64,000 nucleotides of DNA from Macrostomum lignano (GCA_002269645.1 NIVC01000875.1:124001-188000); one strand, 5' to 3'; positions 1 to 64,000 are shown, numbered from the stretch's first letter. The notes: generated by a model not told the origin, from the letters alone. A program made the numbers and translations.

Positions 1-2544
1 GCACCGGTACTACTAATGGCTTCAACTCGTGCAAAACGAAATGTCGTCGGACGAAACCCGGAAATTGCAACGAAACACGATGCTACAGTGCGGCGCAGTG
101 GGCGGTTATCGTTTTGTCGGCTGATGAAAACTACAATGACCAGCCCTGAGGGCAGTGTCGCACTGCGCCACCCATCCAGCATGCCATGCGGTCGTCGAAG
201 AACTATGGAGTTACGGAGAACGATTTCCGTGCGCCGATGGCTCCGTTGTCGCCTCTCCAAGCCCTCAGCACCTAGCAGACGCGCTCCAATCTGGTTGGCG
301 GCTATCTGTCTCTCCACTGACGTAACCACGTCAGCCTCGTTGTTGCTCGAGCCATGAAGGAGCTGTTGTAATCGTTTGTGCATGGTTTCGAACAACCCAG
401 TTGATTGATGATGTATCGGCCCACCGGAGTCTACAGCGCTCAGCATGTGGCAGCAAACTTGATGGGCGTTGTACGTAAGCGCCCGAGTGGAATATAAGCG
501 CGGTAAATTTGCGAGGAAGCATCTGAGGGACACCTCGACGTGGTCCAGTTCGTCCTTTGGCCCACCTTCAAGTCCCATCCAAAACACAGCCGTTGATAGA
601 ACTAGTAAATGGTTGTAGTGGTCCGGCGGCAGAAAATCACCCAGAACGAGCGGAGCGAACACTAAAATCCACATTTCTAGTTCGTGTCCACGAAGATGGC
701 GCAGGTCCTTCAGCTTCCTAACACTGTGGCGTTGCACTGATCGTGGCACGAGAATGCGATTGAGACGCTCGCCGACATCGCCAAGTCTGGGGTGCAGGTC
801 CGGACAGTTAGTGTCTGCACGGTCTGGCTTCTCATTGCGGATTGCGAACATCTGTAGCAATATCCGACGAACGAGCCCGCCGCACAACTGGTGCAAATAA
901 CAGGGCGGACAACCTTTTATAAAATCAAAGCCAGGCAGCCTGCTTAGAGGAGAGTGTCCGTACACACCGAGTACGTCGCGGCAAGTACCACCGCCGTTGC
1001 TCACATGTAGATCGGCAAGGTGCGAAGTGTCAGCAGCATTACGCACTGTTGTCTGTGTACAGCCTAGCATAGCAGGAGCGTTCAACATGGCGGGTGTAGC
1101 TTCGACGTGAAAAAGTCGCCCGCCGCCTTGCAAGTAACCGGTCCGCAGATAGCATTTGTCGCAGTATTTTCCGGAAAAGCGACGCATGCATAGAGCGTCC
1201 GCCCTCGCCGGGGCGTCCATCATCCCAAGGAGGGGATGGAGGCGCAGGACGCAAGTCTCGCCGTTGGCGTTGTTGTACGTTACACCTATGGTACGCAGGC
1301 TGGACAAGACGTTTACCATAACAGGCAGAAATGCGGCGGCCTTGACTTTTTGCTTGCCAGCCCACACTCCTGCGATGAAAACGTATCGCAGTTTAACTCG
1401 GTCGTGTACCTCTACGATGGAAATGTAGAATGGGCACACTTCGACGCAGCTAGTACTGAACCGAGGAAAACCATCGAAGCAGAAAACGTACGACAGATCG
1501 GCTCGGCGCTGTACATCGATGACCTCCAGAAAGTCTCGGTACAACGAGCTGTTGTACACGTGCAAAACGTCCGGCTGCACGTCGCGGTCAGCAGGCCAAA
1601 CGACGTTGTCAAGAAGTCCACCGCTCTCGATAGACTGTCGGATCTGCTGACGCACGTCGAATGCGTAAAAGTTGGCCACAGATTCTTCGCCGCAGTGTGC
1701 ACAGACGTCACCATCGGAAACGTGCCGAAAACGAGTGCGACGCATGCAGCTATTGCAAACGGCGTTGCAAACCGTCGAACCAATCGCTGACTGCGCTGAG
1801 CTGACGCACGACTCCAGACTTCGTCTTGTTCGCGGTAGACTACAGCCTGGCATAAGGCGATGAAGCAGCGCCATCAGTTTGTCGACTACATGATGCTTCA
1901 TGTGCGTCTCTATGACGAACAGCATAATGTCTGACGCAGCCTGGCCCAGCGTTCCCGGAAGCGCTGGATGGAACGGCTGATGCAGTTGTGCATCCGGTAC
2001 CGGCAGCGGTGCGTCTTCGTCGCTGTCAAAGTCGCCTTTGATCGAAAATGAAACGAATGAAATGACTTTAGAGGGAGGTGTATATGCATCTGCATCGCAA
2101 TATGCAATTATAATGTATGTGACATTACTTACTGTCACCGACATCTGAGAAGCTACTACCAGAGTCAGATGAGGATGCGACATCAACGCTCTCACGATTA
2201 GTCTCGTTGTCTGCAGATGCAGACTCACTGTTACAGTCGTCCGCAGGTTCGGTATTGTCACTGTCAGCCGATGGGTCGACCTGATCACAGCATGCTTGTT
2301 GACCAGATGTGCCACCGTCACTGTCACCAGGAGCAGGATCAACAGTAACAGCATCACTGTCATCGTCACTGCTAACAGCGCCGTTAGAAGCTGCACTTGC
2401 AGCGTCAGCGTCAGCTGACGTGCCAGCGCCGCGTTTCTCTACGGGGGATCGCGATCGGGCTGGAGTTGCCGCATTTAACTTTCTTCGAAACCGGTATGCC
2501 CGCATGTACAACCGCCTGTGCAGCCTTTTTTCATCGTCCTCCAT
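1..2544 (-). CDS. CACTA/EnSpm (CMC superfamily) DNA transposase, 2 exons, runs off the left window edge
   Basis: Exon 1 is 2544-2133 (MEDDEKRLHRR..., acidic low-complexity). The intron is 2132-2036 (GTAAGT...TTTCGATCAAAG, phase 1). Exon 2 (2035 to <1) translated by hand is stop-free and reads ...CNSC..CAHC..YVFCFDGFP..VCPFYISIVE..IAGVWAGK..GMMDAPARA..FSGKYCDKC..GVYGHSPLSRLPGFDFIKGCPPCYLH..HELEMWILVF..YNAHQVCCH..GPI..STGLFE, the motif series of animal CACTA transposases. The ORF track misses it because there is no stop inside the window. Confidence 0.85.
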
Positions 2545-3622
2545 ACGTCTAGGCAGCTGAGGGCGGGGGTATTACTGATTCATTAGCACGCGTACATGTC
2601 GAAGGAACAGAATCTACGAGTAAATGAGCTATAAGTTTATAAACTTATCTAGCGGTTTGACTTCTGTGACAAACTTAGACTTAGACTTTGACCTAATTTA
2701 AAATACTTCTTAGCTATTTCTTGTAGGACCTATGTAGGATATAATGGCCCTGCAGATTTAATGGCCCTGAAAATATAATAGGACGCGACTCTTAGCCAAG
2801 AAAGAAAGAAAGAAAAATTTAGGGTTGCTGGATTTTGGATAACGGATGTACGACGTATGGCATAAATAATACAGGAAAGAAAGAACAAGTGCGATAAACA
2901 AATTGAACCAAAACAGAAGACGTTTCCACTACATCTTCAGTAACGCATCAATTTATTTGACAAACGAACTCCCCAACATCTGCGAGGTTGTATTACCCCT
3001 CGCTGCTAGCCGCAGTTATCTCAGCAGATCGACTTACGTTAACGTAAGCCTCGACTCTCTTGTAAATTTACAAGAGAGTCGAGGCTTCTTCAACCCTCCT
3101 CCTTTTGCAACCGGGCTTGGGACCGGCTTTGCGGAGTTAAAGACAGCCAGTGTTTCCTACACTCAGCTGCTTCATTTTCTGGAAGCATCGGTACTTCCAG
3201 CCAGAAGCAGCCGAAGAAGAAGCCCATTTTTAGCGGGATAGCAATTATAGCCATTATTAAACCAGCTTTCCGAACCGGAATATTGTCCGTTGCGTACCGG
3301 TGAAACGACGGCTCGGCGCCCAGTCGAAATAACGGGCGAAAATCCGGTACAGAAATGACGCATTACCCCTCCTGCACCGGTTTTTCGTCACGCTCAAAAC
3401 GGATGCTCACATAACAAACAAGCGGACAATATTCCGGACGAATAACTGGCGCTCATTGTTCCGGATTTGTCCGATTCTTGGAATTTATTGGACCGGTCTT
3501 TGTCCGGTTTTGTTCTGCTCCGGTTTCGTCCGGTTGTGGTCCGAAAACAAGCTCTTTTCCGGCACAATCCGGGTGAAGGAGTATAAATTTCGGATCAAAA
3601 TCCGGCTGCAGAGTTTGGCGGG
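1..3622 (-). mobile_element. CACTA/CMC-type transposon, 5' part with putative terminus near 3622
   Basis: Contains the transposase. Region 3270-3605 is dense in short TCCGG/CCGGA motifs in both orientations (subterminal-repeat-like). It ends in GAGTTTGGCGGG, i.e. CCCGCCAAAC on the minus strand, followed by TA. The other end lies outside the window, so the TIR cannot be confirmed. Confidence 0.5.
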
Positions 3623-3735
3623 TATAGGCTGTCAACCAGCCACTGAAAAAACGCTATAGATGGTGACCGCATGGACAGCGCGAAACCACAGTTTTCAGCC
3701 ACAATAAGAAAGAAAAGCTACAACAAAATAACAAA

Positions 3736-4491
3736 ATGGACTCAATGACAGCTCGGGTGCCAGCTGGAGAATACCGCTGCGACATCTCCGATTTCGGCTG
3801 CAGATTCGTGTCCAACGGCCCGCAGTCTGAGACCCAACACTATGAGTCCCCTGACGGCAGGCGTGAGCACATACGCTTGGCGAGCGACAAGCTGCGCAAT
3901 CTTCAACAGACAGTCGATCGCTTGAAGCAAAGCGTCAGGCAAAACCAGCAGGAAATTGATAGAAAACAGTTGGAAATCGACCAGCTCAATAGGAAGCTGC
4001 ATCGATTGGAGGCTCACACCGAGCGCGTGATCTCCGTGTTCGAGCTGAGCATCCGGGATCTGCTCGCTGAGAACCCCGGCTGGCACAACTGCCTCACGCA
4101 AGAGTTCGGCTACGGCCTGGACATTCAGACCAGCCTGCTCGAGTCTCCGACTGGCGCCGAGTTTCGCTTCCGGCTGCGGCTGCGACCGACGCCGCACGAC
4201 CGAACTCTGCGGTGGCCGTTCCGGTCGACTGTGCGGGTCGCCGTTTTTCCTCCGGACGGCCACCGGCAGCTTCTTCTGGAAGGGAGCTCGGTCACTCTGC
4301 TTCCGGAGAGACTTCCGGCCGATCAGCGGAGGCTGCTGGAGAGACCTGAAGCAGCTGGAGTTGAAGAACGGGAACGTAATTCCATTGAGATTCGAGCTCC
4401 GGCTCGACTCAGCAGGGCCCAGCTGCTCAGTCTGCCTGATGGGAGCTCCTTCGCTGCTCGGGTGGTCCTGCTGCCGAAAGGAGCTGAATAA
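3736..4491 (+). CDS. Short TRAF-like adaptor (single partial TRAF zinc finger, coiled coil, MATH/TRAF-C domain; no RING), 251 aa
   Basis: N-terminal C-x6-C...H...H (CDISDFGCRF..QHYES..EHIRL), a heptad-rich coiled coil (KLRNLQQTVDRLKQ..LEIDQLNRKLHRLE), then a MATH-like region containing HDRTLRWPFRSTVRVAVF, which matches the TRAF motif D-x-L-x-WPF-x3-V. A possible splice acceptor TTTTCAG lies at 3692-3698. Confidence 0.75.
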   Translation: MDSMTARVPAGEYRCDISDFGCRFVSNGPQSETQHYESPDGRREHIRLASDKLRNLQQTVDRLKQSVRQNQQEIDRKQLEIDQLNRKLHRLEAHTERVISVFELSIRDLLAENPGWHNCLTQEFGYGLDIQTSLLESPTGAEFRFRLRLRPTPHDRTLRWPFRSTVRVAVFPPDGHRQLLLEGSSVTLLPERLPADQRRLLERPEAAGVEERERNSIEIRAPARLSRAQLLSLPDGSSFAARVVLLPKGAE

Positions 4492-5021
4492 ACAGGGCTG
4501 CAAAATGAGCCCTCTCGGTATTCGACAACTTGTCTAACCTAACCTATATTTCATATTCATTCAGTTCATGATTCCGCCTTACTGCTTATCTGCATGAGTA
4601 CAAGCTAGGGAGCACGAGATTTTACCGCGAGAGTTTTCCCGCTGAGGTTTTCCCGCAGGGATTTTTCAAGTCAGAATTTCAAATCAAATCCAGTCTATAG
4701 AGCTAGATTAGATTAGAGCTTAACTAGATTAGAGCTAGGCTAGATTAGATTTCATGCAAACCCAATGCGAGTTGGCGCGGTGAGATGTGAAGTTCGTATT
4801 TACACTTTTATTCAGCTTTTCAAGTCAGCACTGTAATTTTTCTTTTGCGCCTATTGCTAATGATACAATTTTTATCATTTCATAAAAAATTTTTGAAGTC
4901 ACGGTTATGCATATTTTTTACTATCAGAACTTTGGCAGAATATTTTTTTCTAAAATGTACTTTTTAATTGTTTACAATATTTTTATTGGAAAAATGGATA
5001 TTAAATAATAAGTATAAGGTA

Positions 5022-5150
5022 TCACCCCCATGGACTGATTTACCGGCCCACATACAATACTGAGGACTGTGTTGATGAGGGCTTCGCCTTGGCCAATCAA
5101 CGCAGTCCTCAGTATTGTATGTGGGCCGGTAAATCAGTCGATGGGGGTGA
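5022..5150. mobile_element. 129-bp fold-back mini-MITE flanked by TA
   Basis: 5019-5076 and 5096-5153 are inverted repeats (2 mismatches in 58 bp) around a 19-nt loop. TA lies at 5020-21 and 5151-52. Confidence 0.6.
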
Positions 5151-5745
5151 TACAATATTTGTCCCACACTCACTCAGCTAGCGTATTAAATCGTAGTCTA
5201 TGGCACAAGTAACAACTTTCAGAAGCTCAAACTGATACAGCAGAGATGCTGAGCTAATTCGGCAAAGAGAGGCAGGTGCACAGCCTGTAAGATTTGTGCA
5301 GGGCTTTTGGACAATAGGGCAGAGCTGATGAGGCACCGCTGTGTGCAGCTGGGCTGCTGTGTGCGGCCTCTGCATCTCCTTCTGTCTCTCCTTCCTCTGT
5401 GCGGCGCCCAGCCATGAGTTGAAGGCTGGGGTTGGGGCTGTGCGCGCTGTGCTCGCGCTCACATCGGAGCGGAAAAGACAGTGGCCTCTACTCGCCCCGA
5501 CCCCAGCTGTCCAAGCAGCTCCAGGCCAGCCGAGCTCAATGCCCAGAGGACAATGGCGAAGCTGAGGTTTGAGGGCCGAGCCAGCAGGCTGCGAACGCGT
5601 GACAACAGAGGCAACAGCATCCGCAATATGAGCAGGCAGGGTGAGAAGGAATTCGCTGCAGCTGCTCCAGGGCCAATAAAATCTGCTGCAGAGGCGGCCG
5701 CTGCCCTGCCCTGCCGAGCTGCGACCTGCGACCGAGCTTCCAGCA

Positions 5746-8700
5746 ATGGCAGAGCGAGGGCCAACACCATTTCCTGACGAAAGAGTAAGTAAAATTGAGA
5801 GAGCAAATTGATATCCATGAATATTTTTACGCTCGATTCCAGCTGAAAGAACTCACTCACATTTTTGAATGTGCAGCTTAGGTGCCTCAATTGAAGTTGC
5901 AGAAACTCACTCAGCCGGACCCCAACAACCGGGCAAGCGTCGGAGACTCACCAGCCGATCTCCAGACTCTCGCCCAGCTCGTCATCCGAGGTGACTTCGG
6001 CCGGGTGCGGTGGCTGGCAACGCGCCAGCTGGTCACCAGCGCTGATGCAGCTCGTCGGACCGTCCTCATGCTGGTGGCCGACGCTTCTGAGACTCTCGTG
6101 CAGATTGAAAAGTGCATCTTGTACTTATTTGAGCTTGGCGCGAACCCCAAGGCGGCTGACGTGAATGGCGACACGGCTGCGCACCTGGCAGCCCGGCGGG
6201 ACCACCTGCGGCTGCTGACGCTGCTGTCGTTCGATGCGAAGTGGCTGCGGAACGACAACGGCGCCACTCCGCTGATGGAGGCGGCGCGGACTGGAAGCTG
6301 GAAATGCGCCAAGCACCTGCTGCACCTGCTCAGGCAGTACAGGTTCAATGAGTGCAGACAGCACGGAAACTTGAAGAGGTCGCGGCTGCTCGGACTGCAG
6401 AATCCTGAGGGTCGGACGGCGTCGGGCCTAGCGAGGCTAAGCGGCCACGCAGAGCTGGCCAGCTACATCGAGCGGTGAGTGAGCAGTTCGCTGCTGTGTC
6501 CATCAAGTTTTGCAGCATTCGGCTGGGGCGGCCAGAGCTGCAGTCTCAGGCCAGCCAATCAGAGCCAGTCAGCTGAGCTTGTCTCTGACTGACTGCTTGA
6601 TGGACGAGAGCTGTGATTGGCTGGCTGCCTCCCAGCTAATGGGGTGCCGGTTGATCTCAGTCGAGAATGGAAGCTGTAGGGCCTCGGTGTGCAGTGAGAG
6701 TGTGCGGGTTGAGCTGCAGATGGAGAACTGGGAGGCTGTGCGTGAGTGCTTTATGAGACATTGCGAGATGGAAGGAAACCCATGCTGCAATAATGAAGAG
6801 TTGCGTGTAAGAAGTCGGATGTGATACTAAAAAGATTGGTCTATAGGTATATATAAGTATGTCATATATTTTAGAAAAATAGCTTCTTTGAAAGAAGAAT
6901 ATGAAAAGAAGCATCATGTCAAACATAAAAGTGGCGTCATGTCGAACGTAAAAGATTCATTTGGGAAGATTCATTTTCAAGATGTCAGGGCTCGGGGAAC
7001 TACTATAATGCTGTGACTCTGAAAGAATTGCCAAAGCTGGGGAATTGTTGGGATGCCAAGGTTTATGAATATGATGCACTTTATTTAATTAGTTGACGTT
7101 CCCTGTCCCCTGCGCATGGCTCAGCGTTAGTTTCTGATCGCATTTTTGTTTAATATCGACATTTATCAAATATTCCAAGTATAAGATGACACCCCCAGAC
7201 TTGTTTCTTTGGCGCAGTCGCAGTGCAGTCGGCCTGGAAGCGCAGTCCAAAGCTATTCTTTACGCCATAGGCAGCAAATTTGGGGTGTTAGTATTATATT
7301 TGAACCTAAGTATGACTCAGCCAGGCGATTCAATACAATTCGACATGGAAGACGGTTTACCTTCCGATCCTGGCGATTTTGAGACCCAGATATGGAGGTT
7401 TCTCCGGATCTACTGGACTTTCTGATACAAACAGAAAATGAGTCAGTGAAAATAAGAGACTATTTCAGACACTGACAGAAGCGGACTTTCAGCCAGAGAT
7501 TGAGGAGATCCCTCCCTCGACAACAAGAAGGAAGGCAGAATGGGAAATCCAAATCTTTCGAGACTGGCACTACGAAAAAAGCATCTCGTGGTCCATCTCT
7601 AATGGTTTTGGACGAAATGTTGAAAAGTGAGCTGAACTTTCTATTGAAGCCGTTTGTCCTGGAGGTGTGTACCAAGAATTGTGAATGTTACTCTGCGAAG
7701 GACATTAGGCCCGTTCGATAAAGCCATCGTAAGATAAGATCGTTCTCCGCAGTGTAAAAGTTCCGACGTACGATCGAACTTACGCTACGACAGCTTTATA
7801 GTACGACCCCATTTACTCTATGATTCAGTACTATACTCAACAACATTAAATAGTCGCCACCTTTGAGAGTGCGCCGTAAATTCTAGCTCAAGTATTGACT
7901 TTTGAGTGACGCAAGTTGCGTTACGTGACGCAGAGTGTAACTGGGTGAGAAGGTATTGGGAAGAGCCGAGGGTGAAGATTGGGTGGATTGAAGCTTCCGA
8001 CCGGTTTTCATTGTTTTTTCAAGCATTTTTTTCACATCAAAATGATTGCCCAGGTGATAGACGCTGGTCGAAAGACACTGCTCACTGGGGCAATGGGTGG
8101 CGACTTTTCAATGTTGCTGAGTATACATGCAGAATACGGTAAAAAAGAACTGGAGCTTGTGGAAGGACGTCGCTTTTCTGGAGAGCAGACGTGCTCTTGA
8201 TGCTGCAATGAAATTATCAACCAAGGATGGCAAGATATGTGAAGCAGCGCTGGATTCTGCCGCTGTACTTATGACTAAGTGACTATTTTTTTTATTAGAG
8301 GCAGGGGGGTTGTGTGCACCCTGGCGCACTTTAAGCGATATAGGCACACAACCGGCGAGAGGCACTACTGCCCATTCCGCCGACTCCCCTGAGAGCAGGC
8401 ATACAAGCGCGCGGATACGTACTCAGGCACACACTCACACAGGAGTGTACAGCGGCCCTAACTTTATTTATCGTTAGTAGAGTCGCTCGCTTGGCGAGAA
8501 GAATAAATAGAAAGCTTATTGTCAATGCTGCAATTCTTGACTGAGTGTGTCACACGCTCGAGTCTCCGGAGAGTCTTTTAGCTTTCTATTTATTTATCGT
8601 TAGGCATGTACACTTCACTGCGCCTTGGGGGGTTGGCTCTCAAGGCCGTTAATTGCCAAGCCAAGCCGAGCCAATCAGAGCCAAGCCGAGATTCCAATTC

Positions 8701-11700
8701 AGCCCCAAATTAATGTGACTGCACTTGGAATCGAGCCTGGGTCGCTGGCACACCAGAGCAGCTGCGCTACCGCTGGGCTACGGCCCCCCTGACTAAGTGA
8801 CTAGCTGATTGACTATTGAAATATTGACTGTACATCCAGTGTACCCACCACCCCGATTTCGTGCCCCGTGCGCCCCGCAACCCCAATGCGTTAATAATTA
8901 TATATTGAGCATCGTTTGTGTTAGCATCGTTTATGAATAATATATCGAGATTAAAACATCGTTTATTCAACCAAATCATCGTGATACTTAGTTTGAACTG
9001 TTAGTTAAACGACACGACGACAGTATGTATGGAATGATTTGGACTGACAGACTGACTGGCTTTTTATGTTCTGCCAGGGAAGCCTCTATGGTTGCTGCGC
9101 ACCCCATGAAAGGACACTTACCCGCCCCACCCCACTCCACTATACGAGTTTAGGGGCATGGTATAGACAAGGACGACAAGGGTATAGAATGAAATGGTGC
9201 TGTTGCTCATCGATTTCTCGCTAGAGAAGTTTGTACGCGAACTTTTGTAACACCTGTCGTTTTTTGTAGCTTGCTAACAGGAATGTATATATACACAGCC
9301 GGAGCTTCTGGAAAAATGGATCTCTGCAATGCAACGAAAGTGGACAACAGCAGAGTTGGAGTAGTTTCGCAGCGATCTAAAGCACAACTACCGGATCTGC
9401 TCGCTGCATTTTTCGGAAAGCTAAAGGTTTTTTTGTAACAAACTCTCAGGACTCCAACTCTAGACGTAAGCGCTCCGCATTTGAAAATGCAGATGGAGAA
9501 GCAAAGAAGCTGAAAAATCGACGGTTGAATTCTGATGCCGAACCCAGCATCTTTACAAAAGCGCAATCCTACTTGAGCAAAACTGTTCCTGAGGAGCGAC
9601 CTACCACAATGACATCTGCTCAGACCAGGCGAGAGTCGCTGCTCGGCGAGGAAGAGGCAGAAACATTTTGAAGTCAAAACTATCTGAGAAATGAGCTGTA
9701 GCATTGATTTATACTCTTATTAGACTTAGCTTTTGTTTTATAGAGTCATGTAAAGTGCTTTTTTATACAGCTTGCCCCAGCACTTTTCTACTCTGTAGGT
9801 AAGTTAATTTTACTCTTTTTTGCTGAAGTATCACCTAAGGCCAATCATTTTATTTTTTGTTTTACTATCTATTATTATTATCTATATTACAGCGCGATGG
9901 GTTGTAAAGTATTTTTCTGGCACTAACACAACGAAAATTTTTTAATAATACAACTTAACCTCGGAGACCTAAAGTTGTGAATGTTTTGGGTTGAATAGTG
10001 CAAACCGTATCTTTCTATGACTTTTAGTTAAAAAGTTACCAGTCATAGAAATGAAACGTTGCATTCATTCACTGCTTTCTGATTGGGCTTTTACCCCTAA
10101 ACATGTATGCTGCCTAAACTAGTGTCCCTTCCTGGGGAGCGGAGCGATCATACTCGTAGAGGCTTCCCTGGTTCTGCATTAGCTGATTTCACGGCCCTTC
10201 ACGGATTTTAAGAAATATTTCCTGGCCCAGCCTAGCCATTATATAAAATGCGTTACATACCATAGAACTGGACTGAGTCATGTCGTTTATAACTGCTCGA
10301 TTTAGAGTCAAGACTGAGAATCGCACGTGAAAGCGCGGTTCGAAATTTTTTCAACGCTTTTTGGATAACTGATTTTCATTAAATAGAAAAAAATCGCTTT
10401 CTGCAGAATACAAGTAAGCTTTGCGGAATTCTGCTTATCGGCAGATGGCTACTGTACCGACCAGAGCTCGTTAAAGCTATCAGCAAATTTCCAGCGTCTA
10501 AAAATTATTACGGATTTTCCAGCTTTCTTTGGTCTCGTGAACCAAGTTGGAACATTTACTCAAGAAGTTGCGGAGATAGCAGGCCCGCTGAGACCGCTGC
10601 TATCAGAGAAGAATATGTTTTAGTGGGTACATGAACAGCAAGAGGCTTTGGAAAGGCCTGCAGCAACCTCGCAAACACGCCTACCCTTGCCTACTATGAC
10701 CAGCGCAAACTCACGGCCTTGCACACAGATGCATCCCGGCTTAAGGGAATCGGATTCTTGCTCAAGCAGAGACAAGCCGATGGAAGCTGGCCCGTAGTCC
10801 AGGCGGGATCCAGATTCATCTCTGATACCGAATTTAGATACGCATTGATTAAGCTGGAATTGTTGGCCGTGGTCTGAGCGACTCAAAATTTTAAGCTTTT
10901 CCTAGAAGGTCTGCCTGAATTCAACTCATCATGATGCTACTAAATGCGGAACTGGACCCAAGTCTGCGTAGGGCGCATAGCGCATCAGCCCCAAAACACA
11001 ACACATACGCTGTTGCTTCCCTAATGGGTAGCGCTGGTTGCTAGTTAATGGTCCAAATTTATAATGAAAATTTAATCCTACAACTTAAAATTTATTTAGG
11101 CGATTAAAGTTTTCGGATTTGAGAAAATTGCAAATTCGCTGCTCATTTTTGCTGTTGCAGGGAGATGCGGCTGGTTGTGAATGCAGTTGGTGAGATCAAC
11201 GGCCTGACAGCCCAGGTGAGCGGCATCTGCGGTGCCGATGCGGCTGCAGCTGAGCAGCTGTGCTCAAATTTCCCGCTCGCCTTTTGCAGGTGGAGGCGGA
11301 TCGACAGGAACTGCAGCGGCTGGCCAAGACAGGCGACTCGGCGGAGCTGCGGCGAGCGGCGACCTGCGGCAGCTGCGACCTGCCTGACAGTTCGGGTCGC
11401 ACCGCGTTGATGTGGGCAGCTCAGAACAGCTCGTGCGGTGATGAGGCTCTGTGGGAGCAGCTGGTGCAGCTGGGTGACCCCGCCTGTGCGGAGAAATGTG
11501 CTGACAGTTGCCTGCACCATGCAGTCAGGACTGGCAATTCTGCCGCAGCCTCCGCTCTGCTGGCTGCCGGAGCCTCCGCCAATGCTACGGGTTTGTGGGA
11601 ATGGACGCCCCTCATGGGGGCAGCCTTTGCGCCCCCCGCCACCGCCGCCGCAGTCGGTCGGGTTCTGCTGGACTCAGGGGCGGATTGGAGCCAGCAGGAC

Positions 11701-14700
11701 AAATACGGCATGACTGCGCTGGCTTTCGCCACACAGAAGGGAAAGAGCGAACTGGCTGAGCTGCTGCGTGGGTGAGTTTCCATGGCGACTGAGAATGTCT
11801 CTCTGACTTTGATTTATCATTGATAAACATTATGCTGTAATTTATGATTGAATATTGAACAGCTGACTGCAGTTGCGCTGAGTGGGCATTTTTACATTTT
11901 TTTAGTTTAAATGGGCAGCAGACACTGACTGAGCTGCATTGAGGGAGTTTGCAGTGCAGTTTGACTGCAGATTGCCAGTAGAATATTAATGTTCAGCTGC
12001 CTGCGAGATTCACACTTTAAAAGCGCGAGCTATTTCTTTGTGGCAATTGAGTTTAAAATTCACAAAAATATATAAGAAAATATAGGACCTTAACTTAGCA
12101 CCTTAGCTACAGCTACATAGGACCTTAGCTACAGAGTTCAAACAAACTATAGATTAATAAACTTGATAGAATGAATTGCACAGAGCACGGGTTCGCATCT
12201 GAATTCCCCTGACTTCAAATCCCCACTGCCTATTTAGGTACGACGGAAAAAATTACTTTGACGAGCCACTGGCACTGTCGTGAGTTCCTTCAGCACACAC
12301 AGCTACAGCACACAGCTACAGCACACAGCTACAGCGCACACAGCTACAGCACACAGCTACAGCAAACACAGCTACAGCACACAGCTACAGCACACAGCTA
12401 CAGCGCACACAGCTACAGCACACAGCTACAGCAAACACAGCTACAGCACACAGCTACAGCACACAGCTACAGCACACAGCTACAGCAAACACAGCTACAG
12501 TACACACAGCTACAGCACACAGCTACAACTCACAGCTACAGCATGCAAATTATCCCTCATTGCCTCAATTCGCGTTTCCTCAGACCCAAAGGCCCTCCGT
12601 TCCGGGAGCGCTGGGACGCCGTTCGCCGCATTGGCCGTGGAGGCTTCGGCGAAGTCAACGAAGTTCGAACTGACACGGGCGTCACGTGCGCTGCAAAGAC
12701 TGTCAAACTGCCTGTGCAACTCGGTGATGACCAAACCTCTGTGAGCACAGAGATCAACAGAGCTGTTGAGAGCGAGAGAAACCTGTGCCGACTGCGGCAT
12801 CCCAACATCGTCAGGTTCTTGCACGTCGCTCAGCCGGAGCCCGCCACAGTCGTTGTGTTCATGGAGCTGCTGGACGGCCGTAGCTTGGAGAACTTCATCG
12901 ACAACATGCCGCTGAGCGAGCTGACGATTCGAGACTTCAGCGAGCAGGTGAGCATTGTGCATCCTTGATGCTACTGTTCCATGTTCCATGAATGATGGCT
13001 GCTCACTGACCGACCGCTCGCAGATCTGCCGCGCGCTGCTCTACCTGCACAGCCGGCAGCCGCCCGTGATCCACAGAGACATCAACTGCTCAAACATGAT
13101 TGTTTGTGCTGACAACACTCGAATCAAGCTGATCGACTTCGGCCTGTCAATCAAGCTTGAGTCAGTCACCCACGTCTCGGACTCCAAAGCCACCCCCAAA
13201 GGCACTCTGAACTTCTTGGCTCCGGAGCTGCTGGCACCGGAAGAGTCGGACAGCCCGCGGTACAGCAGAGAATCGGACATCTGGGCGTTCGGCTGCTCGG
13301 TCTTCCAGATGGCCTCGGGCAAGCGGCCCTTCGCTGAGCACAAAATGCCGCACACGCTGCCCGAGAAGCTGAGAAGCAGCGGCGCCCCCGCCCTGCCGAC
13401 TTGCTGCTCAGCCGAGCTGCAGGACTTCTACAGCCGCTGCACGGCCAAGGACCGCAAAAGCAGAAAGTCCGCTCTGGAGCTGATGGGGCACGAGTTCCTT
13501 ATCGTCAGGTACAAATGTACAGTAATTCGGCTAGACTTAGGTACCTGTGCGATATGATGCTCACGCAGAGGTGAGGCCAATTTCGCACTTTCCCATCAGT
13601 AGTCACGCGGCTCACTGTGCTCACGCTAAAGATGCGCCGCCTAACTTGAGCAGTGAGCATTGAGAGGTACTATCTTGAAGCTCAGAGAAAAAAGTTGCTC
13701 AATTTGCTTTAAAAGACAGAAGACCCGCGTAGCTAAAAACAGTTTGATTGAGTTTCTGCGCATCTGTGGGGCTGTTATGGCAGCTGAGTTCCATTGAATA
13801 TGAAATACAACCGATTCCTCTCATTGATGTGCCTCCCATGCATCTCCTCATTTTCGCTTGTCTATCCGGAGATGCCATAATTCTGATGAGCAGCTCAACG
13901 CTTTCTGATTTAAGTTTGAATTTCCCAACAGCCCCATTTTCAGGAAGAGCTGGGACTCCGTTCGCTTCGTTGCAAGAGGATGTTTTGGTGACATCCAGGA
14001 AGTTATCACTGACAGAGGCATCAGGTGCGCCGCCAAGACTCTCAGACTGATAGTGCTGCTCGGCAATCAAAAGGATCTAATCGACAGAGCTGTCGAGAGC
14101 GAGAGAAACCTGTGCCGACTGCGGCATCCCAACATCGTCAGGTTCTTGCACATCGCTCAGCCGGAGCCCGCCACAGTCGTTGTGTTCATGGAGCTGCTGG
14201 ACGGCCAAAGCTTGGAGAACTTCATAGACAACAAGCCGCTGGACGAGCTGACGATTCGAGACTTCAGCGAGCAGGTGAGCATTGTGCATCCTTGATGCTC
14301 CTGTTCCATGTTGCCATGAATGATGACTGCTCACTGACCGACCGCTCGCAGATCTGCCGCGCGCTGCTCTACCTGCACAGCCGGCAGCCGCCCGTGATCC
14401 ACAGAGACATCAACTGCTCGAACATAATTGTTTGTGCTGACAACACGCGAATCAAGCTGATCGACTTCGGCCTGTCAATCAAGCTGGAGCAGATAGTCCG
14501 TCGCCACTCATCTTTCCCGGAGACACTGAAAGGCACTTTGAACTTCATGGCGCCAGAGCTGCTCGGAATCGGCACCCCAGACAGTGTGCAGTACAGCAGC
14601 GAGTCGGACGTCTGGGCGTTCGGCTGCTCGGTCCTCCAGATGGCCTCTGGTACGAAACCTTTCACCAATGCCAGAAGCCTGTGTGATCTGTTCCAGCATC

Positions 14701-14858
14701 TTGACAGGAGGGGCGCTCCCGCCCTGCCAGACGGCCGGTCCGCAGAGCTGAGGGATTTCTACAGCCGCTGCACCGCCAAGGACCACAGGGAGAGACACCC
14801 AGCAAAAAAGCTGTTGGAGCACGAGTTCTTGAGGAAAACTTCTGACTCACGATGTTAA
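5746..14858 (+). CDS. Gene A: ankyrin-repeat (about 8 repeats) plus tandem dual MAP3K/STE11-like kinase protein, about 969 aa, 9 coding exons
   Basis: Manual model: 5746-5784 (MAERGPTPFPDER|gtaagt), 5882-6474 (ANK block 1; acceptor could be 5897; CG|gtgagt), 11161-11215, 11290-11771 (ANK block 2; GG|gtgagt), 12238-12279 (micro-exon), 12584-12947 (kinase 1 N-lobe IGRGGFGEV, CAAKT, ESERNL), 13024-13508 (HRDINCSN, DFG, APE; AG|gtac), 13932-14274, 14352-14858. All junctions are GT-AG with matching phases. Total 2910 nt with no internal stop. Confidence 0.75.
8286..8789 (-). mobile_element. tRNA-derived SINE, complete, with 14-bp TSD
   Basis: The minus-strand head GGGGGCCGTAGCCCAGCGGTAGCGC...GGCTCGATTCC has A-box and B-box motifs, but the acceptor stem does not pair. 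An A8 tail lies at 8286-8293. The direct repeat TGACTAAGTGACTA lies at 8272-8285 and 8790-8803. Confidence 0.8.
9075..10170 (+). mobile_element. Non-autonomous P-superfamily (P/Galileo-like) element with decayed THAP domain, 7-bp TSD
   Basis: Perfect 14-bp TIR CAGGGAAGCCTCTA at 9075-9088 and 10157-10170. TSD GTTCTGC at 9068-9074 and 10171-10177. The internal relic KKWISAMQRKW..*..YRICSLHFSES* ... RRLNSDAEPSIF has THAP motifs with stops. Confidence 0.7.
10520..10930 (+). mobile_element. Degenerate Ty3/Gypsy RT-connection/RNase H fragment (intron 2 of gene A)
   Basis: Hand translation: SFFGLVNQVGTF..LRPLLSEKNMF*W..LAYYDQRKLTALHTDASRLKGIGFLLKQ..QAGSRFISDTEFRYA..LELLAVV*. It contains stops and a frameshift. 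Confidence 0.75.
12290..12542 (+). repeat. CACAGCTACAG(CA) 13/15-bp minisatellite in the intron before the effector module of gene A
   Basis: Direct reading. The same satellite occurs at 28372-28935 and 46482-48790 in reverse complement. Confidence 0.95.
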
Positions 14859-15468
14859 GCCAAGATGCTTCTAAAACTGATTGCAAAGATTTTGATGTTT
14901 TATAAACATTACGTGTAAATTTAAAACGAACAACAATTTGTTTTTTTACACAACTTACTAGTTTTTATAAATTCATCCCTTGGCTGCTGCGTTTTTTTTA
15001 TTTTCTAGAACTTTTGACAAGCGTCGGTCTTTGCAGTGCTGAAACTTCATAGCAGCATATGTACTTGTACATCTGTGCTTTTTACTTTAGAATGAAAGCG
15101 ACAAAAAATTTTTATTTATTAACTAGCTAACTGAATTCAATTTGCAAGTTGCGTTTTCTAAATAGTCCCATGCAGGATGTGACTGGCATTAGGACGATCG
15201 CACTGTAATATCTTTAAAACCTTGTAATCAAATGCTGAGGATTTTCTTTTCAGACTGAAATTCCTTACAGTTGTGTTTTGAATTCGCAAATTTCTTAGAA
15301 CATTAAATTTCGTTGATTCAACTCTACTTACGTATTTAACTCAATTATTTATCTAAACCGCTGATGTTAAAAACAAAAATTACTACACTTTTCCATTCCT
15401 TGTCTCGAGTTCTCCCGATTTTCACATTACAATATTTATTAGTTCTATGAACTTTCTGCATCCACAGG

Positions 15469-15615
15469 CTGTGACTGCTTCAATTCCCCTGTGACTGCTT
15501 CAATTCCCCTGCGACTGCTTCAATTCCCCTGTGACTGCTTCAATTCCCCTGTGACTGCTTCAATTCCCATGTGACTGCTTCAATTCCCATGTGACTGCTT
15601 CAATTCCCCTGTGAC
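15469..15615 (+). repeat. 21-bp tandem repeat (CTGTGACTGCTTCAATTCCCC) x~7
   Basis: Direct reading. Confidence 0.9.
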
Positions 15616-16777
15616 CAGCTTGTTTATCTGCACCGCAGGCGTTACCGCCTCTGTTTTCTCTGCCCCACCTCTTTTACTCTCTGCCCTCCCTCAAGCTGCT
15701 CAAAAGCCAATCTGTACTCAAGTTCTGCTATTTGCCATTGTAGGGCGTAGGCCGCGCGCTGCACTCTCTGCTTCACATTATTATTAATGACTCATTCTCT
15801 CGCTTAAACTTGTTTACCAGTACTCGACCAATCGCGCATCGCTTCACCCCTCCCACGATATTGACTTATAAATATATTGAGTAAACAAAGCCATACAGAG
15901 GCCACCTTTTTCGGCACGCAAACCTAGACTTTACATTGGCATCGCAAGCAGTCAGAATGTCTGACTCTCAGCACTAAGTGGCTGCCGTGTTTGTTTAACT
16001 CAACTGCTGAAAAAAGTTTAATGAAATTGAGATGAGTGGGAGAGTGAGATGCTAAAATAGCAGATGCAGAGAGAGTAGAGGCAGCCGCTGCAGGGAGTGG
16101 AGGGTGGCTCAATAAGAGAGATATAGAAAGCAGCTTAATTAGTAGGCGAGCAGCAAACTCCTTGTTGTCAAGTTGCTGTCTATAAACTCGCACTGACTCA
16201 GAGCTGCTGCTGCGGAGCGGGGCTGCGGCAGGGGGTCCGAGAGAGGGCAGGCAGGTGCGGATGGGGCTGGGCTGCCAGCAATTGCACAGGTGTGCAGCCT
16301 GCCAGCTGTGCTGCTTCGTCAGGTAAGAAAAGCTTCGAAGAGAATGCAGTGAACGGTGCTTTGATGAGTTACTGAGCGGCCTTTCCAAGCCAAAGGCAGT
16401 CCAAAGCGGTGCACCCCGGTGATCTGACAAGAATTTCTTCTCTTCAGCAGAGCAGAAGGCGGTCATTACAGAGGCCCAATGAGCTGCTCAGAGCCTTTGC
16501 ACTGAGGAGGCTGGCAGCTCTACATGATGCAGAATGAAGTGGCAATGAGCTTGCTGCAGTCTCCAACAGCAGGCAGTAGAATTTCTAATTAGCCAAAGTT
16601 TCTCAGTGTTGAGAGGTGCGCTTTAAAAAAAACAAAAAGGCAGAATAGGCTCGACGTTCTGAGTTTCAATCCCAGCCCCGGCCCCAGTCTCAGTCCCAGT
16701 CTCAGCCCCAGTCCCAGCATCAGCTTCAGTCCCAAGTTCCTGTCCCAAGCCACAGTTCCAGTCCCAGTCCCAGCCTC

Positions 16778-17740
16778 ACTGACGGATCCCTGTGCGATGG
16801 CCTGGCTGGAGCCGGCTTAGCTGTTTTCCACAACGGTGAGGCGCTCCTTAAAGAGAGCCTTTATTCGAGTTGGTATGTATATATCTCGATTTTCAATTCA
16901 TAAAGCATCAACTAATGTACTAAGCAACTGCATGAACTTTGACATAGTTTCTACTCTGACCACCAGGCCGCTATTAAGGCCTTGTCTTTCATCGAGCAAT
17001 CGGCCAAGTCAGAATTTCAGCTTGTTTCAAAAGCTTGCAAAAGCTAGCGGCGATTCTCAATTGGATCAACGTGATCTGGACACCAGGCCACAGCGATATC
17101 CTTGGTAACGAGATGGTGGATTCACTGGTCAAGCGAGGCAGCACCCTGGGTGGAGCGCAGCACTCGGTCGAGCTGCCTGCCCCGAAGTCATCCGTCAACC
17201 GCGCAATTCGCAAATGGTTCGGCAGCCACCAACACCAGCTGCACTGGAGAGGCTGCACCGAATATGAGCAATGTGCGCTGCGATGCCTCCAATCAACCGG
17301 AAAGTATCTGAATGCCTCATCTCCTTGAGTAAAACTGATCTCAGTGTGTATTATCATTACTGACAATGGCTTCTTCCAAAGACACTTTGAACACAAAGTA
17401 GCTGCTCCCTAATCGCTTTTTGCTACTTGGAGTAGGAAACTGCGGCGCACCATGTCACCTTCTGCTCGCACTTGAACTTATCGCGGAGACACCAGCTTAG
17501 CTACCGTACCCGCTAAGGTTGGATGAGCTGACCACCCGGGACCTTCGCGCATTCGTCCAGGACACCGGCCAGATGATCATCACAGACGGCTCTCTCGCGA
17601 GCCCTTCTACCGCTGAGGAGGGGTGGGCGCTGCCCCAAGCCTGACGCTCTCCGTTTTTTAGCTTTGGGTTGCGATAGGAGCCTAGAGGCCTAATCGCGGC
17701 GTTCCGCCCCCATCTGTAGTAAGCGAGTATGTGGGTCATC
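16778..17740 (+). mobile_element. Degenerate 3' fragment of an RNase H-containing non-LTR retrotransposon (I/R1/Loa-like group)
   Basis: TDGSLCDGLAGAGLAVF...SDHQAAIKAL...INVIWTPGHSDILGNEMVDSLVKRGS is a LINE-type RNase H. It is followed by a decayed CCHC-like region (ETAAH..C). Frameshifts and stops are present. Confidence 0.7.
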
Positions 17741-19786
17741 TTTACAGGTTAATTCGTGCTCTGCAAGCTTTTCTCAGGTCCACTGTTATATTTTAGACTA
17801 TCGGCAGATCGCTGCAGCTTCATAATGATTTGTTTTTTTAAGGAGTCTTGAAACATCTTTAATCTGAACACAGTGAGCATTAGGCTCTTCAACAAGCAGA
17901 AGATCGACATCCAAGTGTCTTTTTCATCTCGGGGTCTGCTGTGTTTTTATTGCACACCTCACTGCTTGTACCTTTCTCATTTTCTTCACACCCACTCAGA
18001 CTCCAAACTTTGTTACTGGAAATTTCTTTTGCTATGGAATGTGAGAGTTTTCCAAGCCGCCTTTGTCAAAGTTGATTCCTTTGTTAAAGCATTCTATGAA
18101 AGCGGTTGAAATACATTTGATAATGTGTGTATTTAGGGCTTGTGGTATTAATTTCATGATAAGCCGCAAACAGAGCAGCCCGTAGTGCGCAACAAATGCA
18201 ACGATTTTCACCATTTATACAGGATCATTTGCCTGAAGAGTGCGTGGCGAGGTGCGGCAGAATCAAAAGGTCTCTGTGGTGGGACAGTATAATTTCTCTA
18301 TGCTGAGAGTCACTTTTACTGCACTGTCGAACTGCAATGAGATTGCAAAGATAAGAGAGCAAACTAAAAAACATGTAGCATGTTTGTCTGGCAAAGCGAG
18401 TGCTAGAAACTTGTAGAAATTTGTATCGGGCTTGACGATTTTATACCTAATCAATTTTAAGACAATGAACTTCAATCAAATGAGATGAGACAGCAAAACT
18501 CCGAGATCAGTGATCTCGCTATCAATTATGAGCACCAAAGGAAGCTGCAGAACTGGCTGCATCAACATGACAAGTCATCAGCCTCTCTATCGTACCCTGA
18601 TTTCCACTCTAACAGATTTTAGTTGTTTTAATGTATCTTCCTTGAATAAAACATTATGTAATAGTATAATTTTTAGTAATACGAGCTATGGAATCAGTAT
18701 TCTGTGATAAAGTAGTAGAGTAGTAAAGTGATAGATTGAAGACGCTGGTGCAACTACGGGGACTACTAAATACTCAGAATAGAGCAGTTCTTAAAGAAAT
18801 TAACAGTCCCTGTGCCACTAATACACTGAGGCTCACGTTGCTACTTGTTGTGACGTGACTTCTGACTTCTTATAGACTTCGGCCTAGTTTGCTTTCTGCT
18901 TCTAAAGTGTCTAGGGTTGAAACTTTAGATACTCGGTACAGTATTAAATGCTTGAGACGGCTCGCGAGCTAAAGAATTATATTAAGTTTCTGAAACGGCT
19001 ATGCTCTCGAGTGGCATAAGCTCGCAAACGCTCAAACACTATCTTCCGTCTTTCTTCGGTGCAAAGGAAGACATAACACTACTGATATACCTAAGCGGGT
19101 GCCAGCGCAGATAAGGAAATGATAAGTGAATGGGCCAGCGCAAGCTATGTAGTATTTGACAAATTGAAGTGTTTTATAAATGTGCTTGCTTGAAGAACTG
19201 AAAAAGTAATTACCGGGTGAATGATTCAGAAGTTCCACGCAGGCTCGCACAGAGTCCTAAAGATGCTGCGACTATCGTCTGAGAAGACAGTGTCTGAGAG
19301 ATGCACTGCTCGTGTCTGATTGGCTGAATACAAGCCAGGTATCTCGGTCTCGAATTCTCCTTTATACGGAACGTAAAAAGGACACTGCTGGGACCCGATC
19401 GCATTGACCATGTAGGGACACAGAGGACTTCCGTGTTTTTTCTGAGAGTCTAAGCGAGTGTCTGTACACGGGAGAATGTACTATTATCGAACTGTACTTC
19501 AAATTATCGAATTCTTAGAGAGGACATGACATGTACTTTTACATAGCGCTGAACGGGGTTATACCATAGACTGTTTTCTCCGAAAAATGGCCACTGAATT
19601 TCTAATAAAATCGGCAGCAGCGCTCTTCTGCTTCAGCTGTGCAAGACGCTTTCAACTCGTCGAAGCATCCACCAGATGCCACCGCCCACGTAGTCTGCCC
19701 GAGACAGACCTCTGCCATCATTGCTTCTCTTCAGCTAACTGTGGAACTTCTGCTACTCTTAATTCTGACTGCGCTGGTGCCCTATT

Positions 19787-20200
19787 TTGTGTCCGGTTCT
19801 ATTCACTTGTTTGTGTCCGGTTCTATTCACTTGTTTGTGTCCGGTTCTATTCACTTGTTTGTGTCCGGTTCTATTCACTTGTTTGTGTCCGGTTCTATTC
19901 ACTTGTTTGTGTCCGGTTCTATTCACTTGTTTGTGTCCGGTTCTATTCACTTGTTTGTGTCCGGTTCTATTCACTTGTTTGTGTCCGGTTCTATTCACTT
20001 GTTTGTGTCCGGTTCTATTCACTTGTTTGTGTCCGGTTCTATTCACTGGTTTGTGTCCGGTTCTATTCACTTGTTTGTGTCCGGTTCTATTCACTTGTTT
20101 GTGTCCGGTTCTATTCACTGGTTTGTGTCCGGTTCTATTCACTGGTCTGTGTCCCGTTCTATTCACTGGCTTGTGTCCGGTTCTATTCACTGGTTTGTGT
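19787..20200 (+). repeat. 24-bp minisatellite (TTGTTTGTGTCCGGTTCTATTCAC) x~17
   Basis: Direct reading. Units are head-to-tail without spacers. Confidence 0.95.
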
Positions 20201-20219
20201 CGATTTCAAGAATTTTCAT

Positions 20220-20412
20220 CCATCTCAGAATCTCTCAACATCTCAGAATCTCTTAGCATCTCAGAATCTCTCAGCATCTCAGAATCTCTCAGCATCTCAG
20301 AATCTCTCAGCATTTCACAATCTCTCAGCATCTCAGAATCTCTCAGCATCTCAGAGTCTCTCAGCATCTCAGAGTTTCTCAGCATCTCAGAATCTCTCAG
20401 CAACTCAGAATC
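20220..20412 (+). repeat. 18-bp minisatellite (TCTCAGCATCTCAGAATC)
   Basis: Direct reading. An expanded paralogue lies at 57540-58190. Confidence 0.9.
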
Positions 20413-21884
20413 TTAACGATAAGAGTTTTGCACTCATTTAAAGCAAAATACGAGCAAAATTAATTTCTCAGATCCATTTTTCGGCTTCAAATTCAAACAA
20501 AAATAAGCACCGTTAGCTTTAATGAGTCCTGACAGTAGTATAAAATGGAACCAATGGAATCATGATCACATTCAAGGCGCAAAAGCAGCAAAGGTTGGCT
20601 GAACAGCACTATGGCGCGATTCTTGAACTTTCAGAACTTGCAGTTAAAAAGCCTCACTGTGAGCTCCGCAACCAACTGACAATGTTTATCTTATCACAGT
20701 TGCTTTCGGCCTTGACGTCAGTGTCAGCTGACTCTTGGGCTGAACGCTGCTCTTCTCAAGGATCTCCGCGACTCTCTTATCGGGAAGACCTTTGGTCTGA
20801 GCTCCGGTGCAACTCAGTGGCTCCAATTCTTTCTACAGTGTTTGCCTTGAGGTGCGGCCTGTGGCACTTTTTCCATTTTCGGTCTGGCCTCGCTGCGAAT
20901 CTGAAGCTCTTGTTTGGTCATCGTCTTCGTGAGACACCTCACTGGCACCCCAGTGTCCAGTTCGACCTCCGCCTGCCTCGGTCAGGTGACTCCGACACGT
21001 GACATGCTCAGCCAGGCCTTTGAACCAAATACGAGCGTACATTTTAGGGAGCCCAGGCTAAGCCTTGATCCTACGCCCGACCTGCTCATGGATCTGATAC
21101 TCCCAGACAGCCTCCCAGCCTCTTCAAGTCATGGATCTGACATCCCCAGATAAACTATATAAGCAATGAAAACCAAGCACTGTTGGCTCATGTACAGAAA
21201 TTCTCAGACATTTTAACAGCTAAAGACGTCTTTTCTGATTAAAGCAAAACTCGAACATCACGTGCTTCAGCTTGGAGCAGTCACGAATTATCTAAGAATT
21301 CATACTTTAAGACTGCTTCACCTTGCATTGGGCACACAGAGCCGCAGGCGGGCACCTTTAGCGCCAAGTCGCACTGCAGGCACTGCGGCACTGATAAGGG
21401 GTGCCGAGTCCCCAGAGCAGAAACTGCCTCGAGTCTGGCTTATCTGCTTTATGAGACTTTTGCTGCACTGGGAGAGCAAAAACTGGCATGAGGCGGAGAG
21501 TCTTTCGATAAGATTTGAATAAATGTTTGCTTTTACAAGCAAAACACATTGGGAGGATCTTGAGAAGGCAGCATTGCTTATTCTTGGCATTTATTGCAAT
21601 TGTGCAATAGTATGAAGTGAAATATTTGTGCTGCAATGCATCCGAATGCAACTGTAAGGGCTTTGCTTTCAGTCAATGCGAGCGCAAAGCTGAGGACACG
21701 AACCCTGCCTCCGATGTACAAGTAATTTTTAAATTTAATGTTCTCCGGGGAAAGCCATGCAAACCTTGTGTAACCAATAAGATGCTTCACAGCGTGATTC
21801 CAGCTTTCTGCTTCATCAGAACCCAGCTCAGCTTCCCCATTCCCCATCAGACCTCAGCTCAGCTTCTCTATTCTCTGGCTGGGA

Positions 21885-23031
21885 AATGAGCTGGCTCTAC
21901 TCTCTCTGCAGCTGTCTCTACTCTCTCTCTGCAGCTGGCTCTACTCTCTCTGCAGCTGGCTCTACTCTCTCTCTGCAGCTGGCTCTACTCTCTCTGCAGC
22001 TGACTCTACTCTCTCTCTCTCTGCAGCTGGCTCTACTCTCTCTCTGCAACTTGCTCTACTCTCTCTGCAGCTGACTCTACGCTCGTACTCTCTCTCTCTC
22101 TCTGCAGCTGGCTCTACTCTCTCTCTGCAACTTGCTCTACTCTCTCTGCAGCTGACTCTACTCTCTCTCTCTCTGCAGCTGGCTCTACTCTCTCTCTGCA
22201 GCTTGCTCTACTCTCTCTGCAGCTGACTCTACTCTCTCTCTCTCTGCAGCTGGTTCTACTCTCTCTGCAGTTTTCTCTATTGTCTCTGCAGCTGGCTCTA
22301 CTCTCTCTCTGCAGCTTGCTCTACTCTCTCTGCAGCTGACTCTACTCTCTCTCTCTCTGCAGCTGGCTCTACTCTCTCTCTGCAGCTTGCTCTACTCTCT
22401 CTGCAGCTGACTCTACTCTCTCTCTCTCTCTGCAGCTGGCTCTACTCTCTCTGCAGTTTTCTCTATTGTCTCTGCAGCTGGCTCTACTCTCTCTCTGCAG
22501 CTTGCTCTACTCTCTCTGCAGCTGACTCTACTCTCTCTCTCTCTGCAGCTGGCTCTACTCTCTCTCTGCAGCTTGCTCTACTCTCTCTGCAGCTGACTCT
22601 ACTCTCTCTCTCTCTGCAGCTGGCTCTACTCTCTCTCTGCAGCTTGCTCTACTCTCTCTGCAGCTGACTCTACTCTCTCTCTCTCTGCAGCTGGCTCTAC
22701 TCTCTCTGCAACTTGCTCTACTCTCTCTGCAGCTGACTCTACTCTCTCTCTCTCTGCAGCTGGCTCTACTCTCTCTGCAGTTTTCTCTATTGTCTCTGCA
22801 GCTGGCTCTACTCTCTCTCTGCAGCTTGCTCTACTCTCTCTGCAGCTGACTCTACTCTCTCTCTCTCTCTCTGCAGCTGGCTCTACTCTCTCTGCAGTTT
22901 TCTCTATTGTCTCTGCAGCTGGCTCTACTCTCTCTCTGCAGCTTGCTCTACTCTCTCTGCAGCTGACTCTACTCTCTCTCTCTCTGCAGCTGGCTCTACT
23001 CTCTCTGCAGTTTTCTCTATTGTCTCTGCAG

Positions 23032-23077
<46 letters not shown>

Positions 23078-23203
23078 GCTGGCTCTACTCTCTCTGCAGC
23101 TGGCTCTACTCTCTCTCTCTCTCTGCAGCTGGCTCTACTCTCTCTGCAGCTGACTCTACTCTCTCTCTCTCTCCCTCTGCAGCTGGCTCTACTCTCTCCG
23201 CAG

Positions 23204-23238
<35 letters not shown>

Positions 23239-23242
23239 GCAG

Positions 23243-23275
<33 letters not shown>

Positions 23276-23279
23276 GCAG

Positions 23280-23310
<31 letters not shown>

Positions 23311-23335
23311 GCAGCTGGCTCTACTCTCTCTGCAG

Positions 23336-23393
<58 letters not shown>

Positions 23394-23448
23394 GCTGGCT
23401 CTACTCTCTCTGCAGCTGGCTCTACTCTCTCTCTCTCTCTCTCTGCAG

Positions 23449-23496
<48 letters not shown>

Positions 23497-23560
23497 GCTG
23501 GCTCTACTCTCTCTGCAGCTGGCTCTACTCTCTCTGCAGCTGGCTCTACTCTCTCTGCAG

Positions 23561-23591
<31 letters not shown>

Positions 23592-23747
23592 GCAGCTGGC
23601 TCTACTCTCTCTCTCTCTCTCTCTGCAGCTGGCTCTACTCTCTCTGCAGCTGGCTCTACTCTCTCTGCAGCTGACTCTACTCTCTCTGTCTCTCTCTCTC
23701 TGCAGCTGGCTCTACTCTCTCTGCAGCTGGCTCTACTCTCTCTGCAG

Positions 23748-23782
<35 letters not shown>

Positions 23783-23811
23783 GCAGCTGTCTCTACCCTC
23801 TCTGCAGCTGA

Positions 23812-23842
<31 letters not shown>

Positions 23843-23951
23843 GCAGCTGGCTCTACTCTCTCTGCAGCTGGCTCTACTCTCTCTGCAGCTGACTCTACTC
23901 TCTCTGCAGCTGGCTCTACTCTCTCTGCAGCTGGCTCTACTCTCTCTGCAG

Positions 23952-23982
<31 letters not shown>

Positions 23983-24113
23983 GCAGCTGTCTCTACTCTC
24001 TCTGCAGCTGGCTCTACTCTCTCTCTCTCTGCAGCTGGCTCTACTCTCTCTCTCTCTCTGCAGCTGGCTCTACTCTCTCTCTCTCTCTGCAGCTGGCTCT
24101 ACTCTCTCTGCAG

Positions 24114-24155
<42 letters not shown>

Positions 24156-24180
24156 GCTGGCTCTACTCTCTCTCTGCAGC
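21885..24180 (+). repeat. Compound satellite CTGCAGCTGGCTCTA(CT)n, about 2.3 kb
   Basis: Direct reading. A constant core carries a variable (CT)n tract. Confidence 0.95.
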
Positions 24181-24769
24181 TAAATCAACAGCTCTGAAAT
24201 TAAATACGTGAAAATCGGAAGAACTCAAGACAGGGAATAGAAAAGTTTATTAAATTTTGTATGAAATTTGAGCAGCTCACATAAATATTTGAGCAGATTT
24301 GAATCAAGAAATTGGTTTCACAAATTTGCGAATTCCATTCAGGTCTGTTAAGAATTTCCAGTCTGCTGGAAAAATATCAGCATCTGATTACAAAAATCTG
24401 AAAAATACAACGCCTGTCTCAATGCCTGTCGAATCTTGAGTGTGACTTTTTAGAAATCTTATCTTAAAGCCAAATCAGACAGTCACAGAAAATTAAATAA
24501 AACATTAGAACGTCTAATTATGCTAAAGTACATTGTACAAAAGTGCACAAGTACGAGCTACATCTTTCAGCACTGCAGACGCTGCAAAGGAATAATGGAA
24601 ACGCCAACTGAAGAATCCGAGGGGACTTTTAGTCTAAAGCTCCTAAAGTTCTTTTTAGTAGTCCTCAGCCAAGTACTGTTAGCTCAACTTTCAAAAAAAG
24701 AAATTTTAATTAATAAGTAGCATACAGAAAGATCCTAAAACTTCATAGATGATTTTAAAGCAACTCGGC

Positions 24770-27700
24770 TTAGCGCTGAGAGCCAGAATTTTTCCTCAAA
24801 AAGTCGTGCTCGAACAGCTTTTCTGCCGAGTGTCGCTCCCGGCGGTCCTTGGCGGTGCAGTGGCTGTAGAAATCCTGAAGCTCTGCGGATCGGCCGTCCG
24901 GCATGGCGGGGGCGCCGCTGTTTCTGATTCTATCAGCGACTTGATTAATGTCTTGGGCATCTCTGAACGGCCTCGCGCCAGACGCCATCTGGAAGACCGA
25001 GCAGCCGAACGCCCAGATGTCCGACTCTCTGCTGTACTGCACGCTGTCCGACTCTCCCGCTCCGAGCAGCTCTGGCGCCATGAAGTTCAGAGTGCCTTTG
25101 GGTGACTGAGTGGAGGCTGACATGTGGCTGACTGACTGCTCCAGCTTGATTGACAGGCCGAAGTCGATCAGCTTGACTCGCGTGTTGTCAGCACAAACAA
25201 TTATGTTCGAGCAGTTGATGTCTCTGTGGATCACAGGCGGCTGCCGGCTGTGCAGGTAGAGCAGCGCGCGGCAGATCTGCGAGCGGTCGGTCAGTGAGCA
25301 GTCATCATTCATGGGAACATGGAACAGTAGCATCAAGGATGCACAATGCTCACCTGCTCGCTGAAGTCTCGAATCTTTGGTTCTTCCAGCGGCTTGTTGT
25401 CGATAAACCTCTCCAAGCTTCGGCCGTCCAGCAGCTCCATGAACACAATGACTGTGGCGGGCTCCGGCTGAGCGATGTGCAAGAACCTGACGATGTTGGG
25501 ATGTCGCAGTCGGCACAGATTTCTCTCGCTCTTTACAGCTTTATCGATTTTCTTCGTTTTCGTCTCCTTCTGATCGCCGAGCTGCACAGGCAGATTGAGA
25601 GTCTTGGCGGCGCACCTGATGCCTCTGTCGGTGACAACTTCCTGGATGTCACCAAAAAATCCTCTTGCAACAAAGCGAACGAAGTCCCAGCTGTCCCTGA
25701 AAACGGGGCTGTTAGGAAATTTCGAAAGGGAGTCAGGAAGCGTTAAGCCGCATATTGGAATTTTGACATCGTGAAAGGAATTTGTTGGATTTCATATTGA
25801 GTAAAACTCAGCTGCCGCAGCAGCCCCGCTCCGACAGATTCGCATCAACTCACTCGAAGTGTTTCTGATTCGGAGCAGGGCTTCTGCTTTATCCACTCGA
25901 ATTGAGCACAATTTATATCTTGTAGCTTAAAACTGGTGCTTTAGGGCTCCTTACCGAAAGTATGCAGCGTATAATCAGTTTGAGAACAGTGAGCCACTTG
26001 ATTACTGATAAAAAGTGCAACACTGGTCTCACATCTGCATGAGCGTCATATCTAATCTGTCTATAAAGCTGACCGAATTACTGTACATTTGTACCTGACG
26101 ATAAAGAACTCGTGGTCCAGCAGCTCCTGTACGGACTTTCTGCTTTTGCGGTCCATGTCGGTGCAGCGGCTGTAAAAATCTCTCAGCTCTGCGGACAGGC
26201 CGTCCGAAAGGGCGGGAGCGCCCCTCCTGTCGATCAGCTGGACCATTTCTAACAGGCTTCTGGCATTCGCGAACGGCCTCGCACCCGAGGCCATCTGGAA
26301 GACCGAGCAGCCGAACGCCCAGATGTCCGACTCTCTGCTGTACTGCACGCTGTCCGACTCTCCCGCTCCGAGCAGCTCTGGCGCCATGAAGTTCAGAGTG
26401 CCTTTGGGTGACTGAGTGGAGGCTGACATGTGGCTGACTGACTGCTCCAGCTTGATTGACAGGCCGAAGTCGATCAGCTTGACTCGCGTGTTGTCAGCAC
26501 AAACAATTATGTTCGAGCAGTTGATGTCTCTGTGGATCACAGGCGGCTGCCGGCTGTGCAGGTAGAGCAGCGCGCGGCAGATCTGCGAGCGGTCGGTCAG
26601 TGAGCAGTCATCATTCATGGGAACATGGAACAGTAGCATCAAGGATGCACAATGCTCACCTGCTCGCTGAAGTCTCGAATCTTTGGTTCTTCCAGCGGCT
26701 TGTTGTCGATAAACCTCTCCAAGCTTCGGCCGTCCAGCAGCTCCATGAACACAATGACTGTGGCGGGCTCCGGCTGAGCGATGTGCAAGAACCTGACGAT
26801 GTTGGGATGTCGCAGTCGGCACAGATTTCTCTCGCTCTTTACAGCTTTATCGATTTTCTTCGTTTTCGTCTCCTTCTGATCGCCGAGCTGCACAGGCAGA
26901 TTGAGAGTCTTGGCGGCGCACCTGATGCCTCTGTCGGTGACAACTTCCTGGATGTCACCAAAAAATCCTCTTGCAACAAAGCGAACGAAGTCCCAGCTGT
27001 CCCTGAAAACGGGGCTGTTAGGAAATTTCGAAAGGGAGTCAGGAAGCGTTAAGCCGCATATTGGAATTTTGACATCGTGAAAGGAATTTGTTGGATTTCA
27101 TATTGAGTAAAACTCAGCTGCCGCAGCAGCCCCGCTCCGACAGATTCGCATCAACTCACTCGAAGTGTTTCTGATTCGGAGCAGGGCTTCTGCTTTATCC
27201 ACTCGAATTGAGCACAATTTATATCTTGTAGCTTAAAACTGGTGCTTTAGGGCTCCTTACCGAAAGTATGCAGCGTATAATCAGTTTGAGAACAGTGAGC
27301 CACTTGATTACTGATAAAAAGTGCAACACTGGTCTCACATCTGCATGAGCGTCATATCTAATCTGTCTATAAAGCTGACCGAATTACTGTACATTTGTAC
27401 CTGACGATAAAGAACTCGTGGTCCAGCAGCTCCTGTACGGACTTTCTGCTTTTGCGGTCCATGTCGGTGCAGCGGCTGTAAAAATCTCTCAGCTCTGCGG
27501 ACAGGCCGTCCGAAAGGGCGGGAGCGCCCCTCCTGTCGATCAGCTGGACCATTTCTAACAGGCTTCTGGCATTCGCGAACGGCCTCGCACCCGAGGCCAT
27601 CTGGAAGACCGAGCAGCCGAACGCCCAGATGTCCGACTCTCTGCTGTACTGCACGCTGTCCGACTCTCCCGCTCCGAGCAGCTCTGGCGCCATGAAGTTC

Positions 27701-30700
27701 AGAGTGCCTTTGGGTGACTGAGTGGAGGCTGACATGTGGCTGACTGACTGCTCCAGCTTGATTGACAGGCCGAAGTCGATCAGCTTGACTCGCGTGTTGT
27801 CAGCACAAACAATTATGTTCGAGCAGTTGATGTCTCTGTGGATCACAGGCGGCTGCCGGCTGTGCAGGTAGAGCAGCGCGCGGCAGATCTGCGAGCGGTC
27901 GGTCAGTGAGCAGTCATCATTCATGGGAACATGGAACAGTAGCATCAAGGATGCACAATGCTCACCTGCTCGCTGAAGTCTCGAATCTTTGGTTCTTCCA
28001 GCGGCTTGTTGTCGATAAACCTCTCCAAGCTTCGGCCGTCCAGCAGCTCCATGAACACAATGACTGTGGCGGGCTCCGGCTGAGCGATGTGCAAGAACCT
28101 GACGATGTTGGGATGTCGCAGTCGGCACAGGTTTCTCTCGCTCTCGACAGCTCTGTGGATCTGTGTGCTCACAGAGAGCAGCTCATCACCGAGCTGCACA
28201 GGCAGTCTGAGAGTCTTGGCAGCGCACGTGACGCCCGTGTCAGTTCGAACTTTGTGGACTTCGCCGAAGCCACCGCGGCCGATGAGGCGAACGGCGTCCC
28301 AGCGCTTCAGGAACAGGGGGCCTACGGGTCTGAATGGATGCGAATTGGGGCAATGAGGGAAAATTTGCATGCTGTAGCTGTCTGTGCTGTAGCTGTGTGT
28401 GCTGTAGCTGTGTGTGCTGTAGCTGTGAGTGATGTAGTTGTGTGCTGTAGCTGTGTGTGCTGTAGCTGTGTTTGCTGTAGCTGTGTGTGCTGTGCTGTAT
28501 TTTTGTGTGCTGTAGCTGTGTGCTGTAGCTGTGTGTGCTGTAGCTGTGTGTGCTGTAGTTGTGTGCTGTACCTGTGAGTGATGTAGCTGTGTGCTGTAGC
28601 TGTGTGTGCTGTAGCTGTGTGTGCTGTAGCTGTGTGCTGTAGCTGTGTGTGCTGTAGCTGTGTGTGCCGTAGCTGTGTGTGCTGTAGCTGTGTGTGCCGT
28701 AGCTGTGTGTGCTGTAGCTGTGTGTGCTGTAGCTGTGTGTGCTGTAGCTGTGTGTGCTGTAGCTGTGTGTGCTGTAGCTGTGTGTGCTGTAGCTGTGTGT
28801 GCTGTTGCTGTGTGTGCTGTAGCTGTGTGTGCTGTAGCTGTGTGTGCTGTAGCTGTGTGTGCTGTAGCTGTGTGTGCTGTTGCTGTGTGTGCTGTAGCTG
28901 TGTGTGCTGTAGCTGCGTGTGCTGTTGCTGTGTGTACTGAAGGAACTTACGGCAGTGCCAGAGGCTCGTCGAAGTAAATCTGGTCGTGGTACCTAAATAG
29001 GCAGGGCGGAGTCTGAAGTCAGGAAATTCAGATAGGAGTCCATGCTCTGTGCTTTTTGCATATTTTATCTCGTTTTTTCATTCTGCTTCGAATGTCTAAT
29101 ACTAGCGAAGATAGATGACCAATGTAAGTTCTTAGACTTTTAGTTTCAGAGCAAACAAGTAGCAGCTGCATGCACAACTTTGATGTCATTTTAATGCGGC
29201 AAAAATCTTCTTTTAAATGAATTCAGTCGCGTGTATTTTGGTCCTTTTCTTCAAAAGTTATGTCTGAAAAAACATTGCAATGCCTGACACTACGAGCGTA
29301 TAAGTGCCTGACAGACAGTCTGACAGTAAAAAGGGAAAAACTAAACGAATTATAGTCATTCAACGTCATCATCAACCTTCAAGGCAGCTTTCTTAACATA
29401 GTCTCCACCTGTAACAAAACACTTTTCCATCGCTTGAGCATTCCGTGCCTTTGGCCTTCTATCGATTGCACACTCATGATGATGTCAAAAGTCACAAAAA
29501 TAAAAAAATTGACTAAGAAAAATATCGCAAGGTGCAAAACTCAACAAGTTGAGTGTATGTAATACTCAACACAGAAGAGGTGGACTGTGAGAGAGGGATG
29601 CAGTGTACATTAGAGCTGCATTGCTTGCTCTAAGTTATGAAATTCACCTTTTATTGTAAGACTATCAATGGAAATGATGCCAGGATGTACCGCTTCAAAA
29701 TGACACCAAATTCGCGCTTGCAGCTGCTACTGTTTTTGCTCTGAAAGTAAGTGTCAGATCATTCCTGAAAACCCTCATAATATTACAGAAGAGTACCAAA
29801 AAGTAACTATTCCTGTTAATTTTGAGCTCAAAATGTTTCTTGCTGGTGTCTCAGCTCGCAAGCAGCTGAACATTAATATTCAACTGGCAATCTTCAGTCA
29901 AACTGCACTGCAAACTTCCTCATACAACTCAGTCAGTCCCTGCTGCCCATTTAAACTACAAAACTGTAAAAATGCCCACTTAAAGAAACTGCAGTCAGCT
30001 GCTCAATATTCAATTATTGTAACTTTCACCCAGACGCAATAACAAAATATTTTGGCCATTATTCCACAGTTTTGATATGTACCATAGACGTTTGGATTGA
30101 AAAAATCCATCGCACAGTATTTTTGTTATTAAATACAGAAAATCAAAAAAATGAACAAAAAGGAAAAAAATAATTAAAACTAAACTACCAGCTACACGAA
30201 AAGCGTTCATGATAAATGTCACAGCTAGTGCAGTTTATCAGCTTGTAGTCGAAATTTGACAATGTGAAAATCAATTTGTCACCCGAGGCAAAGTGAAACA
30301 TGCAGTTCTCAAAGCCGCAGTTCCCAAAGATGCTCGACACTTTAAGCGAAATCAGCACTCACCACAGTGTGTCTATGGTCAAACTAAGCCACACAACTCA
30401 GTTGTCTATGGGTAAAATAACTCTTTAAACAGCCAATTGAAGCATGATAAAAAATGTGGAATAACGGCCGCAAAAGTGTGGAATAATGGCCGCAAAAGTG
30501 TGGAATAATGGCCGCAAAAGAATCCCAACTTGGATACTGTGGCGAAAGAAGCTCATCAGACGAAGCTCATCAATCGCAAGCCAAGACGTGCATCTTTCAA
30601 ATGGTAAGTTCGGTAACTATACTTGAGCACCTGTATTTCTCTTTTATAAAAAACATTCAAAATAGACGAACTCCTTTAGCAGTACCAAATCATCAGTTAC

Positions 30701-33700
30701 TATCTGTAGATTGATTTCATTAGATACTATACAATCTACCACTAATTACAGCATAATGTTTATCAATGATAAATCAAAGTCAGACAGACATTTTCAGTCG
30801 CTATGGAAACTCACCCACCCAGCAGATCAGCCAGTTCGATATTTCCCTTCTGTATTGACAATTCCAGCGCAGTCCTGCCGTCTCCGATCTTCAGGCTCCA
30901 ATCCGCCCCTGAGTACAGCAGAGCCCGACCGACTGCGGCGGCGGTGGTGGGGGGCGCCCCGTTTGCTGCCCGCATGAGAGGCGTGGATTCCCACCAATCC
31001 CTGGCATTGGCTGAGGCTCCGGCAGCCAGCAGAGCGGAGGTTGCGGCAAAATTGCCAGCCCTGGCTGCATGGTGCAGGCAACTCTCAGCCCATATATTCG
31101 CACAGGTGGGGTCACCCAGCTGCACCAGCTGCTCCCACAGAGCCTCATCACCGCACGAGCTGTTCTGAGCTGCCCACATCAACGCGGCGCAACCCTCATT
31201 GTCTGGCAGGTCGCAGCTGCCGCGGGTCACCGCTCGCCGCAGCCCCGCCGAGTCGCCCGCCTTGGCCAGCCGCTGCAGTTCCTGTCGATCCGCCTCCTCC
31301 TGTAAAAGCGAGCGGGAAATTTGAGCACAGCTGCTCAGCTGCAGCCGCATCGGCACAGCAGATGCCGCTCACCTGGGCTGTCAGGCCGGAGATCCTGCCA
31401 AATGCATCCACAACCAGCCGCATCTCCCTGCAACAGAAAAAAATGTGCAGCGAATTCGCAAATCATTTATTATGAAAAATTTAGTGAAAAGAAATTCCTA
31501 ATTATCTGAGCTGCTCGCTGGTGGAGTTTCCAAGAGGACTGCAGCAGCTCTGCAACAATCAGCATTGGCGAGAGAGCATCCGACTTCTCACACGCAGCTC
31601 ATTTTCCATTTCTGCAGCATGAGTTTCCTTCCATCTCACAATATATTAATATAGTTAGGCATCCACAATATAGATTGTGGACGAGGCGCGAAGCCTCGTC
31701 TGTTTCGCTCATTTCTGCCCTCAACAGCCTAACTAAATTAGTATTGTAGCCAATCTAAGCCTGCCAACGAAGCGGGCGAGAAATACCATTTCACGCCCGC
31801 TGAATCCATTCTATGGTCCAATTCCATTTGAAGTAAGCTATTGGCTTCATTTCTCGCCCACTTCTTCTTGACTTTTCTATGGCCTAAGCACTCGAGACCT
31901 GTCATATTAAGTCATGTTGAAGTCATGTTAGAAAGAAAAATTCATCGTGTTTTTTTTCCTTTACTGTTTGTCGAATATGCTGCGTTATTTTTCAATACGC
32001 GAAGTCGAAATTAGTGGATTGAGCTCAGATGAGCTCGATTTCATCACGCATCTCGATCCTCGGGACCATGTCGACAGAATCGGTCAATGGACAGGGCTGA
32101 CGGATGAGCAAGAGAGGCTAATTGATGAGGAACTACGCAATCCTACGCCGGAAGATCCCGTTGGAAACCTGTTTCGTGAATTGACCGAAGAAGAAGAAGC
32201 TGGCCTACATCATGTGGAGCAAGAAAGTAAACGGAAGTCGACGATTAAGCAAACTGAATTGCATATTCGCAAACTAAAAGTTTCTACGCGCGGCGAATTT
32301 ACCTGATCAAATCGAGAATATGCCAGTGAGGTATCTCAACTCCTATCTACGCCTGTTCTTCGTTCAGTTTAACTTTAATCAATCAAACTAAGGTCAGAAG
32401 GTATACCGCGTGAGAAATCGAAAGACTTGTCAATGGACTATATATCTAATGTTTATCTCATGTTAATGTTAATATCTCATGTTAATGCTAATACACCTTT
32501 CACGTTCAATTTTGAACAAAGTCCAGTTCTAAAAAAAACTAGCGGAAATTCAATTCAGACAATTCTGACTGGGGCAACAAACCCCAGTTCAAAACATTAT
32601 GCAACCGAAGCAAGTTTTAGCCATTGACAAAATTGTCCCCAGTCTGAATTGTCTGAATTGAATTTCCGCTAGTTTTTTTAGAACTGGACTTTGTTCAAAA
32701 TTGAACGTGAAAAGGTGTATTAGCTCAAAATATACACATAGTTTCTTTGTGCCCACTTGGGACCATAGACAACTTTTGCTGGCGGGCAGACATCGTTGCT
32801 TTCACCCTCGTTTCGGCAGGCTTAGGACTGCTACAATGTCTCACAAAGCACTCACGCACAGCCTCTCAGTTCTCCATCTGCAGCTCAACCCACACACTCT
32901 CACTGCACACCGAGGCCCTACATGTTGTATATTAGCAGAGAAGAGACAGAGTATGCCTCCCAGCCCAATGTTTTGTTGTCTAGGGCACAACCTATTATTT
33001 TATAATAAAGTAGTTACAATATGAATCCCAAGAGGAGTTTGTATCAACCAGAGCAATACGATAGCTCGAACCGCTTAAGCGAACCATTGCCTTCTTACTT
33101 AAATGTAGCAGTTCCACGTCGGAGCAGAAGACATAACAATGGCGACGAGTACTAAAATAGGCGAGTTTGACGTGGCTAAGCCGGATCAATGGGAAGCCTA
33201 CGAAGAGCGGCTAGAACAATTTCTCGTCGTGAATAAAGTGACCGAGGAGGCACAAAAGCGAGCGAGCTTGATCACAGTGATAGGCAATGACTGTTATCAG
33301 TTACTACGCAACCTGCTATCGCCTAAGAAGCCAAAGGATGTGGCGTACGAGGAACAAGTGAAGACGCTGAGGGAACACATCAACTCAAAGCCGAAGATTG
33401 TCGTCGAGCGGTACAACTTCCACAGCAGAGTCCAACACGAAGGATAAACAGTGAGTGACTTTGTTGCAAGTTTGCGGAGGTTGGCAGCCACGTGTGGTTT
33501 TGACAAGTTCTTGGAGGAGGCACTGAGAGACAGGTTCGTCGTTGGCCTCAGAAACAGGCTCATCCAGCAGCGATTGCTACAAGAAGAGACACTGACCCTG
33601 TCGAGTGCACTAACGCTAGCGACTGCGATGGAAGCAGCAGAGCGAGGAGTCGTGACTATCACCTCCGCCACAGGAGTCGATCATCGTGTCAATTTCTCGA

Positions 33701-36700
33701 AGGAAACTAACAAGCAATCAACTGCAGCGCAACATGGGAAAAGGAGCCGCGCCCAAGATGGATGTTTCCGCTGTAACGCGAAGGATCATTGGGCAAGGAG
33801 CTGTCCAAATAGGAATAAAACGTGCAGCAAATGCGTCCGAGTAGGACATCTTAGCGATGCATGCCGTACAAAGGACAAGGCAAAAGAGTCTGGAAGTGGC
33901 AGGTCGAAGCGATTCAACTTTTCAAAACGTGGGAAGTCCGGTAAGGTGCATTACGCATGGAATTTCGACAGTGAGTCAGAAAGTGAGGGTTCGGACTGCA
34001 GTGGTCGAGACAAGCATTCCGAAATCAGGACTGTGTTTGCTACAGGAATGGCTGGCTTTAGTGGATCAGCACCGTATATGTGCGAGTTAAATATAAATGG
34101 GCATTTTGTAAATTTCCAACTGGATACTGGCGCAGACAAGACCCTTATTAACGAAAATACTGGCAAGAAAATTGGCTTAAGGTGGTCTAAATCTAATGTT
34201 AGACTGTCAAGTTACACAGATCATCTCATACTAGTTCTGGGCGAAGCTACTGTTACCGTAACTATCAGGAAAGACAGTATCAACTAACTGCGCTTGTTGT
34301 GAAGGGAGACAGAGTGAATCTTTTAGGTCGGGACTGGCTCTCTTCGTTGAAAATTGACTGGAGCAAGTTTGCCCATGTGAAAACAACAACGTTGGTTCCG
34401 CCTATCGAGCGGTTAATGAAGAAGTATGATCAAGTGTTTGCTGAAAGCCTTGGCACTATCAAAGGGTTAAAGGCCAGAATACTGTTGAAAGAAAACTTCA
34501 TTCCAAAGTTTTGCAAGAGTCGACCGGTGCCATTTGCGATCAAAAGCCTCATTGAAGAAGAGCTGGCCAATTTGCAAGCTCAAGGCATAATCAGAAAAAT
34601 GAGCGCATCAGACTTTGCATCTCCGATTGTCCCAGTTTTGAAGCGCGATGGAAAATCCGTAAGGATTTGCGCTGATTTCAAGAGAACCGTTAATCCTCAA
34701 TTGGAGTTTGACAAGTACCCTCTGCCGAAACCGGAAGAAATTTTTGCAACTCTGAATGGTGGAAGAGTCTTCTCGAAATTGGATATTTTGCAAGCGTTTT
34801 TACAACTGGAACTGGAGGATTCGTGCAAAAAGTTCGCTACAATTAACACACATCTGGGTTTGTTCCAATACGATTGACTAACAATGGGTCTGGCATCCCT
34901 GCGCAATTTTAAGAAGCGATGAAGAAAATTTTACAAGGCTTGGAAATAGTTGTCTATATAGACGACATTCTTGTATCCGGCAGTTGTTGGGAAGACCACG
35001 ACAAAAGGTTGGAAGCTGTATTAGAACGTCTTTTAGCTCACGGTGTGCGTTTGAATAGAAAAAAGTGTGAATTCTGCCTAAACAGGATTGAATTCTTGGG
35101 CTACGTTATCGATGAATCGGGAATCCATCCCTCGAAAGAGAAAGTTCAGGCAATTCATGAAGCTCCAACACCAACTAACGTGTCAGAGGTTCGTTCCTTG
35201 ATAGGAATGATCAGCTATTGTGGAAAGTTTATTCCAAACCTATCATCAATACTGGTACCTCTCAACAGACTGTTGCACAAAGACGCAGAGTTTCATTGGA
35301 GTGAGGCGTGCTCGGCAGCATTCGAGAAAATGAAGGCAACTCTAACTTCTGAGCGTGTTCTGGCTCATTTTGATCCTAAGAATCAGCTTGTGTTGCAAAC
35401 GGACGCCTCCAAATATGGAATCGGGTGTGTCATCTCACATTTGATGCTGAATGGCGAGGAAAGGCCTGTAGCGTTTGCTTCGAGAACTCTAACAAAACCT
35501 GAGATCAACTACTCTCAACTAGAGAAAGAAGCGCTGGCCATCGTCTTCGGAGTTAAAAGATTTCACCAATATCTTTTTGGACATCATTTTATACTAGTGA
35601 CTGACCATAAACCCCTACTGACCATTTTTGGAGACAAGAAGGACATTCCGAGCATCGCAGCAAGCAGACTACAGCGCTGGGCCGTGTTGCTTTCTGCCCA
35701 TCAGTATACCATCAAATTCAGAAGAACAGAGGATCATTCGAATGCTGACGCACTTTCACGTCTCCCAGTGGCTGGTAATATCAGCAAGGTTGATCGTGTC
35801 TTGGAGGTGAGGCTAGAAATGCTACCAGTCAACGCAGAAACAATACGAACCGAGACACAGAAAGATTCACAGCTTCAGAGAGTTCTTCGATACTGTCAAA
35901 ATGGGTGGCCAGAGACCTGTGAGCAAGAGCTGGAACAGTTCTTCAGGAAGCGGAACGAGTTTTGCATTGAGCAAGGTGTGCTGTTTTGGGGAATAAGAGC
36001 AATTATTCCAAGAAGCTTACAACAGGTTGTGTTAGAACTGCTTCATGATGGACATCCAGGAATTGTTGCAATGAAATCCATAGCTAGACTGCATGTATGG
36101 TTCCCAAGAATCGACAAGGCTATAAAAGCCCTAGTCCGTAGTTGTGAAGGCTTTCAGCTGCAAAGGAATTTGCCTGCAAAAGCACCAGTTCAACTTCTTG
36201 TCTGGCCAGAAAGGCCTTGGACTCGAATTCAACTGGACTACATGGGACCATTCCATGGATACTACTGGCTCGTTATAGTCGATGCAACAAGTAAATGGGT
36301 TGAGATCTTTCCCATGAAGCACGCAACTACCAACAGGACGATAGAATGTCTACGAGAAACGTTCGCACGATTTGGCATCCCACAGCAAGTGTTGAGTGAC
36401 AATGGTAGCCAATTCTGCTCAGCTGAGTTCCGTACTTTCCTAGAGCGGAATAACATCCTACAGATTTTGACAGCTCTTGGACATCCGCGTACCAACGGAC
36501 TTAGTGAAAGAATGGTGCAAACAGCAAAGTCTGCCATCAAAGCAGGAATTAAGACTCACGGTGATCCAATCTTGAGCATGCAGAACTTTCTGTTCCGCTA
36601 CCGCAGTACACCTCATTCAACAACCGGTAGAACACCAGCAGAGATAATGTTATGCTACAGCCGCAGGACACGGTTGGATTTTCTCAAGCCGGATGCTTAC

Positions 36701-38443
36701 TCAAGAGTGTTGAAAAAGCAGACGGATGTCACTGAACGACAAATAGAGAGAGGATCAACTATTCGAGAATTTCAAGAAGGAGACTCAGTTCTGACGTTTG
36801 GCTTCAGAAGGGAGCGAGAGAACAGGTGGATTTCTGCCAAGGTGATCACCCGCACAGGACCGCTGTCCTATAGACTGTTGGTCAACGGACAAGTCTGGAA
36901 GCGACACGTCGACCAAATTGTCAGTGCAGAATTACCTGGACAGAACAAGCCGGAGGCTCATCACCTACCGCCTATTCTGAAGGATCCTAGGAGAGTTCAG
37001 AGCGACAAAACTACCACCGAGAAAGAGCGGCGAGAGAGTGAATTAACTCAACCGGTCCAAGACGTGCCAAGCAGAGGAGAATCTCAGGCAGCGGACACAG
37101 ACCAGGATGACGCTGACCCTGGAGCAGAAGGCGTGGGCACACGGATACTGAGGGATCGAAGCAAATTGAGAAAACCGGATTTGTTGCAATACAGTGAATG
37201 ATTCCGGATAACTGACAATGCAACTTTTTATTGACAAAAGGGGGAATGTTGTATATTAGCAGAGAAAACACAGAGTACGCCTCCCAGCCCAATGTTTTGT
37301 TGTCTAGGGCACAACCTATTATTTTAAATTAAAGAAGTTACAAGATGAATCCCAAGAGGAGTTGGTATCAACCGGAGCAATACGATAGCTCGAACCGCTT
37401 AAGCGAACCATTGCCGTCTTACTTAAATGTAGCAGTTCCACGTCGGAGCAGAAGACATAACACTACAGCTTCCATTCTCGACTGAGATCAACCCGCACTC
37501 CATTGGCTGGGAGGCAGCCAGCCAATCGCAGCTCTCGCCCATCAAGCAGTCAAACAGAGACAAGCTCAGCTGACTGGCTCTGATTGGCTGGCCTGAGACT
37601 GCAGCTCTGGCCACCCCAGCCGAATGCTGCAAAATTTGATGGACACAACAGCGATTGCTCACTCACCGCTCGATGTAGCTGGCCAGCTCTGAGTGGCCGC
37701 TGAGCCTCGCCAGGTCCGACGCCGTCTGACCCTCGCGATCCTTCAGTCCGAGCAGCCGCGACCTCTTCGAGTTTCCGTACTCAATGCAATCATTGAACCT
37801 CCATTGTCTGAGCAGGTGCAGCAGGTGCTTGGCGCATTTCCAGCTTCCAGTCCGCGCCGCCTCCATCAGCGGAGTGGCGCCGTTGTCGTTCTGCAGCCAC
37901 TTCTCATCGAACGACAGCAGCGTCAGCAGCCGCAGGTGGTCCCGCCGGGCTGCCAGGTGCGCAGCCGTGTCGCCGTTCGCGTCAGCCGCCGTGGGGTTTG
38001 CGCCCAGCTCAAATAAGTACAAGATGCACTTTTCAGTGTGCACGGGAGTCTCAGGAGCGTCGGCCACCAGCATGAGGACGGTCCGACGATCTGCATCAGC
38101 GCTGGTGACCAGCTGGCGCGTTGCCCGCTGCCACACCTGGCCAAAGTCACTTAGGATAACGTCGTTGGCGAGAGTCTGGAGATCGGCTGGTGAGTCTCCG
38201 ACGCTTGGCCGGTTGCTGAGGTCCGGCTGAGTGAGTTCCCGCAACTGCAATTGAGGCACCCAAGCTACTCATTCAAATATGTGAGTGAGTTCCTGCAACT
38301 GCAATTAAGCCTACAGATATTAAAATATGCCTCAATTTGCTTACCTAAAGTTTACTTACGTTTTCATCAGAAAAGAGAGATGGTAGCCCTAGTATTGCTT
38401 TTAAAACCCTGAAAAAAGAGCGTTTTTTCCATCGCTTTGCCAT
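24770..38443 (-). CDS. Gene B: ankyrin-repeat plus triple MAP3K-like kinase protein, about 1266 aa, 11 coding exons
   Basis: Manual model: 38443-38360 (MAKRWKKRSFFRVLKAILGLPSLFSDEN|gtaagt), 38244-37667, 31427-31373, 31299-30815, 28992-28951 (micro-exon), 28329-27966, 27888-27401, 27014-26660, 26582-26095, 25708-25354, 25276-24770. All junctions are GT-AG with phases as in gene A. Total 3801 nt, open. Confidence 0.7.
24985..28130 (-). repeat. 1306-bp-period tandem duplication inside gene B (kinase unit)
   Basis: Every exon boundary shifts by exactly 1306 (e.g. 27966/26660/25354 and 27888/26582/25276). The copies read identical wherever I compared them. Confidence 0.9.
28372..28935 (-). repeat. 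CACAGCTACAG satellite in the pre-effector intron of gene B
   Basis: TGTAGCTGTGTG(TG)C units on the plus strand. Confidence 0.95.
31643..32832 (+). mobile_element. About 1.2-kb insertion in intron 2 of gene B, Crypton-like relic with hairpins
   Basis: Absent from the paralogous introns (6765-6790 and 50140-50160). Flanked by ACAAT at 31638-42 and 32833-37. Hairpins CCACAAT-ATAG-ATTGTGG and ACGAGG-CGCGAAG-CCTCGT lie near the left end. An imperfect inverted repeat pairs TGTAGCCAATCTAAGCCTGCC with GGCAGGCTTAGGACTGCTACA. ORF 31947-32306 (LFRELTEEEE..EQESKRKSTIKQTELHIRK) resembles the N-terminus of Crypton-type proteins. Confidence 0.5.
32494..32717. mobile_element. 224-bp MITE (~95-bp TIRs, TA TSD) nested in the Crypton-like insertion
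   Basis: TA|CACCTTTCACGTTCAATTTTGAACAAAG...CTTTGTTCAAAATTGAACGTGAAAAGGTG|TA. Confidence 0.75.
32923..37462 (+). mobile_element. Full-length but decayed Ty3/Gypsy (Mag/K02A2.6-like) LTR retrotransposon in intron 2 of gene B
   Basis: 216-bp TG...CA LTRs at 32923-33138 and 37247-37462 (10 mismatches by my count). PBS TGGCGACGAG at 33140-49. PPT AAAAGGGGGAA at 37236-46. 5-bp TSD CTACA at 32918-22 and 37463-67. The empty site is visible in paralogous introns (~50235 and ~6675). Confidence 0.95.
33139..37201 (+). pseudogene. gag-pol of the Gypsy element (2 CCHC knuckles, protease DTGA, RT YIDD, RNase H, integrase), disrupted
   Basis: In-frame TAA at 33445-47, a frameshift near 34265-34290, TGA at 34875-77 and a further frameshift before 34919. 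The integrase zinc motif has CxxC changed to CEGF. Confidence 0.9.
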
Positions 38444-39140
38444 GACTGCAAGCTCAGTCCGTCAGTCGCAGGTGTCTCAGCTCAGCCCGAGAGTCCGGCA
38501 GGGCAGCGGCCGCCTTTGCAGCAGATTTTATTGGCCCTGGAGCAGCTGCAGCGAATTCCTTCTCACCCTGCCTGCTCAGATTGCGGCTGCTTTTGCTGGC
38601 TTGTGCGGCCGCCTCTGCCCAGCTTTCTGCCTCTCCCATTGGCTCTGAGGGAACAGCAGAACTGCTGCAATGTCAGTGCGTGCCTACTTGAAGCAGTCAG
38701 TGTGCGACTGTGGATTTTTCGTTAAACTGGTACAAAAAAATTCCAAACATGAATAATAAACTCCATTTATCGATCGGGAATTTTGAATTGGTAGATACTT
38801 TGCTGCGGTGAAGCAGATCAGTGCAAACATAAACAGCTTGAGTACATTATTGTCCATTAAGTGTTCTGCTCAGACTCAACTGCAACACTCGGACTGCTAC
38901 TCAACAGTAGTCAGTGAGTGCTTTCACAAGCTCACAGCTGTTACTCAAGCTCAAAATTTCTCACTGACAAAAAGAGCTGCAAGTCGCAACTGCACTGCCT
39001 GGAAACTTCACGAGTTTGAAAATCTGATATCTCAAGGCTGCTGCTTGGTGAGGGTGTGAAAGCTGTTTGTTGTAAAATGATTCTTTTACATTTTCAGGCA
39101 GAAATGGCATTGAGGCTCTTCTGAAGTCACACAGATTTTC

Positions 39141-39470
39141 TGACATAAAGATTGTCAGGGCTGCTGTGGGGCAGATTTGCTGACATAAAGATTGTCAGGG
39201 CTGCTGTGGGGCAGATTTGCTGACATTAAGATTGTCAGAGCTGCTGTGGGGCAGATTTGCTGACATAAAGATTGTCAGGGCTGCTGTGGGGCAGATTTGC
39301 TGACATAAAGATTGTCAGGGCTGCTGTGGGTCAAGCAGATTTGCTGAAATAAAGATTGTCAGGGCTGCTGTGGGGCAGATTTGCTGACATTAAGATTGTC
39401 AGAGCTGCTGTGGGGCAGATTTGCTGACATAAAGATTGTCAGGGCTGCTGTGGGGCAGATTTGCTGACAT
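39141..39470 (+). repeat. 40-bp tandem repeat x~8
   Basis: TGACATAAAGATTGTCAGGGCTGCTGTGGGGCAGATTTGC with period 40. Confidence 0.9.
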
Positions 39471-39796
39471 TTGCTGATATACTCATATTAAATTAATGCA
39501 AATTAGAAAGTTGAGATCCGGAGCAGCTCGTGGTCCTGACAAATCCCTAATATTATCCTAAAGCTTGGGCTTAGCCCGACTCCATCAAGATTATGACATT
39601 GCTTTTTGATAATTGCAAAACGTTTAAATAAAAAAATGGATATTAAAAATTCACATATAAGCGTAACAATAAAATGAAATGAAATGGAAATGAGCAGTTT
39701 ACGTGTATTTTGATCCCATAGTGCTCACAGATACAGTTCCCTCCACAACAATTTAAATAATATTCATAATAGTAAAAGTAGCAGGTTAATAATTTT

Positions 39797-40575
39797 TCTC
39801 AGCGATCTCAGTGAACAGAGACTGGATAATCTCAGTGAACAGAGACTGGATAATTTCAGTGAACAGAGACTGGATAATCTCAGTGAACAGAGACTGGATA
39901 ATCTCAGTGAACAGAGACTGGATAATCTCAGTGAACAGAGACTGGATAATCTCAGTGAATAGAGACTGGATAATCTCAGTGAACAGAGACTGGATAATCT
40001 CAGTGAATAGAGACTGGATAATCTCAGTGAACAGAGACCGGATAATCTCAGTGAATAGAGACTGGATAATCTCAGTGAACAGAGACTGGATAATCTCAGT
40101 GAATAGAGACTGGATAATCTCAGTGAACAGAGACTGGATAATCTCAGTGAACAGAGACTGGATAATCTCAGTGAATAGAGACTGGATAATCTCAGTGAAT
40201 AGAGACTGGATAATTTCAGTGAACAGAGACTGGATAATCTCAGTGAACAGAGACTGGATAATCTCAGTGAATAGAGACCGGATAATCTCAGTGAATAGAG
40301 ACTGGATAATCTCAGTGAACAGAGACTGGATAATCTCAGTGAACAGAGACTGGATAATCTCAGTGAACAGAGACTGGATAATCTCAGTGAACAGAGACTG
40401 GATAATCTCAGTGAATAGAGACTGGATAATCTCAGTGAATAGAGACTGGATAATTTCAGTGAACAGAGACTGGATAATCTCAGTGAACAGAGACTGGATA
40501 ATCTCAGTGAATAGAGACAGGATAATCTCAGTGAATAGAGACTGGATAATCTCAGTGAACAGTGATTGGATAATC
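39797..40575 (+). repeat. 24-bp minisatellite (TCTCAGTGAACAGAGACTGGATAA) x~32
   Basis: Direct reading. Confidence 0.95.
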
Positions 40576-42859
40576 TTAGTGACGTGTCTCTCTTGTTGTT
40601 GATGGGGTGGTTCGGCAGGTTTTGATATCCCACCGCTGCCACCAGTGACGTGCTTTAAAAATCTGGGGTTGCTCGGATCTGGGCCTGAAGATCTTGGTAT
40701 CCCACCGCTATCACCAGTGAAGTGTCTCGGTATCTGGCTGCTAGGGTGAGGCGGACTGCTATTGGCCGAGGCAACCTTAGCAAGCACGCTTATGGGGACT
40801 GAGACTGGGGAGAAATCTAAAATTAAGGGTAGTGCTGCCACCAGCGTGGGAACCGTAGGATCCGCAATGAAGGGGTCTGTTTGGGCTCCACGCAAATAAA
40901 TAACGCTAGAACAACTAGTCTCAGATATTTCAATGTCCAAGTGACAGGACTCAATGGTAGCAAATGGCCTGAGCGGCGCAGTCCTGGCACTGACAATTGT
41001 CCGCGCTTGAGCGTGTCTGAGTTTAGCTCTCAGAGGACCCCTAACGCCTACCAACCTAATAGTTACGTCTCGCGCAGATGGGCGGCGAGGAATAGGTCTA
41101 TGCGCCTGAAGCAGCAATAGACTCTAGGCCTATAACTAACAACTATTCTTAGAATCGCGCACGAGTGCTGCGACTGCACAATCACTCTCACTCTTATTCG
41201 CGCCTGTGTCGCGAATAGACACTAGCAGAATGGCTTTAGCTAACTGATTTCCTGCCAATAGGGTAGGCTGGAAAATCAGAGCTATAGCACTAGCAATGCT
41301 CTACCAAGACCTGCTCAGGAGCGTGCTTTCTGCTTGAGCGCTGCAATGCTCTACCAAGACCTGCTCAGGAGCTTGCAGCTGCTTAGCGATGCTTATAGCT
41401 CTACCAAGACCTGCTCAGGAGCTTTGCTTCGCTGTTAACCGGCGCTAGAGCGCTAGACTTGGAGAAAGCTCTCGACAAGTCCTCACGAGGCGGTTAAAAC
41501 GGTTCTGAGGAAAAATTCAGACAAGCGGGCCTGCATTCGTTAATATAGAACGCGGAGGGTGGAGCGTTTGGGCATTCCGCGGCTTGACCATGGAACTGCA
41601 GCCCGAAAAGTGCGGATAATGATGCACAACAGATATTGATTAAACATGGGGGGAGAAAGTAGCTTGTACGAAGCGCCGACAGTCGCCTCCAGCCACCAGT
41701 GACAATAGCATGCCAAATTTGGGCTTGTGCGCACAAGGCAGCACGTGAGGGGGGGGGTTCAGCTCGGGACACGGGGTCCGCGAAACCCTCAGTCTAAAAA
41801 TAGAATGACGCATGGGGAGAGGCTCGGACGCAGGAGGAACGAGAGAGCAGAAGGGGAAGGGTCCAGAGAGCGCACGGGGGAGGAGTGCGGCTAACTAGAC
41901 TTGCGTACACTGAGCGATTGTACGCGGCAGGCCAGGCAACAACAGTACAGGCAAGCGCCAAATTTGGCGGCTTCCACTAACTAACCCTAGGCTAGGCAAA
42001 ACTTCCTAATTTCCTATGTTAAAGATTGCGCCATATTGTGCAACTTCTGAGCGCCAAGGAGGGCTGCTTAGAGTGCATGGAGGCAGCAGAAAAATTCCTA
42101 TTCCAGATACTAGCAGCGGACAACAGTGCCTAAGATGTGACTGCGGCCCTATGCTTGCAGCAGAAGGCTGCGGCCACATCATTAGTAAACATCGGCCTGT
42201 CCTTGAAATTATGAACAAAAAAATTTAGTTTGCAACATGCTACTTTTGTTCTTAAATGCAGCAGTAGTACCTGAAAAAATTATTAAATGTATGACATTGA
42301 TTCAGAAAAGAAATCGGCTGTTTTTCAGTGTAATACGATTTTGAAACGTCAATATGAGCTACCGAGATCTTGCAGACATGCACCGAAGGTGCACTGCAGT
42401 GAGGATGAGCACACTGCAGTAAAAATGAACACACTGCAGTGAGAATGAGCACACTGCAGTGAAAATGAGCACATTGCAGTGAGATTGAGCACACTGCAGT
42501 GAGAGCGAGCACACAGCAGTGTCTCACAGAAGTCAGACCGTAAACTAAACTAAGTGAGCTCCCGTGACACTCAGAAAGCTGCTGAAGCTGTGAAAGTGGC
42601 GGCAGAGCCCCGCTGTGCTGCAGCAGCAGGACCGCATGGCCTTCTGTCACTGCTGGCTGAGGAAGGCTTGGGTGCTGCTGGGGCTCAGGAAGCTACCTGG
42701 GGAGTCAAGTATAATGAATACTTGATGCAACCCGAACATAATTCTGAGCAAGGCTCTCTGCTCAGGTGTCTGCATTTGTGCCCTTAATTGCTGCAGACTG
42801 TTTATATAAAGCTGGACTCTTTGTTTCTCTGGAGGCCCACATGCCGGTATGTTGATGTG

Positions 42860-43245
42860 CCAGCAGCGGTGACTACTCAGTGTCCCCATGCAAATCGTGA
42901 GCTGTGATGTGCCAGCAGCACTGACTACTCAGTGTCCCCATGCAAATCGTGATGAGCTGTGATGTGTCAGCAGCACTGACTACTCAGTGTCCCCATGCAA
43001 ATCGTGATGAGCTGTGATGTGTCAGCAGCACTGACTACTCAGTGTCCCCATGCAAATCGTGATGAGCTGTGATGTGTCAGCAGCACTGACTACTCAGTGT
43101 CCCCATGCAAATCGTGATGAGCTGTGATGTGTCAGCAGCACTGACTACTCAGTGTCCCCATGCAAATCATGATGAGCTGTGATGTGTCAGCAGCACTGAC
43201 TACTCAGTGTCCCCATGCAAATCGTGATAAGCTGTGATGTGTCAG
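42860..43245 (+). repeat. 55-bp tandem repeat x~7
   Basis: GATGTGTCAGCAGCACTGACTACTCAGTGTCCCCATGCAAATCGTGATGAGCTGT with period 55. Confidence 0.9.
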
Positions 43246-44009
43246 TAGTATTAACGGTCGTGATATTTTAACCACTAGAAAATTATAATTCTGGCAATGG
43301 TCTGTGCACCCGAAACTACATCATGTCGAATTGAACCCCGCAGCCATCTGAGCCATGCTGCACAGCATGCATCTCGCCACCCAGACTCGCACAGAGCTTC
43401 ATCAGGAGCTTAAAGAGATTCCGATCAGACCCGATCTGCAGAGGCTGATGAGGCAGCAACGCTACAAGGCAGACCGCAGCGGCCCACCGGAAGAGCGAGT
43501 GGCGGTGCAGATGCGTGAAGCACCTGAGAGGCTGCACAGGATGCAGATGCAGAGTTGATGGTGTTTATGGTTCGCCCAGAGCCAGCTATGTAATCACAGT
43601 TCAGCTTAGCCATTGCTTCAGCATTAAAATACTGTAAACAGTTGCCATGGCTTATCTGACTGCATCTCTTACTGGCACAAGAGTTGTCCAGCCTGCACTG
43701 TGCTGCAATTCAGTCGTGGCTGCAGCTGATTAACTTTATGCCTGCAGCTTTGAGCTGAGGGTTCAGATCGAGTGGATGCAACAGGGACAGGGGATGGAGC
43801 TGTATTGGAGACCAGCCTCTGCTCTCCATCATGCAGTCTCGCACACCGAAATTAGAATTCTATATTTCTTGGGAGATTTCTGTAATTCCCAGCGTCTCTT
43901 CTGCATCAGTCCGCAACTTTGAGTCCTGTAGCTGCGTGACGAGAGCAAACCCCAGCTAAGTGTTGAGAATAATGAGTGCTTTGTTTCCGAATATCTGAAT
44001 TGCAGTTTT

Positions 44010-44400
44010 GCATTGCTGCTCAGTGAGCTCAGTGAGATGGCATCAGCAGGAACTGGAGTATCTGAGTAAATAAACAGTCCAACACATGCATTGCTGCTCA
44101 GTGAGCTCAGTGAGATGGCATCAGCAGGAACTGGAGTATCTGAGTAAATAAACAGCCCAACACATGCATTGCTGCTCAGTGAGCTCAGTGAGATGGCATC
44201 AGCAGGAACTGGAGTATCTGAGTAAATAAACAGTCCAACACATGCATTGCTGCTCAGTGAGCTCAGTGAGATGGCATCAGCGGGAACTGCAGTATCTGAG
44301 TAAATAAACAGTCCAACACATGCATTGCTGCTCAGTGAGCTCAGTGAGATGGCATCAGCGGGAACTGCAGTATCTGAGTAAATAAACAGTCCAACACATA
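44010..44400 (+). repeat. 78-bp tandem repeat x~5
   Basis: GCATTGCTGCTCAGTGAGC recurs at 44010, 44088 and onward. Confidence 0.9.
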
Positions 44401-45299
44401 CATTGCGGGTTACAAATTCAGCTCTGAGAAGAAAACTGGAAATTCGAACCAACAAGAAGGCAAAAGAAAAAACTGTTAGAGCAAGCACAGAGACGGAGGT
44501 GCAGTGAGAGGGCAGGCAGGGTGCTCAAGCAGAATACAATTGCTCCATTGTGCAAGGACTGGGGTTGCAACTCAATCGGGAGTAAGCCCTGCTCTCTCTG
44601 CAGCTGCTGTTTCAGCATCTCACTCTCTCCCACCCAAATTCACCTAATTTTTAATTAGCAGTTGAGTTAAACAAACACGGCAGCCACTCAGTGCTGAGAG
44701 TCGGGCAGTTCCGGTATGCTAAAGAGTCACACATGAGTATTTTTGAGTAATTCGTCGCAAAGCTCACAAAATAGCGACAGCAGCTGATTTCAAATAGCAA
44801 AGAGCTTGAGTACAGATTGGCATTTGAGCAGCTTGAGGGAAGGCAAGAGAGTAAAGGAGCGATGGGGAAGAGAAAACGCCTGCGGTGCAGATAAACAAGT
44901 TGGCGCTTGAAATGAGAAAAGTTCATGGGTGCATCTGGCAATTGGGAATTGAAGCAAACACAGCCTGTGTGTGCGGGAAATTCATAAAACAGTTCGGGGA
45001 TAAATATTGTGAAAATAGTGTCGAGACAATATTTGGAAATTTGAGCAAATTTTGATTGAAATATGAGCATACCGTAGTTAAATTAACAATTTTTTGTTTC
45101 TACATATCTTCCGAACTGTCTGAAATTTCCAGTCTGCTATAAAATCTTTAACATAAAATTTTTGGCGATTGTTTTAACGTCAATAAAATATGTAGCCTTT
45201 AGAAATCGGAATTAGCGGATAAAGTAAAAGCAGCCAGTAACAGATAATACCATACTTCACTGCCTGTCCGTCTGTATTAGTATCTTGGTGTTTGTCTGT

Positions 45300-45311
45300 C
45301 TTACGAGCTAG

Positions 45312-45344
<33 letters not shown>

Positions 45345-45360
45345 TAGTGTCTGTCCGTCC

Positions 45361-45448
<88 letters not shown>

Positions 45449-45450
45449 GC
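45300..45450 (+). repeat. (GTCT)n microsatellite just downstream of the caspase stop
   Basis: Direct reading. Confidence 0.95.
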
Positions 45451-45455
45451 CAGCC

Positions 45456-48400
45456 TCAGTTCTGGCCAGTCGCGCCCTTTCGCAGCCTCCTCCGTTTTGT
45501 CATCGTTTTGTCCTCCACCGGTTTCTCCATCATGTCGCGGTTCACCCGGGTCATGATGTTCAGCAGGTCGTCCTCCCTATAGTGCCGCTCGATCATCCGG
45601 CACAGGGTTTGCACGAACTTGGACCCGGTCTCAGGAAACCTGTAGGAGACCTGGTTCTCTGTGGTGGCGTAGCACAGCAGGAAGTCGGCTTTGGCCGGAG
45701 AGAAGGCCGGCAGGGGCTTCGGGACTTGCGGCTCGTTGAACTTCGTACTGCTGTCGTCTAGGGGTGCATCGTGATGCTGACCGCGGCAGGCCTGGATGAA
45801 AAATATCTTCGGCTTGCCGGCCAGACTCGGGCAGCAGCTCGACTGGAGGGAGGGAGAGTAGCGCTGAGAGTGGCGCTGGGAGCGAAGCTGAGAGTGGCGC
45901 TGAGAGTGGCGCTGGGAGTGGCGCTGAGAGTGGCGCTGGGAGTGGCGCTGAGAGTGGCGCTGGGAGTGGCGCTGAGAGTGGCGCTGAGAGTGGCGCTGGG
46001 AGTGGCGCTGAGAGTGGCGCTGAGAATGGCGTTGAGAGTAGAAATGAAAGTAGAGCGGAAAGTGGCGCTGAAAGTAGCGGAAAAATATTTACAACTTCTG
46101 CACCCACCTGAAATATTTTGGTGACATCAGGAATTTTGCATAGCCTTCCGTCGAAGCCGTACACGCCGTCCGGGCTGCCGTGTGCCATGAGAAAGCAGAC
46201 AAAGCAGCCGTGCCGCTCCAGCTGGTCTGAGCGCTGCAGCTCCCTCAGGCATTGGAGAATTCCATCGGCTGTGAGGTCCTCCTCCAACGTCACGGTGAAT
46301 CGCAGCTTTCCGAACACTTCCTTCACTCGCTCCACATCCCACTGTGAGCCTTCGCGATTCTCCAAGAGGCTGCTAGCTGAGTACTTGTACTTGTTGATGT
46401 TGATGATGACGCAGAAGCCTTGCGGGTCCTTCACTGGGTAGAAATCTTCATCAAGTCTGAAATGCCGCCAGAGTTTTTGCTGTGCTGTAGCTGTGTGTGC
46501 TGTAGCTGTGTGTGCTGTAGCTGTGTGTGCTGTAGCTGTGTGTGCTGTAGCTGTGTGTGCTGTAGCTGTGTGTGCTGTAGCTGTGTGTGCTGTAGCTGTG
46601 TGTGCTGTAGCTGTGTGTGCTGTAGCTGTGTGTGATGTTGCTGTGTGCTGTAGCGGTGTGTGATGTAGCTGTGTGCTGTAGCTGTGTGTGCTGTAGCTGT
46701 GTGTGCTGTAGCTGTGTGTGCTGTAGCTGTGTGTGCTGTAGCTGTGTGTGCTGTAGCTGTGTGTGCTGTAGCTGTGTGTGCTGTAGCTGTGTGTGATGTT
46801 GCTGTGTGCTGTAGCGGTGTGTGATGTAGCTGTGTGCTGTAGCGGTGTGTGCTGTAGCGGTGTGTGATGTAGCTGTGTGCTGTAGCTGTGTGTGCTGTAG
46901 CTGTGTGTGCTGTAGCTGTGTGTGCTGTAGCTGTGTGTGCTGTAGCTGTATGTGCTGTAGCTGTGTGTGCTGTAGCTGTGTGTGATGTTGCTGTGTGCTG
47001 TAGCGGTGTGTGATGTAGCTGTGTGCTGTAGCTGTGTGTGCTGTAGCTGTGTGTGCTGTAGCTGTGTGTGCTGTAGCTGTGTGTGCTGTAGCTGTATGTG
47101 CTGTAGCTGTGTGTGCTGTAGCTGTGTGTGATGTTGCTGTGTGCTGTAGCGGTGTGTGATGTAGCTGTGTGTGCTGTAGCTGTGTGTGCTGTAGCTGTAT
47201 GTGCTGTAGCTGTGTGTGCTGTAGCTGTGTGTGCTGTAGCTGTGTGTGATGTTGCTGTGTGCTGTAGCGGTGTGTGATGTAGCTGTGTGCTGTAGCGGTG
47301 TGTGATGTTGCTGTGTGCTGTAGCGGTGTGTGATGTAGCTGTGTGCTGTAGCTGTGTGTGCTGTAGCTGTGTGTGCTGTAGCTGTGTGTGCTGTAGCTGT
47401 GTGTGCTGTAGCTGTGTGTGCTGTAGCTGTATGTGCTGTAGCTGTGTGTGCTGTAGCTGTGTGTGATGTTGCTGTGTGCTGTAGCGGTGTGTGATGTAGC
47501 TGTGTGTGCTGTAGCTGTGTGTGCTGTAGCTGTGTGTGCTGTAGCTGTGTGTGCTGTAGCTGTGTGTGCTGTAGCTGTGTGTGATGTTGCTGTGTGTGCT
47601 GTAGCGGTGTGTGATGTAGCTGTGTGTGCTGTAGCTGTGTGCTGTAGCGGTGTGTGATGTAGCTGTGTGTGCTGTAGCTGTGAGTGATGTTGCTGTGTGT
47701 GCTGTAGCTGTGTGTGCTGTAGCTGTGTGTGCTGTAGCTGTGTGCTGTAGCGGTGTGTGATGTAGCTGTGTGTGCTGTAGCTGTGTGTGCTGTAGCTGTG
47801 TGTGATGTTGCTGTGTGCTGTAGCGGTGTGTGCTGTAGCGGTGTGTGATGTAGCTGTGTGCTGTAGCTGTGTGTGCTGTAGCTGTGTGTGCTGTAGCTGT
47901 GTGTGCTGTAGCTGTGAGTGATGTAGCTGTGTGATGTTGCTGTGTGTGCTGTAGCTGTGTGTGCTGTAGCTGTGTGCTGTAGCTGTGTGTGCTGTAGCTG
48001 TGTGTGCTGTAGCCGTGTGCTGTAGCTGTGAGTGATGTAGCTGTGTGATGTTGCTGTGTGTGCTGTAGCTGTGTGTGCTGTAGCTGTATGTGCTGTAGCT
48101 GTGTGTGCTGTAGCTGTGTGCTGTAGCTTTGTGTGATGTAGCTGTGTGCTGTAGCTGTGTGCTGTAGCTGTGTGCTGTAGCTGTGTGTGCTGTAGCTGTG
48201 TGTGCTGTAGCTGTGTGCTGTAGCTGTGTGCTGTAGCTGTGTGTGCTGTAGCTGTGTGTGCTGTAGCTGTGTGTGCTGTAGCTGTGTGTGCTGTAGCTGT
48301 GTGCTGTAGCTGTGTGTGCTGTAGCTGTGTGCTGTAGCTGTGTGCTGTAGCTGTGTGTGCTGTAGCTGTGTGTGCTGTAGCTGTGTGTGCTGTAGCTGTG

Positions 48401-50940
48401 TGTGCTGTAGCTGTATGTGCTGTAGCTGTGTGTGCTGTAGCTGTGTGCTGTAGCTTTGTGTGATGTAGCTGTGTGCTGTAGCTGTGTGCTGTAGCTGTGT
48501 GCTGTAGCTGTGTGTGCTGTAGCTGTGTGTGCTGTAGCTGTGTGCTGTAGCTGTGTGCTGTAGCTGTGTGTGCTGTAGCTGTGTGCTGTAGCTGTGTGTG
48601 CTGTAGCTGTGTGTGCTGTAGCTGTGTGCTGTAGCTGTGTGTGCTGTAGCTGTGTGTGCTGTAGCTGTGTGCTGTAGCTGTGAGTGATGTAGCTGTGTGA
48701 TGTTGCTGTGTGTGCTGTAGCTGTGTGTGCTGTAGCTGTATGTGCTGTAGCTGTGTGTGCTGTAGCTGTGTGCTGTAGCTGTGTGTGTTGTAGAGAACTC
48801 ACAGATGGTCATTGGAGTAGCTCCCTCCTTCATATCTGAAATATGTAAAGCATAATGTTTTTAGAATTTATAAAAATATTTTCTTTTAAGTTAAAATTGT
48901 TTCATAAATACTAAAACACGCAAATAGATAAAACAAATATTTTTTACTAATACTGCTTGTATTTTTCATTCTGTTCTGTTCTGATATTTCTGGCTCAGCA
49001 AAATGCTTTCTGTTGTCTCACAGCTCGCAGGCAGCTGAACATTAACATTCAACTGGAATCTGCAGTCAAACTGCACTGCAAACTCCCTCAATGCAGCTCA
49101 GTCAGTGTCTGCTGCCCATTTAAACTACAAAAATGTAAAAATGCCCACTCAGAGCAACTGCAGTCAGCTGCTCAATACTCAATCATAAATTACAGCATAT
49201 TGTTTATCAATGATAAATCAAAATCAGAGAGACATTCTCAGTCGCCATGGAAACTTACCCACGCAGCAGCTCAGCCAGTTCGCTCTTTCCATTCTGTGTG
49301 GCGAAATCCAGCGCAGTTATGCCGTCTCTGTCCTTCAGGCTCCAATCCGCCCCTGAGTCCAGCAGAACCCGACCGACTGCGGCGGCGGTGGCGGGGGGCG
49401 CATTGAAGACTGCCTCCATGAGGGGCGTGAATTCACACAAATCCGTAGCATTGGCGGAGGCTCCGGCAGCCAGCAGAGCGGAGGCTGCGGCAGAATTGCC
49501 TGCCCTGGCTACTTTATGCAGGCAACTGCCAGCCCATTTATCCGCACAGGTGGGGTCACCCAGCTGCACCAGCTGCTCCCACAGAGCCTCATCTCCGCAC
49601 GAGCTGTTCTCAGCAGCCCACATCAATGCGGTGCGACCCTCATCGTCAGGCAGGTCGCAGATGCCGCGGGTCGCCGCTCGCCGCAGCCCCGCCGAGTCGC
49701 CCGCCTCGGCCAGCCGCTGCAGCTCCTGTCGATCCGCCTCCTCCTGCAAAGGTGAGCGGGAAATTTGAGCACAGCTGCTCAGCTGCAGCCGCATCGGCAC
49801 CTCAGATGCCGCTCACCTGGGCTGTCAGGCCGGAAATCTCGCCGAGTGCATCTACGACCAGCCGCATCTCCCTGCAACAGCAAAAATGAGCAGCCAATTT
49901 GCAGTTTTTTCAAATCAGACAATTACCATGGCCAAAATAAAATTATCTTGTACGATTAAATCTCTTTGATCTGCTTCAATTTTCGTACTAAATTCAGTAG
50001 ACAGAAATTCCTAGTTATCCGAGCTGCTCGCAGATGGAGTTTCCAAGAGGACTGCAGCAGCTCTGCAACAATCAGCATTGGCGAGAGCGCATCCGACTTC
50101 TCACACGCAGCTCATTTTCCATTTCTGCAGCATGAGTTTCCTTCCATCTCAGGATGTCTCACAAAGCACCCGCGCACAGCCTCCCAGTTCTCCATCTGCA
50201 GCTCAACCCACACACTCCCACTGCACACCGAGGCCCTACAGCTTCCATTTTCGACTGAGATCAAGCCTGCACCCCATTGGCTGGGAGGCAGCCAGCTAAT
50301 CACAGCTCTCGTCCATAAGCAGTCAGAGACAGAGACAAGCTCAGCTGACTGCTCACTCACCGCTCGATGTAGCTGGCCAGCTCTGAGTGACCACTGCGCA
50401 TCGCCAGGTCCGACGCCGTCCGACCCTTGCGATCCTTCAGTCCGAGCAGCCGAGTCCTCTTCGAGTTTCCGTGCTCAAAGCACTCATTGAACCTCCATTG
50501 TCTGAGCAGGTGCAGCAGGTGCTTGGCGCATTTCCAGCTTCCAGTCCGCGCCGCCTCCATCAGCGGAGTGGCGCCGTTGTCGTTCCGCAGCCACTTCACA
50601 TCGAACGACAGCAGCGTCAGCAGCCGCAGGTGGTCCCGCCGGGCTGCCAGGTGCGCAGCCGTGTCGCCGTTCGCGTCAGCCGCCTTGGGGTTCGCGCCCA
50701 GCTCAAATAAGTACAAGATGCACTTTTCAGTGTGCACGGGAGTCTCAGGAGCGTCGGCCACCAGCATGAGGACGGTCCGACGAGCTGCATCAGCGCTGGT
50801 GACCAGCTGGCGCGTTGCCAGCCGCCGCACCTCGCCGAAATCACCTCTGATGACGTCATGAGCGAGAGTCTGGAGATCGGCTGGTGAGCCTCCGACGCCT
50901 GCTTGGTTGCAGGGGTCCGGCTAAGTGAGTTGCTGCAACT
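45456..50940 (-). CDS. Gene C: ankyrin-repeat plus caspase (peptidase C14A) fusion; 5' end lesioned, may be truncated or a pseudogene
   Basis: Exons: ANK block 1 ~50938-50361 (TAG at 50923-21; first downstream ATG at 50767), 49871-49817, 49743-49259 (GG|gtaagt), micro-exon 48835-48803 (YEGGSYSNDH), 46456-46108 (FYPVKDPQGFCVIININK..REGSQWD..CFVCFLMAHG), 45842-45456 (KPKIFFIQACRG..ADFLLCYAT..VSYR..GSKFVQTLC). Phases match at every junction from ANK block 1 to the stop. About 571 aa from Met 50767. Confidence 0.7.
45860..46070 (+). repeat. 12-bp repeat (AGAGTGGCGCTG) inside the caspase intron
   Basis: Direct reading. It explains the false APLSAPL run in ORF 45631-46434. Confidence 0.9.
46482..48790 (-). 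repeat. About 2.3-kb CACAGCTACAG satellite in the pre-effector intron of gene C
   Basis: Same unit as 12290-12542 and 28372-28935. Confidence 0.95.
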
Positions 50941-51779
50941 GCAATTGAGGCACCCAAGCTGTCGCAGGTGTCTCAGCTCAGCCCGAGAGTCCGGCAGGGC
51001 AGCGGCCGCCTCTGCAGCAGGTTTTATTGGCCCTGGAGCAGCTGCAGCGAATTCCTTCTCACCCTGCCTTTCTGCCTCTCCCATTGGCTCTGAGGGGACA
51101 GCAGAACTGCTGCAATGTCAGTGCGTGGCTACTTGAAGTAGTCAGTGTGCGACTGCGGATTTGCTTGCAAAGTTTGTGCAATTAAAAAGCAAATAAGAAT
51201 AATATTTTTATTCGCAGGCCAGCTCCATTTATCCATCAGGAATTTCAAACTGGAAAATACTTTGTTGCGGTGAAGCAGATCAGTGCAAACATAAACAGCG
51301 TGAGCACATTATTGTTCTTCTCAGACTCAACTGCAAGACTCGAACTGCTACTCAACAGTAGTCAGTAAAGCTTTCACAAACTCATAGGTGTTTTTTTAGC
51401 GGATGGAATTCCGCTCAAGTTTTATTTTGACAAAAATTGTTTTGAGTCGCAACTGCGCTGGTTGAAAACTCCACGAGTTCGACAAAATGAGAAGGGAGAT
51501 GAGAGCACTGCAGCATGAGGTGCATATGATCGGTAATTTTTTGGAATTTGGAAAAGCCAGAAACCAGGAGGCGAGTTGTGAAATGAGAAATTTAGAAATT
51601 CACTTTTTAACTGCTGGCCAGCTGAAGGGGGCCTCCTGAGTTTAAAGACGTCAGGATTGGCGATCTGCAGGCCTTCGGGGCCTCCCTTGTTGCCCCTGAA
51701 ATCACAAAACTAAAGCAGAAACCTTTGAAGTCGCAGGCTCTAACTCTGTCTCTTAATCTCCCCTCCTCTTCCATCAGTA

Positions 51780-52680
51780 TATCCCCTCCTCCCTTCCCCA
51801 TCTCCACTCTCCTCCCTTCCCTATCTTCCCTCTCCTCCCTTCCCTATCTTCCCTCTCCTCCCTTCCCCATCTCCCCTCTCCTCCCATCCCTATCTCCCCT
51901 CTCCTCTTTCCCTATCTCCACTCTCCTCCCTTCCCCATCTCCCCTCTCCTCCCTTCCCCATCTCCCCTCTCCTCCCATCCCTATCTCCCCTCTCCTATTT
52001 CCCTATCTCCACTCTCCTCCCTTCCCCATCTCCCCTCTCCTCCCTTCCCCATCTCCCCTCTCCTCCCTTCCCCATCTCCACTCTCCTCCCTTCCCCATCT
52101 CCCCTCTCCTCCCTTCCCCATCTCCCCTCTCCTCACTACCCTATCATCCCTCTCCTCCCTTCCCTATCTTCCCTCTCCTCCCTTCCCTATCTCCCCTCTC
52201 CTCCCTTCCCTATCTCCCCTCTCCTCCCTTCCCTATCTTCCCTCTCCTCCCTTCCCTATCTTCCCTCTCCTCCCTTCCCCATCTCCACTCTCCTCCCTTC
52301 CCCATCTCCCCTCTCCTCCCTTCCCCATCTCCCCTCTCCTCCCTTCCCTATCTCCCTTCTCCTCCCTTCCCTATCTTCCCTCTCCTCCCTTCCCTATCTC
52401 CCCTCTCCTCCCTTCTCTATCTTCCCTCTCCTCCCTTCCCCATCTCCACTCTCCTCCCTTCCCCATCTCCCCTCTCCTCCCTTCCCCATCTCCCCTCTCC
52501 TCCCTTCCCTATCTTCCCTCTCCTCCCTTCCCTATCTTCCCTCTCCTCCCTTCCCCATCTCCACTCTCCTCCCTTCCCCATCTCCCCTCTCCTCCCTTCC
52601 CCATCTCCCCTCTCCTCCCTTCCCTATCTCCCTTCTCCTCCCTTCCCTATCTCCCCTCTCCTCCCATCCTTCTATCCTTT
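51780..52680 (+). repeat. Polypyrimidine satellite (CCTCTCCTCCCTTCCCCATCTC-like units)
   Basis: Direct reading. Confidence 0.9.
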
Positions 52681-53222
52681 CACTCTCTCCACCGCCTCTC
52701 CTTTTTTTCTACAATTTTCAACAATAAGCCACTGAAATGTTGTTGATACGACGAGATAAGAATCCAATCACGTTACTATAGTAAGTAGTATATCCATACC
52801 ACACTGCACACTATTTTACATTGGCTAACTTGTATTATAAAACTACAGATATGCTTTCAGAGAACAGTGGATCTGCATTACGTTATGATAAATTTAGTTC
52901 AGCCAGGTGCTTTATATCTGTATTGATCTGGAAACTCAATTCAAGAATCAGAGTCCTTCGTATAACTTTGAATGCTCAGATATTTAAATGATTTTTTGAA
53001 ATGAATTTCAATCTGATTTTTTTCACTATTTACGAGCGTAAACTGAATAAAAGTGTGAGAGACTTGAAAAAATCGTTTTTTTGTAGAGGCTAAAAATGCT
53101 TTGTCGTCAAGGTAACAAAAACGACGCCTTTTGTGTGAGTGCTGTGTTCTCAGACCTCTCTGAGTGTGTGCTCATGCTCATGGTCAGGACTAAAGCTCAC
53201 TCGCTACTCCATCAATCGGCTG

Positions 53223-53410
53223 TCTCCGCGGATGCCAAATGGATGGAGAAGCTGCAACTCAATCGGCAGTCTCCGCGGATGCCTGATGGATGGAGAAGCT
53301 GCAACTCAATCGGCAGTCTCCGCGGATGCCTGATGGATGGAGAAGCTGCAACTCAATCGGCTGTCTCCGCGGATGCCGAATGGATGGAGAAGCTGCAACT
53401 CAATCGGCAG
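53223..53410 (+). repeat. 48-bp tandem repeat x~4
   Basis: TCTCCGCGGATGCC... recurs at 53223, 53271 and onward. Confidence 0.85.
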
Positions 53411-54329
53411 CTTCACGAGGCCTCTGATGCAGCGTGCAGTGTTTAGAGCAGTTTTTTGGTCAGCCACTCAATGCATTTTCTGCCTAATCTGCGGATGGGA
53501 TTTCCGTGGGATTAGGGATAATAGGGAAAGTTTTTTGCTCACGACTTGCCAGCATCCGAAGGTGTTGTTGCTGATGACGAATAGAACTGAATTTTGCTCC
53601 TGCAATGCATGTAGAGAGACTTGAAAATGCTCAAGTCCAGGTCGCTAGAAGGTCATGTCTGCACTCAGTCTTCACAACAACTAATTTATTGCTTTACCTC
53701 AAACAGCTGATGGCCTCTGTGTGCACTTCTGTCTCAAGACTCTGCCACTAAGCGGAATTCAAGAGTGAGTACAGGTGCGCTGCTCAGGACTGAAGCTTTA
53801 TGCTTGTACTGGCTTATTCTCGCCAACAATGATAGGCATTGTAGTTCAGACTGTCCCTCTGCTCTCAGGCTCATTGACCTTTTTGTCTAGTCTTCTTTCA
53901 AGAAAAAGAAGAAGCATCGACGCATCGACAACGTGAAAGACATGCGACATGTTTTCATTTCTGCGAGAATAAGAATGGTTTCAAACTGAAACAGTCTAAC
54001 AGTCTAAACAGATCAGAAGAAGGGGCAGAGCAGCTCGTCTGGCTCACGTGCCGTGACACGTTTGATTACGAAGACTTGCTGAGACATATCATATTTTAGG
54101 TCCACAGATCTCGCTTCAAATCGAATGCAGGTCTTTTCTAGTTGCTAGGCAGGTCTTAGGCTCGATACGCGCTCAGCGGCAGCCTGTTTGTTGCAACTAC
54201 GCTCGTAGTTTCCATTGAATTGGCTGCAGGGCGGGCCGAAGACACGGCCATTCCGCTAATTCAGGGGCAAACTACAGGCCGCTCTACCCGGCCCACAATA
54301 ACACTCCGGCCCGCTCAAGGTTTGTGTCT

Positions 54330-54850
54330 CTTCTCAGCTCTCTCCTCTCTAATCCTCTCATCCCCCTTTTCTCTCTCTACTTCCCTCCTCTCTCCCTCTC
54401 TTCTCTCCCTTCTTTATTCTACTCTCCTATCTCTTCTCTACTCTCCTATCTCTTCTCTCCTCTCCTTTCCTCTCCGTTCTCTCATCTCTCTTCTCTCTTC
54501 TCCCTTCTTTTCTCTCCTCCCCTTCGCTTCTCTCGTCTCGTCTCTCTTCTCTTCTCTCATCTCCCTTCTCTTCTCTCCTTTCCTCTCCCTTCTCTCCTTT
54601 CCTCTCCCTTCTCTCGTCTCTCTTTTCTTCTCTCCTTTCCTCTCCCTTCTCTCGTCTCTCTTTTCTTCTCTCCTCTCCCTTCTCTTCTCTGCTCTCCCTT
54701 CTCTCCTCTCCTCTCCTCTCTCCTCTCCCTTCTCTCCTGTCCTCTCTTCTCTCCTCTCCCTTCTCTCCTGTCCTCTCCCTTATCTTCTCTTCTCCCCTTC
54801 TTTTCTCTCCTATCTCCTCTTATCTCTCCTCCTAATGCACTCCTCTCTCC
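54330..54850 (+). repeat. CT-rich low-complexity tract
   Basis: Direct reading. Confidence 0.9.
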
Positions 54851-56754
54851 CGCCCGCAGGCATGCGCTAGATTCTCCATCAGGCAATTCAGGTAAAAGTT
54901 TTTAAACCCTGCACTAAACCCTGAAAAGCCCAGAGACAGAGGCTCGTCTTTTGGCCCCGAGAAACTCGGGCCAGCCGGAATCGTCTGCGGACGGGTTGGA
55001 CCCGAGGCAGCGGAGCCGGTCTCGGATGAAGGCTCGGCAGAGGCAGACGAAGTGCAGCTTGGCATCTTCGTTTTCAAGGTTGCAGAAGGGCCAGAGTAGG
55101 TTCTAATTTTTGATTTAGTATAAATTTTAATTATAAATATAAGTGTTTCTAATTTTAATACTTTTTTCTACGTCAGGCTCCTGAAAGTACGTCATGTCAG
55201 CATTTTTCCTCTACGGTCTGGCTTCCGACGTCCACGAGGACTCAAGCTTGACTGTGTTGTATTTCGCTCTTTTGAGGGCCGTAAGAGGTCTCAAGTCTAT
55301 GGCGTTGAAGTATGGTCCTGTATGGCACTGCATACAGTGTTCCCAGTGGTCCTTGCCAAAGCCATGTGCAGGTGCTGCTGCTGGCGCTGCTTATGGAGGA
55401 GTCTGGAAACATCTCTAATCCAAACACACTGAAGCTGTAAGATTCCAATCCAGCAGAAGATCGACATTCAAGTGTCTTTTTCATCTCGCGATATAATGTG
55501 TTTTTATTACACACCTCACTCATTGTACCTTTCTCATTTTCTTCACACCCACTCAGACTCCAAACTTTGTTACTGAAAACGTCTTCTTGCTTTGGGATGT
55601 GAGAGTTTTCGAAGCCGCCTTTGTTAAAGCATTCTATGAATACGAGTACGCTTGATAATGTGTGTATTTAGTGCTGGTGGTTTCATGACAAACCGCAGAC
55701 AGAACAGCCCATAATGAGCAACAAATGTAAAGATCTTCACCATTAATACAGGAACATTTGCCTGAAGAGTGCGTGGTGAGGTGCGGCAGAACCAAAATGT
55801 CTGTGGCGGACAGTATGATTTGTCTAAGCAGGGAGTCACTTTTACTGCACTATCGAATAGCAATGAGATCGCATAGATAAGCGAGCAAAGTGCAATGAAT
55901 GCAGCATGTTCGGCTGGCAAAATCCTCGCTATAAAACTTTTACAGACTAAATTTGGATCAGGCTTCGCGCTTATATACAGCATCAATTTTAAGACAATGA
56001 ACTTCAATAGAATGAGATGAGGCTGCTAAACTCTGAGATCAGTGATCTCGCCATTAATGCATGAAAAGAAGCTGCAGAACAGGCTGCATCAACATGGCAA
56101 GTCATCAGCGTATCGTAGCCTGATTTCCACTGAAACAGATTTTAGTTGTTTTAATGTATCCGCTTTGAATTAAGCATTATGTAATAGTATAATTTTTATA
56201 TGCAATCAGTATTCTGTAATAAAGTAATAAAGTTGGAAAGTGATAGATTGAAGACGCTGGTGCAGCTACAGGGACTACTAAATACGTAGAGCAGAGCAAT
56301 ACTTAGAGTATTTAGTAGTCCCTGTGCCACTGCTACTACTGAGGCTCATGCTGCTACTGATATACTAAAGCGGGTGCCAGCGCAGATTAGGAAATAATAA
56401 GTTAATGGACAGCGCAAGCTATGAAATATTTGAAAAAATGAAGTTTTTTGTAAATGTGCATTGCTTGAAGAACTAAAAAAGTCAGAAGTTCCACACAGGC
56501 TGGCACACAGTCCTAAAGATACCGCGATTATCGTATGAGAAGACAGTGTCTGAGAGATGCACTGCCTGCACCTGATTGGCTGAATGCGAGCCCGGTGCCT
56601 CGGTCTCGGACTCTCCTTTATACGGAACGCATACTACTTATGGCAGTAGAGGTTTGAGTGCAGACTTGCAGAGTCGAGTGGGCAGTGAAAAAATGCAGAG
56701 ATGAGAGAGGTGGAGAATGATTTGATGTGAAAATACTGGTATACTTGAGAGTAG

Positions 56755-57480
56755 CAGATGGAATATGCAGAGAGAATATGCAGAGAGAATATGCAGATAG
56801 AATATGCAGATAGAATATGCAGATAGAATATGCAGAGAGAATATGCAGATAGAATATGCAGATGGAATATGCAGAGAGAAAATGCAGATAGAAAATGCAG
56901 ATAGAATATACAGAGAGAATATGCAGATAGAATATGCAGATAGAATATGCTGATAGAATATGCAGATGGAATATACAGAGAGAATATGCAGATAGAATAT
57001 GCAGATAGAATATGCAGATAGAATATGCAGATAGAATATGCAGATAGAATATGCAGATAGAATATGCAGATAGAATATGCAGATAGAATATGCAGATAGA
57101 ATATGCAGAGAGAATATGCAGATAGAATATGCAGATAGAATATGCAGATGGAATATGCAGATGGAATATGCAGATAGAATATGCAGATAGAATATGCAGA
57201 TAGAATATGCAGATAGAATATGCAGATAGAATATGCAGATAGAATATGCAGATAGAATATACAGAGAGAATATGCAGATAGAATATGCAGATAGAATATG
57301 CAGATAGAATATGCAGATAGAATATGCAGATAGAATATGCAGATAGAATATGCAGATGGAATATGCAGATAGAATATGCAGATAGAATATGCAGATAGAA
57401 TATGCAGATAGAATATGCAGATAGAATATGCAGAGAGAATATGCAGATAGAATATGCAGATAGAATATGCAGATAGAATT
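56755..57480 (+). repeat. 13-bp minisatellite (GCAGATAGAATAT)
   Basis: Direct reading. Confidence 0.95.
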
Positions 57481-57539
57481 CACTGCGGTTTGTGTCCGGT
57501 TCAATTCATTGGTCTATGTCGATTGGCATAATTTTTATC

Positions 57540-58190
57540 CTTAGAATCTCCCAGCATCTCAGAATCTTCCAGCATCTCAGAATCTCCCAGCATCTCAGAA
57601 TCTCCCAGCATCTCAGAATCTCCCAGCATCTCAGAATCTCCCAGCATCTCAGAATCTCCCAGCATCTCAGAATCTCCCAGCATCTCAGAATCTCCCAGCA
57701 TCTCAGAATCTCCCAGCATCTCAGAATCTCCCAGCATCTCAGAATCTCCCAGCATCTCAGAATCTCTCAGCATCTCAGAATCTCCCAGCATCTCAGAATC
57801 TCCCAGCATCTCAGAATCTCCCAGCATCTCAGAATCTCCCAGCATCTCAGAATCTCCCAGCATCTCAGAATCTCCCAGCATCTCAGAATCTCCCAGCATC
57901 TCAGAATCTCCCAGCATCTCAGAATCTCTCAGCATCTCAGAATCTCCCAGCATCTCAGAATCTCCCAGCATCTCAGAATCTCCCAGCATCTCAGAATCTC
58001 CCAGCATCTCAGAATCTCCCAGCATCTCAGAATCTCCCAGCATCTCAGAATCTCCCAGCATCTCAGAATCTCTCAGCATCTCAGAATCTCCCAGCATCTC
58101 AGAATCTCCTAGCATCTCAGAATCTCCCAGCATCTCAGAATCTCCCAGCATCTCAGAATCTCCCAGCATCTCAGAATCTCCCAGCATCTG
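57540..58190 (+). repeat. 18-bp minisatellite (CTCCCAGCATCTCAGAAT) x~36
   Basis: Direct reading. Confidence 0.95.
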
Positions 58191-59340
58191 AGAATTCGGC
58201 ACTCTAAAAAAACAAAGAAACTCTCACATCAAACTTTCTTAGTTTTTTTTTATTTCAACAAAAATAAGCGACTTAAGCACTCGATGTGCTGACAGTAGCA
58301 TGACGCCGAGCCAGCTTGGTGTGCAGAATTAAGGAGAATTTTTAGTATATGGATATGAAAATTGAAATAGATTGAAAAACCGAAATGGCTGTCTGGTGAC
58401 ACAAAATTAAAAGTTTTTCAGTAAAAATGTTTCAATAATTTAAGCGTATTTGTCTGAGCACTCTCAATCAGCCCTTCCCTAAGCTATCTCGGACGCAGCT
58501 CACTTTAAAGCCAAGCTAGCTCTTTAGCTAACAATTAATTCTAAAATGAGAAAATGCTTAATCATGACCACATGCAAAGCACGCAGGCAGCAAAGGTTGG
58601 CTGAACAGCACTATGACGTGATTCTTGAACTTTCCGCTGCAGTCAAACTGCCTCACTGTGAGTTCCGCAACCAACAGAAATTTTTTATCATAACCCAAAG
58701 CTTTCAAAGCTCGCACAGCTGCTCAAAATTAGTAAAGAGCTAAACAGCTTATTATGCAGCTCTCCTGTCCAGTGCTGCTTTTGATCTTGACGTCAGTGTC
58801 AGCTGATTCTTGGGGCTGCATGGCTGCCTGCTCTCAGGTGAGCTTTCTGCGACTCTCTTATCGGGAAGACCTTGCTCGATCTGAGCTCAGGTGCAGCCTC
58901 GGTGGCTCCACTTATCTTGTTTTTCTACAGTTGTCTGCCTTGAGGTGCGGCCTGTGGCACTTTTGCCCTTTTTGGTCTGTCCTTGCAGCGAATCTGAAGC
59001 TCTTGTTTGGTCATCTTTCGAAAAGATTTGAATAAACTTTTGCTTTTTCAAGCAAAACACTTCGGAGGGTTTTTGAGAAGCCTGGCAATTGTGCATCATG
59101 ATGAAGTGAAACATTTGTGCTGCAATGCATCCGAATTCAACTGTAAGGGCTTTGCTTTCAGCCAATGCGAGCGCTCAGCCGGAAAAGCTGAGGACACGAA
59201 CCCTGCCTCAGCCAGTGAATGAACTCTAATGTACAAGTAAATTATTGCTCTCCTTCCCCATTTCTCCATCAGATCCCTGAGCCACGAGTGACACTTAATC
59301 ATTGTCAATGATCAAACCACATACGCATCCACATTGTCTC

Positions 59341-59664
59341 GGCACTCTATCGCCGCGCTGGCCTGCCACGTCCAAGTGATCTACTGCGCCGTCGGCGACT
59401 CCAGCTCGCAGGCCATCTCATCCGCGCCGAGTCGTACTGCCCACAGCCGGTGCAGGAGGTGCTGCTGCTCACGCTGCAGGCACCCTACCGGCGAGGTCAA
59501 GCGCGAACTCGGCGTTATGTCGACTGTCTGCTGGCTGACGCCGGCGCCCCGGACACTGCCGGTGGCGCGGCCTTTGTTCGCGCCCAAGCCATGAAGCGCG
59601 CCCTGTGACGCTGACTTTTACCATCATGACAGCGTATTTTGTTGTTGTTGTTGTTGTTGTCTCA
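59341..59664 (+). mobile_element. 5'-truncated RTE-clade LINE end with (GTT)n tail, flanked by 60-bp direct repeats
   Basis: 59342-59608 reads ALYRRAGLPRPSDLLRRRRLQLAGHLIRA..RRGQARTRRYVDCLLADAG..AMKRAL*, an RTE-type RT C-terminus. The tail is at 59640-59660. Direct repeats lie at 59281-59340 and 59668-59727 (2 mismatches). Confidence 0.75.
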
Positions 59665-60069
59665 TAGGCCGCGAGTGACACTTAATCATTGTCAATGATC
59701 AAACCACATACGCATCAACATTGTCTCATAGATGTACGCTTTTTATCAGCGATGAAAAATCCATCATTGTTCAACGATAAAGCGAATCTGATTGTTCGAC
59801 GCTAAAAAGACGAGAAATTTTGGTTGCTTGAGGCTATAGACAAGTTTTTCTTCGCCAGATCGAAGCTTGTAAGAGTCTGATTTGAACCATAGACGTAAGT
59901 AGCTGCAACAAATAGCGAGCCTTTTGTTGGGCAGAAAGAGGACAGAAGCGCAGTCCGAAGCCTCGAGAATACAAACACATTGTTAGTTTATTAGACACTG
60001 GAGAAAGATGATCAACTGGAAGCATTTACCAGTAGAATCAAGCGAATTGGCTCTGGTTACCGAACTAGC

Positions 60070-60465
60070 AAGCGGATCAGCAAGATGTGCGGCCTGAGCA
60101 AGGGATATACAAACCACTGTATCCGCGTCACTCGCATTGCTGATCTGAAAGATTCAGGCTATTCTGTGTCTGACATCATAAGCATTACTGGCCAACAAAC
60201 GGAGTCTACTGTGCGGCGGTATCTCTCCCGGAAGCGTGACAGCGCCATTCGAGACATGGCAACTACTGTGGGTGCTACGTTAGAACTACGCGGTATGAAT
60301 GCCTACAGCAGCGGTACCTGCGTCTCGACTGGCTGCAAAAGCATCATCAGCCACGAGGCAGCAACTGTTCGTGAGAATACCAATGCTGCAGTGTTCTCCA
60401 ACTGCCAGTTCGCAAATTGCACTATCAATATCAATACAATATCAATAAGTAGTAGGAATAAGTGA
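60070..60465 (+). mobile_element. Crypton-type tyrosine recombinase C-terminal fragment
   Basis: ISKMCGLSKGYTNHCIRVTRIADLKDSGYSVSDIISITGQQTESTVRRY has the HxxR box and a terminal Tyr. The usual TGH reads TGQ. The upstream frame has stops. Confidence 0.65.
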
Positions 60466-60603
60466 CAGAGCAATAACATCTGTGTTCACCACGTTTTGTT
60501 GTACTTACATTAGTCGTATTTGTTTCGCTTTTTGCTTGTTGTTCTCATATTCATATTTTTTTCTGTGAAAATTGTTTGCACGCAATCGTTGAACGCTTAA
60601 TAC

Positions 60604-61289
60604 CAAGGACCACTAGAAGCAGAAGGACGGGACACTTCGTTTCTTGGAAAATTTATTAAAGGCTGATTTTCACGGAAAAATGCACTAGCGAGATAGGAAA
60701 TTTTCACTTTTTTTCACTCTAAAATGGTGATAGCTTTTTATTGGAAGCCGATACAATGCTCTTCTTTTGATATAACTTACAAAACATGTTGCTTCGACGG
60801 ATTTTGTAAAGATATTTTCATGAATAATTGATCTTCATACTATTTTAGTTACTATAGCTACTTATTTTATATAAAAAGTACAAAACTAAAATGAATAAGC
60901 AGTGAATTGGGCATATAATTATGACCAACTTTTTTTTATAATATATTCTTAAAATAGACGCATTCGATTAAGCAGATATTGTAAAATTCAAGTTAGTCAC
61001 TAGTTAGCTTTAGACTATAGTTGCTGCATGGTATAGCTATAGTTACTAAAATAATATGAAGATCAATTATTCATGAAAATATCTTTATAAAATCCGTTGA
61101 AGCAACATGTTTTGTAAGTTATATCAAAAGAAGAGTTTTGTATCTGCTTCCAATAAAAAGCAATCACCATTTTAAAGTGAAAAAAGTGAGAATTTCCTAT
61201 CTCGCTAGTGCATTTTTCCGTGAAAATCAGCCTTTATTAAATTTTCTAAGAAACAAAGTGTCCCGTCCTTCTTCCTCCAGTGGTCCTTG
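60604..61289. mobile_element. Fold-back MITE with ~257-bp inverted arms, TTAA near both ends
   Basis: 60604-60860 is the reverse complement of 61034-61289 with scattered mismatches. TTAA lies at 60597-600 and 61291-94. Confidence 0.75.
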
Positions 61290-61409
61290 CTTAATACTCG
61301 TACTAGCCAATAAATATTAGACCATAGTCTATGGTCAAAATATCTGCTCTAGCGTGTGACAATCGAAAGCGTTGCCAGTAGGCTTGGTAGATTTATCTCT
61401 AGGTTTCGA

Positions 61410-61465
61410 GTGCGCAAATAGTCTATGGCACGAGTGCGCACTCGTGCCATAGACTATTTACGCAC
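61410..61465. repeat. Perfect 44-bp palindrome (61416-61459), extendable with one mismatch
   Basis: AAATAGTCTATGGCACGAGTGC|GCACTCGTGCCATAGACTATTT. Confidence 0.9.
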
Positions 61466-61778
61466 GAAGGCACCTAGTGATAGATTCATTGATTTATGGG
61501 CAAAGCATTCTTCTGATTTTAGCCATAGACATAGATAGATAACGCGACTGTGCAGTAAATCGCAAGCCGTGCAGTAAATTCCATTTAAGAATGCTTGGCC
61601 ATATGTCAATGATCTATTTGACAATAGTTCTAAAGTCTAAATTTCGTAGAGTTCTTTTGAGTAGCTAGTCCTTGGCCAAGTACTGTTGGCTGAACTTTGA
61701 AAAACAGAAATCTTAATTGACGCGTAGCATACAAAAAAGATACAAAATCTTCATAGATGGTATTTAAAGCAACTCGGC

Positions 61779-64000
61779 TTAGTGCTGTGAGTCAGACTTT
61801 TTCCTCAAGAACTCGTGCTCCAACAGCTTTTCTGCCGAGTGTCTCTCACTGCGGTCCTTGGCGGTGCAGCGGCTGTAGAAATCCTGAAACTCTGCGGACC
61901 GGCCCTCCGGCAGGGCGGGGGCGCCCCTCCTGTAAAGATCAAGTGCCATTTCCCAGAAGTTTTTTACTTTTGAGAACGGTTTGGTACCGGAGGCCATCTG
62001 GAAGACCGAGCAGCCGAACGCCCAGATGTCCGACTCTCTGCTGTACTGCTCGCATTCCGAGGTGCCGATTCCGAGCAGCTCTGGCGCCATGAAGCTCAAA
62101 GTACCTTTCAATGACTCGGGAAAAGCTGAGTGGCGACTGACTGACTGCTCTAGCTTGATCGACAGGCCGAAGTCGATCAGCTTGATTCGCGTGTTGTCAG
62201 CACAAACAATCATGTTCGAGCAGTTTATGTCTCTGTGGATCACGGGCGGCTGCCGGCTGTGCAGGTAGAGCAGCGTGCGGCAGATCTACGAGCGGTTGGT
62301 CAGTGAGCAGTCATCATTCATGGAACATGGAACAGTAGCATCAAGGATGCACAATGCTCACCTGCTCGCTGAAGTCTCGAATCGTCAGCTCGTCGAGCGG
62401 CTTGTTGTTGTCGATGAACCTCTCCAAGCTTCGGCCGTCCAGCAGCTCCATGAACACAACGACTGTGGCGGGCTCCGGCTGAGCCATGTGCAAGAACCTG
62501 ACGATGTTGGGATGCCGCAGTCGGCACAGGTTTCTCTCGCTCTTGATAGCTTCATCGATATTCTTCGTTTTCGTCTCCTTCTTATCGCCGAGCTGCACAG
62601 GCAGGTTGAGAGTCTTGGCGGCGCACCTGATGCCTCTGTCGGTGACAACTTCCTGGATGTCACCAAAAAATACTCTGACAACGAAGCGAACGGAGTCCCA
62701 GCTCTCTCTGTAAACGGGACTGTTGGGAAATTTCGAAAGTGAATCAGGATGCGTTGAGCTGCTCGGTAGAATATTGGTATCGCCTGGCAGACAGGCGTAA
62801 ATGAGGAGATGCACGGGAGTAACAGCAAGTGGAGGGTTTTGTTGGATTTAGTATACCTTTTTGCAATCAATTTCGTCGTTTTTGCGTTCAATTTCGGCGC
62901 GAGCGCTAGTGTGCAGTCTAAACAACTGAGCCATAGACACTGGGCAACTTTTGCGTTCAAATTCGGCCTTTTTGCGTCCTATTTCGGCAGCTTACGGCAT
63001 CAAACATACTTGCGGAGACGACTATAGGCCTGCTTTAGGAGACAAATTTTTCGTCCCACCCTCACTGAATTCGATCGAGTGAGAAAGTGTCTATGGCAAA
63101 AACATTCGAACTGTGCCCACAGTGCGGCCCATGTGATTGCGCTGCCGAAATAGGACGCAAAAAGGCCGAATTTGAACGCAAATGTTGCCCAGTGTCTATG
63201 GCTCAGTTGTTTGGACTGCACACTAGCGCTCGCGCCGAAATTGAACGCAAAAACGACGAAATTGATTGCAAAAAGGTATATTCAGTAACTCAGCTTCCAC
63301 AGAAGCCTCACAGATTCTCAGGAACTCTCTCGAACTCTTTCTGAGTCTGAGCAAACTTCTGCTTTATTAAATCAAATTAAGCACAATTTTTCTTTCCTGG
63401 GCTTGAGGCTGGCGTCTGAGTGCATATTTCTCAAAGTAGGAGACGCATCCTTAGCGTAAGCACAGTAAGTCTGCTTGACAACTGATAAAAAAGCGCAAAA
63501 CTGGTGCCACATCTGCATTAGCATCATATCGCATAGGCATCTAAGGCTAGCCCAGTAACTGTACATTTCTACCTGACGATGAGGAACTCGTGCCCCATCA
63601 GCTCCAGAGCAGACTTTCTGCTTTTGCGGTCCATGGCGGTGCAGCGGCTGTAGAAGTCCTGCAGCTCCTCTGAGCAGCCCGTCGGCAGGGCGGGGGCGCC
63701 GCTGCTTCTCAGCCTTTCGGGCAGCGTGTGAAGCATTTTGTGCTCAGCGAAGGGCCGCCTGCCCGAGACCATCTGGAAGACCGAGCAGCCGAACGCCCAG
63801 ATGTCCGACGCTCTGCTGTACCGCGGGCTGTCCGACTCTTCCGGTGCCAGCAGCTCCGGAGCCAAGAAGCTCAGAGTGCCTTTGGGGGTGGCTTTGGAGT
63901 CCGAGATGTGGGTGACTGACTCCAGCTTGATTGACAGGCCAAAGTCGATCAGCTTGATTCGCGTGTTGTCAGCACAAACAATCATGTTCGAGCAGTTTAT
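61779..64000 (-). CDS. Gene D (partial, 5' part outside window): tandem dual kinase, paralogue of gene A
   Basis: Exons >64000-63573 (kinase 1 C-lobe, AG|gtagaa), 62719-62362 (acceptor CCCAACAG, phase 2) and 62285-61779 (TAG acceptor). The kinase 1 C-lobe is nearly identical in protein to gene A kinase 1. Confidence 0.75.
62854..63278. mobile_element. 425-bp MITE (~138-bp TIRs, TA TSD) in the inter-kinase intron of gene D
   Basis: TA|TACCTTTTTGCAATCAATTTCG...CGAAATTGATTGCAAAAAGGTA|TA. The paralogous intron of gene B (GTTGGATTTCA-TA-TTGAGTAAAACTCAGC, ~25785) shows the empty TA site. Confidence 0.85.

Follow-up and report, generated by a model that had tools for sequence, protein, structure and literature searches.

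Background

Tandem kinases are rare in animals. Two kinases share one polypeptide in JAK, RSK/MSK and obscurin/SPEG, and a kinase is combined with ankyrin (ANK) repeats in RIPK4/ANKK1 and in ILK. Plant tandem kinase proteins (WTK1/Yr15, Rpg1, Sr60 and others) carry two RLK/Pelle kinases per chain that arose by duplication, belong to clustered, fast-evolving families, and have second domains drifting to pseudokinases.

The DNA analysed here, referred to as the window, is a stretch of 64,000 nucleotides that is 100% identical to bases 124001-188000 of NIVC01000875.1 in the Macrostomum lignano assembly GCA_002269645.1. On its + strand, positions 5746-14858 (NIVC01000875.1:129746-138858) contain what we conclude with high confidence to be an intact, hitherto unannotated M. 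lignano protein-coding gene, gene A, whose product combines two ANK blocks with two kinases. Gene A thus resembles the animal proteins in having two kinases in one polypeptide or a kinase with ANK repeats, and the plant proteins in having two kinases per chain by duplication, in belonging to a clustered, fast-evolving family, and in the drift of the second domain to a pseudokinase, here in the older paralogue Mlig009993. JAK carries FERM-SH2 and an ancient pseudokinase, whereas the Pfam matches of the gene A product are to ANK and kinase families alone; RSK/MSK place an AGC kinase before a CAMK kinase, members of two groups, whereas kinases 1 and 2 of gene A (K1 and K2) are 70%-identical paralogues; and in RIPK4/ANKK1 the kinase is N-terminal to the ANK repeats, whereas in gene A the ANK blocks come first and the kinases after. 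Unlike the plant proteins, gene A has N-terminal ANK repeats, has Lys, HRD and DFG in both kinases, and finds its closest solved relatives among STE and WNK kinases. The tandem arrangement is lineage-specific and is therefore independent of those of JAK, RSK and the plant tandem-kinase proteins, in agreement with the initial annotation of this DNA, which had proposed an independent origin.

Structure of gene A

The spliced model of gene A comprises nine exons totalling 2910 nt, with an open frame of 969 aa plus stop and canonical GT..AG ends in all eight introns. In the predicted protein, ANK1 is joined by a linker to ANK2, and a mini-exon of 14 aa leads from there to kinase 1 and then kinase 2. 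The features are listed by window position; a slash within a motif marks the splice junction.

5746-5784, + strand: exon 1, 13 codons including the ATG; phase-0 donor AGA/GTAAGT
5882-6474, + strand: exon 2, ANK1 block (Ank_2/Ank_4); phase-2 donor CG/GTGAGT
6475-11160, + strand: intron 2, 4686 nt
11161-11215, + strand: exon 3, 55-nt linker (..EMRLVVNAVGEINGLTAQ); phase-0 donor CAG/GTGAGC
11290-11771, + strand: exon 4, hypervariable ANK2 block; phase-2 donor GG/GTGAGT
12238-12279, + strand: exon 5, 42-nt mini-exon YDGKNYFDEPLAL; phase 2 at both ends
12291-12543, + strand: minisatellite (CACACAGCTACAG)n, filling intron 5 immediately 5' of the first effector exon
12584-12947, + strand: exon 6, kinase 1 N-lobe with G-loop GRGGFG and beta-3 Lys in CAAK; phase-0 donor CAG/GTGAGC
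13024-13508, + strand: exon 7, kinase 1 C-lobe with HRDINCSN, DFG and APE; phase-2 donor AG/GTACAA
13509-13931, + strand: intron 7, separating kinase 1 from kinase 2
13932-14274, + strand: exon 8, kinase 2 N-lobe with degenerate G-loop ARGCFG, Lys retained
14352-14858, + strand: exon 9, kinase 2 C-lobe and TAA stop

The initial annotation had read the stops that end the ANK and kinase ORFs as splice donors within one ANK-ANK-kinase-kinase gene, and removal of the introns does give a single frame of that order and of 969 aa. The four junctions it proposed were found where they had been placed: 6474/11161 (donor CG/GTGAGT at 6474/6475, acceptor TTGCAG/G at 11160/11161), 11771/12238 (donor GG/GTGAGT at 11771/11772, acceptor TATTTAG/G at 12237/12238), 12279/12584 (donor TC/GTGAGT at 12279/12280, acceptor TTTCCTCAG/A at 12583/12584) and 13508/13932 (donor AG/GTACAA at 13508/13509, acceptor TTTCCCAACAG/C at 13931/13932). 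All four donors are in phase 2, as had been claimed for three of them. The predicted protein length also held, but the five blocks joined as first given do not form an open frame, and four extra introns, all short and canonical, are needed (5785-5881, 11216-11289, 12948-13023 and 14275-14351). Literal joining of the five blocks, which produced stops and frame shifts, was replaced by the nine-exon model. The 74-nt intron that follows exon 3 did not appear in the initial annotation.

Intron 2 contains an RNase H fragment of a retrotransposon at 10719-10874 (RT_RNaseH, E=5e-9). The C-lobe of kinase 1 includes the region ESVTHVSDSKATP, and that of kinase 2 the region EQIVRRHSSFPE. Neither a transcript nor an annotated protein was found for gene A, the best relatives being 77-80% identical and none above 80%; no hit to genes A, C or D (below) reached 93% identity. 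The gene calls of the record across window positions 14770-48443 amount to one gene only, with none at the 3' end of gene A.

Related genes in the window

Three relatives of gene A, here called genes B, C and D, lie on the opposite strand.

24770-38443, - strand: gene B, BOX15_Mlig034440g1 (P0001), with ANK1, ANK2, mini-exon and three kinase units
38443-38360, 38244-37667, 31427-31373, 31299-30815 and 28992-28951, - strand: gene B, ANK-side exons
28329-27966 and 27888-27401, - strand: gene B, K1
27014-26660 and 26582-26095, - strand: gene B, K2
25708-25354 and 25276-24770, - strand: gene B, K3
45510-50953, - strand: gene C, with ANK1 (50953-50360), ANK2 (49873-49258), a 33-nt mini-exon, minisatellite intron and caspase exons
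46458-46108 and 45869-45510, - strand: gene C, caspase exons (Peptidase_C14, 8.5e-20 and 8.8e-27)
61780-64000, - strand: gene D, with kinase 1 C-lobe (64000-63576) and kinase 2 (62719-62362 and 62285-61780); the 5' part lies beyond the window

Gene B provides the closest comparison. P0001 is 985 aa long, was annotated from RNA-seq as a single gene, and maps to gene B as nine exons, each homologous to its gene A counterpart. The two products align collinearly without a gap at the exon junctions, 99% of the length being covered at 77% identity, and by similarity, exon structure and phases gene A is a member of the Mlig034440-type ANK-ANK-kinase family. The genes share the nine exons, the phases, the ANK1-ANK2-mini-exon-K1-K2 order and the IV/S/P junction; they differ in that only gene B has an annotation and transcript support, in the third, recombinant kinase unit of gene B, and in ANK2, where 26% of residues differ with a dN/dS of about 2. 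The recurrence of the phases in genes B and D, which had been noted initially, was confirmed; the caspase of gene C and the three kinase units of gene B had been overlooked.

Individual exons and introns can be followed across these genes. Exon 1 is homologous to the P0001 start exon in gene B (38443-38360). Exon 2 has a second in-frame acceptor at 5896/5897, and this downstream acceptor is the one used by gene B; exon 8 has a further in-frame acceptor at 13943/13944, where P0001 uses the homologous upstream acceptor and P0002, its relative in UniProt, both. In gene C the counterpart of intron 2 measures approximately 490 nt; in gene B it houses a full LTR element and measures approximately 6.2 kb. 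Since it is in phase 2 on both sides, the mini-exon can be skipped in frame; P0001 and P0004 have it, P0003 does not, and in gene C it is represented by the 33-nt exon. The minisatellite of intron 5 recurs at the same place in gene B, at 28939-28370, and in gene C, at 48793-46481. The terminal-type tail of gene A (..EHEFLRKTSDSRC, then stop) is common to the last kinase units of genes B and D (B_K3 and D_K2).

The kinase-to-kinase junction of gene B is in frame (..EFFIV/S/PVFRDSW), and the transcript-based model Mlig009993g1 splices the homologous AG/GTACAG...TAACAG/CCC intron. The annotation of GCA_002269645.1 was built from RNA-seq (StringTie/TACO), with TBONE cutting at trans-splice and poly(A) sites (PMC5730564), and gene B was left as one gene ('g1') after this cutting. 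Use of the kinase-kinase junction is therefore supported in the RNA-seq-derived models of two paralogues, gene B and Mlig009993g1. Gene B bases 28130-26290 are the same as 26824-24984, with an exact period of 1306 bp, and the middle kinase unit is a K2-N/K1-C hybrid. P0001 has two kinases against three genomic units, a difference for which exon skipping and repeat collapse are indistinguishable in a short-read assembly; the third, 100%-identical unit is possibly an assembly artefact.

Kinase domains

Pkinase (PF00069) matched the gene A product with 315 bits (cut-off 31.7) in two stretches, residues 416-684 and the second domain, while Ank_2 matched with 93.9 bits (cut-off 27.3) in four stretches and Ank_4 with 64 bits. 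Lys, alphaC Glu, HRD, DFG and APE are all present in both K1 and K2. The catalytic loop HRDINCSN, found family-wide, has Asn in place of the usual Lys, so that the catalytic competence of the gene A kinases is putative. The K2 G-loops of the paralogues read ARGCFG, ARGFFG and, in gene D, VRVFFG. K2 of Mlig009993 has HRN and GFG, motifs that mark it as a predicted frank pseudokinase.

The solved structures matching the gene A kinase were led by MAP3K2 (3e-27), MAP3K5 (2.5e-26), WNK1 (5e-25), MAP2K5 (2e-23) and STE20s (about 1e-22); STE kinases, WNK and PLK prevail, and there is no IRAK, Pelle or RLK among the matches listed. The kinases had initially been called MAP3K-like. MAP3K2 is indeed nominally best, but its margin over WNK1 is slight, and the label, as a predicted affiliation, is weakly supported. 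The resemblance to STE11-type MAP3Ks (MEKK2/MAP3K2, ASK1/MAP3K5) lies in their being top solved matches across the full catalytic core; however, identity is about 30%, WNK1/3 and STE20s score nearly equally, STE11-type kinases have HRDIKxxN rather than HRDINCSN, and gene A is without PB1, SAM or coiled-coil accessory domains.

Given that 30% of residues differ between K1 and K2, an assembly artefact was rejected as the source of the two kinases of gene A. The flanks of K1-type and K2-type units are separated by dS values of 0.57-1.06, as against 0.10-0.27 within a type across genes A, B and D, and since K1/K2 dS exceeds between-gene dS, the two-kinase arrangement predates the A/B/D split. Kinase dN/dS is 0.22-0.7; in all three genes, purifying selection has acted on K1 and K2 alike from before they separated. 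The core of the kinase unit, including its 76-nt intron, has been homogenised (dS 0.06). A whole-domain NJ tree, read as showing an A/B tandem born within a single-kinase clade, was not trusted because the cores are homogenised by gene conversion, and the AG/GTAC...AG/CCC intron shared with Mlig009993 favours an older common tandem.

Splicing of the cassettes

The ANK2 (537 nt), mini-exon (42 nt) and two-exon kinase (about 849 nt) cassettes are phase-2-flanked multiples of 3 nt, so that the frame is kept when one of them is duplicated, deleted, skipped or swapped. Since the frame survives skipping, the kinase cassettes of one gene could be mostly alternatives, with skipping, or an intron-retention end after kinase 1, yielding mainly a single-kinase ANK-ANK-K protein. 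The lack of the mini-exon in P0003 is in keeping with this, as are the presence in P0001 of only two of the three gene B kinase units, the internal-type tail ..ALELMGHEYLA with which P0010 terminates, and the single kinase of about 30 of the 38 relatives. Retention of intron 7 would also bring a stop within 1-16 codons, the frame past the kinase donor staying open for 16 codons in gene A, 11 in gene B and a single one in gene D; these tails show no conservation among the three genes, and the GT donor ending the kinase unit is kept in all of their internal units. Neither AATAAA nor ATTAAA was found in gene A intron 7 (13509-13931), K1 and K2 are joined in frame in two transcript-derived models, and both types have been kept by the purifying selection described above. 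Moreover, the K2-type N-lobe (WDxVRFVARGxFGDIQEV) always lies 3' of another kinase and is never the sole kinase in any of the 38 relatives. We therefore consider a mainly single-kinase output unlikely, and favour one tandem-kinase protein, beside which skipping may yield isoforms with a single kinase.

ANK blocks and integrity of the gene

At the aa level, ANK1 of gene A is 82-85% identical to its counterparts in genes B and C. The ANK blocks, unlike the kinases, are not under purifying selection, their dN/dS being 0.84-2.0. For ANK2 it is 1.4-2.0, and this block has diverged more at non-synonymous sites than the intron beside it (p=0.006-0.009). Its entropy is 1.08 bits at the canonical ankyrin binding positions but 0.38 bits at the others (p=3e-6). 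ANK2 is hypervariable on what is predicted to be its binding face. Pairwise ANK dN/dS above 1 is of marginal significance (p=0.03), and relaxed constraint or mosaic gene conversion could be a partial cause.

An ANK dN/dS of about 1 or higher would also be expected if gene A were a silent or recently dead duplicate, its frame open merely through the youth of the copy. The RNA-seq-based annotation is without gene A, the neighbouring gene C shows visible decay (it has lost the ATG exon and has an in-frame TAG at about 50923-50921), and the M. lignano genome has undergone extensive recent duplication (PMC5730564). Nevertheless, all 969 codons and 16 splice sites of gene A are undamaged, whereas in a simulation of neutral substitution no more than 4% of trials kept the ORF open at a divergence of 3.5%, and 0.9% did so at 5%. 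The kinase parts have a dN/dS of 0.28-0.7 against B and D, and the ANK changes are clustered on binding-surface positions rather than evenly spread, so that a dead copy appears very improbable.

That the modules are separate operon-like genes, resolved by spliced-leader trans-splicing at internal acceptors, is extremely unlikely: trans-splicing involves 38.8% of M. lignano genes, multi-gene precursor mRNAs make up almost 7% of assembled transcripts (PMC5730564), and a good acceptor stands at the start of every module, but no kinase cassette has an ATG upstream of the beta-3 Lys or 'VVVFMELL', or in frame 5' of the G-loop, internal units have a conserved GT at their end and no stop at the homologous position, junction-spanning residues are conserved among paralogues, and TBONE, cutting at mapped SL sites, kept gene B whole.

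Family organization and proposed function

The close relatives of gene A are M. lignano proteins without exception, and by these comparisons the family is tandemly clustered, fast-evolving, Macrostomum-restricted and uncharacterised. The ANK plus two-kinase architecture is already represented in databases by P0001/P0002, Mlig009993 and Mlig002250. Full-text literature searches for the loci Mlig034440, Mlig009993, Mlig002250 and Mlig013011 returned nothing, and searches on metazoan tandem kinases with ankyrin returned nothing relevant.

The ANK module is homologous to that of flatworm ANK-caspases, the comparison being with those of M. lignano. Gene A ANK1 is 85% and ANK2 55% identical to the ANK-ANK-caspase P0021, and gene C has the same ANK-ANK-caspase arrangement, whereas gene A is without Peptidase_C14 and has kinases. 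ANK, kinase and caspase are combined in P0020 and P0133. A published statement restricting ANK-caspases to parasitic flatworms needs qualifying.

Copies with one, two or three kinases are created as the cassettes undergo unequal crossing-over and gene conversion with one another, and the caspase paralogues would go back to exchange at the minisatellite-filled intron before the first effector exon. With low confidence, we suggest that ANK1, the conserved block, would serve as a scaffold and the hypervariable ANK2 as a surface recognizing a ligand or partner. Binding to ANK2 might cluster or release the STE/MAP3K-like kinases and so lead to trans-autophosphorylation, which would be the ankyrin gating put forward in the initial annotation, with kinase 2, whose glycine loop is degenerating, probably regulating kinase 1 or serving it as a built-in dimer partner; the same recognition logic could lead to proteolysis in the caspase-bearing paralogues. 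These steps are tentative, but the architecture and evolutionary pattern are consistent with a sensor family of stress, immune or cell-death type. As a whole, the explanation that gene A is real, belongs to a family of in-frame cassettes and works in a sensor-type manner is likely to be correct. A bolder proposal sees in the cluster the animal equivalent of the tandem-kinase or NLR-type immune receptors of plants, evolving by birth and death: hypervariable ANK2 would sense non-self or damage ligands, a kinase-(pseudo)kinase pair or caspase would relay the signal, and in-frame phase-2 shuffling would create new specificities and effectors; this we regard as speculative and rather unlikely.

Transgenesis and RNAi are at hand in M. 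lignano. This regenerating flatworm model offers a clustered, rapidly diversifying ANK-sensor-like set with an interchangeable effector end (one, two or three kinases, kinase plus pseudokinase, or caspase), in which the exon-phase and recombination mechanics behind the variety can be read in the sequence. A young, genetically tractable animal tandem kinase bears on why in-chain duplication persists and how a pseudokinase arises. Gene A adds an intact member to the M. lignano annotation, and genes C and D are two further unannotated relatives within these 64 kb. Window ORFs 1236-1787, 15927-16466, 19587-20438 and 34299-34874 matched no family in a Pfam scan. The gene D intron between the kinases carries a 429-bp foldback insertion.

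Gene structure of gene A

The window lies on contig NIVC01000875.1 of assembly GCA_002269645.1, from the free-living flatworm Macrostomum lignano, and spans bases 124001-188000 (contig position = window position + 124000); the locus of the best protein hit agrees with window 48443-14770 at 100% identity over 33,674 bases. The predicted transcript of gene A, on the plus strand of the window, was resolved into nine exons.

Exons of gene A (window coordinates)
5746-5784, plus strand, exon 1
5882-6474, plus strand, exon 2
11161-11215, plus strand, exon 3
11290-11771, plus strand, exon 4
12238-12279, plus strand, exon 5
12584-12947, plus strand, exon 6
13024-13508, plus strand, exon 7
13932-14274, plus strand, exon 8
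14352-14858, plus strand, exon 9

This model totals 2910 nt and encodes 969 aa, exactly the length quoted in the initial annotation, and a Pfam search identified two ankyrin blocks and two protein kinase domains in the product. The initial annotation had claimed that the apparent stop codons of the open reading frames are splice donors, and every donor and acceptor that it named was found in place, with all of the listed donors in phase 2. When its five blocks are joined literally, the frame is broken; four extra short canonical introns are needed (5785-5881, 11216-11289, 12948-13023 and 14275-14351). All eight introns are bounded by GT and AG, six of them starting with GTGAG, one with GTAAGT and one with GTACAA. 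In-frame alternative acceptors are available at 5882 or 5897 and at 13932 or 13944, and both forms of the latter type are present in P0002, a UniProt-derived relative. Skipping keeps the frame, since all cassettes have phase 2 at both ends and a length divisible by 3; the mini-exon is absent from the M. lignano protein P0003. We consider this gene structure very probably correct. The splicing observation was upheld, and its interpretation as a single, possibly MAP3K-like, tandem-kinase protein was supported in part only.

No annotated protein was found for gene A, the relatives returned being at most 80% identical to it, and genes A, C and D had no protein match of at least 93%. The annotation of the record calls a single gene between window positions 14770 and 48443.

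One gene or several

The decisive evidence on whether gene A is a single gene comes from its paralogues. A tblastn search of the window with the gene A model revealed three more family members, all on the minus strand. The protein of gene B (38443-24770; BOX15_Mlig034440g1), P0001, is 985 aa long, is 100% identical to the window over most of its exons, and maps exactly onto nine exons that are homologous one-for-one to those of gene A, including the 42-nt mini-exon. Gene A and P0001 are collinear, with 77% identity and zero gaps at the junctions; that between kinase 1 (K1) and kinase 2 (K2) reads EFFIV|S|PVFRDSW in P0001 and EFLIV|S|PIFRKSW in gene A. The GCA_002269645.1 annotation was built from RNA-seq using StringTie/TACO, after which TBONE split the models wherever experiments had placed a spliced-leader or poly(A) site (PMC5730564). 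As TBONE cuts at trans-splice sites, and P0001 is nevertheless still "g1" of its unit, the alternative of separate genes in an operon is unsupported for gene B. The transcript-derived protein Mlig009993g1 (P0122; fuller form P0276) has a homologous phase-2 intron spliced out between its two kinases, with boundaries (AG|GTACAG ... TTCTAACAG|CCC) nearly those of gene A. Its locus (NIVC01001483.1:57826-79108) is that of a more divergent M. lignano paralogue with a short ankyrin block.

The internal sequence evidence agrees with that from the paralogues. In none of the kinase cassettes does an in-frame ATG precede the motif VVVFMELL, which itself lies after the glycine loop and the beta-3 lysine. 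The internal kinase units terminate in a conserved GT, past which the read-through frames meet a stop after 16 codons in gene A, 11 in gene B and 1 in gene D, and AATAAA and ATTAAA are absent from the K1-K2 interval of gene A. In a set of 38 M. lignano relatives, an N-lobe of the K2 type (WDxVRFVARGxFGDIQEV) is found solely behind another kinase. The K1-K2 intron of gene D carries a 429-bp foldback (MITE-like) insert at 62852-63280, whose terminal inverted repeats, 140 nt each, show 99% complementarity.

Kinase domains

Both K1 and K2 retain the beta-3 Lys, alphaC Glu, HRD, DFG and APE motifs. The glycine loop is GRGGFG in K1, whereas that of K2 is degenerate (ARGCFG in gene A, ARGFFG in B, VRVFFG in D). 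The catalytic loop is HRDINCSN throughout the subfamily, as against HRDIKCSN in the more distant M. lignano protein P0131. The K2 of Mlig009993, an older tandem paralogue, has lost its catalytic aspartate as well as that of the DFG motif (it reads HRN and GFG), so that this protein is a kinase-pseudokinase pair. The closest solved structures were those of MAP3K2 (3e-27) and MAP3K5/ASK1 (2.5e-26), with WNK1/3 (~1e-24), MAP2K5 and STE20 kinases close behind; by these matches the gene A kinases appear STE-like with MAP3K nominally nearest, which is as far as the data reach.

Evolution of the kinase cassettes

Seven kinase units were aligned and dN/dS was estimated by the Nei-Gojobori method. In the unit flanks, dS was 0.57-1.06 between K1-type and K2-type units and 0.10-0.27 between units of the same type across genes, so the two-kinase arrangement is older than the split of A, B and D and was kept in each. 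The core, from SERNLCRL to DFGLSIKLE, is near-identical in all units (dS 0.06 between the two kinases of gene A), and the 76-77-nt intron within it (12948-13023, 14275-14351 and homologues in B and D) is, like the core coding sequence around it, ~97-100% identical among them, whereas the proteins encoded by the flanks differ by 30-45%. Homogenised core and intron against diverged flanks indicate concerted evolution by gene conversion.

Gene B contains 2.4 copies of an identical 1306-bp unit (24984-28130, minus strand), giving a third kinase cassette; 28130-26290 equals 26824-24984 exactly. The unit in the middle joins K2-N to K1-C, the kind of hybrid that unequal crossing-over predicts, and the third unit stems either from an unequal crossover of very recent date or from a problem in the assembly. 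Three units are present in genomic gene B and in P0002 and two in P0001, a difference for which short reads cannot separate exon skipping from repeat collapse.

Kinase dN/dS was 0.22-0.7 throughout. Under simulated neutral substitution, the 969-codon frame stayed open in 4% of trials when divergence was 3.5%, and in 0.9% when it was 5%.

Ankyrin blocks

Pairwise dN/dS ranged over 0.84-1.30 in ANK1 and 1.16-2.0 in ANK2, with dS at ~0.07-0.11 (one-sided p=0.03 for ANK2 between A and B). Non-synonymous divergence in ANK2 exceeded that of adjacent introns, at 9.0% versus 3.5% (p=0.009) and 13% versus 2.9% (p=0.006). Ankyrin positions 2, 3, 5, 13, 14 and 33 make up the surface that contacts the target, and they are the ones varied at random in designed ankyrin repeat proteins; across 12 close paralogues their mean column entropy was 1.08 bits, versus 0.38 elsewhere (Mann-Whitney p=3e-6). 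Almost all of this signal came from the four ANK2 repeats, and two ANK1 repeats were near-invariant. The pattern fits a conserved scaffold with a diversifying recognition surface. Since the flanking introns clearly show mosaic gene conversion, it does not prove positive selection.

Caspase paralogue and range of the family

Gene C has the ANK1-ANK2 module of the family and a 33-nt mini-exon, followed by a two-exon caspase domain. A deletion has removed its ATG exon together with the first intron, and a TAG interrupts the frame of ANK1 at ~50923-50921, which makes gene C a probable pseudogene. In A, B and C, the intron directly upstream of the first effector exon is filled with one and the same (CACACAGCTACAG)n minisatellite, on which ectopic recombination and the swapping of effectors may act.

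Gene C, shared minisatellites and annotated relatives
45510-50953, minus strand, gene C: ANK1-ANK2-mini-exon-caspase, unannotated, Peptidase_C14 in two exons
12291-12543, gene A: (CACACAGCTACAG)n minisatellite, ~250 bp, before kinase
28370-28939, gene B: (CACACAGCTACAG)n minisatellite, ~570 bp, before kinase
46481-48793, gene C: (CACACAGCTACAG)n minisatellite, ~2.3 kb, before caspase
P0020 and P0133: ANK-kinase-caspase, annotated M. lignano proteins
P0145 and P0146: kinase-ANK-caspase, annotated M. lignano proteins
P0131: long ANK-kinase-kinase, annotated M. lignano protein

The P0131 family (Mlig002250; several loci, among them NIVC01001141.1:12899-18850) has ~15 ankyrin repeats followed by two intact kinases; it lacks an intron at the kinase-kinase boundary, and its tandem thus probably arose by a separate duplication. 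Every close protein relative of the region came from M. lignano. In a scan of 1.84 billion representatives, so did all those of the top-scoring matches looked up that also extended over the ankyrin part.

The architecture of gene A lies outside the JAK, RSK/MSK, RIPK4/ANKK1 and plant tandem-kinase families, its likeness to the last being by analogy only. M. lignano ANK-kinase-kinase proteins are already in public protein databases, and gene A is a new member of a family known so far as uncharacterised predictions. The nearest described relatives are flatworm "ANK-caspases" and a single "M. lignano caspase with a kinase-like pro-domain" (PMC11463336); a literature search found no discussion of kinase-bearing members, tandem kinases or the cluster in this window. 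ANK-caspases were described as restricted to parasitic species (PMC11463336), and the M. lignano ANK-caspases already annotated (P0021, P0029-P0032), with gene C added to them, show that they exist in a free-living flatworm as well.

Possible mechanism

Beyond the splice logic, cassette architecture, recombination products and ANK-versus-kinase selection contrast that we observed, a model of these proteins as sensors or regulated tandem kinases is put forward tentatively, as a rather unlikely one. ANK2 would recognise a variable partner, and the kinases might be switched on by proximity, as STE11-type MAP3Ks are. K2 could then be a built-in partner or regulator of K1, and the caspase paralogues would share the upstream logic of the kinase-bearing members.

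Other elements in the window

A Ty3/gypsy-like LTR retrotransposon (33451-37201, plus strand) lies in the large intron of gene B, antisense to the gene, with open frames for gag-zinc knuckle, protease, RT, RNase H and integrase. The large intron of gene A holds a 52-aa RNase H fragment (10719-10874) of a similar element. Just upstream of gene A, a 251-aa ORF (3736-4488, plus strand) gave a weak, sub-threshold TRAF/meprin MATH match (E=1e-4, 22.9 bits versus a cut-off of 27.4) and may be a TRAF-like neighbour. Long minisatellite arrays (periods of 13-78 nt, up to 2.3 kb) crowd the intergenic space, at 21889-24181, 39805-40582, 51786-52669, 56754-57479, 57543-58195 and elsewhere, and explain why the composition profile has blocks of strong GC and AT skew.
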